Part shown: piece after piece, positions 1-64,000 of the stretch | How positions within the stretch are numbered: the stretch's first letter is position 1 | Layout of the letters: each line of letters opens with the position of its first letter | Sequence record: MN850609.1 | DNA: 64,000 nucleotides | Reading direction: 5' to 3' (one strand) | Source of the DNA: Escherichia phage dhaeg | Notes under the pieces: generated by a model | What the model was told of the DNA's origin: nothing | The model's database searches: none | What the model saw: only the letters and a program-made list of their open reading frames with translations | Position numbers and translations under genes: made by a program

Positions 1-16
1 CATTTATCTAACCTTA

Positions 17-511
17 ATGCACGCCTTCGCTGAACGCGCCATTGAACGTTTAGACTCAGACCAATATACCTGGTATGAACCTACTTCAAGAATGCAAGAG
101 TTTGGTACTCTTCGACTTGACGGTGGGCGTCAAACAGGTAAAACAAGTGCCATTGCCCAGTTCGCAGCTGATTGGGTTTCCAAGGGTAATGATGTGATTG
201 TTATGTCAAGTTCTTCGCACCGGTCACGCGAAATTTGTAATGTAATAAAAAGGGTTTCTAAGGCCCAACCACACCTTCAAGTAGAAGGTCCTGGGTTTGT
301 TGTATATGATACCGTACGTTCATTTTTAGACGAAGATAACTTCCATAAGTATCGTGGTCTATCAGTTACTCGATTATTGATTATTATCGAAGAGCCAATG
401 CGCCTTCCAGCGATGGATAAGTTCTATGAAGCTTACCAGGTAATGATGAATAAATTTATGTGCCAGGGTTCTAAACCTCTGCCGCTGTTCTTTGTGATAG
501 GAATGCAATGA
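17..511 (+). CDS. hypothetical protein with Walker A-like motif (GGRQTGKTS); frame open to window edge so N-terminus may lie upstream
   Basis: 164-codon ORF; GxxxxGKT motif; stop overlaps next start. Confidence 0.45.
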   Translation: MHAFAERAIERLDSDQYTWYEPTSRMQEFGTLRLDGGRQTGKTSAIAQFAADWVSKGNDVIVMSSSSHRSREICNVIKRVSKAQPHLQVEGPGFVVYDTVRSFLDEDNFHKYRGLSVTRLLIIIEEPMRLPAMDKFYEAYQVMMNKFMCQGSKPLPLFFVIGMQ

Positions 512-804
512 TGACTGATGAAGAGCTTTTTGAGTTCTGTTATTTCTCACGTAAGGTTCGAAGAGAGGACCTTACTACAAATTTCGAATATGCTTATTTC
601 TATCCATTAGAATATGTATTCATGTCAGGGCCCTTTAAGGGCTCTCGTTTTAGATGTCATGCCCCAAGCATCCGATTAATGAAACAGGTTCCTTACTTCA
701 CTCTCGAGTTCATCTCTGGGCCGTGTAAGGGTATTATTACTCGCAGTCTCTTGACGTATGACCAAGAGATTCATATGATTTCTGACTGGAAAAAATATGT
801 CTAA
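508..804 (+). CDS. hypothetical protein
   Basis: 98-aa ORF, ATGA overlap with upstream ORF. Confidence 0.4.
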   Translation: MMTDEELFEFCYFSRKVRREDLTTNFEYAYFYPLEYVFMSGPFKGSRFRCHAPSIRLMKQVPYFTLEFISGPCKGIITRSLLTYDQEIHMISDWKKYV

Positions 805-1015
805 ATTGACAATTGAAGGCTCTGATGAAGCTCTGAAGAGATTTGTTGAATGGTTTAATGGGCCGGGTGAACAAGACTTTCTGGAAGTCTGGGACGGCGG
901 CCAATGGAATGGTAAAGAAATTGTTTACCCAACTACTTATATCTCCGTGCAAGGTTGGACTGAAGGCCTTCGTTTGGTGGAATATGATATCGCAACTGGC
1001 GAGGAAGTGAAATGA
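797..1015 (+). CDS. hypothetical protein
   Basis: 72-aa ORF, overlapping start/stop with neighbours. Confidence 0.4.
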   Translation: MSKLTIEGSDEALKRFVEWFNGPGEQDFLEVWDGGQWNGKEIVYPTTYISVQGWTEGLRLVEYDIATGEEVK

Positions 1016-1290
1016 TTGAAGACATCAAAGGTTACAAGCCACATACCGACGATAAAATAGGTAAAGTGAATGCCATTAAAGATGCTGAAGTTCGATTGGG
1101 CTTAATCTTTAAAGCATTAGAAGAAGAATATGTTGAAGCCTTTACATGCTCCGGTGTTGATAAAATGAGTGATGAAGAATTCGACCTTACTCATGAACGC
1201 CTCGCCCAGATTCGTACGGCAATCGAACGCTTGAAAGAAGCATCCATGTGGGCCTGTCGTTCCGTTTTCCAACCGGAAGAGAAATACTAA
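1012..1290 (+). CDS. hypothetical protein
   Basis: 92-aa ORF, coupled to neighbours. Confidence 0.4.
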   Translation: MIEDIKGYKPHTDDKIGKVNAIKDAEVRLGLIFKALEEEYVEAFTCSGVDKMSDEEFDLTHERLAQIRTAIERLKEASMWACRSVFQPEEKY

Positions 1291-1499
1291 TGAAAATCGA
1301 AAGTTTGCAAGAATTCCAACGTATCATCAGTGAAGCCTGTACTGGCTACCACAAATACTTGCTTGACGACCAAATGGCTTGTATTGAAGAAGGTGAATTG
1401 CAGTACGCAGCCCAGCGCCTTGAACAGGTGAAAGAGTTTTATCCGGTGCTGGTAGAAATTTGTTCTGCTGTCGGAAAACTTACCCCATTCCAAGAATAA
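1290..1499 (+). CDS. hypothetical protein (start moved to internal ATG at TAATG overlap)
   Basis: ORF 1248-1499; ATG at 1290 overlaps upstream stop. Confidence 0.4.
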   Translation: MKIESLQEFQRIISEACTGYHKYLLDDQMACIEEGELQYAAQRLEQVKEFYPVLVEICSAVGKLTPFQE

Positions 1500-1503
1500 A
1501 GCA

Positions 1504-1532
1504 GTTTACATCTCCTGTAGACGTGGTACTAT
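1504..1532 (+). promoter_or_regulatory. early sigma70-type promoter (GTTTAC -35, TACTAT -10) with spacer/SD inverted repeat CTCCTGTAG/CTACAGGAG
   Basis: GTTTAC, 17-bp spacer, TACTAT; conserved AGACCTATCAACT block downstream. Confidence 0.65.
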
Positions 1533-1560
1533 AGACCTATCAACTACAGGAGATTACAAA

Positions 1561-2019
1561 ATGTCAGAAATTAATTCAGAAGTATTCATCCGCCGCAACA
1601 AATTACGTCGTCAGTTCGAAACCGAATTTCGTGAACTTAACGCGTCCATCAAAAAAGCCGCCATTAAGAGCGGTGTCCCAGCTTTCTTTATTAAGTACTC
1701 TAATCACTTGTTGGACCGTGCTATCCAACGTGAAATTGACGAAAAATATGTTTTCTCTTTGTTCAAGAAGCTCCATAATCATGTTAAAGAAATCCATGAA
1801 TTTTTAATCCAGGAGCCTCTTCCTGACATAGAATCTGAAATTGTCCCAGGTAAAGTGTATCGTCCACTGCGTCTCGAGATTACCGATAAAACCTTATGGT
1901 TGGGTATGACCGTAGATCGTAAACATCCTGATAAAGGATATTCATTAAAATGTCGTATGGCATTTGTTAATTCTAAACGTTTAGAAGGTAAAACCAGCAC
2001 GAAAGTAATCTATCTTTAA
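1561..2019 (+). CDS. regB: RegB endoribonuclease (cleaves GGAG in early mRNA Shine-Dalgarno regions)
   Basis: 152 aa; close match from memory to T4 RegB (EVFIRRNKLRR, HLLDRAIQREIDE, RLEITD); synteny upstream of tk. Confidence 0.85.
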   Translation: MSEINSEVFIRRNKLRRQFETEFRELNASIKKAAIKSGVPAFFIKYSNHLLDRAIQREIDEKYVFSLFKKLHNHVKEIHEFLIQEPLPDIESEIVPGKVYRPLRLEITDKTLWLGMTVDRKHPDKGYSLKCRMAFVNSKRLEGKTSTKVIYL

Positions 2020-2031
2020 TAATGAGGTCTC

Positions 2032-2571
2032 ATGAAAAAAGTATTAGCCACTTTACTATTGACAGTTAGTATGTCTGCCTATAGCGTAGAGCCTACTTTC
2101 AGTAATGAACAACTCGATAATTTACATTATGCGTATGCTTTCGGTGAACAATACCAAAAGTCGGGAAAGTTCAAAGAAAACCCTAATCAAAAAGGATTAG
2201 GATATATAATGGCCGGATTATTATGGCAGGAATCATCTGCTGGAATTAATCAAGGTTTAAATAAAGATAAGCACCATGCTTATGGCATGTTCCAAAATTA
2301 CTTGCCTACGTTAAGAAGTCGTGTTCAACAGGTAGGTTGGAAGATGTCAGACAAAGAAATAATTCGCATGGTCCAAAAACGACAGAACAGTGCCTCTTGG
2401 GCCTACATTGAGCTGTCTTATTGGATTGATGTTCACAAAGGTGACCTGAGAAAAGCGATTGCTTCTTATAATGCGGGCTGGAATGTCAAAGCAGGCAGTA
2501 AATATGCTTCCGAAGTTCTAGAAAAGGCCAATTACCTAAAATCTAAAAAGATGTTTGAGGCGGTATATTAA
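2032..2571 (+). CDS. secreted lytic transglycosylase (SLT domain) protein
   Basis: N-terminal signal peptide; SLT-like motifs WQESS, GMFQ, SYNAGW. Confidence 0.55.
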   Translation: MKKVLATLLLTVSMSAYSVEPTFSNEQLDNLHYAYAFGEQYQKSGKFKENPNQKGLGYIMAGLLWQESSAGINQGLNKDKHHAYGMFQNYLPTLRSRVQQVGWKMSDKEIIRMVQKRQNSASWAYIELSYWIDVHKGDLRKAIASYNAGWNVKAGSKYASEVLEKANYLKSKKMFEAVY

Positions 2572-2928
2572 ATGATTAAACAGATGACTATAGCGCTTAT
2601 GTTGATTGCTCCGGGAGTATTAGCATCACAGGTTGATGATACAAATAATTCAATTGTCGAGTATGCCACCCGTACAGCAAAAGATTATTGTCATCCGAGT
2701 AATACTGAATGTGTTATTGAATTCAGTTCAAAAATAACAGCTGCTTTTAAAGATGGACAGAACGACGTCGAGCATCGCCGAATGAAAGAGAAAACTCTTT
2801 CTAAAAGATACGAGCAACGTCTAAACGTTACTGAATGTGTTCCGTCTGATAAAAAGTACAAAGAAATGTGCGCGTCTATGGTAGACAGACTCGTTGACTC
2901 TTACAACCGAGGGCTAAACTCTAAATGA
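2572..2928 (+). CDS. secreted hypothetical protein
   Basis: 118 aa, signal-peptide-like N-terminus, cysteines. Confidence 0.45.
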   Translation: MIKQMTIALMLIAPGVLASQVDDTNNSIVEYATRTAKDYCHPSNTECVIEFSSKITAAFKDGQNDVEHRRMKEKTLSKRYEQRLNVTECVPSDKKYKEMCASMVDRLVDSYNRGLNSK

Positions 2929-3404
2929 TTATTGATTATATTAAGGGCGATATCGTCGCCCTGTTTCTTCAAGGTAATATTATTGCACACGGGTGCAACT
3001 GTTTTCATACTATGGGTTCAGGTGTGGCTGGTCAATTAGCAAAGGCCTATCCTAAAATATTAGAAATTGATAAGACCACTACTGAATATGGTTCTCGTGA
3101 TAAATTGGGTGATATGTCTATTGTTTTTAAACATAAGCCTAATGGATTTGCAATGTGCTATAATTTATACACCCAATACGAACCAGGCCCTAATCTTGAT
3201 TACGGTGCTTTAGTAAACTGTATGATAGAATTAAATCTACAAGCAAATGACCTTTTGTTTAAACCAAGAATTTATATTCCTCGCATTGGTTGTGGTATTG
3301 CTGGTGGTGATTGGGACAAGGTTTCTAAATTAATCGACATGTTTACTCCTGATATTGATTTAATAGTGGTGGATTATGAAAGCACATTACCCACATCCGT
3401 TTGA
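2925..3404 (+). CDS. macro domain protein (ADP-ribose binding / ADP-ribosylhydrolase fold)
   Basis: 159 aa; Gly-rich macro motif NCFHTMGSGVAGQLAKAYP; ATGA overlap upstream. Confidence 0.6.
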   Translation: MIIDYIKGDIVALFLQGNIIAHGCNCFHTMGSGVAGQLAKAYPKILEIDKTTTEYGSRDKLGDMSIVFKHKPNGFAMCYNLYTQYEPGPNLDYGALVNCMIELNLQANDLLFKPRIYIPRIGCGIAGGDWDKVSKLIDMFTPDIDLIVVDYESTLPTSV

Positions 3405-3588
3405 CCCTAAAAATAAAGCTGAAATTATTCGGCGCTGGACTGAAACTCGAGTAACCAAATGCCCTATAAAAAGTCAGCATAACACCGATAAATGGTATAT
3501 TGGTGAATATGTTGAATATACTTTTATAGATAAAAATAAACGTAAACAGCATGTAGAAGAATATTGCTTAAAGGTACAATGGTTATGA
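3376..3588 (+). CDS. hypothetical protein
   Basis: 70-aa ORF overlapping macro gene end; GGTGG RBS. Confidence 0.3.
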   Translation: MKAHYPHPFDPKNKAEIIRRWTETRVTKCPIKSQHNTDKWYIGEYVEYTFIDKNKRKQHVEEYCLKVQWL

Positions 3589-3791
3589 GCCAAGCCCGAA
3601 TTCTTAAAACAGCCAAATGTGAAAAATGCGAATGGCCGGTAATCGCAGCTTTATGCAACGATGAAATGAATTGCGAATATGATTACTGGTGGTACTGTTC
3701 TAATAAAGGATGTTCTAATCATAAAGGTGAAGGTTTTCATTCTGGTTATTGCGAACATCCTAAATTTGTGCGATATGGTGAACCTAAATGA
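3585..3791 (+). CDS. Cys-rich small protein (putative zinc-binding)
   Basis: ATGA overlap at 3585; CxxC and several Cys/His. Confidence 0.4.
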   Translation: MSQARILKTAKCEKCEWPVIAALCNDEMNCEYDYWWYCSNKGCSNHKGEGFHSGYCEHPKFVRYGEPK

Positions 3792-3973
3792 GTTTGAGTA
3801 AAGAACAGAAAGACAAATTGTTTGAGCTTATCCATGAGCTTTTGGATGAACATGCCGAAGCAAACGCTTTTTACGATGAATATGGCCCGATAGATGCCGA
3901 CCATCAGGAAGAATTTGCTAATCGATTTGATGAGAAAGAAAACGAATTAATTGCTTATGTGAATAGTCTTTAA
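3788..3973 (+). CDS. hypothetical acidic protein
   Basis: 61-aa ORF, ATGA overlap. Confidence 0.4.
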   Translation: MSLSKEQKDKLFELIHELLDEHAEANAFYDEYGPIDADHQEEFANRFDEKENELIAYVNSL

Positions 3974-3982
3974 GAAGGTAAT

Positions 3983-4555
3983 ATGGCTCAACTTTATTTT
4001 CACTATGCGGCAATGAACTCAGGTAAGACAGCTTCATTGCTAACGGCGGCTCATAACTACAAAGAACGTGGTATGGGCGTGCTCCTTTTAAAGCCTGCGA
4101 TAGACAATAGAGAATCAAGCCATACCATTTCGTCTCGTATAGGGATTAGTCAAGAGGCTAATGCAGTGACTCCGGATATGGACCTATACGAGTTCTATCG
4201 TTGGGCTGAATCTCAAAAAGATATCCACTGTGTGTTTGTGGATGAAGCACAGTTCTTAGAACCTGCACAGATAAAACAACTGGCAAAGATAGTAGACAAT
4301 TATAATGTTCCAGTTATGTGTTATGGACTAAGAACTGATTTTCAGGGTAAACTGTTTCCTGGTTCTGCCGAATTACTCGCTACGGCAGATAAACTCGTTG
4401 AGTACAAAGGTGTGTGCCATTGTGGCCGTAAAGCTACTATGACTGCTAGGGTCCAAGATGGTATCGCAATTAAGGACGGAGCCCAAGTTTCTATAGGTGG
4501 CAACGATTCTTACGTGTCATTGTGCAGGAAGCACTGGATAGAAATAACGAGTTGA
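3983..4555 (+). CDS. tk: thymidine kinase
   Basis: 190 aa; P-loop MNSGKT; C-terminal Cys zinc motif; TK1-family signature. Confidence 0.9.
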   Translation: MAQLYFHYAAMNSGKTASLLTAAHNYKERGMGVLLLKPAIDNRESSHTISSRIGISQEANAVTPDMDLYEFYRWAESQKDIHCVFVDEAQFLEPAQIKQLAKIVDNYNVPVMCYGLRTDFQGKLFPGSAELLATADKLVEYKGVCHCGRKATMTARVQDGIAIKDGAQVSIGGNDSYVSLCRKHWIEITS

Positions 4556-4562
4556 GGGTACT

Positions 4563-4841
4563 ATGGACCTAAATTCAAAGATTTTAATTCTAGCGTTCGC
4601 TGTGGCCATCTCTTATATTGTTCTTTCGCCCATCATGGATGATGTGGCTTACAAAAGAGAGATAGAAGTTGTAGCAGCGACGTATAATGCTAATAATAAA
4701 GAATGTCCTAATAAAAATGGAATGGATTTAATTAAAGCGCATTATATGCTTTCCATTACCTCGCCTATACAGAGGAATTGGGTTGAATATAATTTTAACG
4801 ACGTGTTCTATTCTTATTGTCGTAAGCTTAAAAAGCTATAA
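4563..4841 (+). CDS. small membrane-anchored protein
   Basis: 92 aa, N-terminal transmembrane helix. Confidence 0.45.
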   Translation: MDLNSKILILAFAVAISYIVLSPIMDDVAYKREIEVVAATYNANNKECPNKNGMDLIKAHYMLSITSPIQRNWVEYNFNDVFYSYCRKLKKL

Positions 4842-4844
4842 ATA
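4837..4844 (+). promoter_or_regulatory. candidate T4-type late promoter TATAAATA
   Basis: exact TATAAATA octamer about 90 nt upstream of rI-like gene. Confidence 0.3.
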
Positions 4845-4934
4845 GTAATACTAACCGTAGAGCTTTAGCTTTTGGTAATCGCTATCGGTTAAGGCCGAAA
4901 GGCAAATTCGTATAAAATAACAAAGGACTTTTGT

Positions 4935-5228
4935 ATGGGTATTTTCCGTACAGTGGCTTGTATCCTTATGATTGGATGTTTAAGCCCGACATCTTCACTA
5001 GCAAACAAATCCGACCCTAAATTGATGGATGCCTTTGCTAGTAGTGCGATGCCAGTTTATGCGCAAATGAGTAAACCTAGTGTAAAGGCTTCCGAAGACT
5101 ACTGGGCTTATGTAACTGCTTCTTGGAAAATTTCAAATTGCAATACAATAGAGTCTTGCTCGATTGAAGGTCGGGCTATCGGAGAACGATACGCTAAACT
5201 AATGAAGGTAGATGATGAAATTCAATGA
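4935..5228 (+). CDS. rI: rI-like lysis inhibition regulator (periplasmic, signal-anchor)
   Basis: 97 aa; N-terminal TM/signal; C-terminal similarity recalled to T4 rI; synteny next to tk. Confidence 0.5.
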   Translation: MGIFRTVACILMIGCLSPTSSLANKSDPKLMDAFASSAMPVYAQMSKPSVKASEDYWAYVTASWKISNCNTIESCSIEGRAIGERYAKLMKVDDEIQ

Positions 5229-5598
5229 TTTCGTACTTAGTCGAGGGACTGAAGTAGATTCTTATATTGGCTGGCTGTTGGTTTCTTTAGCCTATTTTAA
5301 GTCAGCCCATTTGGAAACCAAAAGCTATGCAAGACACAAAGCATATGACTTCTATTATACAGAAGTTCAAGGACCACTAGACCAGTTCAGTGAACAGTAT
5401 TTAGGATTTAGTGGCAAAGAATATAAAGCATCACTACCGTCTGCTTCAGAACTGCCTAAAGACCCCATAGATTTTCTTGATGAACTTATTAAAGCGTCTG
5501 ATAAAATCTACAAAAATCTTCCTAAGGCCATCCAATCGACTTTGGACGACATCACTGGTGTCTTTTACCAGACTAAGTATTTGTTAACGTTAGAATAA
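5212..5598 (+). CDS. hypothetical protein
   Basis: 128-aa ORF followed by terminator. Confidence 0.45.
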   Translation: MMKFNDFVLSRGTEVDSYIGWLLVSLAYFKSAHLETKSYARHKAYDFYYTEVQGPLDQFSEQYLGFSGKEYKASLPSASELPKDPIDFLDELIKASDKIYKNLPKAIQSTLDDITGVFYQTKYLLTLE

Positions 5599-5603
5599 TC
5601 AAA

Positions 5604-5629
5604 GGTCTCACTTCGGTGGGACCTTTTTT
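5604..5629 (+). terminator. rho-independent terminator
   Basis: GGTCTCAC-TTCG-GTGGGACC hairpin plus T6. Confidence 0.75.
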
Positions 5630-5638
5630 CGTTTTAGT

Positions 5639-5667
5639 GTTTACATCCTCTAGGAACGTGATACTAT
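5639..5667 (+). promoter_or_regulatory. early promoter (GTTTAC / TACTAT)
   Basis: GTTTAC, 17-bp spacer, TACTAT, AGACCTATCAACT block. Confidence 0.65.
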
Positions 5668-5695
5668 AGACCTATCAACTAATGAGGAGAATAAA

Positions 5696-5926
5696 ATGAA
5701 AACCATCACCAACCTGAAAGTTATCGATATCGCTAAAGCTTCTAAAGCACTTAAAGTTAAAGCTGAAGATTTTGAAAACGCTACCTTTGCTATTATCGAA
5801 CAAAACGGTAAAGTAACTGGTTTAGAAGTTTATGAAGCTACTAAGTTCCAATCACAGCCTAAAATGGTTATTGGTACTAAATCTGTAGCTATCGAAAAAG
5901 CTTTGGCATTATTCGAAAAAATTTAA
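5696..5926 (+). CDS. hypothetical protein
   Basis: 76 aa; GAGGAG RBS. Confidence 0.5.
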   Translation: MKTITNLKVIDIAKASKALKVKAEDFENATFAIIEQNGKVTGLEVYEATKFQSQPKMVIGTKSVAIEKALALFEKI

Positions 5927-5939
5927 TGAGGAAAATATT

Positions 5940-6122
5940 ATGTTAACTACCGAACAGATTGAGAAAATTATCAAACTCGCCCAGCACATTGAAAACGCAT
6001 CCAATGACCTGGCTGTTGAATATTGTGAAGGTTATTCGTATTCCGGAATAGAGCAGTGTAAACGAGATTTGGCTAACTCTAAAGCAGCCTTGGTTGAGTA
6101 TCTTAATGGGTTGAAAGCATAG
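5940..6122 (+). CDS. hypothetical protein
   Basis: 60 aa; GAGGAAAA RBS. Confidence 0.45.
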   Translation: MLTTEQIEKIIKLAQHIENASNDLAVEYCEGYSYSGIEQCKRDLANSKAALVEYLNGLKA

Positions 6123-6379
6123 TGGCCGTTGGATTTGCTAAGGACGGGGCCGAACAGCTCGAAATGGAAGCGGTCGTACAGGCCGCTATAGTACACGCCC
6201 GTAAGCAAGTAGCAGTTGAACGTGAATCGGCTAAATATTGTTTTGATTGTGATGAAGAGATTCCTGAAGCACGACGTCAAGCTATTAAGGGTGTGATATA
6301 CTGTGTAGGTTGTCAGTCAATGCATGATGAAATTTTTAAACGTGAGCCACGTAACTGTTGGCATAGGAGCATGAGATGA
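6122..6379 (+). CDS. TraR/DksA-family C4 zinc-finger protein (likely RNA polymerase secondary-channel binder)
   Basis: CFDCDEEIPEARRQAIKGVIYCVGCQ matches TraR/DksA zinc-finger signature; GTG start overlapping upstream stop. Confidence 0.6.
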   Translation: MAVGFAKDGAEQLEMEAVVQAAIVHARKQVAVERESAKYCFDCDEEIPEARRQAIKGVIYCVGCQSMHDEIFKREPRNCWHRSMR

Positions 6380-6470
6380 TTTACTATCTTGAACCTTGGG
6401 CTTGGCTTACAATGCTTATTGGTCCAGTTTTAATAGGTTTATTCTTTTCACGGTTAGCGAGGAAACTGTA

Positions 6471-6680
6471 ATGTTATACGACCCGAGTGGTAATTCTGAA
6501 GATGGTGTTATTGTTTTGAAACCTGAAACATTAGCAGGTTCAGGTGATGATATGACTGTTGAAGTGGTAGAGTGGAATCTTATTAAAGGCGGAATTGTCC
6601 TGGAACAAGATGACGAGGTCATTTATCTGGATGCAAGCCAAGTCGAAGAGCTTTATAGTATTTTAAAACATAACCGGTGA
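6471..6680 (+). CDS. hypothetical protein
   Basis: internal ATG with GAGGAA RBS in ORF 6396-6680. Confidence 0.4.
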   Translation: MLYDPSGNSEDGVIVLKPETLAGSGDDMTVEVVEWNLIKGGIVLEQDDEVIYLDASQVEELYSILKHNR

Positions 6681-6683
6681 TTT

Positions 6684-6866
6684 ATGAAAACCAAAGAAAA
6701 GCACTTAAAGCTTGAAGAGCTTATCGAGGCCTATGCTGGTACAGTTGCCAGATTCGAAACAGCATTTTGTCACCATTACTCGGTTGATGATTGTACTAGG
6801 CTTTCTAAAGAAGAAGATAAAGCCCTTAAAGAATTGCTAAATTTTATTAAACAAAATGTGAAATGA
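6684..6866 (+). CDS. hypothetical protein
   Basis: 60-aa ORF. Confidence 0.4.
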   Translation: MKTKEKHLKLEELIEAYAGTVARFETAFCHHYSVDDCTRLSKEEDKALKELLNFIKQNVK

Positions 6867-6876
6867 GGAACGGAAA

Positions 6877-7437
6877 ATGATTATTGAAACATCTGGGCTG
6901 TTTGGTGACCTGACTGCTGAAGTAGTTGATAATGCAATTGTGCTTTCACAAGAAGACGATAAAATCGTACTGACTATCCAAGATATCAAGCCGCTTTATG
7001 ATTTAAAGGTTTTGGACAAACACGAATATCTTAATGGCAGATTTAGAGGTGTATTTGATATTAATGATGGTTTATGGGCCCAGATTTATAACCATGACAA
7101 AGGGTTTAATTTGGAAACAGACGGAGAATGTCTGAGCATTAGCGATTCTAGTAATTTCTTTAAATGTATTTTTAAACTGTTCCAGGAAGAATGCAAGCCG
7201 GAAGTTGAATGGAAAGTCCCTGGTCAAGATGCCGTAATTCGTTCTAGTGAAACATTTGAAGGTGATGAAGAAGAAATGGATTATGATACCGAACTAACCG
7301 TGTATCAACACCAGGGCCGTGATTTGCTATCCTTGGTCCAAAGACACGACGGTGAAAATGAAGTTGTATTTACGAAGGACGAGCTAAAAGTTTTAGTATC
7401 TTATCTGAACTCTGTTATCCCAACTATGAACTCTTAA
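6877..7437 (+). CDS. hypothetical acidic protein
   Basis: 186-aa ORF with GAGGAACGGAAA RBS. Confidence 0.5.
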   Translation: MIIETSGLFGDLTAEVVDNAIVLSQEDDKIVLTIQDIKPLYDLKVLDKHEYLNGRFRGVFDINDGLWAQIYNHDKGFNLETDGECLSISDSSNFFKCIFKLFQEECKPEVEWKVPGQDAVIRSSETFEGDEEEMDYDTELTVYQHQGRDLLSLVQRHDGENEVVFTKDELKVLVSYLNSVIPTMNS

Positions 7438-7446
7438 GGAAATATT

Positions 7447-7899
7447 ATGATTATCAATGAAAACTCTTGGCATGTTAAATTACATGACCGCTTTTATGCC
7501 AGTTATTCGCGTCCGCGATCATTATGCGCATACTTCTGGAAAATGGTTTGGGTGTGCTTTATGTGTTCTGTGCTTGCAGGTAGTACTATTTTCGGCTTAA
7601 CTGTTGCAGGTGCCGGTATATTGGAGCAGTTCTTTGTATTGAGTACTCCTGTTGGTTTAAGTTTAGGTTTTATTTTAGGACTGATTATAATAGCCCTTAT
7701 TCTAGCGGTAGCTTTTGGTTTGGTGTATGGTCTAATGAATTTATGGGCCCGGTACGATTTACGTAAAGAAGAAAAAGAATGGGAACGCATTAAAGCTAAA
7801 CGTGAAGGAAAGGAAATTAAAGAAAATGTTTTCATTCAATATATTAAAGCTCGTAAATCTAAGATGTGTCCGGTAATCCATTTTGAGGCTAAGAAATGA
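7447..7899 (+). CDS. integral membrane protein
   Basis: 150 aa, two or three hydrophobic helices, basic C-terminus. Confidence 0.5.
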   Translation: MIINENSWHVKLHDRFYASYSRPRSLCAYFWKMVWVCFMCSVLAGSTIFGLTVAGAGILEQFFVLSTPVGLSLGFILGLIIIALILAVAFGLVYGLMNLWARYDLRKEEKEWERIKAKREGKEIKENVFIQYIKARKSKMCPVIHFEAKK

Positions 7900-8906
7900 G
7901 AACAGTTATGAAAGGCTACTTCGGTAGCCACCTTTATGGAACAAGTACTCCGGAATCTGATGTCGATTTTAAAGAAATCTTTGTTCCACATCCGCGTGAT
8001 ATTCTGTTAGGTACGGCAATGAACCATACCAACCTGAACACGAATAACACTGCTTCCAAAAACACTAAAGATGATGTTGACCATGAGCTTTACAGTCTGA
8101 AATATTTCTTTAAACTAGCTGCTGAAGGCGAAACCGTTGCTCTGGATATGCTCCACACTCCGCCTGAAATGGTGGTTAAATCTGATTTACCTGATGTATG
8201 GAAATTTATCCAAGATAACCGTTCGCGTTTCTATACAACCAACATGAAAGCCTATTTAGGGTACGTCCGTAAGCAAGCTTCTAAATATGGTGTTAAGGGT
8301 TCTCGACTGGCTGCTTTACGTGGTGTACTGGCAATTGTTAACCAGATTCCTGAACAGTGGGTTGATTATCAAGAAGATGGTTCTACTAAGCAACGACGTA
8401 CTAAGGTAGAAGATATTAAGCACCGGCTCCCTGAAAATGAGTTCTGTGAATGGGTATTTCATAACCACGAGAAAACAGGTCCTCAAACGTTCTATACCGT
8501 CCTCGGTCGTAAATACCAAACTACTTTGTCATTAATCGAGCTCAAGCAATCTCTGAATAAACTTGATGCCGAATATGGTGAACGTGCTCGTAAGGCCGAA
8601 GCCAATGAAGGTATTGACTGGAAAGCTCTGAGCCACGCTTATCGTGCTGGATATCAGTTGAAGGAAATCTATCAAACAGGCGATTTGGTTTATCCACTTA
8701 AAAATGCTTCTATTATTAAAGCAATAAAAGCAGGTGATATGCCTTTTAAAGTGGTCCAAGGGCTGCTAGAAAACATTGTTGATGAAGTTGAAGTCCTGGC
8801 TGTACAAGCTCATAAGAACGGTATACCTGAGAAGGTGGACATGAAGTTCTGGGACAAGTTCGTCGAAGAGGTGTATCTTGACAACCACAACTCTTATTAC
8901 CGCTAA
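7896..8906 (+). CDS. nucleotidyltransferase-fold protein (Pol-beta superfamily motif GS...DVD)
   Basis: 336 aa; GSHLYGTSTPESDVDF motif; ATGA overlap upstream. Confidence 0.5.
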   Translation: MRTVMKGYFGSHLYGTSTPESDVDFKEIFVPHPRDILLGTAMNHTNLNTNNTASKNTKDDVDHELYSLKYFFKLAAEGETVALDMLHTPPEMVVKSDLPDVWKFIQDNRSRFYTTNMKAYLGYVRKQASKYGVKGSRLAALRGVLAIVNQIPEQWVDYQEDGSTKQRRTKVEDIKHRLPENEFCEWVFHNHEKTGPQTFYTVLGRKYQTTLSLIELKQSLNKLDAEYGERARKAEANEGIDWKALSHAYRAGYQLKEIYQTGDLVYPLKNASIIKAIKAGDMPFKVVQGLLENIVDEVEVLAVQAHKNGIPEKVDMKFWDKFVEEVYLDNHNSYYR

Positions 8907-9102
8907 AGAAGAAATCAAGGTTTTCCTGTCATATGGAAGACCTCATAAAACCTGTCGTTGGTATCTTGAAGTAGTTTGTAGAGAAACCGGTAGACGAATC
9001 AATTTCAAGTACGTATGCAAGCCTACGTCTAAGCAGATAAGACGGTGTATTAACTGGGCTATCAATAATATCCGCTTCCATAATTATTGGAGCGCAATTT
9101 AG
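8878..9102 (+). CDS. hypothetical basic Cys-containing protein
   Basis: 74-aa ORF overlapping end of upstream gene; stop abuts terminator. Confidence 0.3.
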   Translation: MTTTTLITAKEEIKVFLSYGRPHKTCRWYLEVVCRETGRRINFKYVCKPTSKQIRRCINWAINNIRFHNYWSAI

Positions 9103-9124
9103 GAACCTTCGGGTTCCTTTTTTT
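9102..9124 (+). terminator. rho-independent terminator (GGAACC-TTCG-GGTTCC + T7), copy 1 of repeated cassette
   Basis: perfect hairpin plus T-tract; identical hairpin at about 43401 and 63909. Confidence 0.8.
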
Positions 9125-9143
9125 GGGTTCAGCACAAAAAAGT

Positions 9144-9172
9144 GTTTACAACCTAGTAGAGCATGTTATTAT
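9144..9172 (+). promoter_or_regulatory. early promoter (GTTTAC / TATTAT)
   Basis: AAAAAAGTGTTTAC, 17-bp spacer, TATTAT. Confidence 0.6.
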
Positions 9173-9209
9173 GGACCTATCAAATCTACTGAGTGAAACG
9201 GAGAATATA

Positions 9210-10190
9210 ATGTTAACTATCAAAATCAACAAAGGTATCTATCGAGGTAATGAAATCTCTGGTACGTTCATGAGTTCAGGTAAAACCTGGTTCCCTAATA
9301 AAATTCATGAATCCGAAGCTCACCTCGGTGACGGCAAGGTATTTGTACAGATTGATGGTGTTGAACGTGGTGTGTGGGTGTTCAAATGTGACATCGAAAT
9401 GGAAGGTGCTGAAGCTCCTGCAATGGTCACCGAATCCGCTGAAGAAATGAAACACCGCATCAACAAACGTTTTAAAGTAATGAACATGATGACTAACGGA
9501 ATCATCGATGGTAAAATTCGTTCCCTTATCATCTCTGGTGCCGCAGGTATTGGTAAAACATACTCTTTGGATAAAGCATTACAAAATGCCCATGAAAATG
9601 AAACTATCGAATATAAATCAATCAACGGAAAGATTAGTGGAATCGGTCTTTACGAGCAGCTTTGGAATAACCGCGGCCCTAATAGTGTTCTTCTTATTGA
9701 TGATGTTGATGTATTCTCTGACATGGATATCCTGAACCTTCTGAAAGCCGCATTGGATACTGGTGAAAAACGTAAGGTGTGTTGGAGCACTTCAAGTTCT
9801 TACCTCGACGATAAAAATATCGATAAAGAATTCGAATACGAAGGCACCATCGTGTTCATCACCAACGTTGATATTGACCGTGAATTAGAGCGTGGAACTA
9901 AACTTGCTCCACACCTCCAGGCTTTAGTATCTCGTTCCGTTTATCTCGACTTGGGTGTTCACTCAAACGAAGAGATTATGGTTCGGGTTGAAGACGTTAT
10001 CCTGTCCACTGATATGATGCAAAACCGAGGTCTGACCGATGCCGAGACTTATCAAGCTTTAGCATGGATGAAGGCTAATGTATCTCGTCTTCGTAACGTA
10101 TCATTACGTACAGCTCTTTATCTGGCGGACTTCATTGCCACCGATAAAAATGACTGGAGCGAAATCGCTGAAGTTACACTTCTGAAATAA
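9210..10190 (+). CDS. AAA+/P-loop ATPase
   Basis: Walker A GAAGIGKT, Walker B LLIDDVD; start placed at ATG after promoter (listed ORF start 9087 spans terminator and promoter). Confidence 0.6.
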   Translation: MLTIKINKGIYRGNEISGTFMSSGKTWFPNKIHESEAHLGDGKVFVQIDGVERGVWVFKCDIEMEGAEAPAMVTESAEEMKHRINKRFKVMNMMTNGIIDGKIRSLIISGAAGIGKTYSLDKALQNAHENETIEYKSINGKISGIGLYEQLWNNRGPNSVLLIDDVDVFSDMDILNLLKAALDTGEKRKVCWSTSSSYLDDKNIDKEFEYEGTIVFITNVDIDRELERGTKLAPHLQALVSRSVYLDLGVHSNEEIMVRVEDVILSTDMMQNRGLTDAETYQALAWMKANVSRLRNVSLRTALYLADFIATDKNDWSEIAEVTLLK

Positions 10191-10200
10191 AGGTGAAATT

Positions 10201-10542
10201 ATGTTCGAACAATTTAGTTATGACCTTATAAAAACAGAGTTGAAATACTCTAATGCCATGAAACAGTCTATTGAAGACTATGATAATGAATTTAAACACC
10301 AATTCGCCGAGAAGGTTTACAAAACCGATTGTGAAGAAGGAGACTACAAGAGACTGGCCTTGGCCGCGAAGACCCAAGCCTTAATAAATCTAGACCGTAA
10401 GCAGGTTAAGTTGGCAGGCGACTTCAGAGATGAACTCTGCGCCATCAGGAACGAATACCTTATTCGTATTAAACACCAACGGAAAGAGAACACCCAATCC
10501 GCATGGTTTAGTGGGCAAGCCGGTGAAAAAAGTTTTTATTAG
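10201..10542 (+). CDS. hypothetical protein
   Basis: 113-aa ORF. Confidence 0.45.
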   Translation: MFEQFSYDLIKTELKYSNAMKQSIEDYDNEFKHQFAEKVYKTDCEEGDYKRLALAAKTQALINLDRKQVKLAGDFRDELCAIRNEYLIRIKHQRKENTQSAWFSGQAGEKSFY

Positions 10543-10544
10543 TT

Positions 10545-10573
10545 GTTTACATCTCCAGTAGAAATGATACTAT
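10545..10573 (+). promoter_or_regulatory. early promoter (GTTTAC / TACTAT) with spacer/SD inverted repeat
   Basis: GTTTAC, 17 bp, TACTAT; CTCCAGTAG vs CTAATGGAG. Confidence 0.65.
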
Positions 10574-10599
10574 AGACCTATCAACTAATGGAGGTTATC

Positions 10600-11124
10600 A
10601 TGAACGCTAAAGATATTTTTTCACTGATTAATTTTAACAATGGTAATTTCAAATCTGAAAAACAAAGCAAGTTCTTTAACGACGTTGCTTGTGGTAATGA
10701 GATTACCGTATCTGGAGGAGAGATTTACAAAAGCCGTTGGAACTGGATTGTTATCATCGATTCAGTTGGTATTGTAGAGCTCTATAAAAACACTAACAAA
10801 AAACGTACTCTTCACTGGAGTCGTGAAACCAATCAAGCTTATCAAGCCGAGCGTAATAAACGTTTAATGCCTACTGAATCTGACCTGGCAAACGTTAAAT
10901 CAGATATCGCTTATTTTGATAACTTGATTGCCGAACAACAAGCGGTTATTGATAAGTTTGACGAAATCAAAGCTTGTAAAGAGATTCCTGAATTTATGCG
11001 GGAATCAGTAAACGAACAGTATGCCCTCACTTCAGGTCGTATCGAGCAGTACAAATCACAACGAGCTGAACGCCAAGCTCTGCTTCAGAAATTTGAAGAG
11101 CGTTTAAAGACGGTTCTCGCATAA
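10600..11124 (+). CDS. hypothetical protein with C-terminal coiled-coil tail
   Basis: ATG after GGAGG RBS; heptad-like C-terminus. Confidence 0.5.
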   Translation: MNAKDIFSLINFNNGNFKSEKQSKFFNDVACGNEITVSGGEIYKSRWNWIVIIDSVGIVELYKNTNKKRTLHWSRETNQAYQAERNKRLMPTESDLANVKSDIAYFDNLIAEQQAVIDKFDEIKACKEIPEFMRESVNEQYALTSGRIEQYKSQRAERQALLQKFEERLKTVLA

Positions 11125-11125
11125 A

Positions 11126-11150
11126 CGCTTTATACCAAGGATGGTATAAT
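11126..11150 (+). promoter_or_regulatory. candidate middle-type promoter (MotA-box-like CGCTTTA, 12 bp, TATAAT)
   Basis: GCTTTA motif 12 nt upstream of TATAAT. Confidence 0.35.
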
Positions 11151-11187
11151 GGTTCTAGGTTCTTAATTACTTACTGAGGAAATTATT

Positions 11188-12033
11188 ATGTCACAAGCAA
11201 TTAATCAAATTCGTTCTGAAGTTAAAAAAGTTGTTAAATTTGGTCGTATTCCTAGTTCTAAAGAAGTGGTTGAAAAGGTCCTATATATGATGTGGGACAA
11301 GTTCAATGTTTGTACTGTTAAAGATGACTTTATTAAAATCTTTGACAAGACTAAAGGTTCGTTTACGTTAGAAGACCGGGTCATGAAAACTCTTCGTAAA
11401 ACAGGTATGTTGTCTCGTGCTAATGCCAAAATTATTCTTAAAAATTATAACAAAGGCTACGACCTTTATGGTCGTTTAATCCCGGCGATGTCATTTGGTG
11501 AAGTTGTTCAAGACCTTCATGCCAACCAACGACGTTTACTGGCTCTTGGCGCTCGACTTGCAAAAGGTCTTGATAAACAAATGACATTTAAGACTAACGG
11601 TTCAGGTGATTGGATTATCTTTAATATTGTTAACCACCCTGGAAATGAAAATGAGTATACCATTTCGACTTTTAGTGGTTGTCAATACGACAACTGGAAG
11701 TTCCATCTGCGCTTGGCCCTGTCTGAATTAGAACAACACGGTGTTCTTAGTTTTGGTGATGCTGAAACTGGAGTAGGTCAGCGTATTAAACTTTATAAAA
11801 TTAAAGACCTGGCTGAAGAGCATTCAGAACAAGCTCCTAAAATGGAACCTGTACCAGTGCGCAGCAATGAGAAACATCAGGCCCAGATTGAGTATTTTAG
11901 CAATTTGCTTACTTGCTTGAATGTTACAATCCAACAACAAGATGATGAGATTTTCCGACTCTCTGGTCTTAATGCCAAAGCTAAGGCTGAACGCCAGAAA
12001 TATATCGATATCCTAAATCTTCTTAAGGATTAA
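11188..12033 (+). CDS. hypothetical protein with C-terminal coiled-coil tail
   Basis: 281 aa; conserved TIR ACTGAGGAAATTATTATG. Confidence 0.5.
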   Translation: MSQAINQIRSEVKKVVKFGRIPSSKEVVEKVLYMMWDKFNVCTVKDDFIKIFDKTKGSFTLEDRVMKTLRKTGMLSRANAKIILKNYNKGYDLYGRLIPAMSFGEVVQDLHANQRRLLALGARLAKGLDKQMTFKTNGSGDWIIFNIVNHPGNENEYTISTFSGCQYDNWKFHLRLALSELEQHGVLSFGDAETGVGQRIKLYKIKDLAEEHSEQAPKMEPVPVRSNEKHQAQIEYFSNLLTCLNVTIQQQDDEIFRLSGLNAKAKAERQKYIDILNLLKD

Positions 12034-12117
12034 TTATGGAATGGCTCGCTGTTCTTGGTTATGTAATCGTAGCCACGGGTGTTCTGTGGCTAATTTTCTC
12101 AAACATTATAGGTTAAT

Positions 12118-12333
12118 ATGGAAATCTTAGGTTTTATTCTCCTTTACTTTGTGCTAGGATTTATGACGACCTTTATCATTCATAAATCAGGTGATTGGAA
12201 TCCGATCGAAATTGAATCAAGCTATGATGCAGTATTCATTACACTAGTATGGCCCCTACTTTGGGTTGTTTTGGTCATTATGATGGTGTTTTGGCCTATC
12301 GCTAAATTCTATGAAAAATTATTTGGACTTTAA
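12118..12333 (+). CDS. small membrane protein
   Basis: 71 aa, two hydrophobic helices. Confidence 0.45.
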   Translation: MEILGFILLYFVLGFMTTFIIHKSGDWNPIEIESSYDAVFITLVWPLLWVVLVIMMVFWPIAKFYEKLFGL

Positions 12334-12334
12334 T

Positions 12335-13204
12335 ATGAACATTAAAACACGTAAAGAATACTCTATATACGACCATGACACAACTCGTCGTATCGCTATT
12401 GACAGGTTAGCCGACTTTGGTCATATTTGTAATGGTAATTATACTTATGGCGTAGGTCGTAAAGGAACTTATATTTCTTCTTTGAACGATTATTGCCGTC
12501 GCCCAGCCCACCTGTTTGGTGCAACATTACGAGCTAATATCAAAGACCTCTTGGCTACTGCAGGACGTATTTCTACGGTTCCTGTTAATATCAAGAATAT
12601 TAATTTTACGGCCCGTAACCTAGTCATTAATATTCTGTCTGACGGTATTCAAGTTCGTTTTCGCCCCACCTCAAAAGGTAATAAGGCCCTTCGTGAAGCA
12701 TTCGAAACCTTATTCAGAGAAGCAATGACTCGTATTAAGGCCGTAGAATCATATAAAGTTACAACCGATGAATATGCTGATTGTTCCGGGCAAGCCGATG
12801 CAGTGTATATCAGAGTTAAACTAACTAGCGAATATCTTTTATCTTATGCCCCTTATCAACCCCAACAAAAGGACCCACAAATGGAACGTCGTATCTCTGC
12901 AGTATCATGTGACAGCGTAGGCCAGTATGCAGCCTATGACAAATTCAAAACCACCGCTGTGCCTAGTCCATTCAATTCCGAACCGTATCATTGGAAAATT
13001 AAACCTGATAATTCTTTGGTTGTTACTAACCCTACGATGAAACCTATTGAGACCTATTATGCAGATAGCATTCAGGAATCAATCCATCGTTTAAATGGTC
13101 AGATTGAAGATGAGAAAAAGAGCATTCAAGACGTTCTTAATCGCATCAAGAATATGGAAAACCAGCGTGACAAGCTTCGCGCGGCACTATTAGCTCTAAA
13201 ATAA
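12335..13204 (+). CDS. hypothetical protein with C-terminal coiled-coil tail
   Basis: ATG immediately after upstream stop. Confidence 0.5.
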   Translation: MNIKTRKEYSIYDHDTTRRIAIDRLADFGHICNGNYTYGVGRKGTYISSLNDYCRRPAHLFGATLRANIKDLLATAGRISTVPVNIKNINFTARNLVINILSDGIQVRFRPTSKGNKALREAFETLFREAMTRIKAVESYKVTTDEYADCSGQADAVYIRVKLTSEYLLSYAPYQPQQKDPQMERRISAVSCDSVGQYAAYDKFKTTAVPSPFNSEPYHWKIKPDNSLVVTNPTMKPIETYYADSIQESIHRLNGQIEDEKKSIQDVLNRIKNMENQRDKLRAALLALK

Positions 13205-13205
13205 T

Positions 13206-13235
13206 GTTTACATCCAAGGACGGATGGAGTATAAT
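13206..13235 (+). promoter_or_regulatory. early promoter (GTTTAC / TATAAT)
   Basis: GTTTAC, 18-bp spacer, TATAAT. Confidence 0.55.
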
Positions 13236-13263
13236 CCTTTTATCAACTACTGAGGAGAATATC

Positions 13264-14274
13264 ATGACCCGTACTGAATACATCAATGCCTTTACTACGT
13301 ATATCACTGACAATACCCCTCCATTAACCCCATATGAGGTGATAGTTTCCAATATCAATAAATGGGTAGACCAAATTGATGAAGATTTGTCGCTGTATTT
13401 TAAATCTGAAATAGAAAAGATTGCAGGGCGTTTGTTTATCCCTGATATCATAGATACATTTAAAGGTTCTCGACTTCTTTCGCGGCTGGTTAATAAGGAT
13501 ATCCTTTCAGAGTTTGGCAAAGAGAAACACCCAGGTTCCAGCCACGTTGTTAGCTACCAATGGTTTGGTGATGTTTTAAAAAGCTATATCAAAATGAAAG
13601 GTATGGATCCTAGTGGTCTATTTCCACAGCGTTGGACTAGTGAATTTAAGGCTAACTCTGCATTAATTCTCAAAGCGGCCTCTAAAACCATAGTTTCTGG
13701 TGATTCCCGTACTATTCACCCTATGGCTAATTGCATGATTAAAACAAATAGTTATAAAGGAAAAGCAATTATTTCTGTTATTTGGTCACCTAATAGGAAA
13801 CCTAAAGATGACGCGGAAGTTGTAAAGTATCAAGATATTGCTTACGACACCTTGAATATTATCGAACAAGCCTTAGCTTTTATGGATACAGTAGAGAAAT
13901 ATGAGACTCAAGAAGTAAAACATTTCTATGGCTGGAAAGGATACGAGGTCTTAGTAAAAGTTCGCGAAATCAAATGCCATGTTCCAAAAACTGACGCTGA
14001 AATTTACCAAGAAAAATGTGAGGAAATTGTGAACACTGATAAAGAGCCTGCTACATTAGAAGACTTGATTAACGACTTGAATAGCCCTATCATGGCTCCT
14101 ACACCAATTACTAAATCCAAGTTACCGGAAATCGTTGCCTTAGAAAAAGCGTATAAAGATGCCCTTGCTATTAACAAAAAACTGACTGGCCAATATACCG
14201 CTGCCAAGAAACTTTGGGAAGAGTCTACCAATCGTTTAGACCGTCTTGAACAAGCTCTGGAGCTGTTGAAATGA
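13264..14274 (+). CDS. hypothetical protein with C-terminal coiled-coil tail
   Basis: start at ATG after promoter and GAGGAG RBS (listed ORF start spans promoter). Confidence 0.5.
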   Translation: MTRTEYINAFTTYITDNTPPLTPYEVIVSNINKWVDQIDEDLSLYFKSEIEKIAGRLFIPDIIDTFKGSRLLSRLVNKDILSEFGKEKHPGSSHVVSYQWFGDVLKSYIKMKGMDPSGLFPQRWTSEFKANSALILKAASKTIVSGDSRTIHPMANCMIKTNSYKGKAIISVIWSPNRKPKDDAEVVKYQDIAYDTLNIIEQALAFMDTVEKYETQEVKHFYGWKGYEVLVKVREIKCHVPKTDAEIYQEKCEEIVNTDKEPATLEDLINDLNSPIMAPTPITKSKLPEIVALEKAYKDALAINKKLTGQYTAAKKLWEESTNRLDRLEQALELLK

Positions 14275-14492
14275 AATATCAATTAGCCGATGATATCGAC
14301 CAAACTATTCCTGATTGGAATCAAATTATTAAAATTGTCGAACGTCGTGAAAAAGCTTCTAAGAACGTTCCTAACTGTCCTGAGTGCGGAACTGAACAAG
14401 TCCAGTTGACTCAATGGCGTCATAATCCGCTTCAGTATAAATGCCGTCATTGTAAACACCGATTTGAGCGAGATGAAAATGGCAAAGCGTAA
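14271..14492 (+). CDS. zinc-ribbon protein
   Basis: 73 aa; CPECG ... CRHCKH motif. Confidence 0.45.
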
Positions 14493-14715
14493 AGAATATG
14501 TAGAGGCCGCTGATAAGGCGGTCCGTGAACTTACTTTGGCTTATTATAAAGAGCACGGTAAATTTCCGGACAGTTATTCAGTATTGAAATCTGCTTTAAC
14601 TCGTTCGTATAATAATATACTATCTGATGTATATGATTTAAAATACGAACACCTCGAAAAATACGGAACAGAACTTGACCGTTCTGAAGCATTCAAACAA
14701 GTATTAGGAATTTAA
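14464..14715 (+). CDS. hypothetical protein
   Basis: 83-aa ORF, start ambiguous (ATGs at 14464/14473/14479). Confidence 0.4.
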
Positions 14716-14716
14716 A

Positions 14717-14980
14717 ATGTTTAAAGTTTATGGTTACGATTCAAATATTCACCGTTGTGTTTTCTGTGATAATGCCAAACGTCTACTTGATGTTAAGAAA
14801 CAACCTTACGAATTCATTAACGTGATGCCGGAAAAAGGTGTATTTGATGATAAGAAGATTGCTGAACTCTTGGCTGCTCTTGGTCGTGAATCTCAAGTAG
14901 GTTTGACCATGCCTCAGGTATTTGCTCCTGACGGAACTTCTATTGGTGGCTTTGACCAACTGCGAGCATATTTCAAATGA
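14717..14980 (+). CDS. nrdC: glutaredoxin (NrdC-like)
   Basis: 87 aa; CVFC active site; C-terminal GGFDQL typical of glutaredoxins. Confidence 0.75.
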   Translation: MFKVYGYDSNIHRCVFCDNAKRLLDVKKQPYEFINVMPEKGVFDDKKIAELLAALGRESQVGLTMPQVFAPDGTSIGGFDQLRAYFK

Positions 14981-15144
14981 TTGAATTATTGTTGGGTATT
15001 TTGTATCTTATCATCGGTATTGGTTATGCTAAGACCCTAGCTAAATTAGATGATTTCGGTGCAGGTGACTTTTGTTGGTGGCTGACGTCTATGATTTGTT
15101 GGCCTTTATTTCTGGTTGGTGCTTCATTCTGGAACTTTAAATGA
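14977..15144 (+). CDS. small hydrophobic membrane protein (unlisted ORF)
   Basis: 55 codons read by hand; ATGA overlaps at both ends. Confidence 0.35.
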   Translation: MIELLLGILYLIIGIGYAKTLAKLDDFGAGDFCWWLTSMICWPLFLVGASFWNFK

Positions 15145-15449
15145 TTGGATTAAATGAACAGACCATTTTTCTAGGTGATGGTACTGAAGACGACCTAGAA
15201 TATAAACTATACGAATATATGGTTTGGTTGGCTAAAGCAGAAGGTATTGATTTTGTTGTGGCTAACCCGTATGGCGAGAATACTGTTGTAATCGGTGGCA
15301 CTGCTTATGAAGTCCAATGGCAATACGTTGGGCTAGAATCTGAAGAATTTGAAGAAGATGAGCATGGTGATTGGCATCCGGTTGGCCCTTGGTATTGGGA
15401 AAACGGCGAGCCTGATTTTGAAGTAAGTAGTTGGTGGTGTGACCGTTAA
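15141..15449 (+). CDS. hypothetical acidic protein
   Basis: 102-aa ORF. Confidence 0.45.
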   Translation: MIGLNEQTIFLGDGTEDDLEYKLYEYMVWLAKAEGIDFVVANPYGENTVVIGGTAYEVQWQYVGLESEEFEEDEHGDWHPVGPWYWENGEPDFEVSSWWCDR

Positions 15450-15495
15450 GCCATGGTATGTCGCTCGGTGGGAAACTACCGAGCCAGAGGAACCG

Positions 15496-15525
15496 GTTTA
15501 CAACGATTCCGAAATAGAGTATAAT
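15496..15525 (+). promoter_or_regulatory. early promoter (GTTTAC / TATAAT)
   Basis: GTTTAC, 18 bp, TATAAT. Confidence 0.5.
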
Positions 15526-15565
15526 GAACCTTCAAACAATGATTTAATCGATATGGAGTTTGGAT

Positions 15566-15739
15566 ATGAGTACCAAAATTGAAGTTGGCCGTCACAAAGG
15601 CCGTCTGATTGAGCATTCGCTTTACGAGTTGTCGGATTCGGGTTCTTTACCTGACCTAGAATCCGATTTGATTAAAGCTGCTGCTGACTATATCCATTGG
15701 CTTGAAGCTCAACTTCGCTTTGCTGATAAGGCGTTCTGA
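15566..15739 (+). CDS. hypothetical small protein (unlisted ORF)
   Basis: 57 codons read by hand; GGAG RBS. Confidence 0.35.
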   Translation: MSTKIEVGRHKGRLIEHSLYELSDSGSLPDLESDLIKAAADYIHWLEAQLRFADKAF

Positions 15740-15815
15740 TGAAAACTTCTACTGTAATCTTGTGCTTATGGGGAATTTTTAATTTGGGTATGCTTGTTTA
15801 CTTGGTGGGTCAATT

Positions 15816-15992
15816 ATGAAAACTAAATTAGTCTATACTGAAAAGTTAAATGGTGACAAGGTCTGGAAACTTCTTATCAAAGGAAGTCCTACCGACCAGT
15901 TTATGGCCACCTGTATAGGGTTGTATACCCGTCCTACCAAAAAGATGATTCGTCAATTTAAACGGTTGCATCGCTCATTTTATAATGTTTAA
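15816..15992 (+). CDS. hypothetical small basic protein (unlisted ORF)
   Basis: 58 codons read by hand; coupled via 26-codon hydrophobic mini-ORF 15739-15819. Confidence 0.3.
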   Translation: MKTKLVYTEKLNGDKVWKLLIKGSPTDQFMATCIGLYTRPTKKMIRQFKRLHRSFYNV

Positions 15993-15998
15993 TAAATA

Positions 15999-16021
15999 CC
16001 CTTATCTAATAATGGTAAGGG
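15999..16021 (+). promoter_or_regulatory. RNA hairpin sequestering the gene 49 Shine-Dalgarno
   Basis: CCCTTA / TAAGGG stem with AAGGG SD in the 3' arm, 6 nt before ATG; TAATAAATA just upstream. Confidence 0.5.
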
Positions 16022-16027
16022 TTTATT

Positions 16028-16501
16028 ATGTTGCTGACTGGCAAATTATACAAAGAAGAAAAACAAAATCTTTATGATGCACAACATGGTAAGTGTTTGA
16101 TTTGTAAACGTGAATTAAACCCTGATGTTCAAAGTAACCACCTTGACCACGACCATGAATTGAATGGGCCAAAAGCCGGTAAGGTTCGTGGTTTACTATG
16201 TAATCTGTGCAATGCTGCAGAAGGACAAATGAAGCATAAGTTCAACCGTTCTGGTTTGAAAGGTCAAAACGTTGACTACCTCGAATGGTTAGAGAATTTG
16301 CTGGTCTATCTGAAAGCTGATTATACCGAAAATAATATCCATCCTAATTTCGTTCCTGATAAAACCAAAGAGTTCAGTAGATTAGGTAAGGAAGAAATGA
16401 TTGCTGAAATGCTTTCACATGGAATGACTTATAATGAATCTGACACAAAGAAACAAATGGTCGATTCATTTAAAAAACAACTGAGGAAATCGCTTAAATG
16501 A
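16028..16501 (+). CDS. 49: endonuclease VII (Holliday-junction resolvase, gp49)
   Basis: 157 aa; CLIC ... HLDHDHELNG ... CNLCN motif typical of T4 Endo VII. Confidence 0.8.
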   Translation: MLLTGKLYKEEKQNLYDAQHGKCLICKRELNPDVQSNHLDHDHELNGPKAGKVRGLLCNLCNAAEGQMKHKFNRSGLKGQNVDYLEWLENLLVYLKADYTENNIHPNFVPDKTKEFSRLGKEEMIAEMLSHGMTYNESDTKKQMVDSFKKQLRKSLK

Positions 16502-16610
16502 TTAATTTTTATGGCTACACATTCTATGCTTTAGCCGAATCAGTGAATGATGCTGTACGTCTTATGGGTGTTGAGTATCCTGCTCAATGGTTATTTGTTG
16601 TAACTAACAT

Positions 16611-16838
16611 GTGGGTTCTTTAATGAATAAATTTCGTAATGCAGTTTCTGATATCTTGGCCAATATTACATTTGTCTTGTTTATTGTGTGCCTTTTAATC
16701 CTAGTCATCCCATTTGGATTGCTGTTCGTTATTATTGGTGCGCTGAGTACTGAAAAGGGTCTCGAAGAGTCTGAGTTCGAAAAACGAATCCAGTCTGTCC
16801 ATAGTGTTATTTCTAAAATGATGAAGGTGAAAGAATGA
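16611..16838 (+). CDS. small membrane protein
   Basis: 75 aa, one long hydrophobic segment. Confidence 0.45.
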   Translation: MGSLMNKFRNAVSDILANITFVLFIVCLLILVIPFGLLFVIIGALSTEKGLEESEFEKRIQSVHSVISKMMKVKE

Positions 16839-17131
16839 AACGTTTTGAAGAATATGTAGCTACTGATTGGGGTGCCTGGGACAAGTTCGGTCAAGAATGG
16901 TATTTCCATGATTGCGACCTTAACCCGGAATTCTTTAAAGATAAGGAAGATGACCTCAAGGACATCTATGCTCTATCAGAGATTCACGGTATTAAACCTA
17001 CTGTCTACTTCTCTTTTGATGATATGGGATTCCTTATCCAGATTTACGTCCCGTATGGAACTAATGAAGACGAAGTTATCAAAACTTGGGACTACCAAGG
17101 AGTTATTTCCTGTGGACCAAAAGTTAACTAA
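16835..17131 (+). CDS. hypothetical acidic protein
   Basis: 98-aa ORF, ATGA overlap. Confidence 0.45.
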   Translation: MKRFEEYVATDWGAWDKFGQEWYFHDCDLNPEFFKDKEDDLKDIYALSEIHGIKPTVYFSFDDMGFLIQIYVPYGTNEDEVIKTWDYQGVISCGPKVN

Positions 17132-17429
17132 AATTGAGATTTACGGTATCCCTGAGACAGTCATGCGCTGTCCAGGGTGCATTGCAGTTCTATCGCTCCT
17201 AAATTCCCTTTCTATCCCACATACTTTCTATCCTGTGATTAACCAGACGCCGTCAGGCGCAGTATATGACAAGCCTCTTATAGTATCATTGGCCAAACGC
17301 GCCGGCTTCAAGAGCTTAGCTATACGCTATCCTGTCATCTTTGTTGATAATAAGAAAATAGAAAATATTCCTGCTTTTAAAGCACTTTTGATTGAACTTG
17401 GTTATGACCGAGATTTAATTGAAGATTAG
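17112..17429 (+). CDS. glutaredoxin/NrdH-like redoxin (CPGC), proposed GTG start
   Basis: C-terminal 105 codons of ORF 16872-17429 have a thioredoxin-fold pattern; AAGGAG 9 nt upstream of GTG. Confidence 0.35.
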   Translation: MDQKLTKIEIYGIPETVMRCPGCIAVLSLLNSLSIPHTFYPVINQTPSGAVYDKPLIVSLAKRAGFKSLAIRYPVIFVDNKKIENIPAFKALLIELGYDRDLIED

Positions 17430-17430
17430 T

Positions 17431-17459
17431 GTTTACTTCCTCTCCTCACGTGTTATAGT
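17431..17459 (+). promoter_or_regulatory. early promoter (GTTTAC / TATAGT) with 13-bp spacer/SD inverted repeat
   Basis: TCTCCTCACGTGT vs ACACATGAGGAGA. Confidence 0.6.
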
Positions 17460-17488
17460 CTATCCTATCAACACATGAGGAGAACATT

Positions 17489-17665
17489 ATGACTATCCAA
17501 GATAAAGAAATTAAAGTCCACCAGTATTATTCAATCAACGGCAAAGCTGTTCTAGTAACTGAAATATCTAGCCTGGACGTGTGGTATACCATAATTGACC
17601 TTAATATTAAAATGATTTGTGACCGTGGTGTATTTTGTTCGATAGCTAAGGAAATTAAATTATGA
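17489..17665 (+). CDS. hypothetical small protein (unlisted ORF)
   Basis: 58 codons read by hand; GAGGAG RBS; ATGA overlap downstream. Confidence 0.4.
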   Translation: MTIQDKEIKVHQYYSINGKAVLVTEISSLDVWYTIIDLNIKMICDRGVFCSIAKEIKL

Positions 17666-17916
17666 GCCTGAAATTACATTCAATGAAAAATGTCATCACC
17701 CTTAATCTGGATGATGAGCGCCTAATTTTTCTCACCGTCACTGATAAGAATATTGAAATTGCAAATGGTCCTAAGACTTATTGCTGCCCAGTGAAGAATT
17801 GGAAGCATGTAACCTTTTTGACCCTGGCCGACCGTCTGAAAGACCTTAAGTTGGATTTGGATATCAAAGATATCCAGTACATTAAAAATCTTATTGGATA
17901 CAAACTGTTGAGGTAA
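17662..17916 (+). CDS. hypothetical protein
   Basis: 84-aa ORF. Confidence 0.45.
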   Translation: MSLKLHSMKNVITLNLDDERLIFLTVTDKNIEIANGPKTYCCPVKNWKHVTFLTLADRLKDLKLDLDIKDIQYIKNLIGYKLLR

Positions 17917-17918
17917 CT

Positions 17919-18212
17919 ATGGGTAAAACTATCCGTCGTAAAGAATTGCCTGTAAAAGATTTTTATTATTCCGGACGCCGTAAAGCACCATACGGCGTAA
18001 GTCAGGAAAGAGTTGAAGAAAATATCTTCCGTTCTGACAAGTGGAAACGTATGCGTGGCGTTGATTCTGAAGTTAAGAATGAAATGAACCGCCAACTTCG
18101 TAAAGAAGTAAGAAAACTGAAAAAAGATGTTTACAGCGACGATGAACCTGATTACAATACTTCTCATCGAGTTGCAAAACGTAAATCAAACGAATGCTAT
18201 CGTTACAGCTGA
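17919..18212 (+). CDS. hypothetical basic protein
   Basis: 97 aa, Lys/Arg-rich. Confidence 0.45.
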   Translation: MGKTIRRKELPVKDFYYSGRRKAPYGVSQERVEENIFRSDKWKRMRGVDSEVKNEMNRQLRKEVRKLKKDVYSDDEPDYNTSHRVAKRKSNECYRYS

Positions 18213-18219
18213 GGAAAAT

Positions 18220-18351
18220 ATGAATATCAAACGTATGCTTTTTAAACAAGGATTATACACTTTAAATGTTGCTCCAAAAGGCGATACGACTAAGTGGTCA
18301 GTAAATGACTGGATTGAATTTATTGATGAAAACGGTAACTGGAAAATTTAA
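18220..18351 (+). CDS. hypothetical small protein
   Basis: internal ATG with GAGGAAAA RBS in ORF 18127-18351. Confidence 0.35.
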   Translation: MNIKRMLFKQGLYTLNVAPKGDTTKWSVNDWIEFIDENGNWKI

Positions 18352-18552
18352 ATGAATCCTGAATCTAAATTATCACAACGAATTGCTGAAGCCCGTCGTC
18401 AGTTCTTTGAAAATATGATAGCCCAAGGTATTGATGACGAAGTTTTTCTAAACTGGTTTTGGAATAACAAATATTCAAAATGCTCAGGAGCAATATTGAT
18501 ATCAGCCGCGATGATGTATGAAGGCTGGAAAGGCGCCAAAGCACAAAAATAG
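18352..18552 (+). CDS. hypothetical protein
   Basis: 66-aa ORF. Confidence 0.4.
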   Translation: MNPESKLSQRIAEARRQFFENMIAQGIDDEVFLNWFWNNKYSKCSGAILISAAMMYEGWKGAKAQK

Positions 18553-18581
18553 TTTACAAACTCTTGGGACCAGAGTATAAT
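18552..18581 (+). promoter_or_regulatory. early promoter (GTTTAC / TATAAT) with palindrome GGGACCA/TGGTCCC bracketing the -10
   Basis: GTTTAC, 18 bp, TATAAT; perfect 7-bp inverted repeat. Confidence 0.6.
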
Positions 18582-18620
18582 GGTCCCACGGATTATAAAT
18601 TTTAAACTGAGGAAATTATT

Positions 18621-18950
18621 ATGTCACAAGCTATTAAAAACGTACTGAACTCTTTCGCTTTCGATAAAGTTAACGAACTGATGAAAACCGGCTTTGTAAC
18701 TCCTCAGGTTCTTGACCAATGGGTTGCTGAACTGTTACCAATCATGCACTCTAAAGACCAAAAAATTGGTAAGAACGGTATTCGTGAAATCCTGGTTCAA
18801 TATATTCTCGACGAGTTTGATGTGGCCGCCTTTGGTGTCGAATCTAAAGCTTGGCAGCCGGGTGAAATCACAGACAAAACCATCCGTCGTATGAAGAATC
18901 AACGTAAGAAAAAATTCGTTGACCTGAAAATTGTTAAGGCTGCTAAATGA
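18621..18950 (+). CDS. hypothetical protein
   Basis: 109 aa; shares TIR and first codons (MSQAI) with gene at 11188. Confidence 0.5.
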   Translation: MSQAIKNVLNSFAFDKVNELMKTGFVTPQVLDQWVAELLPIMHSKDQKIGKNGIREILVQYILDEFDVAAFGVESKAWQPGEITDKTIRRMKNQRKKKFVDLKIVKAAK

Positions 18951-19195
18951 GTAATTTGCCTGAAGATGTATCGGTTATAATAGTCCTTAAAGCTTTAGCC
19001 GGTTTCCAACGTACCCCTATGATGAATAATAGCGAAACTATTATAAAAGCGGCTAATATGTTAAGTGGAAGTCATCGCGATTTCAGGATATTTCCTATAA
19101 GCTCTAAGACCACTTATATGAAAATGCCCGATCCTAAAATAGCTTGGGACGAAGGCATGACATTAAATGAATTTGAGGATTATTTAAATGATTAA
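18947..19195 (+). CDS. hypothetical protein
   Basis: 82-aa ORF, ATGA overlap. Confidence 0.4.
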   Translation: MSNLPEDVSVIIVLKALAGFQRTPMMNNSETIIKAANMLSGSHRDFRIFPISSKTTYMKMPDPKIAWDEGMTLNEFEDYLND

Positions 19196-19454
19196 AATAA
19201 AACTCTCTAATTACGATAAAAACTTGGAAATGATTGCTATGAAAGAAGAACTCCTGAATGATGTCCGCTTTACTGGTTATGCAGTTCAATTTAATAGTGA
19301 TGGGGTTCTCCAGATTGAGGGTGACCACTTTATTATTGAATATGAATTTAAACAGTACTGGCTATACGCTAAAGATGAGGTCGGCGGTATTGATTACGTT
19401 GATGAGTTTGATAATCTTGATGATGCACTAGAAGGAGCCCGATTCCTACAATGA
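19188..19454 (+). CDS. hypothetical acidic protein
   Basis: 88-aa ORF. Confidence 0.4.
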   Translation: MIKIKLSNYDKNLEMIAMKEELLNDVRFTGYAVQFNSDGVLQIEGDHFIIEYEFKQYWLYAKDEVGGIDYVDEFDNLDDALEGARFLQ

Positions 19455-19714
19455 CGCCTGTATCCATAACATTAGCTTATGAAGGCTTAGGATTTTTCTT
19501 AATAGATAACTATATGAATGTTGAGTTTATTTGCGGAGAGACTTCTGAAGTGTGGAAGTCTCATATTTCCAAATACAACCAATCCGAATATTTAGTCCTT
19601 TACCAACAATTCTGCCTTTATATTCAAAGCCAAGGATTTGAAGGAGCCCCTTCCTTCGAAGAGTTCAAAAAAATTCTTGAAACAGTATTTCAGGCTTATT
19701 GCTTACTCCGTTGA
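19451..19714 (+). CDS. hypothetical protein
   Basis: 87-aa ORF. Confidence 0.4.
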   Translation: MTPVSITLAYEGLGFFLIDNYMNVEFICGETSEVWKSHISKYNQSEYLVLYQQFCLYIQSQGFEGAPSFEEFKKILETVFQAYCLLR

Positions 19715-19741
19715 TGCTTTAAACGGGTCTTCAAATACTAT
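19715..19741 (+). promoter_or_regulatory. candidate middle-type promoter (TGCTTTA box + TACTAT)
   Basis: MotA-box-like TGCTTTA about 14 nt upstream of TACTAT. Confidence 0.35.
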
Positions 19742-19780
19742 GATATAATAGACCTATGATTTGAGTTATCTGAGGTAACA

Positions 19781-20338
19781 ATGACCGAAATTAAACTGAC
19801 TAAAAATAACTATGTAAATAATAAGGAGCTTCTGAAAGCCATTACCCAGTGGAAAACAGAGCTCCGAGAAAATACCGATCCTAATAAAATAGTTCGTCAG
19901 AACGATGTTATCGGCTTGGCTATTATGCTCATTGCTGAAGGCCTTTCTAAGCGTTTCAACTTCTCCGGGTATACCCAATCTTGGAAGCAAGAAATGATTG
20001 CTGATGGAATCGAAGCTTCTATTAAAGGCCTTCACAACTTCGACGAAACAAAATACGACAACCCACATGCATATATCACTATGGCTTGTTTTAATGCCTT
20101 TGTTCAGCGTATCAAGAAAGAACGTAAAGAAATGGCAAAGAAATACAGCTACTTCGTCCATAACGTTTATGACGCTAATGACGACGACATGGTAGGTATC
20201 GCAGATGAAACTTTTATCCAGGATATTTACGACAAAATGACTCAGTATGAAACCTCTTTAGTTAAAGCGCCAGGGTCTGATAAGAGCGCCGAATCTAAAG
20301 TTGGTGAGCTGGATTTTTTATATGGAACTCAAGATTAA
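19781..20338 (+). CDS. 55: late-transcription sigma factor gp55
   Basis: 185 aa; near-identity recalled to T4 gp55 ([34 protein letters not shown]). Confidence 0.85.
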
Positions 20339-20549
20339 CCTGGTAGGCCTTTTAGAAGAAGTAGATGGAGAGTATTCGGCAATTCCTTATGTTCTTAAAA
20401 TGTATCTTAAGGATATTGCCAAGCTTCCTATTGTAATAGACCCAAAACACCCTGATTCGGTAGAAATTAAAGCTGAAAAAGGAACATTAACTTATAACTA
20501 TCACGTTACCGACGAAGATTTTTATATAAAACTGAATTACAAGGATTAA
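20322..20549 (+). CDS. hypothetical protein
   Basis: internal ATG of ORF 20301-20549, overlaps gp55 end. Confidence 0.4.
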
Positions 20550-20550
20550 T

Positions 20551-20862
20551 ATGCAAAGCACCGACATTTCTCAATTGACCGAAGAGCAAATTGAAGAAGC
20601 CCAGAAGCGTTTAGAAGAGAATAATGCTAAAGAAGCCGCTTCTCAAGCTGCCAAAATTCTTAAAAAGAATGCCCGTGAAATTAAGCGTCTTAATACACAT
20701 GCTCAGGGCGCTGTTCTCGAAAACAATTTCGAAGCTTACAAATATGCTATAATTAAATTACGTGGTATTTACCGTCAACCAACTACTGACGAAATCGTTA
20801 GAGTTATGTGGGAAACTACGCGTAAACAGATTTGGGAAATTATCAATGGCGCTAGTAAATAA
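20551..20862 (+). CDS. hypothetical protein
   Basis: 103-aa ORF. Confidence 0.45.
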   Translation: MQSTDISQLTEEQIEEAQKRLEENNAKEAASQAAKILKKNAREIKRLNTHAQGAVLENNFEAYKYAIIKLRGIYRQPTTDEIVRVMWETTRKQIWEIINGASK

Positions 20863-21049
20863 ACCCTTTAAACGGCTTCTTATTGGAGCCGCCTTCAGAC
20901 TTCGCTCATACGGTAATATTTGTATTAAGCAGACTGAAACCGAATATAAAATGGTTGGGCAATATTCCGATGAAATTTTTCGGATTGAGCCTGTAGCCAA
21001 GGTTTGGGTGGATTCTCATCAACTTAAGAAATGGTGGAAACGATGGTAG
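20846..21049 (+). CDS. hypothetical basic protein
   Basis: internal ATG of ORF 20762-21049. Confidence 0.35.
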   Translation: MALVNKPFKRLLIGAAFRLRSYGNICIKQTETEYKMVGQYSDEIFRIEPVAKVWVDSHQLKKWWKRW

Positions 21050-21151
21050 GATTTTATGAAAGCGGATGTAACGAAGACGAACATCCGGATTTTTAAGCTT
21101 ATGAATGACGAATACGAAAAAGTTTAAGAGGTCGTATGAATGACGAATTCG

Positions 21152-21313
21152 ATGGATTTTGATAAGATTAAATCTGACAAAAATGAGATGATACTTAAAT
21201 TTGAAGCTGCTCGTATTAAAGCGGAAAATGAAGGTACTATTACTTATAAGAAAATCAAGTTCAGGTCTTCTCATGAACCTCTGTATGGCGTATTAATTGG
21301 TAAAGGAGCTTAG
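21152..21313 (+). CDS. hypothetical small protein (unlisted ORF), preceded by two tandem 8-codon mini-ORFs
   Basis: 53 codons read by hand; stop lies in terminator stem. Confidence 0.3.
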   Translation: MDFDKIKSDKNEMILKFEAARIKAENEGTITYKKIKFRSSHEPLYGVLIGKGA

Positions 21314-21324
21314 GCTCCTTTTTT
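21303..21324 (+). terminator. rho-independent terminator
   Basis: GGAGC-TTAG-GCTCC plus T6. Confidence 0.7.
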
Positions 21325-21337
21325 GCTTTCTGAATGG
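21314..21337 (+). promoter_or_regulatory. candidate middle-type promoter for gene 47 (TGCTTTC box + TAAAAT)
   Basis: MotA-box-like motif 11 nt upstream of TAAAAT. Confidence 0.3.
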
Positions 21338-21370
21338 ATGATAAAATAGATTTAATTAAGCGAGGATATT

Positions 21371-22393
21371 ATGAAAATATTAAACACAGGTGACTGGCAC
21401 CTTGGAGTTAAGAACGACGACCCTTGGGTCCAAAACATTCAATTGACCGGCATTAAAGATGCTATCAATTATTCTAAAGCAAATGGTATTACTGTATGGA
21501 TTCAATACGGTGATATTTTTGATGTCCGTAAAGCCATTACTCATAAGTGTATGGAATTTGCTAGACATATTTCAGATTTGCTTAAAGAAAACGGCATTAC
21601 CATGTATACCGTTGTTGGTAACCATGATGCCCACTACAAAAATACCTTGACTCCTAATGCTGCTTCTGAAGTTCTCGGTAAATATGACCATATCAAGGTT
21701 ATTGAAAAACCTACTACGGTTAACTTTGATGGCACCGAAATTGATTTGATTCCATGGATGTGTGAAGAAAACACGACTGATATCATGGACCATATCAAAA
21801 ATACCACAGCAGATTTCTGTGTTGGTCATTGGGAATTAAATGGTTTCTATTTCTATAAAGGAATGAAATCCCATGGTTTAGAACCTGATTTCCTTAAAAA
21901 GTATAAGCAAGTTTGGTCTGGTCACTTCCACACTATTTCTGATGCAGCAAATGTTAAGTACATTGGTACTCCATGGACCCTGACTGCAGGTGATGAGAAC
22001 GACCCTCGTGGTTTCTGGATTTTCGATACCGAAACCCATAAAATGGATTTCATCATTAATGAAACCTGTTGGCATCGTAAGATTCATTATCCTAATGCGA
22101 CTATCGATTACAAAGATTTTACCAACATAGCAGTTCGTGTTATAGTCGATAAAATTGATGATGGCCTTACTAAGTTCGAATCAGAGCTTGAAAAGGTTGT
22201 TCACTCTTTACGTATTGTGTCTAAGGTAGATAATAGTGTTGATATCGATGATTCTGAAGAGGAAGATGAAGTTAAATCTCTCTTGGATATGATGTATGAT
22301 TATATCGACGCCCTTCCTGATGGCCACACTGAAGCCGATGTTAAAGCCCTTAAGACTATGGCTGCACAACTTTATAATGAGGTTACACGATGA
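21371..22393 (+). CDS. 47: recombination endonuclease subunit gp47 (Mre11-like)
   Basis: 340 aa; phosphoesterase motifs GDWHLG, GNHD, GHWE; strong similarity recalled to T4 gp47. Confidence 0.85.
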   Translation: MKILNTGDWHLGVKNDDPWVQNIQLTGIKDAINYSKANGITVWIQYGDIFDVRKAITHKCMEFARHISDLLKENGITMYTVVGNHDAHYKNTLTPNAASEVLGKYDHIKVIEKPTTVNFDGTEIDLIPWMCEENTTDIMDHIKNTTADFCVGHWELNGFYFYKGMKSHGLEPDFLKKYKQVWSGHFHTISDAANVKYIGTPWTLTAGDENDPRGFWIFDTETHKMDFIINETCWHRKIHYPNATIDYKDFTNIAVRVIVDKIDDGLTKFESELEKVVHSLRIVSKVDNSVDIDDSEEEDEVKSLLDMMYDYIDALPDGHTEADVKALKTMAAQLYNEVTR

Positions 22394-22653
22394 CTTTAGA
22401 TGAATTCAAAAAATCGGGACTTGAACTGGAACACGACTGTATAGTTATTGATGATGATGGTCAACCTAGTACAATTAAGTTCTGGTTTGAAGCCGTGAGC
22501 ACTCGTGATACCGGCGAGCTTATTAAAGTTTATGTTGCTACCGATTGGGCTGTAGAATTTAGTTTTAATGTAATGGAAGATGATACTCCAGAGGCATTAA
22601 TTCATATGGCTGAATCATGCATCAAGGATGCTTATAACGATGAAGACTTTTAA
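22390..22653 (+). CDS. hypothetical acidic protein
   Basis: 87-aa ORF between 47 and 46. Confidence 0.4.
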   Translation: MTLDEFKKSGLELEHDCIVIDDDGQPSTIKFWFEAVSTRDTGELIKVYVATDWAVEFSFNVMEDDTPEALIHMAESCIKDAYNDEDF

Positions 22654-24322
22654 GTTAAAGAAAGTAACGTATAAAAATATTATGTCGGTAGGGCAGCAGC
22701 CTATTACAATCCAACTTGACAAGGTCCAAAAGACCTTAGTCACTGGTAAAAATGGTGCAGGGAAATCAACATTCCTTGAAGCTGTAACATTTGCTCTGTT
22801 CGGTAAGCCTTTTCGCGATGTTAAGAAAGGGCAGTTGATTAACTCAAGTAACAAGAAAGACCTTTTGGTCGAACTGTGGATGGAATATGATGGCAAAGAA
22901 TACTATATCAAACGCGGGCAAAAACCCAACGTTTTTGAAATCTCTTGTGACGGTGAACGTCTTGATGAATCTGCCAGCAGTAAAGACTTCCAAGCGGAAT
23001 TTGAACAGCTTATCGGAATGTCCTACGCAAGCTTTAAACAAATTGTCGTACTCGGCACAGCTGGATATACCCCTTTTATGGGCCTATCCACTCCTGCAAG
23101 AAGAAAACTCGTCGAAGACCTCTTAGAGGTTTCTGTATTAGCGGATATGGATAAGTTGAACAAATCTTTGATTCGTGAGACTAATAGCCAAATCCAAGTA
23201 ATAGACGTTAAGCAAGATTCTATTACCCAACAAATTAAAATTTATAACGACAACGAAGAACGTCAACGTAAATTATCCGGCGAGAACGCTGCCCGTCTAC
23301 AATTAATGTATGATGAGCTCGTTAAAGAAGCCAGGACTGCGAAGGCGAGCATAGAATCCCTGACTGATGAATTACTCAATGTTATCGTAGATGATGACCC
23401 TAGCAACTCCATGAGTGACCTGAGTAATAAAGGATTTGCAATCAAAAATGATATGGCAACCTTTACAAAGGTAATTAAGTTATACGAAACCGGTGGCCAT
23501 TGTCCTACGTGTATGCAAGGGTTAGAAGAGCATGGTAATATCCTTACTAAAATTAAGGATAAAAACTTTGAGCTTCAAAAATCTTTGGATAAGATTAATG
23601 AGCAATACCAAGAACTCAAGCTCATTAAAGACCAAGTAACCGAACAACGCAATAAAGCTTTGGCTATTAAATCTCAGATAGCTACTCATAAGCAGCAAGC
23701 CATTACTGCTGTAGAGAAAGCTAAAAAGGTTAAGGTATTAATTGACCAGGCAGCAGCTGAGTTCGTAAGTAATGCCGAAGAGATTGCTGCGCTTCAAGCA
23801 GAGCTTGATAAAATCGTCTCTACCAAATCGTCCTTGGTAATGGAAAAATATCATCGTGGAATTCTGACAGAAATGTTGAAGGATACTGGTATTAAAGGTT
23901 CCATTATTAAGAAATACATTCCTATCTTTAATAAGCAGATTAATTCTTATTTGAAGATTATGGAAGCGGACTACGTCTTTACCCTAGACGAAGAATTCAA
24001 TGAGACGATTAAATCACGTGGACGTGAAGACTTTAGTTATGCTTCATTTTCACAGGGTGAGAAAGCACGTATTGATATCGCACTACTTTTTACATGGCGT
24101 GATATTGCTTCTAGGGTATCAGGTGTTAATATATCCACACTGATTCTTGATGAGGTATTTGACAGTGCAACTGACGCTGAAGGCGTTAAGAGCATTGCAA
24201 CCATCTTGAATAGCCTTGAGGATACGAACGTGTTCATTATCTCTCACCGAGACCATGACCCACAAGCTTATGGCCAACATCTTCAAATGAAGAAAGTTGG
24301 ACGATTCACGGTGATGGAATGA
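22640..24322 (+). CDS. 46: recombination endonuclease subunit gp46 (Rad50/SbcC-like ATPase)
   Basis: Walker A GKNGAGKST, coiled-coil middle with CPTC zinc hook, Walker B LILDE; start at MKTFKL by alignment with T4. Confidence 0.85.
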   Translation: MKTFKLKKVTYKNIMSVGQQPITIQLDKVQKTLVTGKNGAGKSTFLEAVTFALFGKPFRDVKKGQLINSSNKKDLLVELWMEYDGKEYYIKRGQKPNVFEISCDGERLDESASSKDFQAEFEQLIGMSYASFKQIVVLGTAGYTPFMGLSTPARRKLVEDLLEVSVLADMDKLNKSLIRETNSQIQVIDVKQDSITQQIKIYNDNEERQRKLSGENAARLQLMYDELVKEARTAKASIESLTDELLNVIVDDDPSNSMSDLSNKGFAIKNDMATFTKVIKLYETGGHCPTCMQGLEEHGNILTKIKDKNFELQKSLDKINEQYQELKLIKDQVTEQRNKALAIKSQIATHKQQAITAVEKAKKVKVLIDQAAAEFVSNAEEIAALQAELDKIVSTKSSLVMEKYHRGILTEMLKDTGIKGSIIKKYIPIFNKQINSYLKIMEADYVFTLDEEFNETIKSRGREDFSYASFSQGEKARIDIALLFTWRDIASRVSGVNISTLILDEVFDSATDAEGVKSIATILNSLEDTNVFIISHRDHDPQAYGQHLQMKKVGRFTVME

Positions 24323-24510
24323 GTGATTTTATAACAGGCCAGCATTTGTTGGCCGTTCCAGAAATAAAGAGATACGTTTTAGTTAACAACTTCTCTGGAG
24401 ATGAACATCTTGTTACTGAAGAATATCTCCAAAATGCTTTTAAGTCAGAATATGATAAAATCATGTCAAATAGAAATCCAGCATGGTTTGTCTACGAGTA
24501 CTTTGATTAA
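24319..24510 (+). CDS. hypothetical protein
   Basis: 63-aa ORF, ATGA overlap. Confidence 0.4.
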   Translation: MSDFITGQHLLAVPEIKRYVLVNNFSGDEHLVTEEYLQNAFKSEYDKIMSNRNPAWFVYEYFD

Positions 24511-24512
24511 AT

Positions 24513-24536
24513 TGCTTTAAAATATTGATTTATAAT
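24513..24536 (+). promoter_or_regulatory. candidate middle-type promoter (TTGCTTTA box, 11 bp, TATAAT)
   Basis: MotA-box consensus-like motif with canonical spacing. Confidence 0.4.
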
Positions 24537-24566
24537 ACATTTACCAACCAAATGAGAGAAAATATT

Positions 24567-24986
24567 ATGTTTGCTACTTCTAATGGCGTTACCGTTAAAG
24601 ATATCCAAGTTAAAACCATCCGTACTGATTCCAACCCACATAATCAGAACCGTATTCGTAAATCATGGGTACTGAATATTGATACCAACTCTGCACGTCG
24701 ATTGCAGTCTCTTCCACAAGAAACTAAGTTCATGCTCTACGGTATTATTGATAACGACGTATCTGATAAGTGGGTAGAAATCATGCGTCGCCATTATAAT
24801 GATTCACTGGCTGCAGGTGCTAAACTTGTTATCGACCGCGACGGTTCTGAACGTTTAGAAGATGATTATTGCGTCGACCCTGATGAGCAGTTGCTTGAAG
24901 CCGGTGCTATTGTTGCTTCCCAGATTCCAGAGTATATTGAATCTCTGCCTGAATCCATTCGTAAACAAATGATCGTAATTGCTTAA
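24567..24986 (+). CDS. hypothetical protein at the rpbA position between 46 and 45
   Basis: internal ATG of ORF 24525-24986; identity by position only. Confidence 0.3.
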   Translation: MFATSNGVTVKDIQVKTIRTDSNPHNQNRIRKSWVLNIDTNSARRLQSLPQETKFMLYGIIDNDVSDKWVEIMRRHYNDSLAAGAKLVIDRDGSERLEDDYCVDPDEQLLEAGAIVASQIPEYIESLPESIRKQMIVIA

Positions 24987-25011
24987 TAATTTGACTTGAT
25001 AAGGAAACATT

Positions 25012-25710
25012 ATGAAATTCTCTAAAGAAACCCTGAATATTCTTAAAAACTTCTCCGGTATTAACCCAGGCATTATGCTTAAACCAGGTAACACCATTCT
25101 GACCCGATCTGTTACCGGTGCAAGTTATGGTGAAGCTACTGTAAGTGATACATTCGATATCGAAGCAGCCATCTATGATTTGAACGGCTTCTTAAGTATT
25201 CTGTCTTTGGTATCGGAAAGTGCTGAAGTTTCAGTAAGTGAAGACCAAACCACATTAATTATTAAAGACCAACGTTCAACAATTAAGTGGCCTATTGCTG
25301 ACCCAAGCACAATCGCATTCCCAAGTAAAGCTATCCCGTTCCCTGTGGCTGAAGTTATTTTCGATTTGAAAGCCGAAGATTATCAACAGTTGATGCGTGT
25401 GTCCTCTGGTCTGAGTATTGATACATTTGCAATCACTGTAGACGATGGTAAAATTGTTATCAACGGTTATAAACAAGTCGACGATAAAGAATTAACTCGT
25501 CCATTGTATTCTCTGGTCGTGGCTGACCATGATGGTCCTGACTTTAAGTTCATCATTAACAAAACCAATATGAAAATGATGCCAGCCGATTATCATGTAT
25601 TGCTATGGGCGCGCGGTGAAGGTCAGGATGCTCGATTTGCAGCTAAGTTTGAAGGTACACAAGCTTCTTATGTATTAGCTATGGAAGCAGGCTCAAGCCA
25701 CTCGTTCTAA
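25012..25710 (+). CDS. 45: sliding clamp gp45
   Basis: 232 aa; high similarity recalled to T4 gp45 throughout. Confidence 0.9.
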   Translation: MKFSKETLNILKNFSGINPGIMLKPGNTILTRSVTGASYGEATVSDTFDIEAAIYDLNGFLSILSLVSESAEVSVSEDQTTLIIKDQRSTIKWPIADPSTIAFPSKAIPFPVAEVIFDLKAEDYQQLMRVSSGLSIDTFAITVDDGKIVINGYKQVDDKELTRPLYSLVVADHDGPDFKFIINKTNMKMMPADYHVLLWARGEGQDARFAAKFEGTQASYVLAMEAGSSHSF

Positions 25711-25716
25711 AGCATA

Positions 25717-25733
25717 GGGAGGAATTTCCTCCC
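25717..25733 (+). other. stem-loop GGGAGGA-ATT-TCCTCCC between clamp and clamp-loader genes
   Basis: perfect 7-bp inverted repeat, no T-tract, directly before TATAAT. Confidence 0.45.
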
Positions 25734-25771
25734 TTGGAGTATAATGTAAAAACAAACCTGAGGAAATTAAT

Positions 25772-26731
25772 ATGCTTACAGTAAATAATAATGAATTCAT
25801 GTTCGAACAGAAATATCGTCCAGGTACTTTATCTGAATGTATTCTGCCTGCTCATGATAAAGAAACTCTCCAAGCCATTGTTAATAAGGGCCTAATCCCT
25901 AACATTATCCTAGTCTCTGCTTCACCAGGCACAGGTAAAACTACCGTGGCTAAAGCATTGTGTGCTGATACAAATTCAGACATGTTGTTTGTTAACGGTT
26001 CCGACTGTCGTATTGATTTCGTTCGTAACGAACTTACTCGTTTTGCATCTTCTAAATCTATCGAAGGTAAACGTAAGGTAATTGTTATTGACGAATTCGA
26101 CCGTGCTGGTGTAGCTGAAGCTCAACGCCACCTTCGTTCATTCTTAGAGGCCTATTCCTCAAACTGTTCTGTAATTATTACAGCAAACAATATTGATGGT
26201 ATCATCGGTCCACTTCAATCTCGTTGTCGCGTAATTAAATTTGGTGAAGCCACTCCAGCTGACCAAACAGCCATGATGAAAGAAATGATTCATCGTGCTG
26301 TAGCAATTTGTAAAAACGAAAATATCGAAGTCGAAGACCTTAAAGTTATTGCTGCTTTAGTTAAACAAAACTTCCCTGACTTCCGTAAAACAGTTAACCA
26401 ACTAGACCGTTATTCCTCAAGTGGTAAAATCGATGCAGGCATTTTGAGTATTGTAATGAATACCAATTCGCCTATTGATGAAGTAGTGGCTGCACTGAAA
26501 GATAAAAACTTTAAAGAACTCCGTGCATTAGCTCCTCGTCATGTCAATGATTACGCCAACTTTATTATGGCACTGGCTAACGAACTCTATGGTAAATTGC
26601 CTGGACCGAGCATTGTTAGAATGTATGAAATCGTCGGTGAAAATAACCAATACCATGGTATTGCTGCTAACCCAGAAATTCACCTGACTTATCTTTTTAT
26701 CCAACTTGCTCTGGAGCTCCAATGGCTATAA
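25772..26731 (+). CDS. 44: clamp loader large subunit gp44 (AAA+)
   Basis: 319 aa; Walker A SPGTGKTT; near-identity recalled to T4 gp44. Confidence 0.9.
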   Translation: MLTVNNNEFMFEQKYRPGTLSECILPAHDKETLQAIVNKGLIPNIILVSASPGTGKTTVAKALCADTNSDMLFVNGSDCRIDFVRNELTRFASSKSIEGKRKVIVIDEFDRAGVAEAQRHLRSFLEAYSSNCSVIITANNIDGIIGPLQSRCRVIKFGEATPADQTAMMKEMIHRAVAICKNENIEVEDLKVIAALVKQNFPDFRKTVNQLDRYSSSGKIDAGILSIVMNTNSPIDEVVAALKDKNFKELRALAPRHVNDYANFIMALANELYGKLPGPSIVRMYEIVGENNQYHGIAANPEIHLTYLFIQLALELQWL

Positions 26732-27294
26732 GTCTTTTTGATGATGACGTTGAACTGAATGAACATGAAGTTGCTTGGAAACAACGTAACGACGCTGCTA
26801 TTCAAGCCTTAGCCGATTCATTTAAAGAAAAGGCTGAAAACGAATTGTTTGCCATTATGAACGATATCACATACGGTAAAAAACAACGTAACTTAGCTCA
26901 ATCAGAAAACTATAATCAATTTTGGCTAGATAATAGTTTGAGCCAACACGTAGATTGCATTATGCAAGCCGCGATGGTTAACTGTCTTAAACTTGACGAC
27001 CAAAGCCACTTCAACTATCTTTTACATGCTGTTCCTAAGGGTAAGAGATTTGGTAAATGGGCTAAGGCCCATGATGATGAAGTTAGTGTAGTTTTTATTA
27101 CTCGTTTATTAATGAAATACCATTCAATTAATAATGATGACGCTTATCGTTATCTCGAGACTTATAAAATTAAAGGCCATCTTCCGGCGATGCTTAAGAA
27201 GATGAAAGGGTTGGTTACGGACGAGTTCCTGAAATCCGTAACTAAAAATGTGAAAGAACAAAAAGACTTGAAAAAGAAAGCATTGGAATGGTAA
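26722..27294 (+). CDS. 62: clamp loader small subunit gp62
   Basis: 190 aa; similarity recalled to T4 gp62; overlaps gp44 stop. Confidence 0.85.
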   Translation: MAISLFDDDVELNEHEVAWKQRNDAAIQALADSFKEKAENELFAIMNDITYGKKQRNLAQSENYNQFWLDNSLSQHVDCIMQAAMVNCLKLDDQSHFNYLLHAVPKGKRFGKWAKAHDDEVSVVFITRLLMKYHSINNDDAYRYLETYKIKGHLPAMLKKMKGLVTDEFLKSVTKNVKEQKDLKKKALEW

Positions 27295-27300
27295 ATTAAA

Positions 27301-27663
27301 ATGATTGAAATTACTCTGAAGCAACCTGAAGACTTCCTAAAAGTGAAAGAGACCCTGACTCGTATGGGTATCGCTAATAATAAAGAAAAGAAACTATATC
27401 AATCCTGCCACATTTTGCAAAAGCAAGGACGGTATTATATTGTCCACTTTAAAGAGATGTTGCGTATGGACGGTCGCCAGGTAGATATCGATGGTGAAGA
27501 CTACCAACGCCGCGATTCTATCGCCCAGCTTCTTAAGGATTGGGGACTTATTGATATTGTAGACGATTCTGAATTGTTCGAAATTACTAATAATTTCCGT
27601 GTCATTTCCTTTAAACAGAAAAATGACTGGGAACTATTGTCTAAGTATACCATTGGTAATTAA
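27301..27663 (+). CDS. regA: translational repressor RegA
   Basis: 120 aa; similarity recalled to T4 RegA. Confidence 0.85.
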   Translation: MIEITLKQPEDFLKVKETLTRMGIANNKEKKLYQSCHILQKQGRYYIVHFKEMLRMDGRQVDIDGEDYQRRDSIAQLLKDWGLIDIVDDSELFEITNNFRVISFKQKNDWELLSKYTIGN

Positions 27664-27664
27664 T

Positions 27665-27880
27665 ATGATTCTTGAAATTGAAATGTGTGAACGTCTTAAA
27701 GAGGTGTACGGGCTTTCACCAACTCAAACTGTTTTTGACCTTTCCGAAGAGCTCCAAATAGAATTTCAAAAGGACCTCCATAAGTTACTACATCCAGGTC
27801 AGCAAGTCTTCCAGGCTATGATTAGAACTAAAGGCGAAGATGGCAATCCGACTATTAAACGTTTGACAATAGAAATTTAA
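27665..27880 (+). CDS. hypothetical protein
   Basis: internal ATG of ORF 27599-27880 directly after regA stop. Confidence 0.35.
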   Translation: MILEIEMCERLKEVYGLSPTQTVFDLSEELQIEFQKDLHKLLHPGQQVFQAMIRTKGEDGNPTIKRLTIEI

Positions 27881-27884
27881 GCAA

Positions 27885-27905
27885 AGGGACTTCGGTCCCT
27901 TTTTT
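27885..27905 (+). terminator. rho-independent terminator
   Basis: AGGGAC-TTCG-GTCCCT plus T5; overlaps -35 region of polymerase promoter. Confidence 0.7.
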
Positions 27906-27963
27906 GGAGTATAATGATTCATCAACAAACAAAAGACAATCACTCGTCTATAAAGGAAATGAA

Positions 27964-30675
27964 ATGCAAGAATTCTATTTGACAGTCGAACAAATCGGTG
28001 ATAATATTCTCGAACGTTACATCGATAAAAATGGTAACGAACGTAGTCGTGAAGTTCCTTACAAGCCTACAATGTTTATGCATGCTAACCCAGAGCAAGC
28101 CGTAAAATATATTGACATCTACGGTAAGGGCTGTGTTAAGAAAGAATTCGATTCAATGCGCGATGCTTCTCAGTGGATGAAGCGCATGGACGATATGGGT
28201 CTCGAAGCCCTTGGTATGGATGACTATAAATTAGCCTATTTGTCTGATACCTATCGTAAAGAAATCAAGTATGATTCTTCTAAGATTCGTATTGCTAACT
28301 TCGACATCGAGGTAACATCTCCTGATGGATTCCCTGAACCTGCCCAGGCTAAACATCCTATCGATGCCATTACTCACTACGACTCGATTGATGATAAATT
28401 CTATGTATTCGACCTTTTAGTTTCACCTTATGGTACGGTCGAAGAGTGGTCGATTAAAATCGCTGAGAAACTCCAAGACGAAGGTGGTGACGAAGTTCCA
28501 CAGGAAATCATTGACAAAATCGTTTATCTTCCGTTTAATTCTGAAGAAGAAATGATGCTTGAGTATCTTAATTTCTGGCAACAAAAAACTCCTGTGATTT
28601 TGACTGGATGGAACGTTGAATCATTTGACGTGCCATACGTTTATAACCGTCTGAAAAATCTGTTTGGTGAGAACACTGCTAAGCGATTAAGCCCGCATCG
28701 TAAGACTCGTGTTAAAGTTATCGAGAACATGTACGGCGCTCGCGAAATTATTACACTGTTCGGTATCTCTGTTCTGGATTATATCGACCTTTATAAAAAA
28801 TTCAGCTTTACTAACCAGCCTTCTTATTCTCTGGATTACGTTTCTGAATATGAATTGAAAGTAGGTAAGTTGAAATATGATGGTCCTATCTCCAAGTTAC
28901 GTGAGACGAACCACCAACGATATATTTCCTATAACATTATCGACGTATATCGTGTTGTGCAGATTGATATGAAACGCCAGTTCATTCTTCTTAGTCTGGA
29001 CATGGGTTACTATGCCAAGATGCAGATTCAGTCGGTGTTCAGTCCAATTAAGACTTGGGACGCTATTATCTTTAATAGCCTTAAAGAACAGGGTAAAGTT
29101 ATTCCTCAGGCCAAATCGCATGCGGTTCAACCTTATCCAGGCGCTTTCGTTAAGGAACCTATTCCTAACGCGTACAAATATGTAATGAGTTTCGACCTTA
29201 CATCTCTGTACCCGAGTATCATTCGACAAGTGAATATAAGCCCAGAGACCATCGCAGGGACATTCGCAAACGCGCCGATACATGAATATATTGCCGGAAC
29301 TGCTCCGCGTCCTAGCGACACCTACAGTTGCTCTCCTAACGGCATGATGTACTATAAAGACCGTGATGGTGTGATTCCTACAGAAATCACGAAGGTGTTC
29401 TTACAACGTAAAGAACATAAAGGTTATATGCTTGCAGCTCAACGTAATGGTGAGTTAATTAAAGAAGCATTAGAAAATCCTAATCTGTCTGTTGATAGTC
29501 CATTGGATGTTGATTATCGTTTCGACTTCTCTGACGAAGTCAAAGCCCAGATTAAAAAATTGTCAGCCTCTTCTTTAAAAGAAATGTTGTTCAAAGCCGA
29601 ACGTACTGAAGTCGCAGGTATGACTGCTCAGATTAACCGTAAATTGCTTATCAACTCCCTTTATGGTGCACTTGGTAACGTATGGTTCCGTTACTATGAC
29701 CTCAGGAACGCAACTGCAATAACATTGTTTGGTCAAATGGCCCTCCAATGGATTGAACGTAAGGTTAACGAATATCTGAATGGTGTGTGCAAGACTGAAA
29801 ACCAGAAGTTCGTGCTCTATGGTGATACCGACTCCATTTATGTTAAGGCCGATGCAATCATCAATAAAGTAGGCGAAGACAAATTCCGTGATACCAACCA
29901 CTGGGTCGACTTCTTAGATAAATTTGCACGTGAACGTATGGAACCAGCTATTGATGCAGGCTTCCGTGAGATGTGTGAATACATGAACAATAAACAGCAC
30001 TTGATGTTCATGGACCGAGAAGCTATCGCTGGTCCTCCACTTGGTTCTAAAGGTCTTGGTGGATTCTGGACAGGCAAGAAACGTTATGCACTGAACGTTT
30101 GGGACATGGAAGGTACTCGCTATGCCGAACCACACTTGAAAATCATGGGTCTCGAAACCCAGAAATCAAGTACACCTAAAGCGGTTCAGAAAGCTCTGAA
30201 AGAATGTATCCGACGTATGCTTCAAGAAGGCGAGGCCTCTTTGCAAGAATATTTCAAACAGTTTAATAAGGAATTTAACGAACTAGACTATGTAAGCATT
30301 GCTGCAGTATCCAGTGCTAACAACATCGAGAAATATAATGAAGGCGGTTTCCCTGGTTCTAAATGTCCGTACCACATCAAAGGTTGCTTAGCTTACATGC
30401 GTGCTTCTGCCGGTGATTTGACTATGCCTCGTATCGTTGATGGTGAAAAGGTATATGTACTGCCACTTAAAGAAGGCAACCCGTTCGGTGAAGCTTGTAT
30501 GGCATGGCCGTCAGGTATTGAACTTCCGATTCAGATTCGTGACCAAGTCCTCCGTTGGATGGACTACAATGTACTGTTCCAAAAGACCTTTATCAAACCT
30601 CTGACCGGTTTTACTGAGTCTGCTAAAATCGACTACGAGAAAAAAGCAACATTATTTGACATGTTTGACTTTTAA
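27964..30675 (+). CDS. 43: DNA polymerase gp43 (family B, 3'-5' exonuclease proofreading)
   Basis: 903 aa from MQEFYLTVEQIG; Exo motifs, KxxxNSxYG, YGDTDS; listed ORF start 27904 spans the TATAAT. Confidence 0.95.
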   Translation: MQEFYLTVEQIGDNILERYIDKNGNERSREVPYKPTMFMHANPEQAVKYIDIYGKGCVKKEFDSMRDASQWMKRMDDMGLEALGMDDYKLAYLSDTYRKEIKYDSSKIRIANFDIEVTSPDGFPEPAQAKHPIDAITHYDSIDDKFYVFDLLVSPYGTVEEWSIKIAEKLQDEGGDEVPQEIIDKIVYLPFNSEEEMMLEYLNFWQQKTPVILTGWNVESFDVPYVYNRLKNLFGENTAKRLSPHRKTRVKVIENMYGAREIITLFGISVLDYIDLYKKFSFTNQPSYSLDYVSEYELKVGKLKYDGPISKLRETNHQRYISYNIIDVYRVVQIDMKRQFILLSLDMGYYAKMQIQSVFSPIKTWDAIIFNSLKEQGKVIPQAKSHAVQPYPGAFVKEPIPNAYKYVMSFDLTSLYPSIIRQVNISPETIAGTFANAPIHEYIAGTAPRPSDTYSCSPNGMMYYKDRDGVIPTEITKVFLQRKEHKGYMLAAQRNGELIKEALENPNLSVDSPLDVDYRFDFSDEVKAQIKKLSASSLKEMLFKAERTEVAGMTAQINRKLLINSLYGALGNVWFRYYDLRNATAITLFGQMALQWIERKVNEYLNGVCKTENQKFVLYGDTDSIYVKADAIINKVGEDKFRDTNHWVDFLDKFARERMEPAIDAGFREMCEYMNNKQHLMFMDREAIAGPPLGSKGLGGFWTGKKRYALNVWDMEGTRYAEPHLKIMGLETQKSSTPKAVQKALKECIRRMLQEGEASLQEYFKQFNKEFNELDYVSIAAVSSANNIEKYNEGGFPGSKCPYHIKGCLAYMRASAGDLTMPRIVDGEKVYVLPLKEGNPFGEACMAWPSGIELPIQIRDQVLRWMDYNVLFQKTFIKPLTGFTESAKIDYEKKATLFDMFDF

Positions 30676-30677
30676 GT

Positions 30678-30707
30678 GTTTACATACCACATGGAACGTG
30701 GTAGTAT
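30678..30707 (+). promoter_or_regulatory. early promoter (GTTTAC / TAGTAT)
   Basis: GTTTAC, 18 bp, TAGTAT, CCTATCAACT block. Confidence 0.55.
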
Positions 30708-30737
30708 CCTTCCTATCAACTACATGAGGAAATTATA

Positions 30738-30974
30738 ATGGAAGCTTTAATCGTTAGTGCTGGTGTTTTAGGATTCGGTTCTCTGGTTATTATGTTCATT
30801 GGTTACTTTTTACCATGGATTCTGGCTCTTCTGCGAGGCACTCGTAGCAATGTCGGAATCTTCTTCCTTAATCTCCTGTTAGGATGGACGATGATTGGTT
30901 GGGTAGTGGCTTTAATCTGGGCTATCGTCGCTGAACGTAAATCAAACGCACAAATCATTATCGTTAAACAATGA
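30738..30974 (+). CDS. imm: superinfection immunity protein Imm (membrane)
   Basis: 78 aa; two TM helices; LLGWT.IGW..ALIWA motif; position after gene 43. Confidence 0.65.
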   Translation: MEALIVSAGVLGFGSLVIMFIGYFLPWILALLRGTRSNVGIFFLNLLLGWTMIGWVVALIWAIVAERKSNAQIIIVKQ

Positions 30975-31108
30975 AGATAATTATTTTATTTCTTATAATG
31001 GTTGCCTTTACCATTTATTGGGCAGTGGCAATTCCTCCAATGATTCCAACATTAATCATGGGATGGATTATTCTTATAGCACAAATTAAGTATAACTGTT
31101 TTAATTGA
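30971..31108 (+). CDS. small hydrophobic membrane peptide (unlisted ORF)
   Basis: 45 codons read by hand; ATGA overlap with imm. Confidence 0.35.
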   Translation: MKIIILFLIMVAFTIYWAVAIPPMIPTLIMGWIILIAQIKYNCFN

Positions 31109-31115
31109 GGATATT

Positions 31116-31616
31116 ATGAAAAAGTTAATTATCGCAATGAGTATGCTCCTATCAGGTTGCGCGGTCCAATACGGCGATGCAGTTTCGGCTGATGAAGTTG
31201 GTAAAGCTCGTATTGCAGCTGAACAGAAACAATTCGACGGCGAAATGAAATTCCGTGCTGGTTCTGGACTTGTGTATACCCGAGCTAATAATCAATGTGG
31301 TAATAACTGTGCAAAATATGCTCAAAGGGAAATCGAATTCCAACGTGAACAAGAGTCTAAGCGTGAAGCGGTACTAGCCAAACACCAGGCAGAAATGAAG
31401 CGCCAAGATGATTTGTACAAAAAGCAGAAACTGTACGCGATGTGTGTAAACCATATCAATCTACAGATTTCCGTCCACGAGGCCCGTTATTACGAAATGC
31501 TCGAAACCGAGAGCTTCGATAAGGCGCGCGATTATAAGAAACAAATCAACAAGCTTAAGACCAAAGTGCCTGCTGCAGTAGAACAGTGCATGGAATACGG
31601 TAAAGATAAGATTTAA
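31116..31616 (+). CDS. lipoprotein
   Basis: 166 aa; signal peptide with lipobox LLSGC. Confidence 0.5.
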   Translation: MKKLIIAMSMLLSGCAVQYGDAVSADEVGKARIAAEQKQFDGEMKFRAGSGLVYTRANNQCGNNCAKYAQREIEFQREQESKREAVLAKHQAEMKRQDDLYKKQKLYAMCVNHINLQISVHEARYYEMLETESFDKARDYKKQINKLKTKVPAAVEQCMEYGKDKI

Positions 31617-31676
31617 GCAATAGAAATTTATTAAAAATAGTGTATAATGTATCTACATTCACTTGAGGAACAGATA

Positions 31677-33350
31677 ATGAAAAAGGTTGTTATTTTAGGC
31701 GCAGGTCTTGGCTCACGGTTGTATCCAATTACTAACGAAATCCCGAAGGTATTGGTTAACTACAAACAACATACTGTATTAAAACATTTGTATGATTTGT
31801 ATAGTAACCAATCAGATGAAATTATTCTGGTTATCCACAGCAAATTTAACGACCTCGTTAAAGGCTATATTAAATCCATTAACATGATTACTGGCGATAA
31901 GCCTAAATTCACTATTCGTAACGTTGATGTTGCTAATGGTTCGGCCCATGCTATCGATTGCATTGCCGAAGATATCATTGGCCATAATGTCTTGTTTAAC
32001 TGGTGTGACATCATTCCTATCGGTCATAAAGTTGAATGGGGTAACGACTACTGTTATACCTATGGAACCGACTGTCGTTTTACATTCGAAGAACCATATT
32101 TACGTGAAATTGGTACTGGTGGTGGCGTAGTTGGTTTGTATCAGGTGGCTAACTGGACAGGTTTCGACCGTTCTAATTATGGTGAAGACCTTGCTGATAA
32201 CCTGGATTCAATGGTCTATTTGACCGAACGTAAACTAGACTTTGTAGTTGATGTCGGTGACAAATTGAAACTGGCTAAGGCCCATGAAGAATCTGAAATC
32301 AATCGTGAATTTAATAAATTAGAATTCACTGAGAATCTGGCCATTAAAGTACCAACTAACGAATTAGGTAAAGAAATTCAATCTAAAGAAATCAATTGGT
32401 ATAATTCTATTGATTCTGAATTTGTTCCTAGTATTGTGGACTTTTCTCCAGGCGAATTCATTAAAATGGAACGTATCTTTGGTCGTACCATGGCAGATGC
32501 CTACCGCTTTATGTCCAAAGAAACTAAAGTCCTCATGGTTTATAAGGTCATTAGTGCATTACGTTCATTTGGTGGAACTATCGATAATCCGTCCGATGAA
32601 CAATGGTATTCTGATGTTAAGAAAGAAGTATTGGACAAGGTCCTTATTCGTAATGCTTCTATTGCTGGATTGATTGAAGGCTTTGCTCCACAAGGCATTA
32701 CCCACGTTAACGATTTCAAAGTAGGCGACCCTGAAAAACTTCTCCGCCATGCACTAGAAATTCTGTCTGAACATAAAGAACCATACCAACTTATTCATGG
32801 CGACCCGCACTACAGTAATATTATGCTGTCGGACGAAGGTGATATTAAAATCATCGACCCACGCGGTTATTTCGGTAATAGTTCTAAAGGCCCTGCGATT
32901 TATGATGAAGCTAAGGTGCTTTATTCTATCGATGGCTATGATAAATTTAACTCAGACCCTCTATGGGGTGGATTAACTCGTAACGGAACTCGTGTATTCG
33001 TTGATATCGAAAAGGTTATGCCTTTAGACGATATCCCTATGTGCACATTTAAGCACAAGCTCTGGATTGCCGTTATTTGGATGGCTCTGGCAGGTTACTT
33101 TAAGAATAACCCTCTGAAAGCTCTGGGTGCTTATTATAATGGTTTGTATCAACTGAGTGTGCTGCTGAAGCGGCATCCTCGTAAGCGTAAGCTTATTACG
33201 GGTGAATTTGTCGATGAAGTTCGTGACCCTATTACGGCTCAAATTATTACTCGTTGTCCTGATAAGTGGGTTTTGCTTGACCAGGAAACTGGTGTAAAAT
33301 ATAAACCTACAGGTTCTACTGAACTCCACAAACAATGGAAGAAAATTTAA
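31677..33350 (+). CDS. bifunctional LicC-like nucleotidyltransferase / APH(LicA)-like kinase fusion
   Basis: N-terminal ILGAGLGSRLYPITNEIPKVLV (sugar- or alcohol-phosphate NTP-transferase G-loop); C-terminal HGDPHYSNIML...IKIIDPRG (kinase catalytic loop); GAGGAA RBS; extended -10 TGTATAAT upstream. Confidence 0.65.
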   Translation: MKKVVILGAGLGSRLYPITNEIPKVLVNYKQHTVLKHLYDLYSNQSDEIILVIHSKFNDLVKGYIKSINMITGDKPKFTIRNVDVANGSAHAIDCIAEDIIGHNVLFNWCDIIPIGHKVEWGNDYCYTYGTDCRFTFEEPYLREIGTGGGVVGLYQVANWTGFDRSNYGEDLADNLDSMVYLTERKLDFVVDVGDKLKLAKAHEESEINREFNKLEFTENLAIKVPTNELGKEIQSKEINWYNSIDSEFVPSIVDFSPGEFIKMERIFGRTMADAYRFMSKETKVLMVYKVISALRSFGGTIDNPSDEQWYSDVKKEVLDKVLIRNASIAGLIEGFAPQGITHVNDFKVGDPEKLLRHALEILSEHKEPYQLIHGDPHYSNIMLSDEGDIKIIDPRGYFGNSSKGPAIYDEAKVLYSIDGYDKFNSDPLWGGLTRNGTRVFVDIEKVMPLDDIPMCTFKHKLWIAVIWMALAGYFKNNPLKALGAYYNGLYQLSVLLKRHPRKRKLITGEFVDEVRDPITAQIITRCPDKWVLLDQETGVKYKPTGSTELHKQWKKI

Positions 33351-33733
33351 TGTCGCATCGAGTAGAAAATAAGCCACATTTATGTTTTGATATCGATAAC
33401 ACAATCACGATTTGGAACCATGACCGTGATTATGAGAACTTTAAACCGGACACCGAAATGGTGTCCATGATTAATAAGCTTTATGATGAAGGGTACGAGA
33501 TTACATTGTTCACTGCCCGTGGCATGACTTCATGTGGCCCAGGTCGAATCTTGGTTGAAGTAGTTCCTGCATTGGTTAAGAATCTTGAAAAAATTGGATT
33601 GAAATATCACAATTTGCTTACACACAAGCCGAGTTATACTTTTATCATCGATGACCGAGCAATCCGTCCTGACCACTTTAAAGAATTGGTTCGTGAAGGA
33701 ACTCTTGATAGTTATAAGGCCTATCATCCATGA
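33335..33733 (+). CDS. small cap-less HAD-superfamily phosphatase
   Basis: motif I CFDIDNTIT, motif II ITLFTAR, motif III/IV K...IIDDR; start may be 33335 or 33350. Confidence 0.6.
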   Translation: MEENLMSHRVENKPHLCFDIDNTITIWNHDRDYENFKPDTEMVSMINKLYDEGYEITLFTARGMTSCGPGRILVEVVPALVKNLEKIGLKYHNLLTHKPSYTFIIDDRAIRPDHFKELVREGTLDSYKAYHP

Positions 33734-34266
33734 ATCCAAAAATCATTGTTATAGACGGCCCGGATAATTCCGGGAAGTCCACTTTAATTAAAAATCTGTT
33801 ATCCAATAAGAAATACCGCCTTATTGATTTTCCTAAAAAGATTAATGGCAAGTGTATTTCATTAGGAACTGATAACGATAAGGCTTTAGTTGAAACTCTG
33901 TATAAGTTTTTAGACCCTAATTTCGTTTATATCCTTGACCGTGGTTATCCAAGTAATATTGTTTACTCAGGATTCCTTCGTGGTGAAATGGACCCTTATG
34001 TAGAACTGGAAGATTGGAAAGGGTTTAAATCTGAATTTAACGTTATCGAGGTTATTTTAACTCGCAACCCATTAGACGAAGACTTCGAAGATGACCTTAT
34101 TAAATTAACCAAAGATGAGTTCAACCTAACTATCCAGCAATACGAAACATGTTTTGAAAACGTGTTTAAAATCTTAAATCATGACGGTCATAATAATTTG
34201 CTTAATGTTGATATGGTAGAATTAAAACGTCTGAACGAATATATTGAAAATAAGGTGAATAAATGA
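33730..34266 (+). CDS. thymidylate-kinase-like P-loop (d)NMP kinase
   Basis: IVIDGPDNSGKST P-loop and LDRGYPSNIVYSG (TMPK DRY-like motif); ATGA overlap. Confidence 0.55.
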   Translation: MNPKIIVIDGPDNSGKSTLIKNLLSNKKYRLIDFPKKINGKCISLGTDNDKALVETLYKFLDPNFVYILDRGYPSNIVYSGFLRGEMDPYVELEDWKGFKSEFNVIEVILTRNPLDEDFEDDLIKLTKDEFNLTIQQYETCFENVFKILNHDGHNNLLNVDMVELKRLNEYIENKVNK

Positions 34267-34961
34267 AACACATTACCGCTGTTAGTTTTGAAAACGCATT
34301 TAAACAAATGAACGAAGAAATCCTGGAAGCTCCACAGTTTGCAGTTGATTCTCGTATCGGACGCTGTTATGAAATTGGTTCTGCTTCAGTAGAAGTACTG
34401 GATGCCAGCACCTATAAATTCACCGACCCACGTATCAATCGTATCAGTTATGAATATGCCGAATCCTTTTGGAAATTTATGATTTCTGGTGGTACTGACG
34501 CTGCCGAAGCATTTAAGGAATACCCTAATGTTGCTAAGTTCATTGATAAGCCGAAAAGTGACGTATTGCCTGCAAACTTCAACACTTTCTATGGACCTCG
34601 AATTGTGGCCCAGCTCCCAGCCCTACTTAAAGAGCTTAAAGAAAAGGCTAACTCGCGAAGAGTTGTGTTCCAGATTCTCCAAGAACAAGACCAAGCCCTC
34701 CTTGATTCTGACGAATCCTTAGAATACCCGTGCACCGATTCAGTAACGTATTATATTCGTGATGGTCGTTTGTATGCACATACCCATATGCGTTCACAAA
34801 ACTGCGCTGTTGTTATGCAGCTGGATTTCTATCTGCAGGGTAAACTGATGGCATTTATTGCCGAACAGTGTGGTGTCGGTTTAGGTACGTATTCCCACAC
34901 CATGGTAAGTGCACACGTGTTTGAACGTGATTTTGACTACGTCCGAGGTTTCCTGAAATGA
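34263..34961 (+). CDS. 42: dCMP hydroxymethylase (thymidylate-synthase fold; gene 42 homolog)
   Basis: 232 aa; TS/dCMP-HMase family motifs (HMRSQN-like); synteny with imm and uvsX. Confidence 0.75.
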   Translation: MKHITAVSFENAFKQMNEEILEAPQFAVDSRIGRCYEIGSASVEVLDASTYKFTDPRINRISYEYAESFWKFMISGGTDAAEAFKEYPNVAKFIDKPKSDVLPANFNTFYGPRIVAQLPALLKELKEKANSRRVVFQILQEQDQALLDSDESLEYPCTDSVTYYIRDGRLYAHTHMRSQNCAVVMQLDFYLQGKLMAFIAEQCGVGLGTYSHTMVSAHVFERDFDYVRGFLK

Positions 34962-35851
34962 GTTTGTTTATCGTTCCTATTTTCAGTATGCGTAGTTACG
35001 AAACAGGTGAATATGCCGTCCTTAAGGACGGTAATTTTCAACTCCATTTAAATCGTGCTCGTCCAGGTGATTATCTGGCTTATCCTAGAAATTCGAGCGA
35101 TATCAAAGAATGCATTGAATTATTCCCAGAACTGAATTTCGTACCACTTTGGTATAAAGAAAATGCTTATGAAACCCGTAAACATTTCTGGTCCGAAAAT
35201 GAGTTTGTAGTCGATTCACTAATCGAATACTATGATTGCTCAGGACTGGTAACCGATATCACCGGTTATGATGGTGCTCATACTGTACAATTCAACTTTA
35301 ATATCACAATGGACCCTGAAGTTCCTCGTTATTATATCGACGAGTTCATTGATATTGATGTGGCTTCAGTTGAACGTTCACTTTATACTACAGTCCTGAA
35401 TCAATGCCAGAAAGACGTCCTGGTGTCACGAGGTGCATCCTCTGATAAGATTTTTGTAGACCAAAAGGTAATTAATCCTGCAGTAATTGAGCGTTACTCT
35501 GATGGTCTAGCGCCTATTAAAATTGATGGTATTTTCCATCCATTCCGTATTTCGGATAAGTGCTATCAATTCGAAAGAGTTGTAGACCAAGCTGCCGCTG
35601 AAGGTGCTCGTCTTTATATCACCGACCCGAATGATTCATTTAAGCGTGAAGACTATCGTCCTGATGTAGAGATTGTTAAATTCAAACCGAGTAAGGTTGA
35701 ATATTATCAGATTCTGAAATCAAGACCACATATCATTTATCATGAGAACCCAGGTTTAGTATTCCATCCTGGTCTGGCTGAATTCATTTATTTCGGTGCC
35801 CATATTCATTCTGAGTACGAAATGCCACGTTATGAGGACGTAGTATGCTAG
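34958..35851 (+). CDS. hypothetical protein at the beta-glucosyltransferase position; putative DNA base glycosyltransferase
   Basis: 297 aa; occupies beta-gt locus between 42 and uvsX; coupled to 42 by ATGA; no clear similarity to T4 beta-gt recalled. Confidence 0.35.
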   Translation: MSLFIVPIFSMRSYETGEYAVLKDGNFQLHLNRARPGDYLAYPRNSSDIKECIELFPELNFVPLWYKENAYETRKHFWSENEFVVDSLIEYYDCSGLVTDITGYDGAHTVQFNFNITMDPEVPRYYIDEFIDIDVASVERSLYTTVLNQCQKDVLVSRGASSDKIFVDQKVINPAVIERYSDGLAPIKIDGIFHPFRISDKCYQFERVVDQAAAEGARLYITDPNDSFKREDYRPDVEIVKFKPSKVEYYQILKSRPHIIYHENPGLVFHPGLAEFIYFGAHIHSEYEMPRYEDVVC

Positions 35852-35976
35852 GTCCTCTATTGCTTTTTATAGGTTTGTTATTATTCTCTTTCGGAGCCCT
35901 TCTAGTATTATGCTGGCTCGAGAAACGAGAAGTTCGGAAGATAGTCGATAAGGCTATCAACCGAGGAATTAAGTAA
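35845..35976 (+). CDS. small membrane peptide (unlisted ORF)
   Basis: 43 codons read by hand; hydrophobic N-terminus. Confidence 0.3.
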   Translation: MLGPLLLFIGLLLFSFGALLVLCWLEKREVRKIVDKAINRGIK

Positions 35977-36001
35977 TGCTATAGCTGTGAAGTGATATAA
36001 T
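35977..36001 (+). promoter_or_regulatory. candidate middle-type promoter for uvsX (TGCTATA box, 12 bp, extended -10 TGATATAAT)
   Basis: MotA-box-like motif plus TGnTATAAT. Confidence 0.4.
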
Positions 36002-36054
36002 TACCCTATCTTAAAAACGTGAGAAAAATATAATGGTGCCTATGGAAAAATATA

Positions 36055-37227
36055 ATGTCCGATTTAAAATCCCGTTTGATTAAAGCTTCTACTTCTAAAA
36101 TGACTGCCGATCTGACCAAATCTAAATTGTTTAATGGTCGTGACGAAGTTCCTACTCGTATTCCTATGCTTAATATTGCATTGGGTGGTGCGTTGAATGC
36201 AGGCTTACAATCAGGTTTGACAATCTTTGCTGCACCGTCTAAACACTTTAAAACGTTGTTTGGATTAACTATGGTTGCGGCATATATGAAGAAATATCCA
36301 GACGCAATTTGCTTGTTCTATGACTCTGAGTTCGGTGCTTCAGAATCTTATTTCCGTTCAATGGGTGTTGACCTGGAACGTGTGGTTCATACGCCAATCC
36401 AGTCAGTCGAACAACTGAAGGTTGACATGACCAACCAATTAGAAGAAATTACTCGTGGCGAAAAGGTTATTATCTTTATCGACTCCATCGGTAATACTGC
36501 TTCTAAGAAAGAAACCGAAGATGCTTTGAACGAGAAAGTTGTAGGTGATATGACTCGTGCTAAGTCTCTGAAATCTCTGTTCCGTATCGTAACACCTTAT
36601 TTGACTATCAAGGATATTCCTTGCGTAGCAATTAACCATACGGCTATGGAAATTGGTGGAATGTATCCTAAAGAGATTATGGGTGGTGGTACTGGTATTC
36701 TGTACTCTGCTTCTACCGTATTCTTTATCTCTAAACGTCAGGTTAAAGATGGTACCGAGCTCACTGGTTATGACTTCACCCTTAAGGCCGAAAAATCTCG
36801 TACTGTTAAAGAGAAATCAACGTTCCCAATTACTGTGAACTTTGAAGGTGGTATCGACCCGTTTAGTGGTCTGCTCGAAATGGCTACTGATATTGGCTTT
36901 GTCGTGAAACCTAAAGCTGGTTGGTATAATCGTGCATTCCTTGACGAAACTACAGGTGAAATGGTTCAAGAAGAAAAATCATGGCGTGCTAAAGCTACCG
37001 ATTGTGTCGAGTTCTGGGGACCGCTGTTTAAACATGCCCCGTTCCGTGAAGCAATCGAGAATAAGTATAAGCTTGGTGCAATTAATTCTATTAAAGAAGT
37101 CGATGATGCCGTGAACGACCTTATTAACTCTCGTGTCTCTAAGAACGTTGCAGTTAAATTGAGTGGTGACGCTCAAAGTGCTGCTGATATCGAAAACGAT
37201 TTAGAAGAGATGGATTTAGATGACTGA
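36055..37227 (+). CDS. uvsX: UvsX recombinase (RecA-like)
   Basis: 390 aa; N-terminus MSDLKSRLIKASTSK as recalled for T4 UvsX; RecA-fold motifs. Confidence 0.9.
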   Translation: MSDLKSRLIKASTSKMTADLTKSKLFNGRDEVPTRIPMLNIALGGALNAGLQSGLTIFAAPSKHFKTLFGLTMVAAYMKKYPDAICLFYDSEFGASESYFRSMGVDLERVVHTPIQSVEQLKVDMTNQLEEITRGEKVIIFIDSIGNTASKKETEDALNEKVVGDMTRAKSLKSLFRIVTPYLTIKDIPCVAINHTAMEIGGMYPKEIMGGGTGILYSASTVFFISKRQVKDGTELTGYDFTLKAEKSRTVKEKSTFPITVNFEGGIDPFSGLLEMATDIGFVVKPKAGWYNRAFLDETTGEMVQEEKSWRAKATDCVEFWGPLFKHAPFREAIENKYKLGAINSIKEVDDAVNDLINSRVSKNVAVKLSGDAQSAADIENDLEEMDLDD

Positions 37228-37549
37228 TTTATCTGATTTAGATAATTTTGTTAAAGATACTGAAGAGGGTCCTAGTGACCCTCGTTATTATGAGAAATCG
37301 TTAGATATAATCCGTAAGTCAATGGGTTCTGTTAAGCAGGAAATTATGCTTACATTACCCGATGGCACTGCTCACATCATTTATGTGATGAATATTGTTA
37401 TTGAGAAAGATGGAAAAGTGTCGGTTGATTTCGGAACTCCTTCCGAAGACCGAAAAGAAGAGCTAGCGCTTCATGTAGAAAAATGTGTTACAATGCAAAT
37501 ACAAGAAGAACTGGATAAAATTAAATCTAAGAGGTGGTGGAAGTGGTAG
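37220..37549 (+). CDS. gene 40-like protein (by position between uvsX and 41)
   Basis: 109 aa; synteny only. Confidence 0.35.
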   Translation: MTDLSDLDNFVKDTEEGPSDPRYYEKSLDIIRKSMGSVKQEIMLTLPDGTAHIIYVMNIVIEKDGKVSVDFGTPSEDRKEELALHVEKCVTMQIQEELDKIKSKRWWKW

Positions 37550-38973
37550 AAACTATTTTGGCTCAACTGCTAGGCAATAGTGATTATTTCACTAAGGTCT
37601 GGCCTTATATGAATGATTCTTATTTTGACCAGGGTCCGGCAAAGACCCTTTTCAAAGAAATAAAAAAACATGTCAATGAATATAATGCGGTGCCTTCTAA
37701 AAATGCTTTGAGTATTGCATTAGATAACAGCACCCTTTCAGAAGTTGAACACCAAGGAGCTAAAGAGCTTTTAAATTCTCTGAATGCAGGCCCTGAAGAC
37801 CAAGAATGGTTGGTTAAAGAGACAGAGAAATATGTTCAGAAGGCAGCGATGTATAATGCCACTTCAAAAATTATTGAAATTCAAACTAATGCCGACCTTC
37901 CGGTTGAGCAACAAAATAGAAAACTCCCAGGTATTGGTGCCATTCCGGATATCATGCGCGATGCATTATCGATTTGTTTCGATTCTGAATTAGGCCATGA
38001 CTGGATGGATGACTATGAAGAACGTTTTAAAAGTTATTCTGATAAAGCCCGTAAGGTTCCATTCCGTCTTAATATTCTGAATAAGATTACCAAGGGTGGC
38101 GCTGAGTTTGGTACTGAAAACGTATTGTTGGCAGGAACAAACGTAGGTAAGTCTCTTGGACTATGTTCATTGGCTGCTGATTACCTTCAATCCGGTTATG
38201 ATGTTCTTTATATCTCCATGGAGATGGCAGAGGAAGTATGTGCTAAGCGTATCGATGCCAACCTTCTGGATGTATCACTGGATGATATTGATGATGGTCA
38301 CGTCTCATGGCCTGAATATAAAGCTAAGATGGATAAGTGGCGTTCAACTGCTACTTTAGGTCGTTTAAAGATTAAACAGTACCCTACTGGTGGTGCTAAT
38401 GCCGATACATTCCGTGCATTATTAAACGAATACAAGCTCAAACAAAACTTTGTCCCACAGGTCGTTATCGTCGACTACTTGGCTATCTGTGCTTCATCTC
38501 GTACGAAAGTTTTCTCTGAAAACAGTTACGGATTGATTAAGATGGTTGCCGAAGAACTACGTGGCCTTGCAGTAGAGAAGAAATTATTGCTGTGGACTGC
38601 AGCCCAGACTACTCGTGGTGCGAATGTTGCGGCCGAAATCGATATGGCCGATATTGCTGAATCCTTTGGTATTGCACATACGGCAGACTTCATGTTAGGT
38701 GTGGTCGAGACAGAAGAGTTTGCTCAGATGGGTATGCAGATGGTTAAGCAGCTTAAATCTCGTTATGGCGATAAGAGCTACTACAACAAATTTAAGATTG
38801 GTGTTAAGAAAGGAAACCAGCGTTGGTATGAAGTTGAAGACGATTCTAACCCAGGTCCAGTGAACACCGTTCGTGAGGCTACAGGTGAAATGAACCGCCA
38901 AGCAGAGGTCAATCGCCAGTCGCGTGTTAATAGAAGCGATTTAGACGATTTAGCAGCATCTATCAAATTTTAA
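37543..38973 (+). CDS. 41: replicative DNA helicase gp41 (DnaB-like)
   Basis: Walker A GTNVGKS; similarity recalled to T4 gp41; GTG start after GAGGTGG RBS (listed ORF begins 37534). Confidence 0.85.
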   Translation: MVETILAQLLGNSDYFTKVWPYMNDSYFDQGPAKTLFKEIKKHVNEYNAVPSKNALSIALDNSTLSEVEHQGAKELLNSLNAGPEDQEWLVKETEKYVQKAAMYNATSKIIEIQTNADLPVEQQNRKLPGIGAIPDIMRDALSICFDSELGHDWMDDYEERFKSYSDKARKVPFRLNILNKITKGGAEFGTENVLLAGTNVGKSLGLCSLAADYLQSGYDVLYISMEMAEEVCAKRIDANLLDVSLDDIDDGHVSWPEYKAKMDKWRSTATLGRLKIKQYPTGGANADTFRALLNEYKLKQNFVPQVVIVDYLAICASSRTKVFSENSYGLIKMVAEELRGLAVEKKLLLWTAAQTTRGANVAAEIDMADIAESFGIAHTADFMLGVVETEEFAQMGMQMVKQLKSRYGDKSYYNKFKIGVKKGNQRWYEVEDDSNPGPVNTVREATGEMNRQAEVNRQSRVNRSDLDDLAASIKF

Positions 38974-38993
38974 GGAGCTTCGGCTCCTTTTTT
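38974..38993 (+). terminator. rho-independent terminator
   Basis: GGAGC-TTCG-GCTCC plus T6. Confidence 0.75.
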
Positions 38994-39002
38994 GTTTTAA
39001 GG

Positions 39003-39031
39003 GTTTACTTCTCCTGTAGGCATGATACTAT
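39003..39031 (+). promoter_or_regulatory. early promoter (GTTTAC / TACTAT)
   Basis: GTTTAC, 17 bp, TACTAT, AGACCTATCAACT. Confidence 0.65.
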
Positions 39032-39055
39032 AGACCTATCAACTTGGAGAACAAA

Positions 39056-39373
39056 ATGAAAACCATCGACTGTAAAGCAGAATATAAAGTGTATTATCAT
39101 GGAAGTTGTAGTGTTGCTAATATTGGTAATATGCTTTGTCCTCCTGAGGAAACAGGAGTTCTGTCTGAAACTGGTCGTAAGAAAAACCTAAATCGTGTGT
39201 TCTTTACTGAGGACATTGGTTTGGCTAAGATTTATGCTGGACGAGCTGCTCGTTCGGTGGGAGGAGAACCTCGTCTTTATCGTGTAATTGCTCCGGTAGA
39301 TGTGGTTTGTTTAAATGATACCAAAGGCGCTACGGTTTATCACGCTGAATGGGCCTTCTGTGAGGAAATCTAA
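39056..39373 (+). CDS. hypothetical protein
   Basis: internal ATG with GGAG RBS in ORF 39044-39373. Confidence 0.45.
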   Translation: MKTIDCKAEYKVYYHGSCSVANIGNMLCPPEETGVLSETGRKKNLNRVFFTEDIGLAKIYAGRAARSVGGEPRLYRVIAPVDVVCLNDTKGATVYHAEWAFCEEI

Positions 39374-39577
39374 ATGTATAAATTAGAGAACGTAGTGTTT
39401 ATTGGTTGGTTTGAAAACGGTAATATGTTTACCAAAGAAACTGCGCTGGATGTTAGTGACCAAAAAATGATTGAATGGGTTACAGTGCAGTATGCAGAAG
39501 TGAATAATGCACTGGTGAAAGCCTTTGTTAATGACAATAAAGTTTTTGAATATGATGCCCGCATTGAGGAAATCTAA
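39374..39577 (+). CDS. hypothetical protein
   Basis: 67-aa ORF, TAAATG junction. Confidence 0.4.
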   Translation: MYKLENVVFIGWFENGNMFTKETALDVSDQKMIEWVTVQYAEVNNALVKAFVNDNKVFEYDARIEEI

Positions 39578-39718
39578 ATGGAAGAGGTTGAATGTGTAGT
39601 ATGTGGTTGTTCGGTATGTGAAGACCAGGCGGTATTTGATGCTTGGGACAACGCAACTTGTTTAGACTGCGATAGCGAATACGAAGAAATTGCTCATAAA
39701 CATGAAGACGAGGAATAA
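39578..39718 (+). CDS. small acidic zinc-ribbon-like protein (unlisted ORF)
   Basis: 46 codons read by hand; CVVCGC...CLDC; GAGGAA RBS. Confidence 0.4.
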   Translation: MEEVECVVCGCSVCEDQAVFDAWDNATCLDCDSEYEEIAHKHEDEE

Positions 39719-39958
39719 ATGAATATCGTACTAATGAAGCCAACCCCTAGCTCTTTTTGGAATAAATCTTTTGGTAAGCATAATATGTTTATCCAACGCA
39801 CCGTAAGCAGCTGGGAACTAGTTCTTTCAGTCGGTCACAACGATTATGAACAAGAATATGTAGAGTTCTTCGAATTTCCTGTGAAGCCTACTAAGCGTCA
39901 GATTCGTCAGACCAAACGTAAATTCCGTAAAATTTATTTGGAAGATTCGTTAAAATAA
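39719..39958 (+). CDS. hypothetical basic protein
   Basis: 79-aa ORF. Confidence 0.4.
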   Translation: MNIVLMKPTPSSFWNKSFGKHNMFIQRTVSSWELVLSVGHNDYEQEYVEFFEFPVKPTKRQIRQTKRKFRKIYLEDSLK

Positions 39959-39959
39959 A

Positions 39960-39989
39960 GTTTACATCGGTCTATGGTAGTGATACTAT
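39960..39989 (+). promoter_or_regulatory. early promoter (GTTTAC / TACTAT)
   Basis: GTTTAC, 18 bp, TACTAT, AGACCTATCAACT. Confidence 0.65.
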
Positions 39990-40017
39990 AGACCTATCAA
40001 CTAATGAGGAGTTAAAA

Positions 40018-40311
40018 ATGAAAAAGTTATTAATCGCAGCAATCCTTACAGTAGCATCATGTGGCACGGCTCCGGTAACTGCCGGATTGGATAAAGACCT
40101 TTGTGAATGGTCTATGACTGCAGACCAAGAGTCAGTTGAACATCAGATTTACGCTGATATCATGAACATCACTAAACGCGACCGTCCTGATATGGTTAAA
40201 GAAGTATCTGACCAATTGGCTTCTAGTGGTGTTATGCAGTATAACTATGTTCTGTACTGTGATGCTAATTTCGATAACAAAAATATTGTTAAAGAGGTGA
40301 CAGGTGAATAA
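40018..40311 (+). CDS. sp: periplasmic lipoprotein, spackle (Sp)-like superinfection exclusion candidate
   Basis: 97 aa; signal peptide with lipobox VASC; position between 41 and 61; resemblance to T4 Sp recalled with uncertainty. Confidence 0.4.
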   Translation: MKKLLIAAILTVASCGTAPVTAGLDKDLCEWSMTADQESVEHQIYADIMNITKRDRPDMVKEVSDQLASSGVMQYNYVLYCDANFDNKNIVKEVTGE

Positions 40312-40744
40312 GATTAACAGAAATTTAGTTATCAAAAAGCTTCGTTGTAAAAATCCAAATGCACAAGCATACAGGATGTTTTGGAGCGACGACCACCAGT
40401 ACCTAGGTTATTTTCTTGTTGATAGTGATGATAGGATTATATTTGCCCATAAACTTCTTAATAGAGAATTAAACCACTGGGAAGAACTTATTGCAGTGAA
40501 GTCTAAATTATTTTCATGTAATACAATGCACCAATTGGTTTATTTTTTCTCTGATGGTATTCCTGACAAGGTTGAGTTTGAAGGGTTTGAATTTAAAGAT
40601 ATCCTCCGGGACAACGAATTGAATGATGCCGTTAATATGGATATCCCTAGCAAGTATATCAAAAACAGTCTGTTGAAAATTCTGGAAGCTCCGGTTTATT
40701 CAATCGACGACCAGATTTTTAATGCCTTTATGAACCGAGGTTAA
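40304..40744 (+). CDS. hypothetical protein
   Basis: 146-aa ORF. Confidence 0.45.
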   Translation: MNKINRNLVIKKLRCKNPNAQAYRMFWSDDHQYLGYFLVDSDDRIIFAHKLLNRELNHWEELIAVKSKLFSCNTMHQLVYFFSDGIPDKVEFEGFEFKDILRDNELNDAVNMDIPSKYIKNSLLKILEAPVYSIDDQIFNAFMNRG

Positions 40745-40745
40745 T

Positions 40746-40937
40746 ATGACTGCAATGTGTACAGGCTCTAAGATTTCTGTATTCGAACTGTTCGAAGAAT
40801 ATGAAATCGTATCAAAAGACCAAGAAGCTATCCATATTATTGCAGGTGATGGCTTAACTTGGATTATTCCACTTTACCACGAAGATACGTATGAAGTCAC
40901 TGATGCAAATGGTGATAAAGCTATTTTCGTAATATAA
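40746..40937 (+). CDS. hypothetical acidic protein
   Basis: 63-aa ORF. Confidence 0.4.
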   Translation: MTAMCTGSKISVFELFEEYEIVSKDQEAIHIIAGDGLTWIIPLYHEDTYEVTDANGDKAIFVI

Positions 40938-40940
40938 ATA
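40933..40940 (+). promoter_or_regulatory. candidate T4-type late promoter TATAAATA
   Basis: exact TATAAATA octamer 13 nt upstream of small ORF 40954. Confidence 0.35.
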
Positions 40941-40953
40941 AGGCCAGGAGCCT

Positions 40954-41115
40954 ATGAAATCTTTTAAAGAAGTTATGAACGAAGATATGGTCGCAGGCGA
41001 TGCTGATGGAAATCCATCTAATATTGCCTCCGGAACTACCTCAGGCGCAGTCGTCAACAAAGGGCCTGAACAAATCCCATCTAAAAAGCGTAAAGAAAAA
41101 TCCGAAAACGAATGA
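40954..41115 (+). CDS. hypothetical small protein (unlisted ORF)
   Basis: 53 codons read by hand; AGGAG RBS. Confidence 0.35.
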   Translation: MKSFKEVMNEDMVAGDADGNPSNIASGTTSGAVVNKGPEQIPSKKRKEKSENE

Positions 41116-41141
41116 TATAATGGCTCTATTAATTTAGAGCC
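41116..41141 (+). promoter_or_regulatory. extended -10 promoter (TGATATAAT) followed by hairpin GGCTCTA/TAGAGCC upstream of primase
   Basis: TGnTATAAT then 7-bp inverted repeat. Confidence 0.45.
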
Positions 41142-41153
41142 CAAGGAAAAATA

Positions 41154-42182
41154 ATGTCATATGTCGATAGAGAATTTGCTGTACGTGCCTTGAATTACCA
41201 ACCTAAATTCAGACAAGTAACTGGTAGTGATTTTAAATTAAACTGTCGTTGCCGTGTATGTGGTGACTCCCAAAAAGATGAAAACAAAGCTCGATTCTGG
41301 GCCTATCCGGCCAATGACGGCTCTGTAATGCTACACTGTTTTAACTGTGATTATTCGGCAGGAATTAAGAAGTACCTATACGAATACGAACCTGATTTAT
41401 ATCGGGAATATATTCTTGAGAAACATAAAGAGCAATCGTTCGGGAGACAAGCTGCACCTAAGGTGGAGATATCTGAAAAAATTAAAGCTAAGATGCCTGT
41501 AATCGAAAAGCTTAATTTCTGTGAACGATTAGATAGAATGCCGAAGGACCATCCTATTATCAAATATGTGACGTTACGTTGCATTCCTGAAAATAAATGG
41601 AATCGTCTATGGTTTACTAAAGAATGGCCTGCATTGGTTAACTCAGTTAATCCAGGAACCTATTCTAAAGAAATGCCTGAGCCCCGTTTGGTTATTCCTA
41701 TTTTCAATAAGGATAAACAAATAGAAAGTTTCCAGGGTCGAGCCTTGCGTAAAGATGCCCCACAAAAATATATTACAATAAAAGCTCATGACCAAGCTAC
41801 AAAAATATATGGAATGGATACGGTTGACGAACGTCAATTGGTATGGGTTATGGAAGGGCCTATTGATTCTTTATTTGTCCCTAATGCCATAGCAATTACT
41901 GGTGGGTCATTAGACTTATCAGTAGTTCCATGTAAAGAAACAAGAGCGTGGGTAATGGACAATGAACCCCGTCATCCTGACACAATTAAGCGTATGCAAC
42001 GCCTAGTTGATGCTGGCGAAAGGGTTCTATTCTGGGACAAGGCTCCGTGGCCTTCTAAAGATATAAATGATATGGTTATGAAAGATAAAGCTGATATAAA
42101 TGATGTATTGGCATATATGAAAGCTAATATAGCCCAAGGGTTAATGGCAAAAATGAGGCTTTCAAAATATTCTAAAATTTAG
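41154..42182 (+). CDS. 61: DNA primase gp61 (zinc finger + Toprim)
   Basis: 342 aa; CRCRVCGDS...HCFNC zinc-binding region; Toprim-like EGPIDSL, DNEPR. Confidence 0.8.
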   Translation: MSYVDREFAVRALNYQPKFRQVTGSDFKLNCRCRVCGDSQKDENKARFWAYPANDGSVMLHCFNCDYSAGIKKYLYEYEPDLYREYILEKHKEQSFGRQAAPKVEISEKIKAKMPVIEKLNFCERLDRMPKDHPIIKYVTLRCIPENKWNRLWFTKEWPALVNSVNPGTYSKEMPEPRLVIPIFNKDKQIESFQGRALRKDAPQKYITIKAHDQATKIYGMDTVDERQLVWVMEGPIDSLFVPNAIAITGGSLDLSVVPCKETRAWVMDNEPRHPDTIKRMQRLVDAGERVLFWDKAPWPSKDINDMVMKDKADINDVLAYMKANIAQGLMAKMRLSKYSKI

Positions 42183-42379
42183 ACAGGAACTCCGCTAAAG
42201 AATCCAATTATGCTTAACACGTGTTCCATTGTAACCGCTGGTAAAATTACCCCTTGGCTAGCGGCTACAGGGACTACTAGAAGATTCCAAAGGAATACGT
42301 CTAGCGCAAGAAAACCTAACATCATTTTCTTGTCTTTCTTTTCTGCCAATTTCCAGATTTGGTAAAAAATACTGCCCAT
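42179..42379 (-). CDS. small membrane protein on the opposite strand (convergent with primase)
   Basis: 66 aa; AGGAGG RBS 6 nt upstream of ATG on minus strand; no competing + strand ORF across 42183-42470. Confidence 0.55.
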   Translation of the reverse strand: MGSIFYQIWKLAEKKDKKMMLGFLALDVFLWNLLVVPVAASQGVILPAVTMEHVLSIIGFFSGVPV

Positions 42380-42408
42380 GTTATCCTCCTGTTAAATTAA
42401 TATTTATT

Positions 42409-42432
42409 CGCTTTAGTCTAACAGTTTATAAT
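42409..42432 (+). promoter_or_regulatory. candidate middle-type promoter for gene 56 (CGCTTTA box, 11 bp, TATAAT)
   Basis: MotA-box-like motif and TATAAT. Confidence 0.35.
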
Positions 42433-42470
42433 TATCTAACTTATTAATGAATTGAAAAAGGAAAAATATA

Positions 42471-42992
42471 ATGGCTCATTTTAATGAATGTTCTCAACTT
42501 ATTGCTGGTGCTGATAAAGCTGAAGAAGCTTATTTTAATGCTCTGATTCACGAAGATAAAGACCCTCTGCAAGTTATGCTTGATATGCAGAAATCATTAC
42601 AGGTTCGTCTGGCCACTGAAAAATCGGAATTCAACACCAATCCTGATGAACTAGCTACAGCAGGTCAAGTTGTTGATTGGCTTCGCAACCAGAAAGATTA
42701 TATTGATGATGAATTCCGTGAACTGCTGACTTCTCTTGGCGGTATGAGTAATGGCGAAAAAGCTGCCTCTAGTGTGTGGAAGCCTTGGAAAGCCCAACAT
42801 GCTGAATTCCGTAATCGTCGTATTGACGAGTTGTCTCCTGAAGACCAGCTCGAAATCAAATTCGAGATGATTGATATTCTGCACTTTGTTCTTAATATGT
42901 TCCAGGGTCTTGGACTGACCGCTGAAGAAATCTTTAAACTGTATTATCTGAAAAATGCCGAGAACTTTGCTCGTCAAGACCGAGGTTATTAA
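42471..42992 (+). CDS. 56: dCTP pyrophosphatase (dCTPase/dUTPase, gp56, MazG-like)
   Basis: 173 aa; near-identity recalled to T4 gp56 at both termini. Confidence 0.85.
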   Translation: MAHFNECSQLIAGADKAEEAYFNALIHEDKDPLQVMLDMQKSLQVRLATEKSEFNTNPDELATAGQVVDWLRNQKDYIDDEFRELLTSLGGMSNGEKAASSVWKPWKAQHAEFRNRRIDELSPEDQLEIKFEMIDILHFVLNMFQGLGLTAEEIFKLYYLKNAENFARQDRGY

Positions 42993-43160
42993 TGCCTCGT
43001 TTAAATAAACGTCAACTCAAAAAGTTGAATAAGAAAAGGGCTTCGGCCGCTATTTTATTACGTAACGAAATAACTAAAGAAATAGACAGAGAAATCATTG
43101 AAGCTTTGGCGAATTCAAAGTAATAAATACGCCTGTAATTAAACAACAAAGGAGTTAATT

Positions 43161-43394
43161 ATGGGTGGTTTCGTTAATATAAAAACCTTTACGCATCCAG
43201 CTGGTGAAGGTAAAGAAGTTAAAGGTACTGAGGTTTCGGTTCCGTTTGAAATCTATTCTAATGAGCATCGTATCGCTAATTCTCATTATCAGACTTTCCC
43301 TTCTGCAGTTGCGGCCTACTCAACCGTAGTTACTGATGCTGCTGATTGGCGAACTAAGAACGCGGCGATGTTTACGCCAACTGATATTGTTTAA
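43161..43394 (+). CDS. soc: small outer capsid protein Soc
   Basis: 77 aa; GFVNIKTF...HYQTFPS...AAYSTV as recalled for T4 Soc. Confidence 0.7.
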   Translation: MGGFVNIKTFTHPAGEGKEVKGTEVSVPFEIYSNEHRIANSHYQTFPSAVAAYSTVVTDAADWRTKNAAMFTPTDIV

Positions 43395-43400
43395 TTATAA

Positions 43401-43422
43401 GGAACCTTCGGGTTCCTTTTTT
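43401..43422 (+). terminator. rho-independent terminator (GGAACC-TTCG-GGTTCC + T6), copy 2
   Basis: identical hairpin to those at 9102 and 63909. Confidence 0.8.
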
Positions 43423-43433
43423 CGTTTTTAATG

Positions 43434-43463
43434 GTTTACTTTCTTATTGGACCGAGTTAAGAT
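43434..43463 (+). promoter_or_regulatory. early promoter (GTTTAC, weak -10)
   Basis: GTTTAC, about 17 bp, TAAGAT; GAGGAG RBS downstream. Confidence 0.45.
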
Positions 43464-43489
43464 AGACCTATCTTATAGAGGAGAACACT

Positions 43490-43699
43490 ATGTTAAATCG
43501 TTGGATTAAACCAAATAAAACTTTGGATGAAATTATCGCTAATCACGTATTGAAAAAGTACTTCTATACTCCTTGGTATACCGAAGTTATTGTCCATTCA
43601 TTTATGATGCATGAAGACGGTTCTGTCGAATTTAATGCCGAAATCCGTCACGAGACTGATGATATTGATAAAGTTGAATTTAAACGAGGTTTCCTATGA
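43490..43699 (+). CDS. hypothetical protein
   Basis: 69-aa ORF. Confidence 0.45.
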   Translation: MLNRWIKPNKTLDEIIANHVLKKYFYTPWYTEVIVHSFMMHEDGSVEFNAEIRHETDDIDKVEFKRGFL

Positions 43700-44013
43700 T
43701 TCGTTGGCTTAAGAATTTTTTCAAGACCAAACCTGGTGAAGGGATGGTTCCTATCTCGGGCCCAAAGGAATACGTTTACATGGGTGATGGTATGATGGAA
43801 GAAGTTATCCGTCAGCCTGAAAAAGCAGGTAATGTTGGTGTTGGTGCGTTACCACTGAATTCTAAAAAGTTAAAAGAACACCTAGAAACTCGTCGTACAA
43901 ACCATATTGATACCACTCCTATTATGGTTGCGGCTGCCGTTAGTTCTTGGACCGGCGATTCGTCTTATTCTGACTCAGGAAGCTGTGACTCTTCGTCAAG
44001 CTCGTGTGATTAA
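43696..44013 (+). CDS. hypothetical protein with Ser/Cys-rich C-terminal tail
   Basis: 105 aa; low-complexity SSYSDSGSCDSSSSSCD end. Confidence 0.4.
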   Translation: MIRWLKNFFKTKPGEGMVPISGPKEYVYMGDGMMEEVIRQPEKAGNVGVGALPLNSKKLKEHLETRRTNHIDTTPIMVAAAVSSWTGDSSYSDSGSCDSSSSSCD

Positions 44014-44213
44014 TGAAACCTTTATCATGGCTTAAAGATTGGCTAGACCGTCCTGGTGATTATCTTGATGACGGTTGGTTAGACCAAGCTAACGCAGAAA
44101 TGAAACATGAATCTGAGGAATGGATTCTTAAAGGTATCCGTGAAGAACGCGAAAAGAAATTAGAACGCGAGGCCCTTAGGATTATGCGTGATATCTATGG
44201 GGATAAATCATGA
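44013..44213 (+). CDS. hypothetical protein
   Basis: 66-aa ORF. Confidence 0.4.
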
Positions 44214-44377
44214 CTATTGAAGAAGCTGAAGCACGTACTAAAGAGGCAATGGATTTGCTTCTTAAAATTGGTAGTAAAATGATGGAAGAAAACGAGAAAT
44301 ACATCCAGGAAAATAAAATTCCGGATGGCCCTTTAGTAGGTAAACTAAAAAGAGGAAAACATAATGAAAGTTTATGA
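44210..44377 (+). CDS. hypothetical small protein (unlisted ORF)
   Basis: 55 codons read by hand; ATGA overlap upstream. Confidence 0.3.
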
Positions 44378-44855
44378 ACTAGAATTCCATGTGCGTGATT
44401 CATCCGGTCAAACGCGGCCTTATGATGCCACGGCTGCCCTTATCCTTGTTGACAACGGCATGAATTCTATCACCCAATTAGAAACACGATTAAAAGATAT
44501 TAAGCTGCCAGAAAATATTCTAATGAAGGCATATCATAATAAAAATGTTGATGTTGCTGAGGGGTGTCCTTTTAGCCTGGCTGAAGCATTACATATCAAG
44601 GGTTATCGTTATCCGGCGGACCCATATGCCGAAGGAACAATGGATATTTTCTATAAAGATACTGATAGAATGTCCAACGAACGTCTTAAAGGTCGTACAT
44701 ATTTGATTTCCACCACCGAAGACCTTACTGAAGTCGAACGACAGATTTGGAAACACTTTGATATTGGCTTACGTTTTACTATGACTGAAGAAGCTATTCG
44801 TGATGCTAAGTTACGAGCTCGTATGTATGGTTATGGTCCTATCGGTGGTTACTAA
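44364..44855 (+). CDS. hypothetical protein
   Basis: 163 aa; AGAGGAAAA RBS. Confidence 0.5.
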
Positions 44856-45043
44856 TGGACTTATTTGATATGTTCGTCATTCCGGACCCTGAGCCTGAAA
44901 CAACTCAGGAGCCGCCTATTGACCTTGTCAATGAACTTGATATGATTATACAGAAGCACGGCTTTAAGTTGCCTAAAGATGCCCTGGCCGACCTAGCTTC
45001 TTACTATCAAGACCCTCCACCATGGGCACCTTGGGTAAAATAA
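44855..45043 (+). CDS. hypothetical acidic protein
   Basis: 62-aa ORF. Confidence 0.4.
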   Translation: MDLFDMFVIPDPEPETTQEPPIDLVNELDMIIQKHGFKLPKDALADLASYYQDPPPWAPWVK

Positions 45044-45276
45044 TGAATTGGCTAACAAATATACCTACATCGGCATTAGATATAGACCGTAAACAAGCTC
45101 GTAAGGAAATCGAGCAAAAAAATATTCAGGCAAAAGCTCCTAAGATTATGACCAAGGCGCCGGAAATAAAAAGCTCTTATCAACCAAAAAGCTCTTATAC
45201 TTCATATACCCAATCCTTAACAGGCCAAGCTGCTGACATTGCAGTGTTTGGCGTCCCACTTGGTGTGTTTAAGTAG
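45043..45276 (+). CDS. hypothetical protein
   Basis: internal ATG at TAATG junction of ORF 45022-45276. Confidence 0.4.
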   Translation: MNWLTNIPTSALDIDRKQARKEIEQKNIQAKAPKIMTKAPEIKSSYQPKSSYTSYTQSLTGQAADIAVFGVPLGVFK

Positions 45277-45304
45277 TTTACACCTCCTCCCTTCATGTTA
45301 TAAT
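45276..45304 (+). promoter_or_regulatory. early promoter (GTTTAC / TATAAT)
   Basis: GTTTAC, 17 bp, TATAAT; ACCTCC in spacer complementary to downstream GGAGGT SD. Confidence 0.6.
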
Positions 45305-45328
45305 GACCTCTAAATCACTGGAGGTCAT

Positions 45329-45898
45329 ATGAACATCGAACAAAAATGTCTTTATCAAGACCGAATCAATTCTAAATTTTCAAAATCTGAACAAGCGTTG
45401 TTAGAGAAATGTCTGGATGCCAAAAAAGACCCTAACTTCCATTATGACCTAGACAAACTAGTTCGTAAGCATGTTACTTCGGTCGTTCCGGTAGAGCTTT
45501 ATCGTGGGATTACTCCAAGAGAACTTGAGCAACTTGAAGTTCTTTCTGTCGGATGCCAGTGGTCTCCCGGCCGTGTTACTTCTTTTAGTACACAATACTC
45601 TCAGGCTCGTCAGTTCGCAGGGGCGTGGGAATATGGAACTAAAACCATCTTAAGTCTCAGGAATGCACCGTTCATTTTCGACTACTACAATCATGCTATC
45701 GACCTTGTTCTTGCAGGGAATGTGGACGAACTTGAAATAGATGAAACCCGGATAGACCTCTATGATATGGTCGAAACTGAATGTGAGTTCATGGTCTCTA
45801 GTCTATCACGGTTCGAGATTGTGGAAATCGAAACTATCAAAAGAGACCCATACGAAATCGAGTACAAAATAATTCATTTAAAAATGTTAGATTTTTAG
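45329..45898 (+). CDS. modB: mono-ADP-ribosyltransferase, Mod family (modB position)
   Basis: 189 aa; R-S-ExE class motifs LYRG, SFS, ECEF; paralog of next gene; synteny between soc and dda. Confidence 0.6.
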   Translation: MNIEQKCLYQDRINSKFSKSEQALLEKCLDAKKDPNFHYDLDKLVRKHVTSVVPVELYRGITPRELEQLEVLSVGCQWSPGRVTSFSTQYSQARQFAGAWEYGTKTILSLRNAPFIFDYYNHAIDLVLAGNVDELEIDETRIDLYDMVETECEFMVSSLSRFEIVEIETIKRDPYEIEYKIIHLKMLDF

Positions 45899-45927
45899 TT
45901 TACAGGCAAGGATGCTTGTGGTACTAT
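45898..45927 (+). promoter_or_regulatory. early promoter (GTTTAC / TACTAT)
   Basis: GTTTAC, 18 bp, TACTAT. Confidence 0.6.
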
Positions 45928-45952
45928 CTTTCTATCAACTGAGGAGAATAAT

Positions 45953-46567
45953 ATGTTATATCCAAATCATAAATTATCAGAGTTCTATGACAATGTTAAA
46001 TGTGATGATTTCCGTGAAAACATTCAGGGTGAAATAGACGGGCAGTACTCTGATTTAGAACAGAGTGTCCTCTGGCAGTGCATGGAAAATAAACCTGATT
46101 CTATCCAAGAAACTTTGAACAAAATCATTCGTAAGAATCTAACTTCTGTAGTGCCTGACAAACTGTACCGTGGAATTTCTAAGAAAACTTTGAAATACCT
46201 CGAATCGGTAGGATGTGTTGGTGCCACAATTGAATTTGACAGAGTAATGAGCTTCTCTAAAGATTTTAAGGTGGCCCGTAACTTTGCTTCATATAATTTT
46301 TACGGAACCAAAAATATTTTCTGTATTAATGATGCACCTTTTGCATTTGATTACCAGGAAGCAATCTTTAAAATGATTTGTGGCGCTCCTCCCGAAGAGT
46401 TCAACGGGCCATATCCAGAAATAACTCGTACTTCAAACTTGCAATTAGTAAACGATGAAGATGAGATGATGTTCCCTGCGGGAACTACGCTACGCGTAGA
46501 CTCTATTGAGAGAGTTTGTGGATGGCAAGATTATACATTATGGAATCTTTCCGTTCTTTCTTACTGA
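45953..46567 (+). CDS. modA: mono-ADP-ribosyltransferase, Mod family (modA position)
   Basis: 204 aa; LYRG, SFS, EDEMMF; paralog of upstream gene. Confidence 0.6.
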   Translation: MLYPNHKLSEFYDNVKCDDFRENIQGEIDGQYSDLEQSVLWQCMENKPDSIQETLNKIIRKNLTSVVPDKLYRGISKKTLKYLESVGCVGATIEFDRVMSFSKDFKVARNFASYNFYGTKNIFCINDAPFAFDYQEAIFKMICGAPPEEFNGPYPEITRTSNLQLVNDEDEMMFPAGTTLRVDSIERVCGWQDYTLWNLSVLSY

Positions 46568-46636
46568 ACCACCCGGTTTAATTGAAAGGCAAAGTCCTTG
46601 ATTCATTATACCGTCGAAAATTTAAAGCAAAAAAGT

Positions 46637-46665
46637 GTTTACTTTATTAAGCAACATGATACTAT
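46637..46665 (+). promoter_or_regulatory. early promoter (GTTTAC / TACTAT)
   Basis: AAAAAAGTGTTTAC, 17 bp, TACTAT, AGACCTATCAACT. Confidence 0.65.
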
Positions 46666-46705
46666 AGACCTATCAACTAATCGTCCGTAAGATGAGAAAA
46701 ATATC

Positions 46706-47455
46706 ATGCCTACTATTAAAACTAACGATGAATTTGAGTTAAAGGTTTACAACCGCCGCAAACACACCAAAGCTTCTGCTTGTAAACGCGGTAAGGACTT
46801 CAATCTGTCTAGTAAGTATGTTCGTAGACTTCTCGAACAAAAAGTGTGCGCTTATTCGGGCGAGTACTTTGATGAAAATTCAGTTAATGACAAGATTTCA
46901 TTTGAACGTTTTAACAACGATATCGGCTATATTGAGGGTAATGTAATCCCAGTTAAAGTTAAGTATAACAGCTTACGTGCCGATTTGTCCCTTGATGAAC
47001 TGAAACGTGCTCAGACTCGTTTAGCAGTTCGTATTTCAGGTAGTTCTAAAATGCCTAATAGTTTTAAAGTTACTCCTGATAACTATTATAAAATCCGTAA
47101 AATCGTTAAAAATATAAAAGATACCCAAAGAGGTCTTAAAAAACGTGAAAAACGTCTTAAAGACCTTATTAAATCAGGAGCTACTGATAAGACTCCTTCT
47201 GTTATCGCAGTTAAGGCCCGTATCCACGGTTCTAACGCTTCAATCGGTACTATGGAAAAAGGTCTTAAATCTTTAATTGGTGGGCCTGATTGGCGTGTCA
47301 AGTTTAAATTGTCTGAAGCAGAAACGCGTTACGATATGTATGATAAAATTATTCAAGGTCTGGAGCGTTTAGAACACCTTTCTTTTATTGACAAATTGAA
47401 GTTGAAAAAAGGTCTTCCATTGAATGCTTCAATTTTTTCACTGATTAGAGGTTAA
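46706..47455 (+). CDS. Srd-like protein (by position between mod genes and dda)
   Basis: 249 aa; basic C-terminal half; synteny and size match T4 srd as recalled. Confidence 0.35.
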   Translation: MPTIKTNDEFELKVYNRRKHTKASACKRGKDFNLSSKYVRRLLEQKVCAYSGEYFDENSVNDKISFERFNNDIGYIEGNVIPVKVKYNSLRADLSLDELKRAQTRLAVRISGSSKMPNSFKVTPDNYYKIRKIVKNIKDTQRGLKKREKRLKDLIKSGATDKTPSVIAVKARIHGSNASIGTMEKGLKSLIGGPDWRVKFKLSEAETRYDMYDKIIQGLERLEHLSFIDKLKLKKGLPLNASIFSLIRG

Positions 47456-47456
47456 C

Positions 47457-47756
47457 GTGATGTACTATGCATACGTATTAGTTCACAAAGACAAAGATGG
47501 GTACGAACATCCGCTAGAATATGACGGAAAGGTGACCTTATACACCACAAAAGCGGGCGCAGAATATGAACTTGCCAACTATTCATATACTACAAACCGA
47601 TATTTACGCATGGGACGTATTGAAACAGTATGCACACCTAGAAAATGGTGGTTTGATAAGTGGGAAACAAAAACTGTTTTTCCGACTGAAGAACATGCAC
47701 GAGAATTGAAATTAGTTTTAGACACTTTATATGTTAAGCGAGTAAAATTGGCATGA
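47457..47756 (+). CDS. hypothetical protein
   Basis: 99-aa ORF. Confidence 0.45.
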   Translation: MMYYAYVLVHKDKDGYEHPLEYDGKVTLYTTKAGAEYELANYSYTTNRYLRMGRIETVCTPRKWWFDKWETKTVFPTEEHARELKLVLDTLYVKRVKLA

Positions 47757-49084
47757 TTACATTTGAAGACTTGAACATCGGCCAGAGGACGGCCTTTAAA
47801 GAAATCATTGAAGCTATTAAACGACGTAAGGGCGAATGGATTACATTGAATGGTCCTGCCGGTACAGGTAAAACGACCCTTACTAAATTTATTCTTGACC
47901 ACTTAGTCAAGAATGGCGAACTCGGAGTTATTTTGACCGCACCCACACACGCGGCCAAGAAGGTATTGTCGAAACTCGCAGGCCAAGAAGCATCGACAAT
48001 CCACCGAATCTTAAAGATTAACCCGACTACATACGAAGACCAGGATATTTTTGAACAGCGTGAAGCTCCTGACTTGAGCAAATGTAATGTTCTTGTGGTC
48101 GACGAAGGCTCAATGATTGACGGTAAGTTGTTTAAGATTATCGAAGCATCGGTTCCACCATGGTGCACTGTACTAGGGATTGGCGACCGAGCTCAGTTAC
48201 AGCCAGTAGAACCTGGAAGTGATGGTAGTCCTCAGTTGTCTCCATTCTTTACCCACCCTAAAATTAAACAGCTACACCTTACTGAAGTAATGCGTAGTAA
48301 TGCTCCTATCATTGAGGTTGCTACTGAAATCCGTAATGGTGGATGGTTCCGAGATTGTATATTCGAAGGCCATGGTGTCCATGGTTTCAAATCTCAAACA
48401 GCCTTAAAAGATTTTATGATGAATTATTTTTCCATCGTAAAAGATGCCGATGCCTTGTTTGAGAACCGGATGTTTGCTTATACGAATAAATCGGTTGAAA
48501 AGCTGAATAGCATTATTCGTAAAAAGCTTTATGAAACCGATGCGCCTTATATCAAGGGTGAAATCCTCGTGATGCAAGAGCCTTTTATGAAGGAGCTTGA
48601 ATACGACGGTAAGAAATTCTCTGAAACCATTTTTAATAACGGGCAAATGGTTCGTATTTTAGATGTGAACCATACCTCATTGTTCTTGTCTGCCAAGGAT
48701 GTAGGCACTCGCCAGATGATTAATTACTGGGACCTCCAGGTTGAATCTATCGATGAAGATGACGAGTACTACGTAGAACACTTGAAAGTTATTGATGAGG
48801 CTTCAGTTGAGAAGTTCCATTATTTCTTGGCTAAGGTGGCTACTGAGTACAAGGCTATGCGTGGAACCGGTAAGAAACCTAAGTGGGCTGATTTCTGGAA
48901 AGCCAAGAGAATGTTCACTAAGGTTAGAGCTCTTCCGGTGAGCACTGTTCATAAATCACAAGGCCTTACTGTCCAAAACAGTTTCATCTATACTCCGTGC
49001 ATGCACATGGCTGATGCGAATTTAGCTTCACAGCTGGCTTATGTTAGTATTACCCGTGCTCGTACTGATGCCTATTATGTTTGA
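47753..49084 (+). CDS. dda: Dda DNA helicase (SF1B)
   Basis: 443 aa; Walker A GPAGTGKTT; strong similarity recalled to T4 Dda throughout. Confidence 0.9.
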   Translation: MITFEDLNIGQRTAFKEIIEAIKRRKGEWITLNGPAGTGKTTLTKFILDHLVKNGELGVILTAPTHAAKKVLSKLAGQEASTIHRILKINPTTYEDQDIFEQREAPDLSKCNVLVVDEGSMIDGKLFKIIEASVPPWCTVLGIGDRAQLQPVEPGSDGSPQLSPFFTHPKIKQLHLTEVMRSNAPIIEVATEIRNGGWFRDCIFEGHGVHGFKSQTALKDFMMNYFSIVKDADALFENRMFAYTNKSVEKLNSIIRKKLYETDAPYIKGEILVMQEPFMKELEYDGKKFSETIFNNGQMVRILDVNHTSLFLSAKDVGTRQMINYWDLQVESIDEDDEYYVEHLKVIDEASVEKFHYFLAKVATEYKAMRGTGKKPKWADFWKAKRMFTKVRALPVSTVHKSQGLTVQNSFIYTPCMHMADANLASQLAYVSITRARTDAYYV

Positions 49085-49091
49085 GGAAAAT

Positions 49092-49331
49092 ATGATTAAA
49101 GTAACTAAAGACCAGTTTTATAAGTTGAAATTTGAGACGGAATATATTATTAAGGTCAATCAAGACAATACCAATATCCGTGGCAAGGCTCATAAGGTCT
49201 TGCATTCACTTAAAGAGATTGAAAGTGATTTTATTGCAGTGCAAAAACTGATGGACGACAATATCTCTTCGGTTTATATTGAAGACTATACGGTCGGCCA
49301 AATCCGAGACCTTATGAGGTATGTTAAATGA
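49092..49331 (+). CDS. hypothetical protein
   Basis: internal ATG with GAGGAAAA RBS in ORF 49041-49331. Confidence 0.45.
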   Translation: MIKVTKDQFYKLKFETEYIIKVNQDNTNIRGKAHKVLHSLKEIESDFIAVQKLMDDNISSVYIEDYTVGQIRDLMRYVK

Positions 49332-50002
49332 AAGATATAATTATTGACTTCGAAACCTTTGCTACTACTCAAAATGCGGCGGTTATTGACCTCGCCGTAA
49401 TTGCTTATGACCCCAATCCAGAGGTAGTAGAATCTTTTGAAGAGCTTACACAACGCGGCCTTCGTATTAAATTCGATTTGGCTTCTCAACGTGATAAACG
49501 TCTGTTCTCTAAAAGCACATTGCAGTGGTGGAAAGAACAAGGACCTGAAGCACGTAAAAACCTGGCTCCGTCTGAAATTGATGTGAGTACTTCTATCGGC
49601 CTTGGTAATTTCTTGGAATACTGCCGTAAAAACGAAGTGGACCAATGGAAATCCCAGATGTGGTGCCGTGGAATGTCCTTTGACTTTCCGATCTTAGTGG
49701 ACCTTATTCGCGATGCTTATCGTTCTGAAGGTGTTCCTGAGAACGAAATCGATACAACTAAGTTGGAACCGGTTAAATTCTGGAACCAACGTGATATCCG
49801 TACAGCTATTGAAGCGTATTCACTGACACGCGGATTGAGCATGTGCCCTCTGCCTAACGGAACCTTGAATGGCTTTGTTGCTCACGACTCTATCCATGAC
49901 TGTGCTAAGGATATCTTGATGCTGAAATATGCCCAACGATATGCTTTAAACCTGGAAGATGTTCCTGAGTATCCAGACCCATTAAGTATAAAAAATCGGT
50001 AA
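49328..50002 (+). CDS. dexA: exonuclease A DexA (DnaQ-like 3'-5' exonuclease)
   Basis: 224 aa; DEDD-type motifs FETF, HDSIHDC; synteny after dda. Confidence 0.7.
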   Translation: MKDIIIDFETFATTQNAAVIDLAVIAYDPNPEVVESFEELTQRGLRIKFDLASQRDKRLFSKSTLQWWKEQGPEARKNLAPSEIDVSTSIGLGNFLEYCRKNEVDQWKSQMWCRGMSFDFPILVDLIRDAYRSEGVPENEIDTTKLEPVKFWNQRDIRTAIEAYSLTRGLSMCPLPNGTLNGFVAHDSIHDCAKDILMLKYAQRYALNLEDVPEYPDPLSIKNR

Positions 50003-50006
50003 AAGT

Positions 50007-50035
50007 GTTTACTTCTCCTCATGACATGATACTAT
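50007..50035 (+). promoter_or_regulatory. early promoter (GTTTAC / TACTAT) with perfect spacer/SD inverted repeat CTCCTCATG/CATGAGGAG
   Basis: GTTTAC, 17 bp, TACTAT; 9-bp inverted repeat. Confidence 0.65.
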
Positions 50036-50061
50036 AACCCTATCAACATGAGGAGAACAAA

Positions 50062-50565
50062 ATGAAAATTTATCGAGTCGAGTCATCGTTCAGTATCTTA
50101 GATAATAGTGATGCTATCGCAATTACTCGCCAGCAATGCCGCCAATTAACACCTTATAGAGGCTCATTTGATGAATGGAGCGAAGGCTGGTTATTGGAAG
50201 TAGGTTTTGACAGGCCTAATTTTAGACACCATCATACTAATAATAAAAGCATCCCACTACCAAGTCAAGATGAATTGTTGGTTAAAAATTCTAATGCAGT
50301 AATTAAAACCAAATTCGAACATGAAGATTATAAAGGTGTAGATAACTATATCCCTGGTTGGTTTGTTAACCTCTACCATTTTGCTTTTGCCAGCGAGTAT
50401 GATATGATGCGCTGGTTCACTCGTGAAGAGCGTGCGGAATTATCTTCTAAAGGATTCTACCTTGCTGTTTACGAAATCCCTGAAGATGAGGTTGTCATTG
50501 GTGACCGCCAAGTAATGTTCCGCAAATCCCATGCTGAACTCGTAGATTTTATTGAAATGAGATAA
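50062..50565 (+). CDS. hypothetical protein
   Basis: 167-aa ORF. Confidence 0.5.
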   Translation: MKIYRVESSFSILDNSDAIAITRQQCRQLTPYRGSFDEWSEGWLLEVGFDRPNFRHHHTNNKSIPLPSQDELLVKNSNAVIKTKFEHEDYKGVDNYIPGWFVNLYHFAFASEYDMMRWFTREERAELSSKGFYLAVYEIPEDEVVIGDRQVMFRKSHAELVDFIEMR

Positions 50566-50567
50566 TT

Positions 50568-51119
50568 ATGAAATTTAATTATAATCCTAAATACACACCG
50601 AACCCAGCAGCCAAATTGATTGATTTTGATGTTTTAAGCACTTATGTGGCCCCTATTGAACCATTAGAAATTAAGGAAACCACTATGACTACTCAGACTA
50701 TCGAAATCGGCAAAACCTACAAACTGGTTGAACCTGAAATTAAAACTAAGGCCTTGATTTCTGGTTATAAAACTCTGACTGATGTTTTTGGCGAAGGCGA
50801 ATTTATTGTTGAAGAATTCGCCAAAAGTGACTGGTTTACTAAATCTTACGTAATCCACGGCCGCCGGTTAGATAATAATAGAATAGAGAAAACCCTAGTC
50901 TATGAAGCTGAATTTGGGCTTTTCCGTGAAGTCAGAGTCGAACAAGACCCTACCGACCTGTTGTGTGCTGCTGTGGCTATCCGTCGTCCTTTTGATAATC
51001 CTATCTGTGGTTGGGTAACAGACCAATGGATTGAAGATGGTGTTGAACTGCTGAACGTTGTACATGCTGGTGATTTTAGCATAGTACCTCGTAGTGCAGT
51101 GGTTAATGTATTGAATTAA
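50568..51119 (+). CDS. hypothetical protein, paralog family member A
   Basis: 183 aa; C-terminal TDQWIEDGVELLNVVHAGDF shared with next gene. Confidence 0.5.
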   Translation: MKFNYNPKYTPNPAAKLIDFDVLSTYVAPIEPLEIKETTMTTQTIEIGKTYKLVEPEIKTKALISGYKTLTDVFGEGEFIVEEFAKSDWFTKSYVIHGRRLDNNRIEKTLVYEAEFGLFREVRVEQDPTDLLCAAVAIRRPFDNPICGWVTDQWIEDGVELLNVVHAGDFSIVPRSAVVNVLN

Positions 51120-51121
51120 TA

Positions 51122-51150
51122 GTTTACTTTATCGAGAGCCATGTTATAAT
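51122..51150 (+). promoter_or_regulatory. early promoter (GTTTAC / TATAAT) with palindrome GAGAGCCAT/ATGGCTCTC bracketing the -10
   Basis: GTTTAC, 17 bp, TATAAT; perfect 9-bp inverted repeat. Confidence 0.6.
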
Positions 51151-51192
51151 GGCTCTCATGGATTATAAACCTTTAACCAAGAGAGAAAAATT

Positions 51193-51759
51193 ATGATTAC
51201 TATTTCCGATATCGGCAGTATCGTTCGTGTATCCAAAAAGTCTCGTTCAAAAGCTGCGGGCAGTTTAGTTGAAGTTGTTAGCATCCAACTTAAAGAAGGT
51301 GTCAGTGAAGAAAATTATGAAGTAAAAGTTCGTATCATTCCTAAAAATCGCCAGACTGAAACTCAATTCGGTTATGTGCGTGCTAAATTCTTGGAATCGA
51401 CTGAATTTACCGGATACATCGCTCCTGTAGTTGAAGAAGTTGAATCCCATGATGGGTATGTATGTGAAAGCAATGATATCCGTGGCGTAGTAGCTCAAGA
51501 CATTGAAACTATTGACCAATCTCATGTCGGCGTTGATTTCAAATGGAAATTAGGTCGAGGAGTGTGTTTTAATACTCCTAAACCGTTCAAATATGTTGAC
51601 GAACCTTTTGGTACTTACGAAACCAGTAGCATGTCTGGTTACATCACAGACCAGTGGGTTGAAGGTGGCGTTAAGCTCTATAACATCGTGTTCCTTGGAA
51701 CCTTTAAAGTGGTTCCTGAAAGCTTTATTGTTGAATATGCTAATATTCATCGTGCATAA
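51193..51759 (+). CDS. hypothetical protein, paralog family member B
   Basis: 188 aa; C-terminal TDQWVEGGVKLYNIVFLGTF shared with upstream gene. Confidence 0.5.
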   Translation: MITISDIGSIVRVSKKSRSKAAGSLVEVVSIQLKEGVSEENYEVKVRIIPKNRQTETQFGYVRAKFLESTEFTGYIAPVVEEVESHDGYVCESNDIRGVVAQDIETIDQSHVGVDFKWKLGRGVCFNTPKPFKYVDEPFGTYETSSMSGYITDQWVEGGVKLYNIVFLGTFKVVPESFIVEYANIHRA

Positions 51760-51772
51760 AGTTTAAAAACAG

Positions 51773-51801
51773 TATACAATACGGTAGGGTAGTGATACTA
51801 T
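51773..51801 (+). promoter_or_regulatory. early-type promoter with degenerate -35 and conserved TGATACTAT -10 block
   Basis: GTGATACTATTACCCTATCAAC. Confidence 0.35.
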
Positions 51802-51831
51802 TACCCTATCAACAAATGAGAGGAAAATAAA

Positions 51832-52050
51832 ATGGCTAAAGTTACTGTGAACTCGACTCGTGAAGAATTTGAAGATGTTCTGTTCAACCCTGATTTAATC
51901 GTGGTTCAAAAGGAACATTCTGATACGTTTTCTCATTTATCGTCGGTTTATGTATACGAAAATCAAGGTGATAAAAACCCTATATATGCAGTGTTCCGTG
52001 AAATCACTGCTGAAGGCACCGACTTCTGGAAGGAAACTTACAATGCTTAA
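51832..52050 (+). CDS. hypothetical protein
   Basis: 72-aa ORF. Confidence 0.45.
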   Translation: MAKVTVNSTREEFEDVLFNPDLIVVQKEHSDTFSHLSSVYVYENQGDKNPIYAVFREITAEGTDFWKETYNA

Positions 52051-52480
52051 TCAAGAACTCGAATTTGAAAAAGGTAAATGGTACTATTTTAAAGATGATG
52101 CTGCAGAAGCTGAATTCCGTAAGCTGAATTCCCATAATATTAGGACTCCTAATAATTCTTCTATAGCAGATATTATTGTCAATTCTGAAGGTTTTTGCCC
52201 TGTTAGATTAGCGGCAGGATATGTGATGAACGTAGACTTGGCTTATGGCGATAACATTGATATGGTTTTATATCCAAGCGAGCGTAAATTCTTTACGGAA
52301 ATGGTTGTAGTTGACAGTGAAGACGAATGGGCCGAAGATGGTTTCTCTGAAGACGAAGACCAGTCTGAAGATGCGGCTCCATTTGAACCGAGTGATTTCC
52401 CTTTGACTAAAATCACTATCTCTAATAATTCTGAAGCCTGGACTGTTTACCAGATGCTAAAAGCTCACTTTAAGGAATAA
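52043..52480 (+). CDS. hypothetical acidic protein
   Basis: internal ATG (ATGCTTAA overlap) of ORF 51950-52480. Confidence 0.45.
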   Translation: MLNQELEFEKGKWYYFKDDAAEAEFRKLNSHNIRTPNNSSIADIIVNSEGFCPVRLAAGYVMNVDLAYGDNIDMVLYPSERKFFTEMVVVDSEDEWAEDGFSEDEDQSEDAAPFEPSDFPLTKITISNNSEAWTVYQMLKAHFKE

Positions 52481-52481
52481 T

Positions 52482-52658
52482 ATGCCACTTTATGATTACA
52501 AATGCCAATCCGAAGACTGTGCAAAAGAATACGAAAAAATCAAGAAAATCTCTGAAAGAGATAATGATATTTGTCCTGATTGCCATAGGCTGGCTGTTCG
52601 GTTAGTCTCGGCCCCTAAACATGTTAATGGCGGTTTTTACGACCTGCTGACTAAGTGA
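52482..52658 (+). CDS. FmdB-family zinc-ribbon protein (unlisted ORF)
   Basis: 58 codons read by hand; MPLYDYKCQ...C...CPDC. Confidence 0.45.
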   Translation: MPLYDYKCQSEDCAKEYEKIKKISERDNDICPDCHRLAVRLVSAPKHVNGGFYDLLTK

Positions 52659-52664
52659 GAAATT

Positions 52665-52925
52665 ATGAAATACGTTAATCGTTCTATTGCAGCTCTGGTA
52701 CTAGCAGTTTCGTTGGTTGGTTGTACTGATGCCGATAATGCCGCCCGTGTATTGGATGCAAATGGCTACAAACAAATCCAAATCACAGGATACAACCTAT
52801 TTGGCTGTTCTGAAGATGATTTCCAACGTACAGGCTTTATTGCTGTAGGTCCGACAGGTAAAAGGGTTGAAGGAACAGTTTGTTCTGGGTTATTCTTTAA
52901 AAAGTCGACCATCCGATTTGATTAA
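52665..52925 (+). CDS. lipoprotein
   Basis: 86 aa; signal peptide with lipobox LVGC. Confidence 0.5.
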   Translation: MKYVNRSIAALVLAVSLVGCTDADNAARVLDANGYKQIQITGYNLFGCSEDDFQRTGFIAVGPTGKRVEGTVCSGLFFKKSTIRFD

Positions 52926-52941
52926 GGGCTTCGGCCCTTTT
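52926..52941 (+). terminator. terminator-like hairpin (GGGC-TTCG-GCCC + T4)
   Basis: short GC stem, UUCG loop, short T-tract. Confidence 0.5.
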
Positions 52942-52991
52942 ATGCTTTAAGTGAAATGGGATAATATTCTCCTACTACATGAGGAAATAAC

Positions 52992-54809
52992 ATGATTAAG
53001 AATGAAATTAAAGTACTGTCCGACATTGAACATATCAAAAAACGTAGTGGGATGTATATTGGCTCTAGTGCTAATGAAGCCCATGGTCGATTCCTGTTCG
53101 GTAATTTTACACAGGTGAACTATGTTCCAGGGCTAGTTAAATTAATTGATGAAATCATTGATAACTCTGTCGATGAAGCTATTCGTACTAATTTTAAATT
53201 CGCAAACAAAATTGATGTCCGAATTAAGAATAATCAGGTTTCAGTTTCTGATAATGGCCGTGGTATTCCACAAGCAATGGTTACTGACCAAAACGGTGAA
53301 CAAATTCCAGGTCCTGTAGCTGCATGGACTATTCCAAAGGCTGGTGGTAACTTTGGAGATGACGCAGAGCGTAAGACAGGTGGCATGAATGGTGTCGGTA
53401 GTAGTTTAACTAATATCTTCTCCGTTTTGTTCACAGGCATCACCTCTGATGGTGAGAATGAGATTACTGTTAACTGTTCTAACGGAATGGAAAACAAAGG
53501 TTGGACTACTAAGAAATCCAAAGATAAAGGCACTTCGGTTATATTCACTCCAGACTTTAACCATTTCGAAGAAAATAGTTTGACCCAAATTTATCTGGAT
53601 ATTACTTTAGATCGTCTTAAAACCCTAGCTGTAATTTATCCTAGTATCCAATTTACTTTTAATGGTAAAAAAGTAGATGGTAACTTTAAAAAGTATGCTA
53701 ATCAATTTGGTAAAGATGTAGTAATTCAAGAAACCGATAATGTCTCAATGGCATTTACTACATCTCCAGATGGTTTCCGTCAACTGACTTATGTAAACAA
53801 TATCCACACTAAGAATGGTGGTCACCACGTTGAATGCGTATTCGATGATATTTGTGAACACCTTCTGCCAGGCATTAAAAAGAAATATAGAGGAATTGAA
53901 GTAACAAAGGCTCGTGTTAAAGAATGCCTTACGATGGTAATGTTCATTCGTGATATGAGTAATATGCGTTTTGATTCCCAGACTAAAGAGCGTTTGACGT
54001 CACCATTCGGTGAAATTCGTAATCATATTCAAATTGATGCAAAGAAAATCTCACAGTATATTCTTAAAGACGAAGGGCTTATTATGCCTATCGTCGAAGC
54101 TGCTTTAGCACGTAAATTGGCAGCCGAAAAAGCAGCAGAAACAAAAGCCGCTAAGAAAGCTTTGAAAGCTAAGGTCCATAAGCATATTAAAGCCAATATG
54201 TACGGTAAAGATGCCGATACAACTCTGTTCTTGACTGAAGGTGATTCGGCGATGGGTCCTTTCATTGAAGTACGTAATAAAGACCTTCAAGGTGGTTATC
54301 CATTACGTGGTAAGGTTATGAATACCTGGGGTATGCCTGCAGTTGATATCATGAAGAACAAAGAATTGTTTGATATCTGTGCAATCACTGGACTGGTTAT
54401 TGGCGAACCTGCAGATAAAACTAACTATCGTAATATCGCTATTATGACCGATGCCGATGTGGATGGTACAGGCTCGATTTATCCATCATTGTTAGCCTTC
54501 TTTAGTCAATGGCCTGAATTATTCGAACAAGGCCGAGTACGATTCTGTAAAACTCCTGTAATTATTGCTCAGATTGGTAAAGAACAAGAATGGTTTTATG
54601 ATGTCCCTAGTTATACCAAAGCTAAGGACTCTCTACCAAAACATTCTATTCGTTATATCAAAGGACTAGGTTCTCTTGAGAAGGCTGAATACCGTCGAAT
54701 GATTCAAGACCCTAAATTTGATGTAGTTCAATTGCCTGAAGATTGGAAAGAACAGTTCGAAATGCTCCTCGGGAACGACCCTCAACTCCGTAAGGCCTGG
54801 ATGTCGTAA
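52992..54809 (+). CDS. 39: DNA topoisomerase II large subunit (gp39 with gp60-equivalent C-terminus as a single ORF)
   Basis: 605 aa; GHKL ATPase and Toprim motifs; N-terminus MIKNEIK.LSDIEHIKKRSGMYIGS as recalled for T4 gp39; continuous frame. Confidence 0.9.
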   Translation: MIKNEIKVLSDIEHIKKRSGMYIGSSANEAHGRFLFGNFTQVNYVPGLVKLIDEIIDNSVDEAIRTNFKFANKIDVRIKNNQVSVSDNGRGIPQAMVTDQNGEQIPGPVAAWTIPKAGGNFGDDAERKTGGMNGVGSSLTNIFSVLFTGITSDGENEITVNCSNGMENKGWTTKKSKDKGTSVIFTPDFNHFEENSLTQIYLDITLDRLKTLAVIYPSIQFTFNGKKVDGNFKKYANQFGKDVVIQETDNVSMAFTTSPDGFRQLTYVNNIHTKNGGHHVECVFDDICEHLLPGIKKKYRGIEVTKARVKECLTMVMFIRDMSNMRFDSQTKERLTSPFGEIRNHIQIDAKKISQYILKDEGLIMPIVEAALARKLAAEKAAETKAAKKALKAKVHKHIKANMYGKDADTTLFLTEGDSAMGPFIEVRNKDLQGGYPLRGKVMNTWGMPAVDIMKNKELFDICAITGLVIGEPADKTNYRNIAIMTDADVDGTGSIYPSLLAFFSQWPELFEQGRVRFCKTPVIIAQIGKEQEWFYDVPSYTKAKDSLPKHSIRYIKGLGSLEKAEYRRMIQDPKFDVVQLPEDWKEQFEMLLGNDPQLRKAWMS

Positions 54810-54852
54810 TAAATATGTATGGTACATGAGTGCCATACAATTAGGAGACTTT

Positions 54853-55005
54853 ATGAGAAAGTACTGGATAACGCTAGCCACCGGTGAATTTGGATACCTC
54901 TGGGCCGAGAAGAGACCTTTGTTCGCAGAGTATGTGACCATTATGGTAGAAACCTGGGAAGGCGAATTTTATCAAGTTCGAGGTCAAGTCTACAAAATTG
55001 AATAA
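54853..55005 (+). CDS. hypothetical small protein (unlisted ORF)
   Basis: 50 codons read by hand; AGGAGA RBS. Confidence 0.35.
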   Translation: MRKYWITLATGEFGYLWAEKRPLFAEYVTIMVETWEGEFYQVRGQVYKIE

Positions 55006-55009
55006 TTAA

Positions 55010-55027
55010 GGGCCTACGGGCCCTTTT
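55010..55027 (+). terminator. terminator-like hairpin (GGGCC-TACG-GGCCC + T4)
   Basis: GC-rich stem plus short T-tract. Confidence 0.55.
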
Positions 55028-55031
55028 CGGG

Positions 55032-55061
55032 GTTTACAACGGATTAAAAGTGTGATATGAT
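55032..55061 (+). promoter_or_regulatory. early promoter (GTTTAC, weak -10)
   Basis: GTTTAC, about 17 bp, GATATGA. Confidence 0.4.
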
Positions 55062-55079
55062 TCTCTAAGAGGTGAGAAT

Positions 55080-55403
55080 ATGATTATGCAAGATAACAGT
55101 ATAGTGAACACTGATAACTTGGCTTTATCCTTTATGGAAACCGCTATTCGTAACTGTAAAGATGAAGGAGTAGTGATTACAAGCGGTAAGGGGCTAGAAT
55201 ATCTTAAGGCTGTAAAATCTATTGCCTTAAAGATTAAAGATAACCAGGCGCTCTCTCCTGTTGTCCAGGAAAAGGTTCTGGAGATATTGTATCGCCACAG
55301 AGAGCACAAAAGTACAATGGGTTCTATGAGAAGAATTCTGGCCGAACTAGGTTCTACCAGAGAATATGTTCAACATGAGGTAGTTAAAAATGACAAACTT
55401 TAA
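55080..55403 (+). CDS. hypothetical protein
   Basis: 107 aa; GAGGTGAGAA RBS. Confidence 0.45.
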   Translation: MIMQDNSIVNTDNLALSFMETAIRNCKDEGVVITSGKGLEYLKAVKSIALKIKDNQALSPVVQEKVLEILYRHREHKSTMGSMRRILAELGSTREYVQHEVVKNDKL

Positions 55404-55593
55404 AGTCAACATTGATTTGTTCGATAAAGCTGTCCACAAAGAATTCCGGCTAATCCAGAGATTTTTTGATATCAATGCAGCCGAAGATTTTAAAGAACGC
55501 TTTAAGGAAATACGGTATAAAATACTCAACGACATCGCTACTAAGGAAGAGCTCCTTGAAGTAGCAGATATTTTTAAACGTAACCTGAATTGA
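55390..55593 (+). CDS. hypothetical protein
   Basis: 67-aa ORF. Confidence 0.4.
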   Translation: MTNFKVNIDLFDKAVHKEFRLIQRFFDINAAEDFKERFKEIRYKILNDIATKEELLEVADIFKRNLN

Positions 55594-55600
55594 GAAAAAT

Positions 55601-57811
55601 ATGATTATTGAAACCGAAAAAGAACAAATCATTGGTAATGGTGCTAAGTCCACAGGATTTACTATCCAGGCCTCGCCTAAGGTCTTTAAAATTCTTTCAT
55701 CAGACCTTTATAGTAATAAGGTGCGTGCTGTAGTTCGTGAACTAATTACCAACATGATTGATGCTCATATTCTGAACGGTAATAAAGAACGTTGGAAAGT
55801 GCAGGTTCCTGGTAAGCTAGACCCGCGTTTCGTATGTCGTGATTTCGGGCCGGGTATGAGTGATTTCCAGATTCGTGGTGATGAAAACGAAACGGGTTTG
55901 TATAACTCTTATTTCGCATCATCTAAAACTGCTTCTAACGATTTCATTGGTGGATTTGGACTTGGTTCTAAATCCCCGTTCAGTTATACAGAAACGTTTA
56001 ATATTACATCCTGGCATAATGGTGAAGTTCGCGGTTATGTAGCTTATATGGATGGTGACGGGCCGCAGATTAAACCCACATTCGTTGAACCGATGCAACC
56101 AGGCGACAAAACAGGTATCGAAATCACGGTTCCTGTCGACGAAGAAGATTTCCGTAAGTTTGAAACCGAAGTTCGTTATATCATGCGACCGTTCATTGGG
56201 CTTGGCGATGTTGATGGGGCCGAAGTTGATTATTTCCCTGAATTTGATGACTACTATGCTGTAACCGATACTGGTTACGGTGATTTTGAACGTTCAGGAC
56301 TTTATGCCGTTTATGGTGGTATTGTTTATCCATTGGATTCGGCTTATATTAAAGGCACATGGATGCGTACTCGCCATGATGTAGTTTATATTAAGTTCCC
56401 TATGGGTTCGTTAGATATTGCTCCATCTCGTGAAGTGTTGTCTCTTGATAAACGCACAATGGAAAATATTGCAACTCGTATCGAAGCCTTGGATGCCTTG
56501 GTCTTTAAAAACGATACACAGGAATGGGTTGAATCTGATAATCCACGTCATGTTTATCGTGACCTTTCTAACCTAGGTTATAGTGCTCGCGACTATCTTT
56601 CTAAAAGAGGCGTTACTAAAGAGTTCACAACTGAAAAATTAACATACGAGAAATTGTACCAACGTTATACACTTCAAAACGACCTTATTAATTTGGGTGT
56701 TGTTTACGAAGTTTGTATGGACCCACGTTTGAAACGAATTAAGCCGAGTGGTAATACTTCTTCGGTAGCAGGACTTAGTGGTTTATTAGGCATTAATAAT
56801 AAAGAAATCCATATTGTTTATGATGATGAAAAGGGTCGTGTGCCATTAGTTCGAGGACTTTGGGCTTTAGCAATGGACAATAGTGCTTCGGCTAAGAAAA
56901 TTGTTAAAGAGAACAATATTCCTAAATACAGAACAGACCTTATTTTCGTTGACCCGAATTCAATGTTGCAAATGCAACAACTTGAAAAGGTTAAAGAACT
57001 TTTTAAAGGCGATACAATTCATTTTTATAAAGTCTCTGAACTGAATAAAATTGTTAAACCATGGATTCCGGTTACTGTTCGTTCATCCGAACCTCGTCCT
57101 AAAACACCAAGTGCTTATCGTTGGTTCATTAAAGATGGGCGTTGGCAACAAGAGACCTTATACTTAACTGCTGCAGAAGCAGAAGAAATTACAGGGTACG
57201 TATTGTTTGGTAGTCGTTCTGATATCATGGGAATGGACGAAGCTTATGGTATCTTTGACATCAACACCACTACCATGTGCCGTATGGCTAATTTGATTGG
57301 TGCTACCGAATTCCATATCATTCGCCCTCAGATTGCCAAAAAGATTAAAAAGTTAGGCCAATGTGAATGCTTGATGGAAACCACATTAGAAGCTTATGCC
57401 GAAGCACTAGATGCTGTAGATATTGATGAATATATTGGTAGTAATACCCGTGCAAGGTATTATCTTGAAATCATTGCTAAGTTCCCTGAGCTTGGTTTTA
57501 TGACTAAATATTTCAGTGATAAGCCGGTGTCTGAAGCATATACTCGTCTGAGCAATTTCTATGATATATTCCGTTATATGAATTTCCATGGGTATATCAC
57601 TGATGACAAACTTTCTGTTATCAAGAAAATCTGTAACACGACGTTCAATACGTTAACCAATAATGCTTCAAGTAACAATGATAAAATGACTGTACAGTTT
57701 GAATCTGATTATCATTTAGTTTCGGACTACATGTATCGCCGTGGAACATCCATTACCGAGGCTTCTGTAGCTCAAATCGTTAAATTCATGAAAGCCGTGG
57801 AAGCGGCTTAA
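55601..57811 (+). CDS. rIIA: rIIA protein
   Basis: 736 aa; strong N-terminal similarity recalled to T4 rIIA (GHKL-like ATPase region). Confidence 0.9.
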   Translation: MIIETEKEQIIGNGAKSTGFTIQASPKVFKILSSDLYSNKVRAVVRELITNMIDAHILNGNKERWKVQVPGKLDPRFVCRDFGPGMSDFQIRGDENETGLYNSYFASSKTASNDFIGGFGLGSKSPFSYTETFNITSWHNGEVRGYVAYMDGDGPQIKPTFVEPMQPGDKTGIEITVPVDEEDFRKFETEVRYIMRPFIGLGDVDGAEVDYFPEFDDYYAVTDTGYGDFERSGLYAVYGGIVYPLDSAYIKGTWMRTRHDVVYIKFPMGSLDIAPSREVLSLDKRTMENIATRIEALDALVFKNDTQEWVESDNPRHVYRDLSNLGYSARDYLSKRGVTKEFTTEKLTYEKLYQRYTLQNDLINLGVVYEVCMDPRLKRIKPSGNTSSVAGLSGLLGINNKEIHIVYDDEKGRVPLVRGLWALAMDNSASAKKIVKENNIPKYRTDLIFVDPNSMLQMQQLEKVKELFKGDTIHFYKVSELNKIVKPWIPVTVRSSEPRPKTPSAYRWFIKDGRWQQETLYLTAAEAEEITGYVLFGSRSDIMGMDEAYGIFDINTTTMCRMANLIGATEFHIIRPQIAKKIKKLGQCECLMETTLEAYAEALDAVDIDEYIGSNTRARYYLEIIAKFPELGFMTKYFSDKPVSEAYTRLSNFYDIFRYMNFHGYITDDKLSVIKKICNTTFNTLTNNASSNNDKMTVQFESDYHLVSDYMYRRGTSITEASVAQIVKFMKAVEAA

Positions 57812-57825
57812 TCTAAGGAAATATT

Positions 57826-58794
57826 ATGTACAATATTAAGTGTCTGTCTAAATCCGAACAAGCCGATATCGTTGACCTTTATGCCACAGGTAATTATACT
57901 CAACAGGAACTAGCCGATTGGCATAGTGTTTCGGTTGACACCATCCGTAAAGTCCTGAAAAATGCTGAAGAAGCTAAACGTTCTCAAGTGGTTATTACCG
58001 GAAATATCAAAGTAACGGTTCCTAACGAACCTCGATTTGTTCCGGTGGATATTACTATCGGCGGTTCTCGTCCAGAAATTATCTGGAACGCCAGTTCTAA
58101 ATTCGTATCCATCACTGAAGGTCGTACAGTATGGAACACTACTAATAAGAACAAACATTTTGATGCCATCGTACAGGCTCTTAAAGAATCCCGTTTTGAT
58201 GATGCGATTAAACTGATTTCCATTAAAGAAGCTGTCAAGGCTTTCGTTAAAGGTAACGTTCGTATTGAAGGTGGACGTCTGGTTTATCAAGGTATTGAAT
58301 TACGTTCAGGGTTGATTGACCGTATTATCACCTCAATGGAAAATGGCGAAGATTTTGAATTCTACCTGCCGTTCCTTGAGAATCTGTTAGAAAACCCAAG
58401 CGAAAAAGCCGTACAGCGTCTGTTCGACTTCCTGGTCGCGAACGATATCAAAATCACTGAAGACGGCCATTTTATCACATGGAAAGTTGTTAACTCCGAT
58501 TACACCGACTGCCGTACCGGTACGTTTGATAACTCGCCAGGTAAGCCAGTTAAAATGCCTCGTTCGCGTGTAAATGATGACGACGAAGTAACTTGTTCAA
58601 CGGGTCTGCATGTTTGCTCTCGTAGCTATATCGGTCATTTTGGTAACTCTAACTGTAAAGTAGTTTCATGTAAAGTTAACCCACGTGATGTTGTTAGTAT
58701 CCCGGTCGATTACGGTGATGCTAAAATGCGTGTATGTTATTATGAAGTTCTGGAAGACGTCACTGAACAGTTCGCAAACGAATACAAATACTAA
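57826..58794 (+). CDS. rIIB: rIIB protein
   Basis: 322 aa; position and size match rIIB. Confidence 0.75.
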   Translation: MYNIKCLSKSEQADIVDLYATGNYTQQELADWHSVSVDTIRKVLKNAEEAKRSQVVITGNIKVTVPNEPRFVPVDITIGGSRPEIIWNASSKFVSITEGRTVWNTTNKNKHFDAIVQALKESRFDDAIKLISIKEAVKAFVKGNVRIEGGRLVYQGIELRSGLIDRIITSMENGEDFEFYLPFLENLLENPSEKAVQRLFDFLVANDIKITEDGHFITWKVVNSDYTDCRTGTFDNSPGKPVKMPRSRVNDDDEVTCSTGLHVCSRSYIGHFGNSNCKVVSCKVNPRDVVSIPVDYGDAKMRVCYYEVLEDVTEQFANEYKY

Positions 58795-58804
58795 ATTAAT
58801 AAAT

Positions 58805-58820
58805 GGAGGCTTCGGCCTCC
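58805..58820 (+). other. GC-rich UUCG stem-loop without T-tract directly abutting next RBS
   Basis: GGAGGC-TTCG-GCCTCC followed by TAATGAGGAATTATG. Confidence 0.5.
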
Positions 58821-58832
58821 TAATGAGGAATT

Positions 58833-59030
58833 ATGTTAGGTTTCCAAGCACGTGTAATTGAAGAATACGACCAACTGGTCTTGAAAATTAATGCTCTCGA
58901 AGAGTTTATTAAAGGTGGTGTTTTTGAAACTCTTGATATCCGTCAACAAGGGTTACTGATTGCACAACTGGATGCGATGGGTGCATATGCGCATTGTTTA
59001 GAGGTTCGTATTTCTTATTTCGGTGAGTAA
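58833..59030 (+). CDS. hypothetical protein
   Basis: 65-aa ORF. Confidence 0.45.
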   Translation: MLGFQARVIEEYDQLVLKINALEEFIKGGVFETLDIRQQGLLIAQLDAMGAYAHCLEVRISYFGE

Positions 59031-59331
59031 AATGATTAATTACCTAAATGTCGGTGAACGTGATATCAAGATTTCTAATTTGCGTGGGTTCCATCGAGCA
59101 GGTACTGTTTATTGTGCTAAGCTAGTTAAACATCCTGGCGATGTCCATTACGCTTTTCTAGAATGCGATGAGGTGGTCGAAGGTGAATTTCCTTTAATTG
59201 ATTCCGATATTTTAGAACCAAACGACCGGATTTATTATGGCGAACTTCATATTCGAGGCATTTATGGTGAAGACGAACCCGGGGTTACTCCGATTGGCAG
59301 CGATGCCGACATTTACCCTGAAGACATCTGA
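59023..59331 (+). CDS. hypothetical acidic protein
   Basis: 102-aa ORF. Confidence 0.45.
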   Translation: MSKMINYLNVGERDIKISNLRGFHRAGTVYCAKLVKHPGDVHYAFLECDEVVEGEFPLIDSDILEPNDRIYYGELHIRGIYGEDEPGVTPIGSDADIYPEDI

Positions 59332-59344
59332 TTTAACGGGTGAA

Positions 59345-59821
59345 ATGAAGGTCAAGATTAAGGATACAGTATTGTATTCCTTAAGCCAAGACCCATCCCA
59401 AGATAAGAAAGAAGTATTGACTAGGTGTGTTATTGCAACGTATGCAGAGTACATGGTTGCTGATTGGTTGAAAGGATACGTCAACAGTGGTCTGGAAGAC
59501 CATGACGACCCTTATACCTACGCCTGGGATGTTTTAGCCCATCCTATGTACTGTGGACTACGTGTAGAGGTCAAGACCCACCAATCTGATTCTAAGTGGA
59601 TTTCCTGCACTACAGGATACTCAGGTGACTTCCCTTATGGAACAGGGATAAACCTGGGACCGCTCTTGAATCATAAAGTTGCAGATTGTATAATTATATT
59701 CGACACTTCAGTAAATGAGGCAGGCGACGTCCTGTTCACTCCTAAGTTCTCTGGTGACAGAGAATCCATCAAAAAGCTAGTCCGTAAGAGTAATTACAAC
59801 GGCTGGTATCTCGCCTTATAA
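59345..59821 (+). CDS. hypothetical protein
   Basis: internal ATG of ORF 59237-59821 just after upstream stop. Confidence 0.4.
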   Translation: MKVKIKDTVLYSLSQDPSQDKKEVLTRCVIATYAEYMVADWLKGYVNSGLEDHDDPYTYAWDVLAHPMYCGLRVEVKTHQSDSKWISCTTGYSGDFPYGTGINLGPLLNHKVADCIIIFDTSVNEAGDVLFTPKFSGDRESIKKLVRKSNYNGWYLAL

Positions 59822-59835
59822 TTTTTAAAATAAGT

Positions 59836-59865
59836 GTTTACATACACCATGGATGGTGTTACTAT
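59836..59865 (+). promoter_or_regulatory. early promoter (GTTTAC / TACTAT) with internal palindrome ACACCATGGATGGTGT in spacer
   Basis: GTTTAC, 18 bp, TACTAT. Confidence 0.55.
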
Positions 59866-59893
59866 CTTCCTATCAACTAATGAGGAGAACAAA

Positions 59894-60160
59894 ATGGATA
59901 TCAAATTATATTACGCTAAACACAAAGTTACGGGTATGGTTGTTGCCGCTATGTATGATGCATCAGGTGAAGGTGATAATGTTACTACAGAGTTATCTCT
60001 TTCTGAATGTAAATTTCTTCGCCCGTTGATTGCATCAAAGGAAGATTTAAAAAAGCTTATTGATGGCAAGCTGGATAATGTTGATGGTATAGATATTCTT
60101 TATGACCTCCGCACTGCATTGCACCGTGGTTTGATTGAGATAAAAGAGGTTGTGTTTTGA
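59894..60160 (+). CDS. hypothetical protein
   Basis: ATG after promoter and GAGGAG RBS in ORF 59834-60160. Confidence 0.45.
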   Translation: MDIKLYYAKHKVTGMVVAAMYDASGEGDNVTTELSLSECKFLRPLIASKEDLKKLIDGKLDNVDGIDILYDLRTALHRGLIEIKEVVF

Positions 60161-60250
60161 GTAGCAAAACCTGGGGCTTTATTTGGATGACTTGTATTCC
60201 AATTATTTGTATATGCTTTAGTTTATTGTTGTGGAAATTAGCATAAATCA

Positions 60251-60280
60251 GTTTACATCTCAGATTTAGCATGTTATAGT
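60251..60280 (+). promoter_or_regulatory. early promoter (GTTTAC / TATAGT)
   Basis: GTTTAC, 18 bp, TATAGT. Confidence 0.55.
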
Positions 60281-60311
60281 ACTCATACACCAACAAACAA
60301 GGAACCCGAAA

Positions 60312-60503
60312 ATGATCCCAGTAACTATTATGATTTGGTTTGAACTTAACGGCGAACCACGTTATCGCGATTTAGAAACAAGGTTGTATGCTTTTGATGT
60401 TCAAGAAACTGCGGAGTTCTACGCATCCAGCCAGGTTAAAGGTCGGTGCAAAATCTTTGACAACCGCTCTAACCTTGAAATTGGGAGCGCAGGGTTTGAG
60501 TAG
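60312..60503 (+). CDS. hypothetical protein
   Basis: 63-aa ORF. Confidence 0.4.
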   Translation: MIPVTIMIWFELNGEPRYRDLETRLYAFDVQETAEFYASSQVKGRCKIFDNRSNLEIGSAGFE

Positions 60504-60558
60504 GTTCTGGCGCTTAATATGAGTGATATTATTTCCAGTAATAATGATAACAATCAAT

Positions 60559-60587
60559 GTTTACATCTCCATTAGACATGATATTAT
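60559..60587 (+). promoter_or_regulatory. early promoter (GTTTAC / TATTAT) with perfect spacer/SD inverted repeat CTCCATTAG/CTAATGGAG
   Basis: GTTTAC, 17 bp, TATTAT, AGACCTATCAACT. Confidence 0.65.
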
Positions 60588-60613
60588 AGACCTATCAACT
60601 AATGGAGATGATT

Positions 60614-60724
60614 ATGAAAAACTTACTTAAAGCAATTTGGAACATGTTTGTGTTATTGGTTGTATTGAGCATTTTCCCAATAGTTTTTATGATTGACCAT
60701 GTACGTGTATTCTTTAACTTCTGA
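60614..60724 (+). CDS. small membrane peptide (unlisted ORF)
   Basis: 36 codons read by hand; GGAG RBS. Confidence 0.35.
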   Translation: MKNLLKAIWNMFVLLVVLSIFPIVFMIDHVRVFFNF

Positions 60725-60734
60725 GGAAAATATT

Positions 60735-60980
60735 ATGAAACTTTTTAAAGATATCGCAGTTGGTGAAAAATTTGTCTTAGGTAATGGTCAACAATTGATT
60801 CGTATTTCTCCTTTAATGGATAATAGCGAGCGGCCTATTCGTACTGAAAACTGTTTGGATTATCCTTTTTATCAAAAGCGTTTTGCTATTGAAAATAATA
60901 CTGAGTGCTTCACAGTTGATGAACTGATGGAATCATCAGAAGAAGTTGACCTGTGGGATGGCGCAGTTGACCCTGAATAA
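60735..60980 (+). CDS. hypothetical protein
   Basis: internal ATG with CTGAGGAAAA RBS in ORF 60693-60980. Confidence 0.45.
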   Translation: MKLFKDIAVGEKFVLGNGQQLIRISPLMDNSERPIRTENCLDYPFYQKRFAIENNTECFTVDELMESSEEVDLWDGAVDPE

Positions 60981-60994
60981 TTGAGGAAATTATC

Positions 60995-61339
60995 ATGTCT
61001 AAAATCTTTTTTGGTAATGCTAAGGTAATGTTCTTTAAACAACTCAGCCTTCAGGATGCATCGGTGGCATTCAATCAAAGTATGATTCCCGGCGTACATT
61101 CAAAGATTATGACGAGTGCTGATTTCGTTTTCGTTCAAGACCCGGAAACAGGCTTTTATCGGTTCATTAAATTTCGTATGAGTATGGACCCTGGTTATCA
61201 TAGTGCTTACTACGTGAGTTATGAAAACGTTATCAAAGAACTACGTGATACTTACGGACAGGCTTTGAACCCACTGAACAAGGTTTATAATGCTCCCTTT
61301 TATACTAGCGGATTTATTTTAGAACAGCTACAAAAATAG
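60995..61339 (+). CDS. hypothetical protein
   Basis: 114 aa; GAGGAAATTATC RBS. Confidence 0.5.
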   Translation: MSKIFFGNAKVMFFKQLSLQDASVAFNQSMIPGVHSKIMTSADFVFVQDPETGFYRFIKFRMSMDPGYHSAYYVSYENVIKELRDTYGQALNPLNKVYNAPFYTSGFILEQLQK

Positions 61340-61367
61340 TTTACAACCTCGAGAATCATGTTATAAT
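61339..61367 (+). promoter_or_regulatory. early promoter (GTTTAC / TATAAT) with inverted repeat CGAGAATCAT/ATGGTTCTCG bracketing the -10
   Basis: GTTTAC, 17 bp, TATAAT; 10-bp repeat with one G-U-compatible mismatch. Confidence 0.6.
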
Positions 61368-61416
61368 GGTTCTCGTTGACTGGATAACAAAACATTAATC
61401 TACTGAGGAAATTGAT

Positions 61417-61866
61417 ATGAATACTTATATGACTCGTCGTAACGTTCTGTCTGCCGGTGCTACTACTGTTGCTTATGTTAAGAATGGCGAATACCAAAAT
61501 GGTAAGCCTTCTAAAGAAATCTCAGCCCAGCCAGGGTTCTACTTCTTTGTTAAAGGTGAAGCAGATTCTCGCGTCGTAGCTGCACGCTTTTATGTCGGCA
61601 ACCAACGTTCAGCTCAAGGTCTTGATGGTATCGTGGCTAACATTCGTAAGAAACGTTCACAATCAGCTCGCACTATGGCAGTGAATGGTGTTGTGTATGA
61701 AGTTCTTTATGTACCAGCTTCTAAAATGAAACCTCTGACTACAGGTTTTGGTAAGGGTCAAATTGCAATGGCTTTTACTCGCAACCATAGTTCCGACCTT
61801 CAGACACTGGAAGAAATGAACCGCATGTTGGCTGATAACTTTAAATTCGTTCTACAGAGTTATTAA
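61417..61866 (+). CDS. hypothetical protein
   Basis: 149 aa; conserved TIR ACTGAGGAAATTGATATG. Confidence 0.5.
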
Positions 61867-61867
61867 T

Positions 61868-62041
61868 ATGAGAACGTTCTTTGTAATGGGTTATCTATTT
61901 GTTTTAGCTTTATTAGTAGTTACCGGAGCCTTTATGGCTTTCGGTATGCCCTTTAATGATAAAGTTGCCGTCATGATGTGTTTATGTGGTGGTTATATCT
62001 GTTTTGAATGTTTATGCAAAATGTGTGGTATCTATGAGTAA
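61868..62041 (+). CDS. small Cys-rich membrane peptide (unlisted ORF)
   Basis: 57 codons read by hand. Confidence 0.3.
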
Positions 62042-62093
62042 TTTCCATAACGAACATGTGATGCAGTTCTATCGTAACAATCTTAAAACTAAA

Positions 62094-62108
62094 GGCGTCT
62101 TCGGACGC
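62094..62108 (+). other. UUCG stem-loop without T-tract abutting next RBS
   Basis: GGCGTC-TTCG-GACGC followed by TAATGAGGAAAATATG. Confidence 0.45.
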
Positions 62109-62121
62109 TAATGAGGAAAAT

Positions 62122-62286
62122 ATGGAACCGGTATTTAGATTCATTTATATGATTGCTGTAATGATATTGGTAATTCTTTTCGTCGCCGGTATTTTCGTTC
62201 CGCCTGTATGGTTTGCTTATTTCTTATGCGGATGGTTTACAATCGACGCTTTTGTTAAATTCATGGCTTCGTTGGTAGAAAAATGA
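62122..62286 (+). CDS. small membrane peptide (unlisted ORF)
   Basis: 54 codons read by hand; GAGGAAAA RBS. Confidence 0.35.
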   Translation: MEPVFRFIYMIAVMILVILFVAGIFVPPVWFAYFLCGWFTIDAFVKFMASLVEK

Positions 62287-62423
62287 TTAAGAAAATCTTG
62301 GGCTACTCTGTAGCCCTTGCTGCTTTATTAGTAGCGCTGTATTATGGAGTAATATTCGGTCTTATCCAAGTTGTGCTTTTTATTTCCGATGTTATTATGG
62401 TTATTCATTCACTAGTATGGTAA
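62283..62423 (+). CDS. small membrane peptide (unlisted ORF)
   Basis: 46 codons read by hand; ATGA overlap. Confidence 0.3.
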   Translation: MIKKILGYSVALAALLVALYYGVIFGLIQVVLFISDVIMVIHSLVW

Positions 62424-62427
62424 AATT

Positions 62428-63807
62428 ATGGCTGATGTAATTGATACCCTTTTTAAACAATCCTTAGATGTTTACGATGATGCTTTTACTCGTCGTGACT
62501 TAAAAAGCATTATCGACAATGAAGCGCTGGCTTATGCAATGTATACTGTCGAAAACCGCGCCATTCCAAATATGATTGATGGTTTTAAACCTGTACAACG
62601 TTTTGTAGTTGCTCGTTGTCTTGATATGGCTCGTGGTAATAAAGAAAAATTCCACAAACTAGCTTCTATTGCAGGTGGTGTAGCCGACCTTGGATATCAC
62701 CATGGTGAAGGTTCTGCTCAGGAAGCAGGGGCTTTGATGGCTAACACATGGAACAACAACTTCCCACTGTTGGATGGCCAAGGTAACTTTGGTTCTCGAT
62801 TAGTTCAAAAGGCTGCAGCCTCTCGTTATATTTTTGCACGAATTGGAACTAATTTCGCAAAGGTTTATAAGGATACAGAATATGCTCCGGTTCATGCGGA
62901 TGTCGAACATAAGCCACCAGCTTTTTATCTGCCTATTATTCCTACTGTTCTTCTTAATGGTATTTCCGGTATTGCAACTGGTTATGCAACTAATATTCTT
63001 CCTCATAGTTTTGATTCTGTTAAGAAAGCTGTATTGCAGGTTCTTCAAGAAAAACGCGTAACCAAGCCTAAGGTAGCTTATCCGGAATTCCTTGGTGAAG
63101 TTGTTGAGATTGAACCTGGAAGTTATGAGATTCGTGGAACGTATAAGTTCACCTCTCGAACCCAAATGCATATTACAGAAATCCCGTACAAATATGACCG
63201 TGAAACATACGTGGCTAAGGTGTTGGACCCTTTAGAAGACAAAGGGTATATCACGTATGATGACGACTGTGACGAGAATGGTTTCGGCTTCAAGGTTAAG
63301 ATTCGTAAAGAATATGAATTGCCTACTGAAGAAAATAAGAAGCACGAAAAAATCATGAAGGACTTCGGGTTAATCGAACGTCGTTCGCAAAACCTGACCG
63401 TCATTAATGAGAAAGGTAAACTTAAGGTTTACGAAGATGCAGTTGAACTGATTCGTGATTTCGTTGAGGTCCGTAAGACCTTTGTACAAAAACGTATTGA
63501 TGGTAAAATCATCGAAACCGAAGAAGCTTTCAAATTGGCACTGGCCAAAGCTACATTCATTAAAGATGTTATTGATGGCGTAGTGGTTATCCAAGGTAAG
63601 ACCCGTAAGGTTTTAACCGAAGAATTGGCCAGCAATAAAGTCTATGGTGAATATGCTGATAAACTCGTAACAATGAACATTTTCCATATCACTTCCGATG
63701 AAGCTAAGAAACTGGCTTTGGAAGCCAAGGCCAAGAAAGAAGAGCATCAATACTGGAAAACCACTGATGTTGTAACCGAGTATGTTAAAGATTTGGAGGC
63801 TTTATGA
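62428..63807 (+). CDS. 52: DNA topoisomerase II medium subunit gp52 (GyrA-like)
   Basis: 459 aa; strong similarity recalled to T4 gp52 (RDLKSIIDNEALAYAMYTVENRAIPNMIDGFKPVQRF). Confidence 0.9.
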   Translation: MADVIDTLFKQSLDVYDDAFTRRDLKSIIDNEALAYAMYTVENRAIPNMIDGFKPVQRFVVARCLDMARGNKEKFHKLASIAGGVADLGYHHGEGSAQEAGALMANTWNNNFPLLDGQGNFGSRLVQKAAASRYIFARIGTNFAKVYKDTEYAPVHADVEHKPPAFYLPIIPTVLLNGISGIATGYATNILPHSFDSVKKAVLQVLQEKRVTKPKVAYPEFLGEVVEIEPGSYEIRGTYKFTSRTQMHITEIPYKYDRETYVAKVLDPLEDKGYITYDDDCDENGFGFKVKIRKEYELPTEENKKHEKIMKDFGLIERRSQNLTVINEKGKLKVYEDAVELIRDFVEVRKTFVQKRIDGKIIETEEAFKLALAKATFIKDVIDGVVVIQGKTRKVLTEELASNKVYGEYADKLVTMNIFHITSDEAKKLALEAKAKKEEHQYWKTTDVVTEYVKDLEAL

Positions 63808-63908
63808 GCCTTGGAATCGAGTTCTTGTTACTCTGTATCTTTGCTGTTATCCTAGGCCTGGCGACAGGCTTAGCTATAGGTTTAATAGCAGCTCACTTTA
63901 AAAAGTAA
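63804..63908 (+). CDS. small membrane peptide (unlisted ORF)
   Basis: 34 codons read by hand; ATGA overlap with gp52. Confidence 0.3.
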   Translation: MSLGIEFLLLCIFAVILGLATGLAIGLIAAHFKK

Positions 63909-63931
63909 GGAACCTTCGGGTTCCTTTTTTT
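63909..63931 (+). terminator. rho-independent terminator (GGAACC-TTCG-GGTTCC + T7), copy 3
   Basis: identical to hairpins at 9102 and 43401. Confidence 0.8.
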
Positions 63932-63950
63932 GGGTTTAGTGCAAAAAAGT

Positions 63951-63979
63951 GTTTACTTCTGCTTTAAACATGATACTAT
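63951..63979 (+). promoter_or_regulatory. early promoter (GTTTAC / TACTAT)
   Basis: AAAAAAGTGTTTAC, 17 bp, TACTAT, AGACCTATCAA. Confidence 0.65.
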
Positions 63980-64000
63980 AGACCTATCAAAACAACAGAG

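Follow-up and report, generated by a model that had tools for sequence, protein, structure and literature searches.

Considering that macro domains bind or hydrolyse ADP-ribose, a phage gene for such a protein raises the question of which ADP-ribose mark it acts on, one written by the phage itself or one written by its host. We addressed this question for the open reading frame (ORF) at 2925-3404 (+) of a 64,000-nucleotide stretch of Escherichia phage dhaeg (MN850609.1), referred to here as the window. A sequence-only reading of the window had proposed that the ORF encodes a macro-domain protein with which the phage, having two Mod-type ADP-ribosyltransferases, might both write and erase ADP-ribosylation or might counter ADP-ribosylating host defences. 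The ORF runs from ATG to TGA and encodes 159 aa, the stop codon being included in the coordinates, and the Gly-rich string NCFHTMGSGVAGQLAKAY corresponds to residues 25-42. The Pfam Macro profile (PF01661) matched the protein over profile positions 2-117 of 118 with E=4e-8 and 33.7 bits, the gathering score being 22 bits, and PHROG 335 matched it with E=7e-71. Homologs in the protein collection numbered 776 at E<=1e-5, and tblastn with the 159-aa sequence returned matches in 2773 phage records. The ORF is real, far beyond chance.

Over positions 1500-4600, the window shares 97.4% nucleotide identity with Escherichia phage JS98, a Dhakavirus of the Straboviridae, and 548 phage records match this segment. 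The features of this region are:

1561-4555 (+), syntenic early-gene block from regB to tk, in the order of T2, T4 and JS98
1561-2019 (+), regB (Pfam REGB_T4, E=2e-69)
2032-2571 (+), vs.1 (Pfam/PHROG matches and block order)
2572-2928 (+), vs (Pfam/PHROG matches; lies between vs.1 and tk.4)
2909-2913 (+), Shine-Dalgarno-like GAGGG, read from the sequence, 12 nt upstream of the ATGA
2925-2927 and 2926-2928 (+), tk.4 start and vs stop, overlapping in ATGA, read from the sequence
2925-3404 (+), tk.4/adfM ortholog (Pfam, PHROG, identity to T4, fold)
3376-3588 (+), tk.3 (Pfam/PHROG matches and block order)
3564-3791 (+), orf102, an unnamed ORF in the block
3788-3973 (+), tk.2 (Pfam/PHROG matches and block order)
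3983-4555 (+), tk (Pfam/PHROG matches and block order)

The ORF had been described as lying near regB and beside a gene for a secreted lytic transglycosylase. The first of these placements is correct, while the second does not stand as worded: vs intervenes between the ORF and vs.1, and the transglycosylase label of vs.1 itself is weakly supported, the Pfam SLT match (E=0.011, 15.7 bits) falling below the gathering score of 21.3. This marginal SLT match had already been reported in 2006 (PMC1524935). Searches of NCBIfam and of PDB sequences with vs.1 gave no match, and its AlphaFold model, built from a single sequence, was unusable (pLDDT 46.2). A promoter/terminator scan of positions 1-5300 gave no signal above expectation, with 13 promoter-like sites found and 14.5 +/- 3.7 expected; one site ahead of regB, at 1505-1532, is no more than plausible as the operon promoter.

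The order regB-vs.1-vs-tk.4-tk.3...tk is common to the window, T2, T4 and JS98. T4 Tk.4 aligned to the 159-aa protein without gaps over 155 aa, with 57% identity and 74% positives (E=5e-69), and the ATGA overlap with GAGGG upstream was also found at the vs/tk.4 junction of T4 and T2. Because gene order and junction are the same and the proteins align gap-free at 57% identity, we identify the ORF as tk.4 (adfM) of the JS98-type Dhakavirus, a syntenic ortholog of the T4 gene. The overlapping ATGA together with the GAGGG suggests that translation of tk.4 may be coupled to that of vs. Both proteins carry the H-G-C-N, MGSGVAGQ and NLYTQ motifs and match PHROG 335, and both genes are preceded by vs, with the ATGA, and followed by tk.3; on the other hand, 43% of the residues differ, and the second Gly loop reads RIGCGIAGGDW, the family consensus, in the ORF and RIGAGIGKGNW in T4. 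By sequence, fold and position, the protein belongs to the macro superfamily and to the Tk.4/AdfM orthologous group. Nine phages were compared for a hairpin within the 5' part of the coding sequence: it is kept in Tequatro- and Dhakavirus, one rV5-like phage has an equivalent hairpin of different sequence, and it is missing in four others. With this distribution and a regional z-score of -1.66, we make no claim for the hairpin as a functional element.

The gene, its macro domain and its anti-DarTG2 role have already been described, and the novelty implied by the sequence-only reading falls away accordingly: tk.4 is annotated in both JS98 and T4 as 'phosphatase; contains A1pp phosphatase motif', a label dating from 2006, the A1pp/macro match was noted in that year (PMC1524935), and a 2025 preprint described the role against host defence. 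The addition made by the present analysis is the type of active site.

The macro-domain assignment was borne out at the level of predicted structure as well as by the PF01661 score. An alignment of 78 sequences of the ORF family (A1) was used as input for AlphaFold2, and the resulting model of the 159-aa protein, with alternating strands and helices, had a mean pLDDT of 94.8 and a pTM of 0.89. Foldseek comparison of the model with the PDB yielded 155 matches at E<=1e-3, of which the top 18 were all macrodomains; a fold outside the macro class had been named as the outcome that would overturn the assignment, and AlphaFold2 and Foldseek found the three-layer alpha/beta/alpha macro fold. The best match was TARG1/OARD1 (4J5R; E=3.9e-9, TM 0.72/0.81), and the other leading matches were yeast Poa1p, Bacteroides BT1257, the DarG proteins of T. 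aquaticus and M. tuberculosis and a DarTG fusion of T. africanus. Using hhalign with comparison sequences that are exact matches to PDB chains 5M3I, 2LGR/4J5Q and 5CB3, we obtained probabilities of 97.9% for DarG, 98.5% for TARG1 and 6.9% for E. coli YmdB. On the predicted fold, the protein is a stand-alone macrodomain of the ALC1/TARG1-like class. MacroD and YmdB, which had been put forward as comparators, turned out to be ill-chosen, and we rejected membership in the MacroD/YmdB class: the hhalign probability for YmdB is 6.9% as against about 98% for DarG and TARG1, YmdB ranks only 31st in the Foldseek list, and the position of its catalytic Asp35, in the GGGVD loop typical of MacroD, is occupied by the invariant Ala35 in the hhalign alignment.

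The conserved motifs of the ORF are located as follows:

2988-2999 (+), H22-G23-C24-N25 motif, aligned to SCO6735, BT1257 and DarG, with H22, G23 and N25 invariant in the 78 sequences
3012-3032 (+), first Gly-rich ADP-ribose-binding loop, M30-G36 (MGSGVAG), with G33 and A35 invariant
3162-3176 (+), N80-L-Y-T-Q84 motif, with the Q84 codon CAA at 3174-3176
3279-3314 (+), second Gly-rich phosphate-binding loop, P119-W130 (PRIGCGIAGGDW), with P119, G122, G124 and W130 invariant

Residues invariant throughout A1 are H22, G23, N25, C26, G33, A35, N80, Y82, Q84, P119, G122, G124 and W130. In the alignments H22-G23-C24-N25 corresponds to H24-V25-C26-N27 of SCO6735, and N25 to N22 of DarG and N23 of PhiKZ AdfM; the role of the active-site His/Asn residues has been described for SCO6735 (PMC9411070) and PhiKZ AdfM (PMC13309987). 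Residue 84 is Gln in 78/78 sequences. In hhalign it is paired with the catalytic lysines of DarG (Lys80) and TARG1 (Lys84), residue equivalence being judged here by profile and sequence alignments, and in the profile alignment it stands opposite the Gln of 'NMIGQH' in BT1257/SCO6735, which is Gln85 of SCO6735. In the second Gly loop, which includes PRIGCGIAGG (residues 119-128), A126 is opposite Asp125 of TARG1 (aligned TARG1 stretch, PRIGCGLDRLQW), and the TARG1 catalytic dyad Lys84/Asp125 is represented by Gln84/Ala126 in the ORF.

Searching PDB sequences with the family profile, we obtained the strongest values for BT1257 (1.3e-19) and SCO6735 (5.3e-16), followed by TARG1 (1e-15) and DarG (7.7e-12 and 5.7e-10). 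The pattern N-x-x-x-Q is shared by the Tk.4 family, BT1257 and SCO6735. A neighbour-joining tree, which with 14 sequences is small and only indicative, placed the Tk.4 family with BT1257/SCO6735 and PhiKZ gp104 with DarG. In addition, a cellular relative that is 41% identical to the ORF (P0082, from a Pelagimonas chromosome) is free-standing and has no DarT neighbour. Judged by these comparisons, both T4 Tk.4 and the ORF protein resemble SCO6735 in being of the Gln type, PhiKZ AdfM resembles DarG in being of the Lys type, and T4-type AdfM appears to derive from the free-standing SCO6735/BT1257 branch and not from a captured DarG.

SCO6735 is the most instructive of these relatives. It is free-standing and lysine-less, outpaces DarG and TARG1 in hydrolysing thymidine-ADP-ribose on DNA, removes the mark made by DarT from DNA and rescues cells from DarT (PMC9411070). 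Its Gln85 has been proposed to position the distal ribose in a water-mediated mechanism, and the exchanges Q85A and Q85E abolish all activity (PMC9411070). Like SCO6735 (5E3B) and BT1257 (2FG1/2AFC), the ORF protein has a Gln at the DarG-K80 position, the H-x-C-N and PRIGCGxAGG-W motifs and no DarT partner. Unlike them, it is phage-encoded and early, the SCO6735/BT1257 type being cellular and part of the DNA-damage response; identity to the two is only ~25-27%. In the alignment, 4-6 residues are missing from the loop after Gln84, and the lysines with which SCO6735 positions DNA, K34 and K89, have no equivalents in the ORF, S32 (Ala in the family consensus) standing opposite K34.

DarG (M. tuberculosis, 5M3I; T. 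aquaticus, 5M31) has the same fold (TM ~0.72-0.76), and its substrate, thymidine-ADP-ribose in single-stranded DNA, is presumably also that of the ORF protein. The latter differs in having Gln84 for Lys80 and in lacking both the C-terminal DarT-binding domain and an adjacent darT: the ORF is flanked by vs and tk.3, and the annotation of the 50 kb of JS98 collinear with the window shows no darT. DarG was the sole PADLOC match of the ORF (2.6e-7; profile positions 2-144 of 329), and the DarG NCBIfam profile NF048014 matched it at 28.3 bits over positions 1-142 of 338, with an equivalog cut-off of 250 bits. Given this score and the absence of the C-terminal domain, of Lys80 and of a neighbouring darT, we rejected the ORF as a DarG equivalog.

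PhiKZ gp104, which bears the same name AdfM, is likewise a stand-alone phage macrodomain of ~160 aa, and in the case of PhiKZ it counters DarTG2. It is imported into the phage nucleus, strips DarT2-made ADP-ribose from a TNTC oligonucleotide in vitro and rescues cells from DarT2 (PMC13309987). In contrast to the ORF protein, to which it is 21% identical, gp104 has kept the lysine ('FPTK') and groups with DarG. TARG1, too, reverses thymidine ADP-ribosylation of DNA (PMC13036486).

The suggestion that the protein might counter ADP-ribosylating host defences agrees with recent genetic work on T4. T4 lacking both AdfA and AdfN stays resistant to DarTG2 (PMC11825919), which implied a further factor. 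In a T4 transposon-sequencing library grown on a DarTG2 host, tk.4 was the single significant hit, and a clean tk.4 knockout rendered T4 sensitive to DarTG2; the gene was renamed adfM, for anti-DarT factor macrodomain, and its likeness to the macrodomain of M. tuberculosis DarG was noted in the same November 2025 preprint (bioRxiv 10.1101/2025.11.20.689424). The evidence given there for T4 Tk.4 is genetic, and the enzymatic step is said to be one that 'seems likely' (10.1101/2025.11.20.689424). The gene for AdfN, the NADAR protein gp30.3, lies near gene 30 in T4 (PMC11825919); the annotation of the collinear JS98 region lists no NADAR protein.

For the 57%-identical ortholog in the window we infer the same activity and target as for T4 Tk.4, and we think it probable that the ORF protein removes DarT2-made ADP-ribose from phage DNA and thereby defeats DarTG2. 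According to this model, tk.4 would be expressed with the early regB-tk block, host DarT2 would ADP-ribosylate thymidines in single-stranded phage DNA, and the protein would hydrolyse the thymidine-ADP-ribose bond, by which replicable DNA would be restored. With Gln84 in place of the lysine and with H22 and N25 kept, catalysis would be expected to be water-mediated and Gln-positioned, as proposed for SCO6735, rather than to follow the lysine mechanism of DarG. DNA binding is not obvious from the sequence, as the protein has an acidic pI of 5.0 and lacks counterparts of K34 and K89. Furthermore, SCO6735 and TARG1 also act on Glu/Asp-ADP-ribosylated protein and on uracil-ADP-ribosylated RNA (PMC9411070, PMC13036486), so DNA may not be the sole substrate, and SCO6735 without catalytic activity can still inhibit DarT by interacting with it, so the mechanism may involve more than hydrolysis.

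The last point bears on an alternative in which DarT2 is neutralised mainly through binding, either to the toxin itself or to the ADP-ribosylated product that it makes. The dead variant Q85A of SCO6735 is a stronger in vitro inhibitor of DarT than DarG K80A or TARG1 K84A (PMC9411070), AdfA and AdfB act by binding DarT and not as enzymes (PMC11825919), and the ORF protein has no canonical catalytic lysine. We consider such a mechanism unlikely all the same, given that all residues with a demonstrated part in SCO6735 catalysis other than the DNA-positioning lysines, namely H, N, Q and the Gly loops, are invariant in the 78 diverse homologs, as expected of an enzyme, and that the DarG-like C-terminal DarT-binding domain is missing. 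Small ADP-ribose derivatives might instead be the main substrates, be it ADP-ribose-1''-phosphate, as for Poa1p, O-acetyl-ADP-ribose or ADP-ribose-based immune signals and toxins. Processing of small-molecule ADP-ribose has been predicted by comparative genomics (PMC9503650) and would suit the 'phosphatase / A1pp motif' annotation as well as the match to yeast Poa1p in sequence and fold (E=5e-10, the two sequences aligning strongly only in the N-terminal half; Foldseek TM 0.65-0.74). In that half, the His of the Poa1p IHSCN is opposite H22 and the Ser of NGSWGGG is opposite T29; by our own reading of the alignment, these would be H23 and S30 of the deposited mutants H23A and S30A. The 'phosphatase' label of Tk.4 is, however, an annotation transfer, the closest profile matches, BT1257 and SCO6735, represent a branch with demonstrated DNA activity, and the T4 knockout shows its phenotype specifically against a system that ADP-ribosylates DNA (10.1101/2025.11.20.689424), all of which leaves this substrate class with a low probability.

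RNA could also be the target, besides or instead of DNA, if the protein reversed uracil-ADP-ribose written by an RNA-targeting host ADP-ribosyltransferase. TARG1, DarG and especially SCO6735 hydrolyse uracil-ADP-ribose on single-stranded RNA (PMC13036486), and an RNA-ADP-ribosylating defence against T-even phages exists in CmdTAC (PMC11618068); yet CmdT modifies adenine, in a modification described as irreversible (PMC13036486), no bacterial uracil-ADP-ribose defence is known, and T4 genetics point to DarTG2 (10.1101/2025.11.20.689424). We regard a role on RNA as very unlikely. The idea that the phage might erase or tune its own marks, either the arginine-ADP-ribose that Alt/ModA place on RNA polymerase and on proteins of the host or the RNAylation by ModB, starts from two other genes of the window:

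45329-45898, modB (PHROG 832 'RNA polymerase ADP-ribosylase', E=7e-38; so annotated in JS98)
45953-46567, modA (PHROG 832 'RNA polymerase ADP-ribosylase', E=2e-41; so annotated in JS98)

The presence of two Mod-type ADP-ribosyltransferases in the same genome was thus correctly read from the sequence, and arginine specificity does occur among macrodomains, MavL being an example (cited in PMC13036486). The proposed link between writing and erasing, by contrast, has nothing behind it except the shared 64-kb window, tk.4 and the mod genes being 42 kb apart in separate clusters. Characterised ALC1-like macrodomains act on Glu/Asp-, thymine- and uracil-linked ADP-ribose, not on the Arg-linked form (PMC9411070, PMC13036486). 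Close relatives of the ORF occur in many of the phage groups surveyed by tblastn, among them Pseudomonas, Vibrio, Bacillus and Cellulophaga phages, and the phenotype of T4 tk.4 appeared specifically on DarTG2 (10.1101/2025.11.20.689424). We therefore hold self-erasure to be very unlikely and retain removal of DarT2-made ADP-ribose from phage DNA as our working model.

DarTG blocks phage replication via DNA ADP-ribosylation, and phage-encoded erasers explain the natural resistance of T-even-like phages. With the ORF recognised as adfM, DarTG2 resistance of JS98-like (Dhakavirus) phages that are candidates for therapy becomes predictable from sequence. 'AdfM' currently seems to name two evolutionarily distinct enzymes. 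We tentatively propose, as a possibility that is still rather doubtful, that T4-type and PhiKZ-type AdfM were acquired independently from different branches, with Tk.4 stemming from SCO6735/BT1257-like genome-protection macrodomains and possibly having broad specificity. If Tk.4 had the breadth of SCO6735, covering thymine-ADP-ribose on DNA, uracil-ADP-ribose on RNA and Glu/Asp-ADP-ribose on protein, several defences might be countered at once, and such an eraser would protect T-even-like phages whichever toxin wrote the mark. The active-site type also has a practical side. As the T4-type enzyme has Gln and not the Lys of DarG, K-to-A designs of dead variants based on DarG do not transfer, and Q84A or N25A would be the appropriate catalytic-dead mutants for T4-type AdfM.

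Besides encoding a macrodomain protein, tk.4 carries a potential RNA structure near the 5' end of its coding region:

Window 2944-2962, + strand: GC-rich hairpin with an 8-bp stem, inside the tk.4 coding region

The hairpin, AGGGCGAU-AUC-GUCGCCCU, has a folding energy of about -13 kcal/mol and lies 20 nt 3' of the start codon. T4, T2 and UGJNEcP3 share exactly this stem, though flanking wobble positions diverge, and in the rV5-like phage HMD-6 (46% amino acid identity) the same codons form a hairpin of other sequence, GAGGGAGAU-UUA-AUCUCCCUU. At this site the hairpin is missing from the four phages Pet-CM3-4, Mexia, IT22 and avDM14; for the region, the z-score is only -1.66. The hairpin may serve as an element for translation or processing, or else be a by-product of the codons for KGD(I/L)(V/I)(A/S)L.

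Two genes precede tk.4 on the same strand:

Window 2032-2571, + strand: vs.1
Window 2572-2928, + strand: vs, valyl-tRNA synthetase modifier, directly 5' of tk.4 and in translational overlap with it

The N-terminus of vs.1 resembles a signal peptide (MKKVLATLLLTVSMSAYS) and the protein carries WQES and SYNAGW motifs; its AlphaFold2 model, built from a single sequence, reached a pLDDT of 46, which is too low for use. The label 'secreted lytic transglycosylase' attached to vs.1 is a marginal prediction, 20 years old and still no more than that. In minimal medium, vs was the T4 gene with the strongest depletion (bioRxiv 10.1101/2025.11.20.689424). On the other side, tk.3 starts 29 nt ahead of the tk.4 stop, so that an engineered tk.4 deletion calls for care over polar effects on both vs and tk.3.

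A cellular Gln-type relative shares 41% identity with the phage tk.4 protein:

L010 5001-5459, locus on the Pelagimonas phthalicica chromosome: P0082, Gln-type macrodomain

P0082 is solitary: the genes around it (redoxin, M23 peptidase, Trp halogenase, U32 peptidase and biotin synthase) look like housekeeping genes, and no DarT was found in its gene neighbourhood in L010. Its context suggests a free-standing, SCO6735-like role in genome protection.

Two further regions of the window were considered:

Window about 40900-41600: three small hypothetical ORFs between 61.1 and sp, orf28-orf30 in the JS98 annotation
Window 44364-44855: mrh
Window 45329-45898, + strand: ModB
Window 45953-46567, + strand: ModA
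Window 46706-47455: srd

The position of orf28-orf30 is probably that of the DarT1 inhibitor AdfA (gp61.2) in T4 and RB69, and one of the three may be an AdfA homolog. A text search of PMC11825919 returned no '61.2'. ModB and ModA, flanked as a pair by mrh and srd, both match PHROG 832 strongly and had no Pfam match at E<=0.01; by eye, the ADP-ribosyltransferase triad R / S-x-S / E-x-E is visible in both (LYRG; SFS; ECEF or DEDEM).

Follow-up and report, generated by a model that had tools for sequence, protein, structure and literature searches.

Among the described relatives of the protein analysed here, TraR of the F-type plasmid passes its N-terminal helix through RNA polymerase's (RNAP's) secondary channel, with Ser2 lying 4.3 Å from the catalytic Mg2+, and places its zinc domain on the β' rim helices and its C-terminal helix on βlobe-Si1 (PMC6970531). 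It needs no ppGpp to inhibit the promoters of rRNA and r-protein genes or to activate others (PMC9239242). All five TraR homologues tested, which come from temperate phages or a likely prophage, act as TraR does, binding RNAP and inhibiting rrnB P1, and one of the phage proteins studied, λ Orf73, raises burst size (PMC9239242). A further relative, E. coli YbiI, is encoded by a chromosomal gene that adjoins fiu-ybiX and is a member of the σS regulon. At high level, YbiI rescues the auxotrophy of a ΔdksA strain (PMC2613031, data not shown there). We found no experiments in the literature on the DksA-like proteins of T4-like or jumbo phages.

Family membership of the zinc-finger protein

The window considered here is a 64,000-nucleotide stretch of phage DNA, of which positions 5000-8000 are 100% identical to Escherichia phage dhabil (MN850621), a T4-like coliphage of the Straboviridae, Tevenvirinae, genus Dhakavirus; the plus strand of the window corresponds to the minus strand of that record. 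An open reading frame with exact bounds 6122-6379 (+), stop codon counted, starts with GTG and encodes 85 aa. The 26-residue zinc-finger peptide CFDCDEEIPEARRQAIKGVIYCVGCQ makes up residues 40-65 (nt 6239-6316) and holds a C4 zinc finger, C40-x2-C43-N17-C61-x2-C64 (6239-6313, +), whose four cysteines are invariant in 83 homologues. The preliminary description had read a TraR/DksA-like C4 zinc-finger protein in this frame and had staked that reading on a match to the DksA/TraR profile. It is borne out: the protein scores 37.7 bits (E 2e-09) against Pfam PF01258 (zf-dskA_traR), above the curated gathering cut-off of 24.9 bits, and matches PHROG 54 ('DksA-like zinc-finger protein') over residues 12-77 with an E value of 2.8e-20, while the sequence matches to solved structures of YbiI and TraR and the predicted fold described below concur. 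Judged by these scores, chance can hardly account for the zinc-finger match.

Public sources make this family assignment too, among them the GenBank record, PHROGs and the annotations of hundreds of phages, and how the family works has been well described. The dhabil record lists the gene as dhabil_159 (QHR72502.1), 'C-4 type zinc finger protein'; in JS10 the orthologue goes under 'hypothetical protein PA4870', and the names 'DksA-like zinc-finger protein', 'TraR/DksA C4-type zinc finger protein' and 'YbiI' occur in further phage records. The finding is a correct recognition of a publicly annotated family and opens no new question by itself. Homologues are present in 762 phage records by tblastn, 166 of them at 60% identity or more, the latter mostly in T4-like and jumbo phages of Enterobacteriaceae.

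Within the family, the NCBIfam models give a graded picture. The protein reaches 76 bits with the YbiI model (NF008243 / PRK11019; cut-off 96), 52.7 bits with the TraR subfamily TIGR02419 (C4_traR_proteo; cut-off 59.7), 30.6 bits with the TraR equivalog NF010268 / PRK13715 (cut-off 108) and 12.4 bits with DksA_like NF033459 (cut-off 105). By sequence, the similarities to YbiI and to the TraR subfamily are real, though below the curated cut-offs. A sequence search of the PDB returned YbiI (2KGO, E 5e-09) at the top and then TraR (5W1S/6N57, E about 2e-04). On these comparisons, and by the alignment described below, the protein belongs to the YbiI-like branch and not to TraR proper.

Operon, distribution and selection

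The zinc-finger gene lies in the locus between rI/rI.-1 and nrdC.11, and its position there is the same in Dhakavirus, Gelderlandvirus, Karamvirus and Marfavirus. The upstream rI/rI.-1 unit is closed by an intrinsic-terminator-like hairpin of 11 bp followed by a T-run (5601-5636, +); six T4-like genera have a hairpin with a T-run at this place. Directly behind it is a promoter-like site (5640-5667, +) composed of (G)TTTACA, 16 nt and TACTAT with a TG upstream, and then a Shine-Dalgarno sequence, GAGGAGAA, and the first cistron. In an alignment of this intergenic region from dhabil, T4, STML-198, CC31, EK29 and PhAPEC2, GTTTAC and GTGnTAnnAT are invariant, and the module of terminator, GTTTAC-N17-TAnTAT (GTG upstream) and GAGGAGAA is kept in the six genera while its flanks diverge. 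The module occupies 5601-5695 (+) of the window and 6721-6822 (-) of the compared T4 locus, in the rI.-1/mobD.5 intergenic region, and marks the start of the variable mobD-region operon. The form of the promoter-like site corresponds to the established T4 early-promoter consensus.

The first cistron (5696-5926, +) is a 76-aa ORF belonging to phrog_18567, and the second (5940-6122, +) a 60-aa mobD.3-like ORF with a DUF7438 domain, whose stop overlaps the start of the zinc-finger gene (TAGTG). The zinc-finger gene is the third cistron, translationally coupled upstream through this TAGTG and downstream through an ATGA. The preliminary description had called the phage copy early, and the location of the gene behind a conserved terminator and early-type promoter module agrees with this; the timing itself is a matter of reasonable inference, the early class being deduced from the fit of the promoter form to the T4 early consensus.

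Several features of the surrounding DNA are recorded here in their own right. The ATGA overlap belongs to a 31-aa hydrophobic ORF, MIYYLEPWAWLTMLIGPVLIGLFFSRLARKL (6376-6471, +), which shares the transcription unit of the zinc-finger gene, matches phrog_12165 (E 2e-23), is identical to PhAPEC2 gp094 at 28 of 31 positions and is without annotation in the dhabil record; STML-198 has an unrelated, likewise unannotated, small hydrophobic ORF at the same overlap. Two 60-aa DUF7438 paralogues (5940-6122 and 6684-6866, both +) are 33% identical (E 1e-04) and flank a block containing the zinc-finger gene and the 'MLYD' gene (6471-6680 in the window); the presence of two such mobD.3-like paralogues suggests a duplicated module in the region. 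The rI.-1 homologue (5212-5598, +) carries the RefSeq/PHROG name 'starvation-inducible transcriptional regulator' in relatives, a name that seems unsupported, Pfam giving DUF5856 only. The nrdC.11 homologue (7896-8906, +) is called 'thioredoxin' in the dhabil record, which is probably wrong because its Pfam match is to RlaP, the RNA-repair-pathway DNA polymerase β family nucleotidyltransferase (Pfam). Elsewhere, the window encodes the polymerase modifiers customary in T4-type phages, namely the ADP-ribosylases ModA/ModB, regulators of the MotA/MotB type, Srd, Mrh, RpbA and gp55.

The stretch from rI.-1 to nrdC.11 varies between T4-like phages. A tblastn search of the syntenic 10 kb of T4 gave no homologue of the zinc-finger gene even at E 10, and the Mosigvirus PhAPEC2 (NC_024794, 2459-2602) has a truncated fusion remnant of it. 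Because T4 lacks a copy in the syntenic region and Mosigvirus has the remnant only, the gene is accessory and its function dispensable. In the remnant carried by Mosigvirus phages, the zinc-finger protein survives as its C-terminal 28 residues, joined to some 25 residues from the N-terminus of the downstream 'MLYD' gene. The first CxxC is missing, and PhAPEC2 has a TGA stop in place of the Cys79 codon; remnants of this kind appear to make up PHROG 25948 (54 aa). At the corresponding position, the Karamvirus CC31 (NC_014662, 2501-2770) has a YbiI-like gene of another type, which is 49% identical, ends in the bacterial-type tail YNRRGSKDSQLR and begins differently, with MASGWGPSDDGF, so that at least two lineages of the gene occur in T4-like phages at a single locus. 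In the jumbo phage Turkey5, the zinc-finger gene is found in an unrelated context.

We compared the gene codon by codon among five orthologues, from dhabil, JS10, Klebsiella phage AmPh_EK29, Salmonella phage STML-198 and Turkey5. Synonymous differences are many and non-synonymous ones few across the gene, and Nei-Gojobori dN/dS, leaving out pairs with saturated dS, ranges from 0.03 to 0.17, being 0.03 against JS10 and 0.08-0.17 against the more distant phages. The gene is under purifying selection and is a functional gene. Each orthologue pair has 3-7 synonymous and no non-synonymous differences in codons 2-12, which fixes the translation start at codon 1. This codon is ATG in relatives, where it overlaps the upstream stop (TAATG), and GTG in dhabil (TAGTG); the single A-to-G change preserves upstream stop and valid start alike. 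Codons 72-85 show 1-5 synonymous and no non-synonymous differences among the four T4-like orthologues, and in pairs with Turkey5 three non-synonymous steps, namely E75Q and a two-step AGC/TCT change at Ser83. Since the substitutions are patterned on the plus frame, we dismissed as spurious an ORF of 82 aa that lies on the other strand (6032-6280).

These data bear on the idea that the gene is a decaying or neutral passenger of a hyperplastic region, without function in dhabil. The variability of the rI.-1 to nrdC.11 region, the lack of the gene in T4, the premature stop in the Mosigvirus remnant and the replacement of ATG by GTG in dhabil would fit such a history. The frame is intact, however, and the low dN/dS values given above, together with a start-codon change that leaves both the upstream stop and a valid start, speak against it, as does phage CLB_P2, where the protein is 100% identical and the 3-kb region 98.1% identical at the DNA level. 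We consider a functionless passenger highly improbable.

Predicted fold and putative polymerase contacts

An AlphaFold2 model built from the 83-sequence alignment (mean pLDDT 75, rising to 86-90 over residues 41-70, which span the zinc finger) predicts an N-terminal helix at residues 5-29, a zinc ribbon, a C-terminal helix at residues 62-71 and a low-confidence tail. Superposed on RNAP-bound TraR (6n57_M), the model gives a TM score of 0.76 normalised to TraR and an rmsd of 2.2 Å over 68 columns. A Foldseek search of the PDB returned E values of 0.001 or less for YbiI and RNAP-bound TraR only, DksA being a weak match (E 0.18). The predicted architecture is thus that of the short TraR-like regulators, in which one N-terminal helix precedes a globular zinc domain and a C-terminal helix follows it, here in 85 aa as against about 73 aa.

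In a MAFFT alignment of the 85-aa protein with TraR of the F-type plasmid, λ Orf73, PSP3 gp34 and E. coli YbiI, I47-P48-E49-A50-R51-R52 (6260-6277, +) corresponds to TraR I44-P45-E46-A47-R48-R49. The equivalents of TraR R48/R49 are present as R51/R52 within IPEARR, and I47, P48, R51 and R52 are invariant, with the zinc cysteines, in the 83 homologues. In TraR, R48 binds the β' rim helices, and E46 and R49 contact β'Si3 (PMC9239242; PMC6970531).

The N-terminal tip carries the motif F5-A-K-D8-G-A10 (6134-6151, +), defined by the MAFFT alignment, by its conservation and by the purely synonymous changes in codons 2-12. Each of its columns is 92-97% conserved in the phage clade, the bacterial clade has W/F-A-K-D-G-A, and MA-x-G-(F/W)-AKDGA is near-invariant in both. 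In the MAFFT alignment D8 and A10 are placed on TraR D6 and A8, and F5 sits at the position of TraR D3, after a two-residue N-terminal extension. Of the complete DxxDxA motif (TraR D3, D6, A8), the protein therefore has D8-x-A10, with Phe in place of the first Asp (Trp in YbiI). The spacing between D8 and the first cysteine is 32 residues, compared with 29-31 in TraR, λ Orf73 and PSP3 gp34. An hhalign comparison of the YbiI-like alignment with TraR, λ Orf73 and PSP3 gp34 aligned residues 19-73 and no N-terminal segment; since it stops short of the tip, we infer the register of D8/A10 from MAFFT and from the spacing. The tip sequence D-G-A-E-Q-L-E resembles D-L-A-Q-Q-R-E of PSP3 gp34, and can be likened to the DksA tip, which from D74 on reads D-R-A76-A-Q-E-E. 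The counterparts of D8 and A10 in DksA, D74 and A76, are functionally critical (PMC4010833).

In view of the fold, of the conservation of the rim contacts and of the Asp/Ala pair that is kept, we rate as likely a TraR-like binding of the protein in the secondary channel of host RNAP. According to this proposal, the protein would be made early in infection by a T4-like coliphage and its single long N-terminal helix would enter the secondary channel of the host polymerase, so that the tip, Asp8-Gly-Ala10, is directed towards the active site. The domain formed by the zinc ribbon, with its IPEARR motif, would be placed on the β' rim helices and β'Si3 and the C-terminal helix would touch the β lobe, with a reprogramming of host transcription as the outcome. 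By analogy with its characterised homologues, the protein would bind polymerase, shift transcription in the same direction as they do and inhibit rRNA promoters, the last being an example offered in the preliminary description.

The missing first aspartate raises the question of whether the protein would inhibit at all. Inhibition by λ Orf73 is strongly reduced when D3 is changed to N, and the activity of VHML Orf8 has been suggested to be lowered by an N-terminal extension (PMC9239242). The protein might then be a plug of the secondary channel, binding RNAP as TraR does without inhibiting it, but excluding DksA/ppGpp (site 2) and GreA/GreB, so that transcription in the infected cell would become insensitive to the stringent response. 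Such a role would accord with the retention of the rim-binding residues alongside the replacement of the first Asp of DxxDxA by Phe, with the requirement of the DksA tip aspartates for function and not for binding, and with the competition of every tested homologue with DksA for one site (PMC9239242). It is nonetheless unlikely in our view, as the Asp/Ala pair aligned with the critical D74/A76 is kept and nearly invariant, and as X. bovienii Gp34, which is without D3, still binds RNAP and inhibits rrnB P1, albeit with an IC50 of 415 nM compared with about 50 nM for TraR (PMC9239242). The rescue of ΔdksA by YbiI at high level likewise points to a DksA-like rather than an anti-DksA activity.

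The C-terminal tail of the phage clade, R77-N-C-W-H-R-S-M-R85 (6350-6376, +), has no counterpart in TraR, extending nine residues beyond its end. R77-H81 are invariant in 38/38 phage-clade sequences and the whole tail, residues 77-85, is 87-100% conserved per column in the same set, whereas 36 bacterial YbiI-like sequences have (GY)NRRGSKDSQLR in place of RNCWHRSMR. The tail of Turkey5 has the same residues in other codons (Ser83 AGC to TCT, Arg82 AGG to AGA), and this synonymous variation and the clade alignment show that the tail is selected at the protein level. We considered the possibility that its conservation merely reflects a Shine-Dalgarno sequence of the overlapping downstream ORF and rejected it, since Turkey5 has different codons, a TAA stop and no overlapping gene. 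The tail co-varies with positions elsewhere in the protein (H25, 6194-6196; Y60, 6299-6301; F72, 6335-6337; C79-W80-H81, 6356-6364). All 38 phage-clade proteins have His25 together with Cys-Trp-His at 79-81, and most also have Tyr60 and Phe72, while bacterial YbiI-like proteins mostly have Arg25, Leu60, Gln72 and Ser-Lys-Asp at 79-81. This co-variation may mean that the tail packs against the N-terminal helix, or that there is a second metal site.

The tail is also among the points in favour of a YbiI-type function other than RNAP regulation, in which the zinc ribbon and the basic/aromatic tail would bind nucleic acid, a metal-related partner or a phage protein. YbiI is without an established function, and its gene lies beside fiu-ybiX and in the σS regulon; the invariant RNCWHRSMR and the H25, Y60 and F72 that co-vary with it are without a TraR counterpart; some members of the C4 zinc-finger family do not act like DksA (PMC9239242); and in phage VP882 TraR works as a complex with the partner protein QisA (bioRxiv 10.64898/2026.07.27.740977). 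The predicted fold, on the other hand, matches RNAP-bound TraR over its whole length, conservation in the protein is highest at the residues expected to contact the β' rim and Si3, and the extreme N-terminus is invariant, as would be expected of a tip reaching the active site. Following the idea of a QisA-like partner, we looked for a conserved neighbour and found none, the immediate neighbours differing among dhabil, EK29, STML-198, Turkey5 and CC31; that no flanking gene is kept across lineages speaks against an obligate partner encoded next to it. PADLOC returned no match and gave no sign of a role in a defence system. We regard a function away from RNAP as rather unlikely.

We found no prior description of the Gly-Phe extension of the tip, nor of the CWH tail and the residues that co-vary with it, although both remain details of a protein of known kind. 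By the alignment, the T4-like/jumbo clade has a tip that exceeds TraR's by two residues, with an invariant Gly-Phe at the place of TraR Asp3. The clade could represent a distinct variant of the TraR fold, in which the longer Gly-Phe tip is combined with a tail that serves as a second metal site or as an aromatic module contacting a phage-modified polymerase (ADP-ribosylated or bound by AsiA/RpbA) or a phage partner, as QisA for VP882 TraR. If true, this would amount to a mechanism of host-versus-phage promoter discrimination unlike that of TraR or DksA, but we think it quite unlikely.

Were TraR-like binding in the secondary channel to hold, lytic T4-like and jumbo phages would add a ppGpp-independent secondary-channel regulator to their many RNAP modifiers, a type of takeover by phage-encoded members that has so far been shown only for temperate λ, P2, VHML and VP882 and for one protein of a likely prophage. 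The YbiI branch, too, would then have a first clue to its function.

Comparison with YbiI, TraR and DksA

E. coli YbiI (b0803; 2KGO) is the best match both in the PDB and among the NCBIfam models, with about 35% identity and a length of 88 aa as against 85 aa. The phage protein shares with it the N-terminus MA-x-G-(F/W)-A-x-D-x-A, the spacing of the zinc finger, the IP(E/Q)ARR motif and the presence of a conserved tail beyond the end of TraR. It differs from YbiI in its score, 76 bits against an equivalog cut-off of 96, in its tail, which is RNCWHRSMR instead of GYNRRGSKDSQLR, and in having H25, Y60 and F72 instead of R25, L60 and Q72. Both the score and the tail (G)YNRRGSKDSQLR that define the YbiI equivalog are thus absent from the phage protein, and the phage copy is in an early-type operon while ybiI is a σS-dependent chromosomal gene.

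With TraR (5W1S, 6N57), λ Orf73, P2 Orf82 and VP882 Orf61, the protein would have in common the N-terminal helix, the C4 zinc ribbon and the C-terminal helix seen in the model. It also has the equivalents of R48/R49, E46, P45 and G54, an acidic residue five positions after the last cysteine and the Asp-x-Ala of the tip, and, like them, it is encoded on a mobile element whose gammaproteobacterial host has an RNAP with the insertions βSi1 and β'Si3. The protein is about 29-30% identical to both TraR and λ Orf73, and 41% identical to PSP3 gp34. In contrast to this group, it scores below the TIGR02419/PRK13715 cut-offs, has Phe for the first tip Asp, a two-residue N-terminal extension and nine extra C-terminal residues. 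Its host element is a strictly lytic T4-like phage with Alt/Mod-type ADP-ribosylases, whereas the phage homologues tested come from temperate phages or a likely prophage. With DksA (1TJL, 7KHI) the protein shares the Pfam zinc-finger domain, the D-x-A-x-Q-x-E of the tip and the C-terminal helix, but it has about half the length of DksA (~150 aa) and a single helix instead of a coiled coil, and it is without the N-terminal region and the residues of ppGpp site 2.

Follow-up and report, generated by a model that had tools for sequence, protein, structure and literature searches.

Two paralogous terminator-promoter cassettes at early-gene boundaries of a Dhakavirus genome where small ORFs come and go

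Introduction

Promoter-early stem-loops (PeSLs) of T4-type phages (Arbiol et al. 2010, PMC2839356; Comeau et al. 2014, PMC4122927) have been described in RB49/phi1, T4/PST, and KVP40/nt-1 (PMC2839356, PMC4122927). In the T-even phages, the defining layout of a PeSL is a TTTACW-type early promoter (TTTACW, ~17 nt, TAYWAT) with a stem-loop just 5' of it and a Shine-Dalgarno (SD) sequence and an ATG after it (PMC4122927). Mini-circles formed by exchange between neighbouring PeSLs were assayed in infected cells or virions by inverse PCR, and JS98 is mentioned in the same 2010 paper only for PeSL-like sequences near g43 (PMC2839356). Two other described systems are relevant here. The early promoters of T4 are of the UP/-35/TGn/-10 type (Hinton 2010 review, PMC2988021), and lambdoid phages carry morons (Hendrix and colleagues), whose insertion is attributed to illegitimate recombination, conserved repeats at the flanks being absent (PMC2839356).

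Here, we analysed a 64,000-nt stretch of DNA from Escherichia phage dhaeg (MN850609.1; from here on, the window), for which a first-pass annotation had proposed that a near-identical terminator-promoter cassette of about 49 bp is repeated at three sites, which we refer to as A (9101), B (43401), and C (63908). Terminator-promoter cassettes of the PeSL kind are already known in T4-type phages, and the published PeSL concept fits sites A and C; the earlier interpretation is largely right for these two of the three sites. Like PeSLs, the elements in the window combine a stem-loop terminator, a sigma70-type early promoter, an SD, and an ATG in intergenic spaces, they provide many copies of dispersed homology, and ORFs between two copies are present or absent among close relatives. 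As in the T4/PST class of PeSLs, the Dhakavirus stem-loop lies just upstream of the TTTACW promoter. Unlike PeSLs, the full Dhakavirus cassette exists in two copies only and has a conserved linker that is not AT-rich, and one site of the three is static; moreover, indels are not enriched at promoter junctions in the window.

Results

Three 2-3 kb pieces of the window are 94-100% identical to Dhakavirus genomes, of which dhabil and CLB_P2 are the closest and JS98 is also among the matches. Judged by this identity, the window comes from a Dhakavirus, i.e., a JS98-like T4-type coliphage. The whole window is one long early-gene region, in which the early promoters are all on the plus strand. According to the annotations of relatives, site A has nrdC.11 and a 74-aa ORF upstream and nrdC.10 downstream, site B is flanked by soc upstream and mrh.2 downstream, and site C has gp52 and a 34-aa membrane ORF upstream and a small ORF followed by motA downstream. 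Scanned against Rfam at gathering thresholds, the whole window matched zero families.

A search for GTTTAC-N16-18-TAnnnT identified 24 sites on the plus strand of the window and 0 on the minus strand; these are mostly intergenic and are followed by an SD and an ATG. Like the T4 early promoters, they have a GTTTAC-type -35 box, an extended -10 element (TGn), a TAnnAT -10 box, an A-rich upstream stretch, and a single direction of transcription; unlike the T4 promoters, the Dhakavirus set has an extra conserved leader, (T)AGACCTATCAAC, past the -10 box. Many early promoters have an identical TGATACTATAGACCTATCAAC across the predicted start (families D1 and D2), e.g., at 1526-1545, 5661-5680, 10567-10586, 39025-39044, and 46659-46678, and several crossover junctions fall in this conserved leader. 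Five segments (1504-1563, 10545-10602, 17431-17491, 50007-50064, and 60559-60616) contain a stem whose 5' arm sits upstream of the predicted start, so that only read-through RNA could form the stem and mask the SD; a similar layout, with promoter and stem-loop overlapping, characterises the RB49-type class of PeSLs. We also noticed that two gene starts, at 11160-11204 and 18593-18637, are near-identical in SD, start codon, and first codons (CTGAGGAAATTATTATGTCACAAGC...; 84% identity over 45 nt), which could reflect paralogous N-termini or a common translation-initiation module.

At all three sites, a UUCG-loop hairpin with a 7-8 bp stem and a U6-7 run, i.e., a predicted intrinsic terminator, is located 11-20 nt upstream of an early promoter. 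Tuerk and colleagues reportedly found, in 1988, that intercistronic regions of T4 contain hairpins with a C(UUCG)G tetraloop. The hairpins in the window do not differ in kind from these, having a very stable, C-G-closed UUCG tetraloop and a U-run at gene ends. The hairpin sequence GGAACCTTCGGGTTCC occurs in the window in three exact copies (9102, 43401, and 63909), all on the plus strand, against 0.01 expected, and UUCG-loop terminators with other stems are found at 5601, 27884, 38972, and 52924. In relation to the PeSL definition, the promoter and the predicted-terminator stem-loop are present at A, B, and C, while an SD and an ATG follow at A and B in the window and at C in the relatives.

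At site A, where all features are on the plus strand, the predicted terminator hairpin AGGAACC-UUCG-GGUUCCU (9101-9118) is seen in the sequence, contains the exact 16-mer, and is a hit in the terminator scan. Its 5' arm overlaps the TAG stop codon (9100-9102) of the upstream 74-aa ORF, and the 41-nt segment that includes it (9090-9130) has a predicted RNA fold of -18.3 kcal/mol (z = -4.5). The T7 run at 9118-9124 is the U-tract of this terminator in both the sequence and the terminator scan. Next follow the linker GGGTTCAGCAC, an A6 tract, and GT (9125-9143), which occupy the UP-element position just 5' of the -35 box. By analogy with the architecture of T4 early promoters (PMC2988021), the linker and A6 tract may act as an UP-like element. 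The early promoter (9144-9172) begins with GTTTAC and comprises a -35 box TTTACA (9145-9150), TGn (9164-9166), and a -10 box TATTAT (9167-9172), with a score of 10/12 with TG in the promoter scan; transcription would start near 9179. Finally, 9200-9212 comprises the SD GGAG (9200) and, at 9210, the start codon ATG of the nrdC.10-like gene (9210-10190), as supported by the sequence and the annotations of relatives.

Site C, also on the plus strand, has the same layout. The predicted terminator, AAGGAACC-UUCG-GGUUCCUU with a T7 run (63907-63931), is supported by the sequence, the exact hairpin, and the predicted fold; it is kept in all relatives examined, and its 5' arm overlaps the TAA stop codon (63906-63908) of the 34-aa membrane ORF that follows gp52. 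The sequence then continues with the linker GGGTTTAGTGC, A6, and GT (63932-63950) and with the early promoter (63951-63990), which consists of GTTTAC, TGn (63971-63973), a -10 box TACTAT (63974-63979), and the conserved leader AGACCTATCAAA. The SD and ATG of site C are seen in relatives only, the window ending before the downstream ORF. The promoters at A (TTTACA-16-TATTAT) and C (TTTACT-16-TACTAT) both have TGn and a spacer that is 17 nt when counted from GTTTAC, and the leader past their -10 boxes is (A)GACCTATCAAA.

Site B shares less with the other two. The claim of a cassette at three sites holds for the two near-identical 49-mers at A and C, while 43401 has only the hairpin, the T-run (together ~22 nt), and GTTTAC. 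These parts are as annotated for 43401-43439, with GGAACCTTCGGGTTCC exact at 43401 and GTTTAC at 43434. On the plus strand, the predicted terminator AAGGAACC-UUCG-GGUUCCUU with T6 (43399-43422) begins 5 nt past the soc stop codon (43392-43394), and its hairpin has a predicted RNA fold of -11.4 kcal/mol. The promoter region (43434-43492) comprises GTTTAC, a 17-nt spacer (TTTACT-17-TAAGAT), the -10 box TAAGAT (43458-43463), the SD GAGGAG, and the ATG of the mrh.2-like gene at 43490. Only 11 nt separate the T-run from GTTTAC at this site, and the region is AT-rich; at A and C, the T6-7 run and the A6 tract are split by the GC-containing GGGTTTAGTGC. The AT-rich upstream stretch of PeSLs is therefore matched only in part.

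The similarity between A and C was as the first-pass annotation had described it: 9101-9149 and 63908-63956 match at 46/49 positions, and a binomial estimate predicts ~1e-13 pairs of this quality in 64 kb. In a self-comparison of the window, the repeat finder (family D6) stretched the pair to 98 nt with 80% identity (9096-9193 versus 63903-64000). The further recurrences reported at 46631 and 50001 were in part confirmed: AAAAAAGTGTTTAC is exact at the first of these, but at 46629, while the sequence at ~50001 reads GTAAAAGTGTTTAC, a match of 12/14. Exact copies of AAAAAAGTGTTTAC are thus found at 9136, 46629, and 63943, and a copy with a single mismatch is found at 59828.

Independent terminators and promoters could look alike by functional constraint, without common ancestry and without a role in recombination. 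As an account of the whole set of sites, we regard this as unlikely, although it describes site B well, where only the hairpin, the T-run, and GTTTAC are shared, and the UUCG loop recurs in many terminators of the window with different stems. For the A-C pair, it is ruled out by the identity of 41/45 nt upstream of the -35 box: among the 253 pairs of 23 promoters, the mean was 16.7 (sd 3.0) and the second-ranking pair had 25, so that the A-C score is 8 sd above the other promoter pairs. It also leaves aside the 11-nt linker, which has no known consensus role; the linker in the form T6-7 GGGTTTAGTGC A6 was found only at loci A and C in every genome examined. A classical UP element is AT-rich, which this linker is not, and the GC-containing linkers of A and C are also unlike the T4 early promoters, which are A/T-rich at that position. 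Thus, explanation by promoter and terminator consensus, which the first-pass annotation had itself named as the objection to its reading, is sufficient for site B, while the A-C likeness is far above consensus. On these comparisons, only A and C are true paralogues, with a common hairpin, T-run, 11-nt linker, A-tract, and -35 box. We also asked whether A and C evolve in concert within a genome; their variants had no clear pattern, and this idea was dropped.

The hairpin by itself says little about descent. The exact 21-mer GGAACCTTCGGGTTCCTTTTT (hairpin and T5) occurs in 101 IMG/VR stretches, ~80 of which have unrelated flanks, and several of the occurrences are in other T4-like genomes ahead of other promoters. 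Because the hairpin GGAACC/GGUUCC is popular in unrelated phage contigs, its presence at B is uninformative on a shared origin, and we dropped hairpin identity as a sign of common descent. From the sequence comparisons, the likeness of site B to A and C is explained by consensus alone. A fourth Dhakavirus locus with GGAACCTTCGGGTTCC, outside the window (IMG/VR stretches L036, L040, L072, L082, and L127), precedes a late-promoter-like motif, TATAAATA, and not an early promoter.

In paralogues and orthologues alike, conservation is higher in the linker and A-tract than in the hairpin or promoter spacer. This conservation, together with the position of both cassettes in a single-strand early-gene region, would fit a regulatory paralogue under selection, in which A and C need the same control (promoter strength or a factor site in the linker) and the nearby indels are unrelated. 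We know of no factor site that matches GGGTTTAGTGC, and it has no Rfam match. Other Dhakaviruses have the linker consensus GGGTTTAGTGC-A6 at site A; the window's own A copy, GGGTTCAGCAC, differs from it by three changes, and the constraint on the linker is therefore not absolute. Since this reading also leaves the junctions inside promoter repeats described below unexplained, we consider it very improbable.

By contrast with the linker, the site A stem varies among relatives, and it always pairs. The orthologous stem in dhabil and CLB_P2 is GGACCC/GGGTCC, i.e., a compensatory change, and the variants found across relatives (GGAACC/GGTTCC, GGACCC/GGGTCC, AAAGGCC/GGCCTTT, and GGGCC-GTAT-GGCCC) all still pair, which supports selection for structure.

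The first-pass annotation had set its reading against the prospect that relatives have no rearrangements at these elements. At A and C, relatives have several alternative gene contents exactly at the cassettes. The nrdC.11/nrdC.10 junction (site A) has at least five architectures among relatives. The window, dhabil, and CLB_P2 have no insert; IME341 has an extra 85-aa ORF and a second promoter; JS98 has a different ORF of ~77 aa with a 39-nt exact promoter repeat on its flanks, lacks ~190 bp upstream, and has another hairpin; IME08 has the JS98-type left side without the ORF; and MN04 has a 252-aa reverse-strand ORF between another hairpin and the promoter. The same classes are visible from span lengths across ~30 records. 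In MN04 (locus L007, 1627-2382), the opposite-strand ORF has a different, symmetric hairpin on one side and the nrdC.10 promoter on the other, and it is the sole reverse-strand gene observed at this junction; going by span length, C6 is probably arranged as MN04. The ~190 bp from the nrdC.11 stop codon to hairpin A (8907-9100 in the window) encode the 74-aa ORF, which is annotated in CLB_P2 only. The matching segment is absent from JS98 and IME08, where the 3' end of nrdC.11 differs and abuts another hairpin.

The ORFs found at site A in the JS98 type (11 records) and the IME341 type (3 records) were sought at other loci and occurred at site A only, and a transfer of cassettes between A and C is for this reason undemonstrated. 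The JS98 site A promoters have the spacer of the site C type (TCTGCTTTAAACATG). From these sequences, it is plausible but unproven that a site C-like array recombined into site A of JS98 by means of two shared elements, the linker on its left side and the leader on its right.

At site C, the promoter recurs in CLB_P2 and JS98, identical over 41 nt, ~330 nt downstream before motA and behind a second hairpin. The interval contains one ORF (ORF1) in CLB_P2, dhabil, JS98, C6, and others, the unrelated ORF2 in JS10, MN04, and others, no ORF in ABTNLS3, fDHCT2, and ~20 records in all, and two ORFs with a third promoter in IME08. In the empty form, exactly one promoter is fused to the motA leader, which, to judge by the sequence, is the product expected from exchange between the two direct repeats.

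A third, related example lies inside the window. The promoters at 60251 and 60559 (60251-60564, plus strand) bracket a 63-aa ORF (60312-60503); MN04 and fDHCT2 are without the 60251-60559 unit, and the junction is located inside the shared GTTTACATCTC. At A, C, and 60251/60559, the neighbouring ORFs thus differ among relatives, as described for PeSLs, with junctions inside repeated promoter sequence, which argues against a consensus-only explanation at these places. At site B, neighbouring ORFs do not differ: we found no rearrangement in five relatives, all of which are collinear with an invariant hairpin. The proposed role as recombination substrates is supported by the alternative gene contents and the promoter junctions at A and C but not by site B.

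The first-pass annotation had described the cassettes as mobile, PeSL-like modules. The PeSL-like part stands, the order of stem-loop, TTTACW-type early promoter, SD, and ATG agreeing with the published definition (PMC4122927), but the mobile part is unsupported. A self-moving element, or one that a dedicated enzyme (recombinase or nuclease) moves after recognising the hairpin or linker, in a MITE-, homing-, or integron attC-like manner, might account for the striking conservation of the T6-GGGTTTAGTGC-A6 linker at two loci in all genomes examined and for the gp52-motA interval, which resembles a small cassette array with 0, 1, or 2 ORFs; Arbiol et al. also speculated on a stem-loop-binding protein (PMC2839356). 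We consider such an element highly improbable. The full cassette is present in just two copies at the same orthologous positions in every genome examined, the cassettes have no terminal inverted repeats or target-site duplications, the annotations of relatives contain no adjacent integrase- or transposase-like gene, the site A ORFs were not found at other loci, and the hairpin varies at site A while the junctions fall in the promoter. A MITE-like or homing-element reading was rejected, as the structural hallmarks are missing.

To place these junctions in the context of the whole window, we mapped indels against four relatives (MN04, ABTNLS3, fDHCT2, and CLB_P2) and identified 37 indel/replacement events. 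Using crude ORF tiling and these four relatives only, which makes the result rough and indicative rather than final, we found no enrichment at promoter junctions (8/24 versus 32/109 other junctions; odds ratio 1.2, p = 0.81). This lack of an overall excess is in agreement with a consensus-only explanation, and the cassettes may be merely tolerated boundaries. Most of the 37 events are gains or losses of whole ORFs at stop/start overlaps with 1-13 nt microhomology. One 207-bp segment with a 69-aa ORF (1291-1497) is missing in all four relatives (4/4) and stops 6 nt upstream of the promoter at 1504.

The genome is, by sequence comparison, a recent mosaic. Over ~19 kb (36877-56055), the window has two differing aligned columns relative to CLB_P2, while the rest is more diverged (~98% mean identity over the whole chain). 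We looked for edges of mosaic blocks at the cassettes; the ~19-kb CLB_P2 block ends inside genes, and a boundary at a cassette was observed at A versus dhabil only. In that comparison, there is 1 mismatch in 7500-9099, 11 in 9100-9199, and ~3 per 100 nt downstream, and this jump marks cassette A as a mosaic boundary.

Discussion

We consider it probable that the cassettes are composite gene-boundary control units and that the promoter repeats at A and C also serve as passive homology for the gain, loss, and swap of small ORFs. In this scheme, the C(UUCG)G hairpin and U-run would end the upstream transcript, i.e., that of nrdC.11 and the 74-aa ORF at A, of soc at B, and of gp52 and the 34-aa ORF at C. 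The early promoter 11-20 nt further on, with its A-tract, GTTTAC, TGn, and -10 box, would then restart transcription into the nrdC.10-like gene, the mrh.2-like gene, and the small ORF before motA, respectively. With a terminator followed by a promoter at each boundary, we propose that gene blocks are transcriptionally insulated. The terminator and promoter functions at A, B, and C are predicted and supported by analogy to T4, and the linker and A-tract would make an UP-like contribution.

The promoter part (~40-60 nt) is a dispersed direct repeat and as such could offer passive, portable homology to the homologous recombination of the phage itself. A crossover between two such promoter copies would insert, delete, or swap the small ORFs lying between them, and we infer a causal part for the repeats in the rearrangements, as opposed to a mere location at gene boundaries where change is tolerated. 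Like morons, the ORFs concerned are small, non-essential, and situated between resident genes with their own promoter and terminator; unlike morons, they are flanked in Dhakavirus by repeated promoters, and the junctions fall within these.

In a more speculative reading, which we think distinctly unlikely, T6-GGGTTTAGTGC-A6 is specifically recognised, either by a protein of the phage or host or in a targeted recombination step, A and C are docking points for ORF cassettes, and the gp52-motA interval is a miniature integron-like array. If true, nrdC.11/nrdC.10 and gp52/motA would be dedicated docking points, with 0 to 2 promoter-bracketed ORFs in the gp52-motA array.

Two aspects of our data temper the PeSL idea. 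The gene gains and losses in the window are mostly at plain stop/start overlaps, with promoter junctions not being favoured, and one of the three "copies" (site B) is merely a generic terminator. Returning to the reading that we prefer, control units whose promoter repeats double as passive homology, the nrdC.11/nrdC.10 and gp52/motA junctions represent two clean natural test cases for the PeSL idea. For annotation, the cassettes are useful in that they mark early transcription units and predict accessory small ORFs. Dhakavirus joins the T4-type groups with terminator-promoter cassettes at which small accessory genes come and go.
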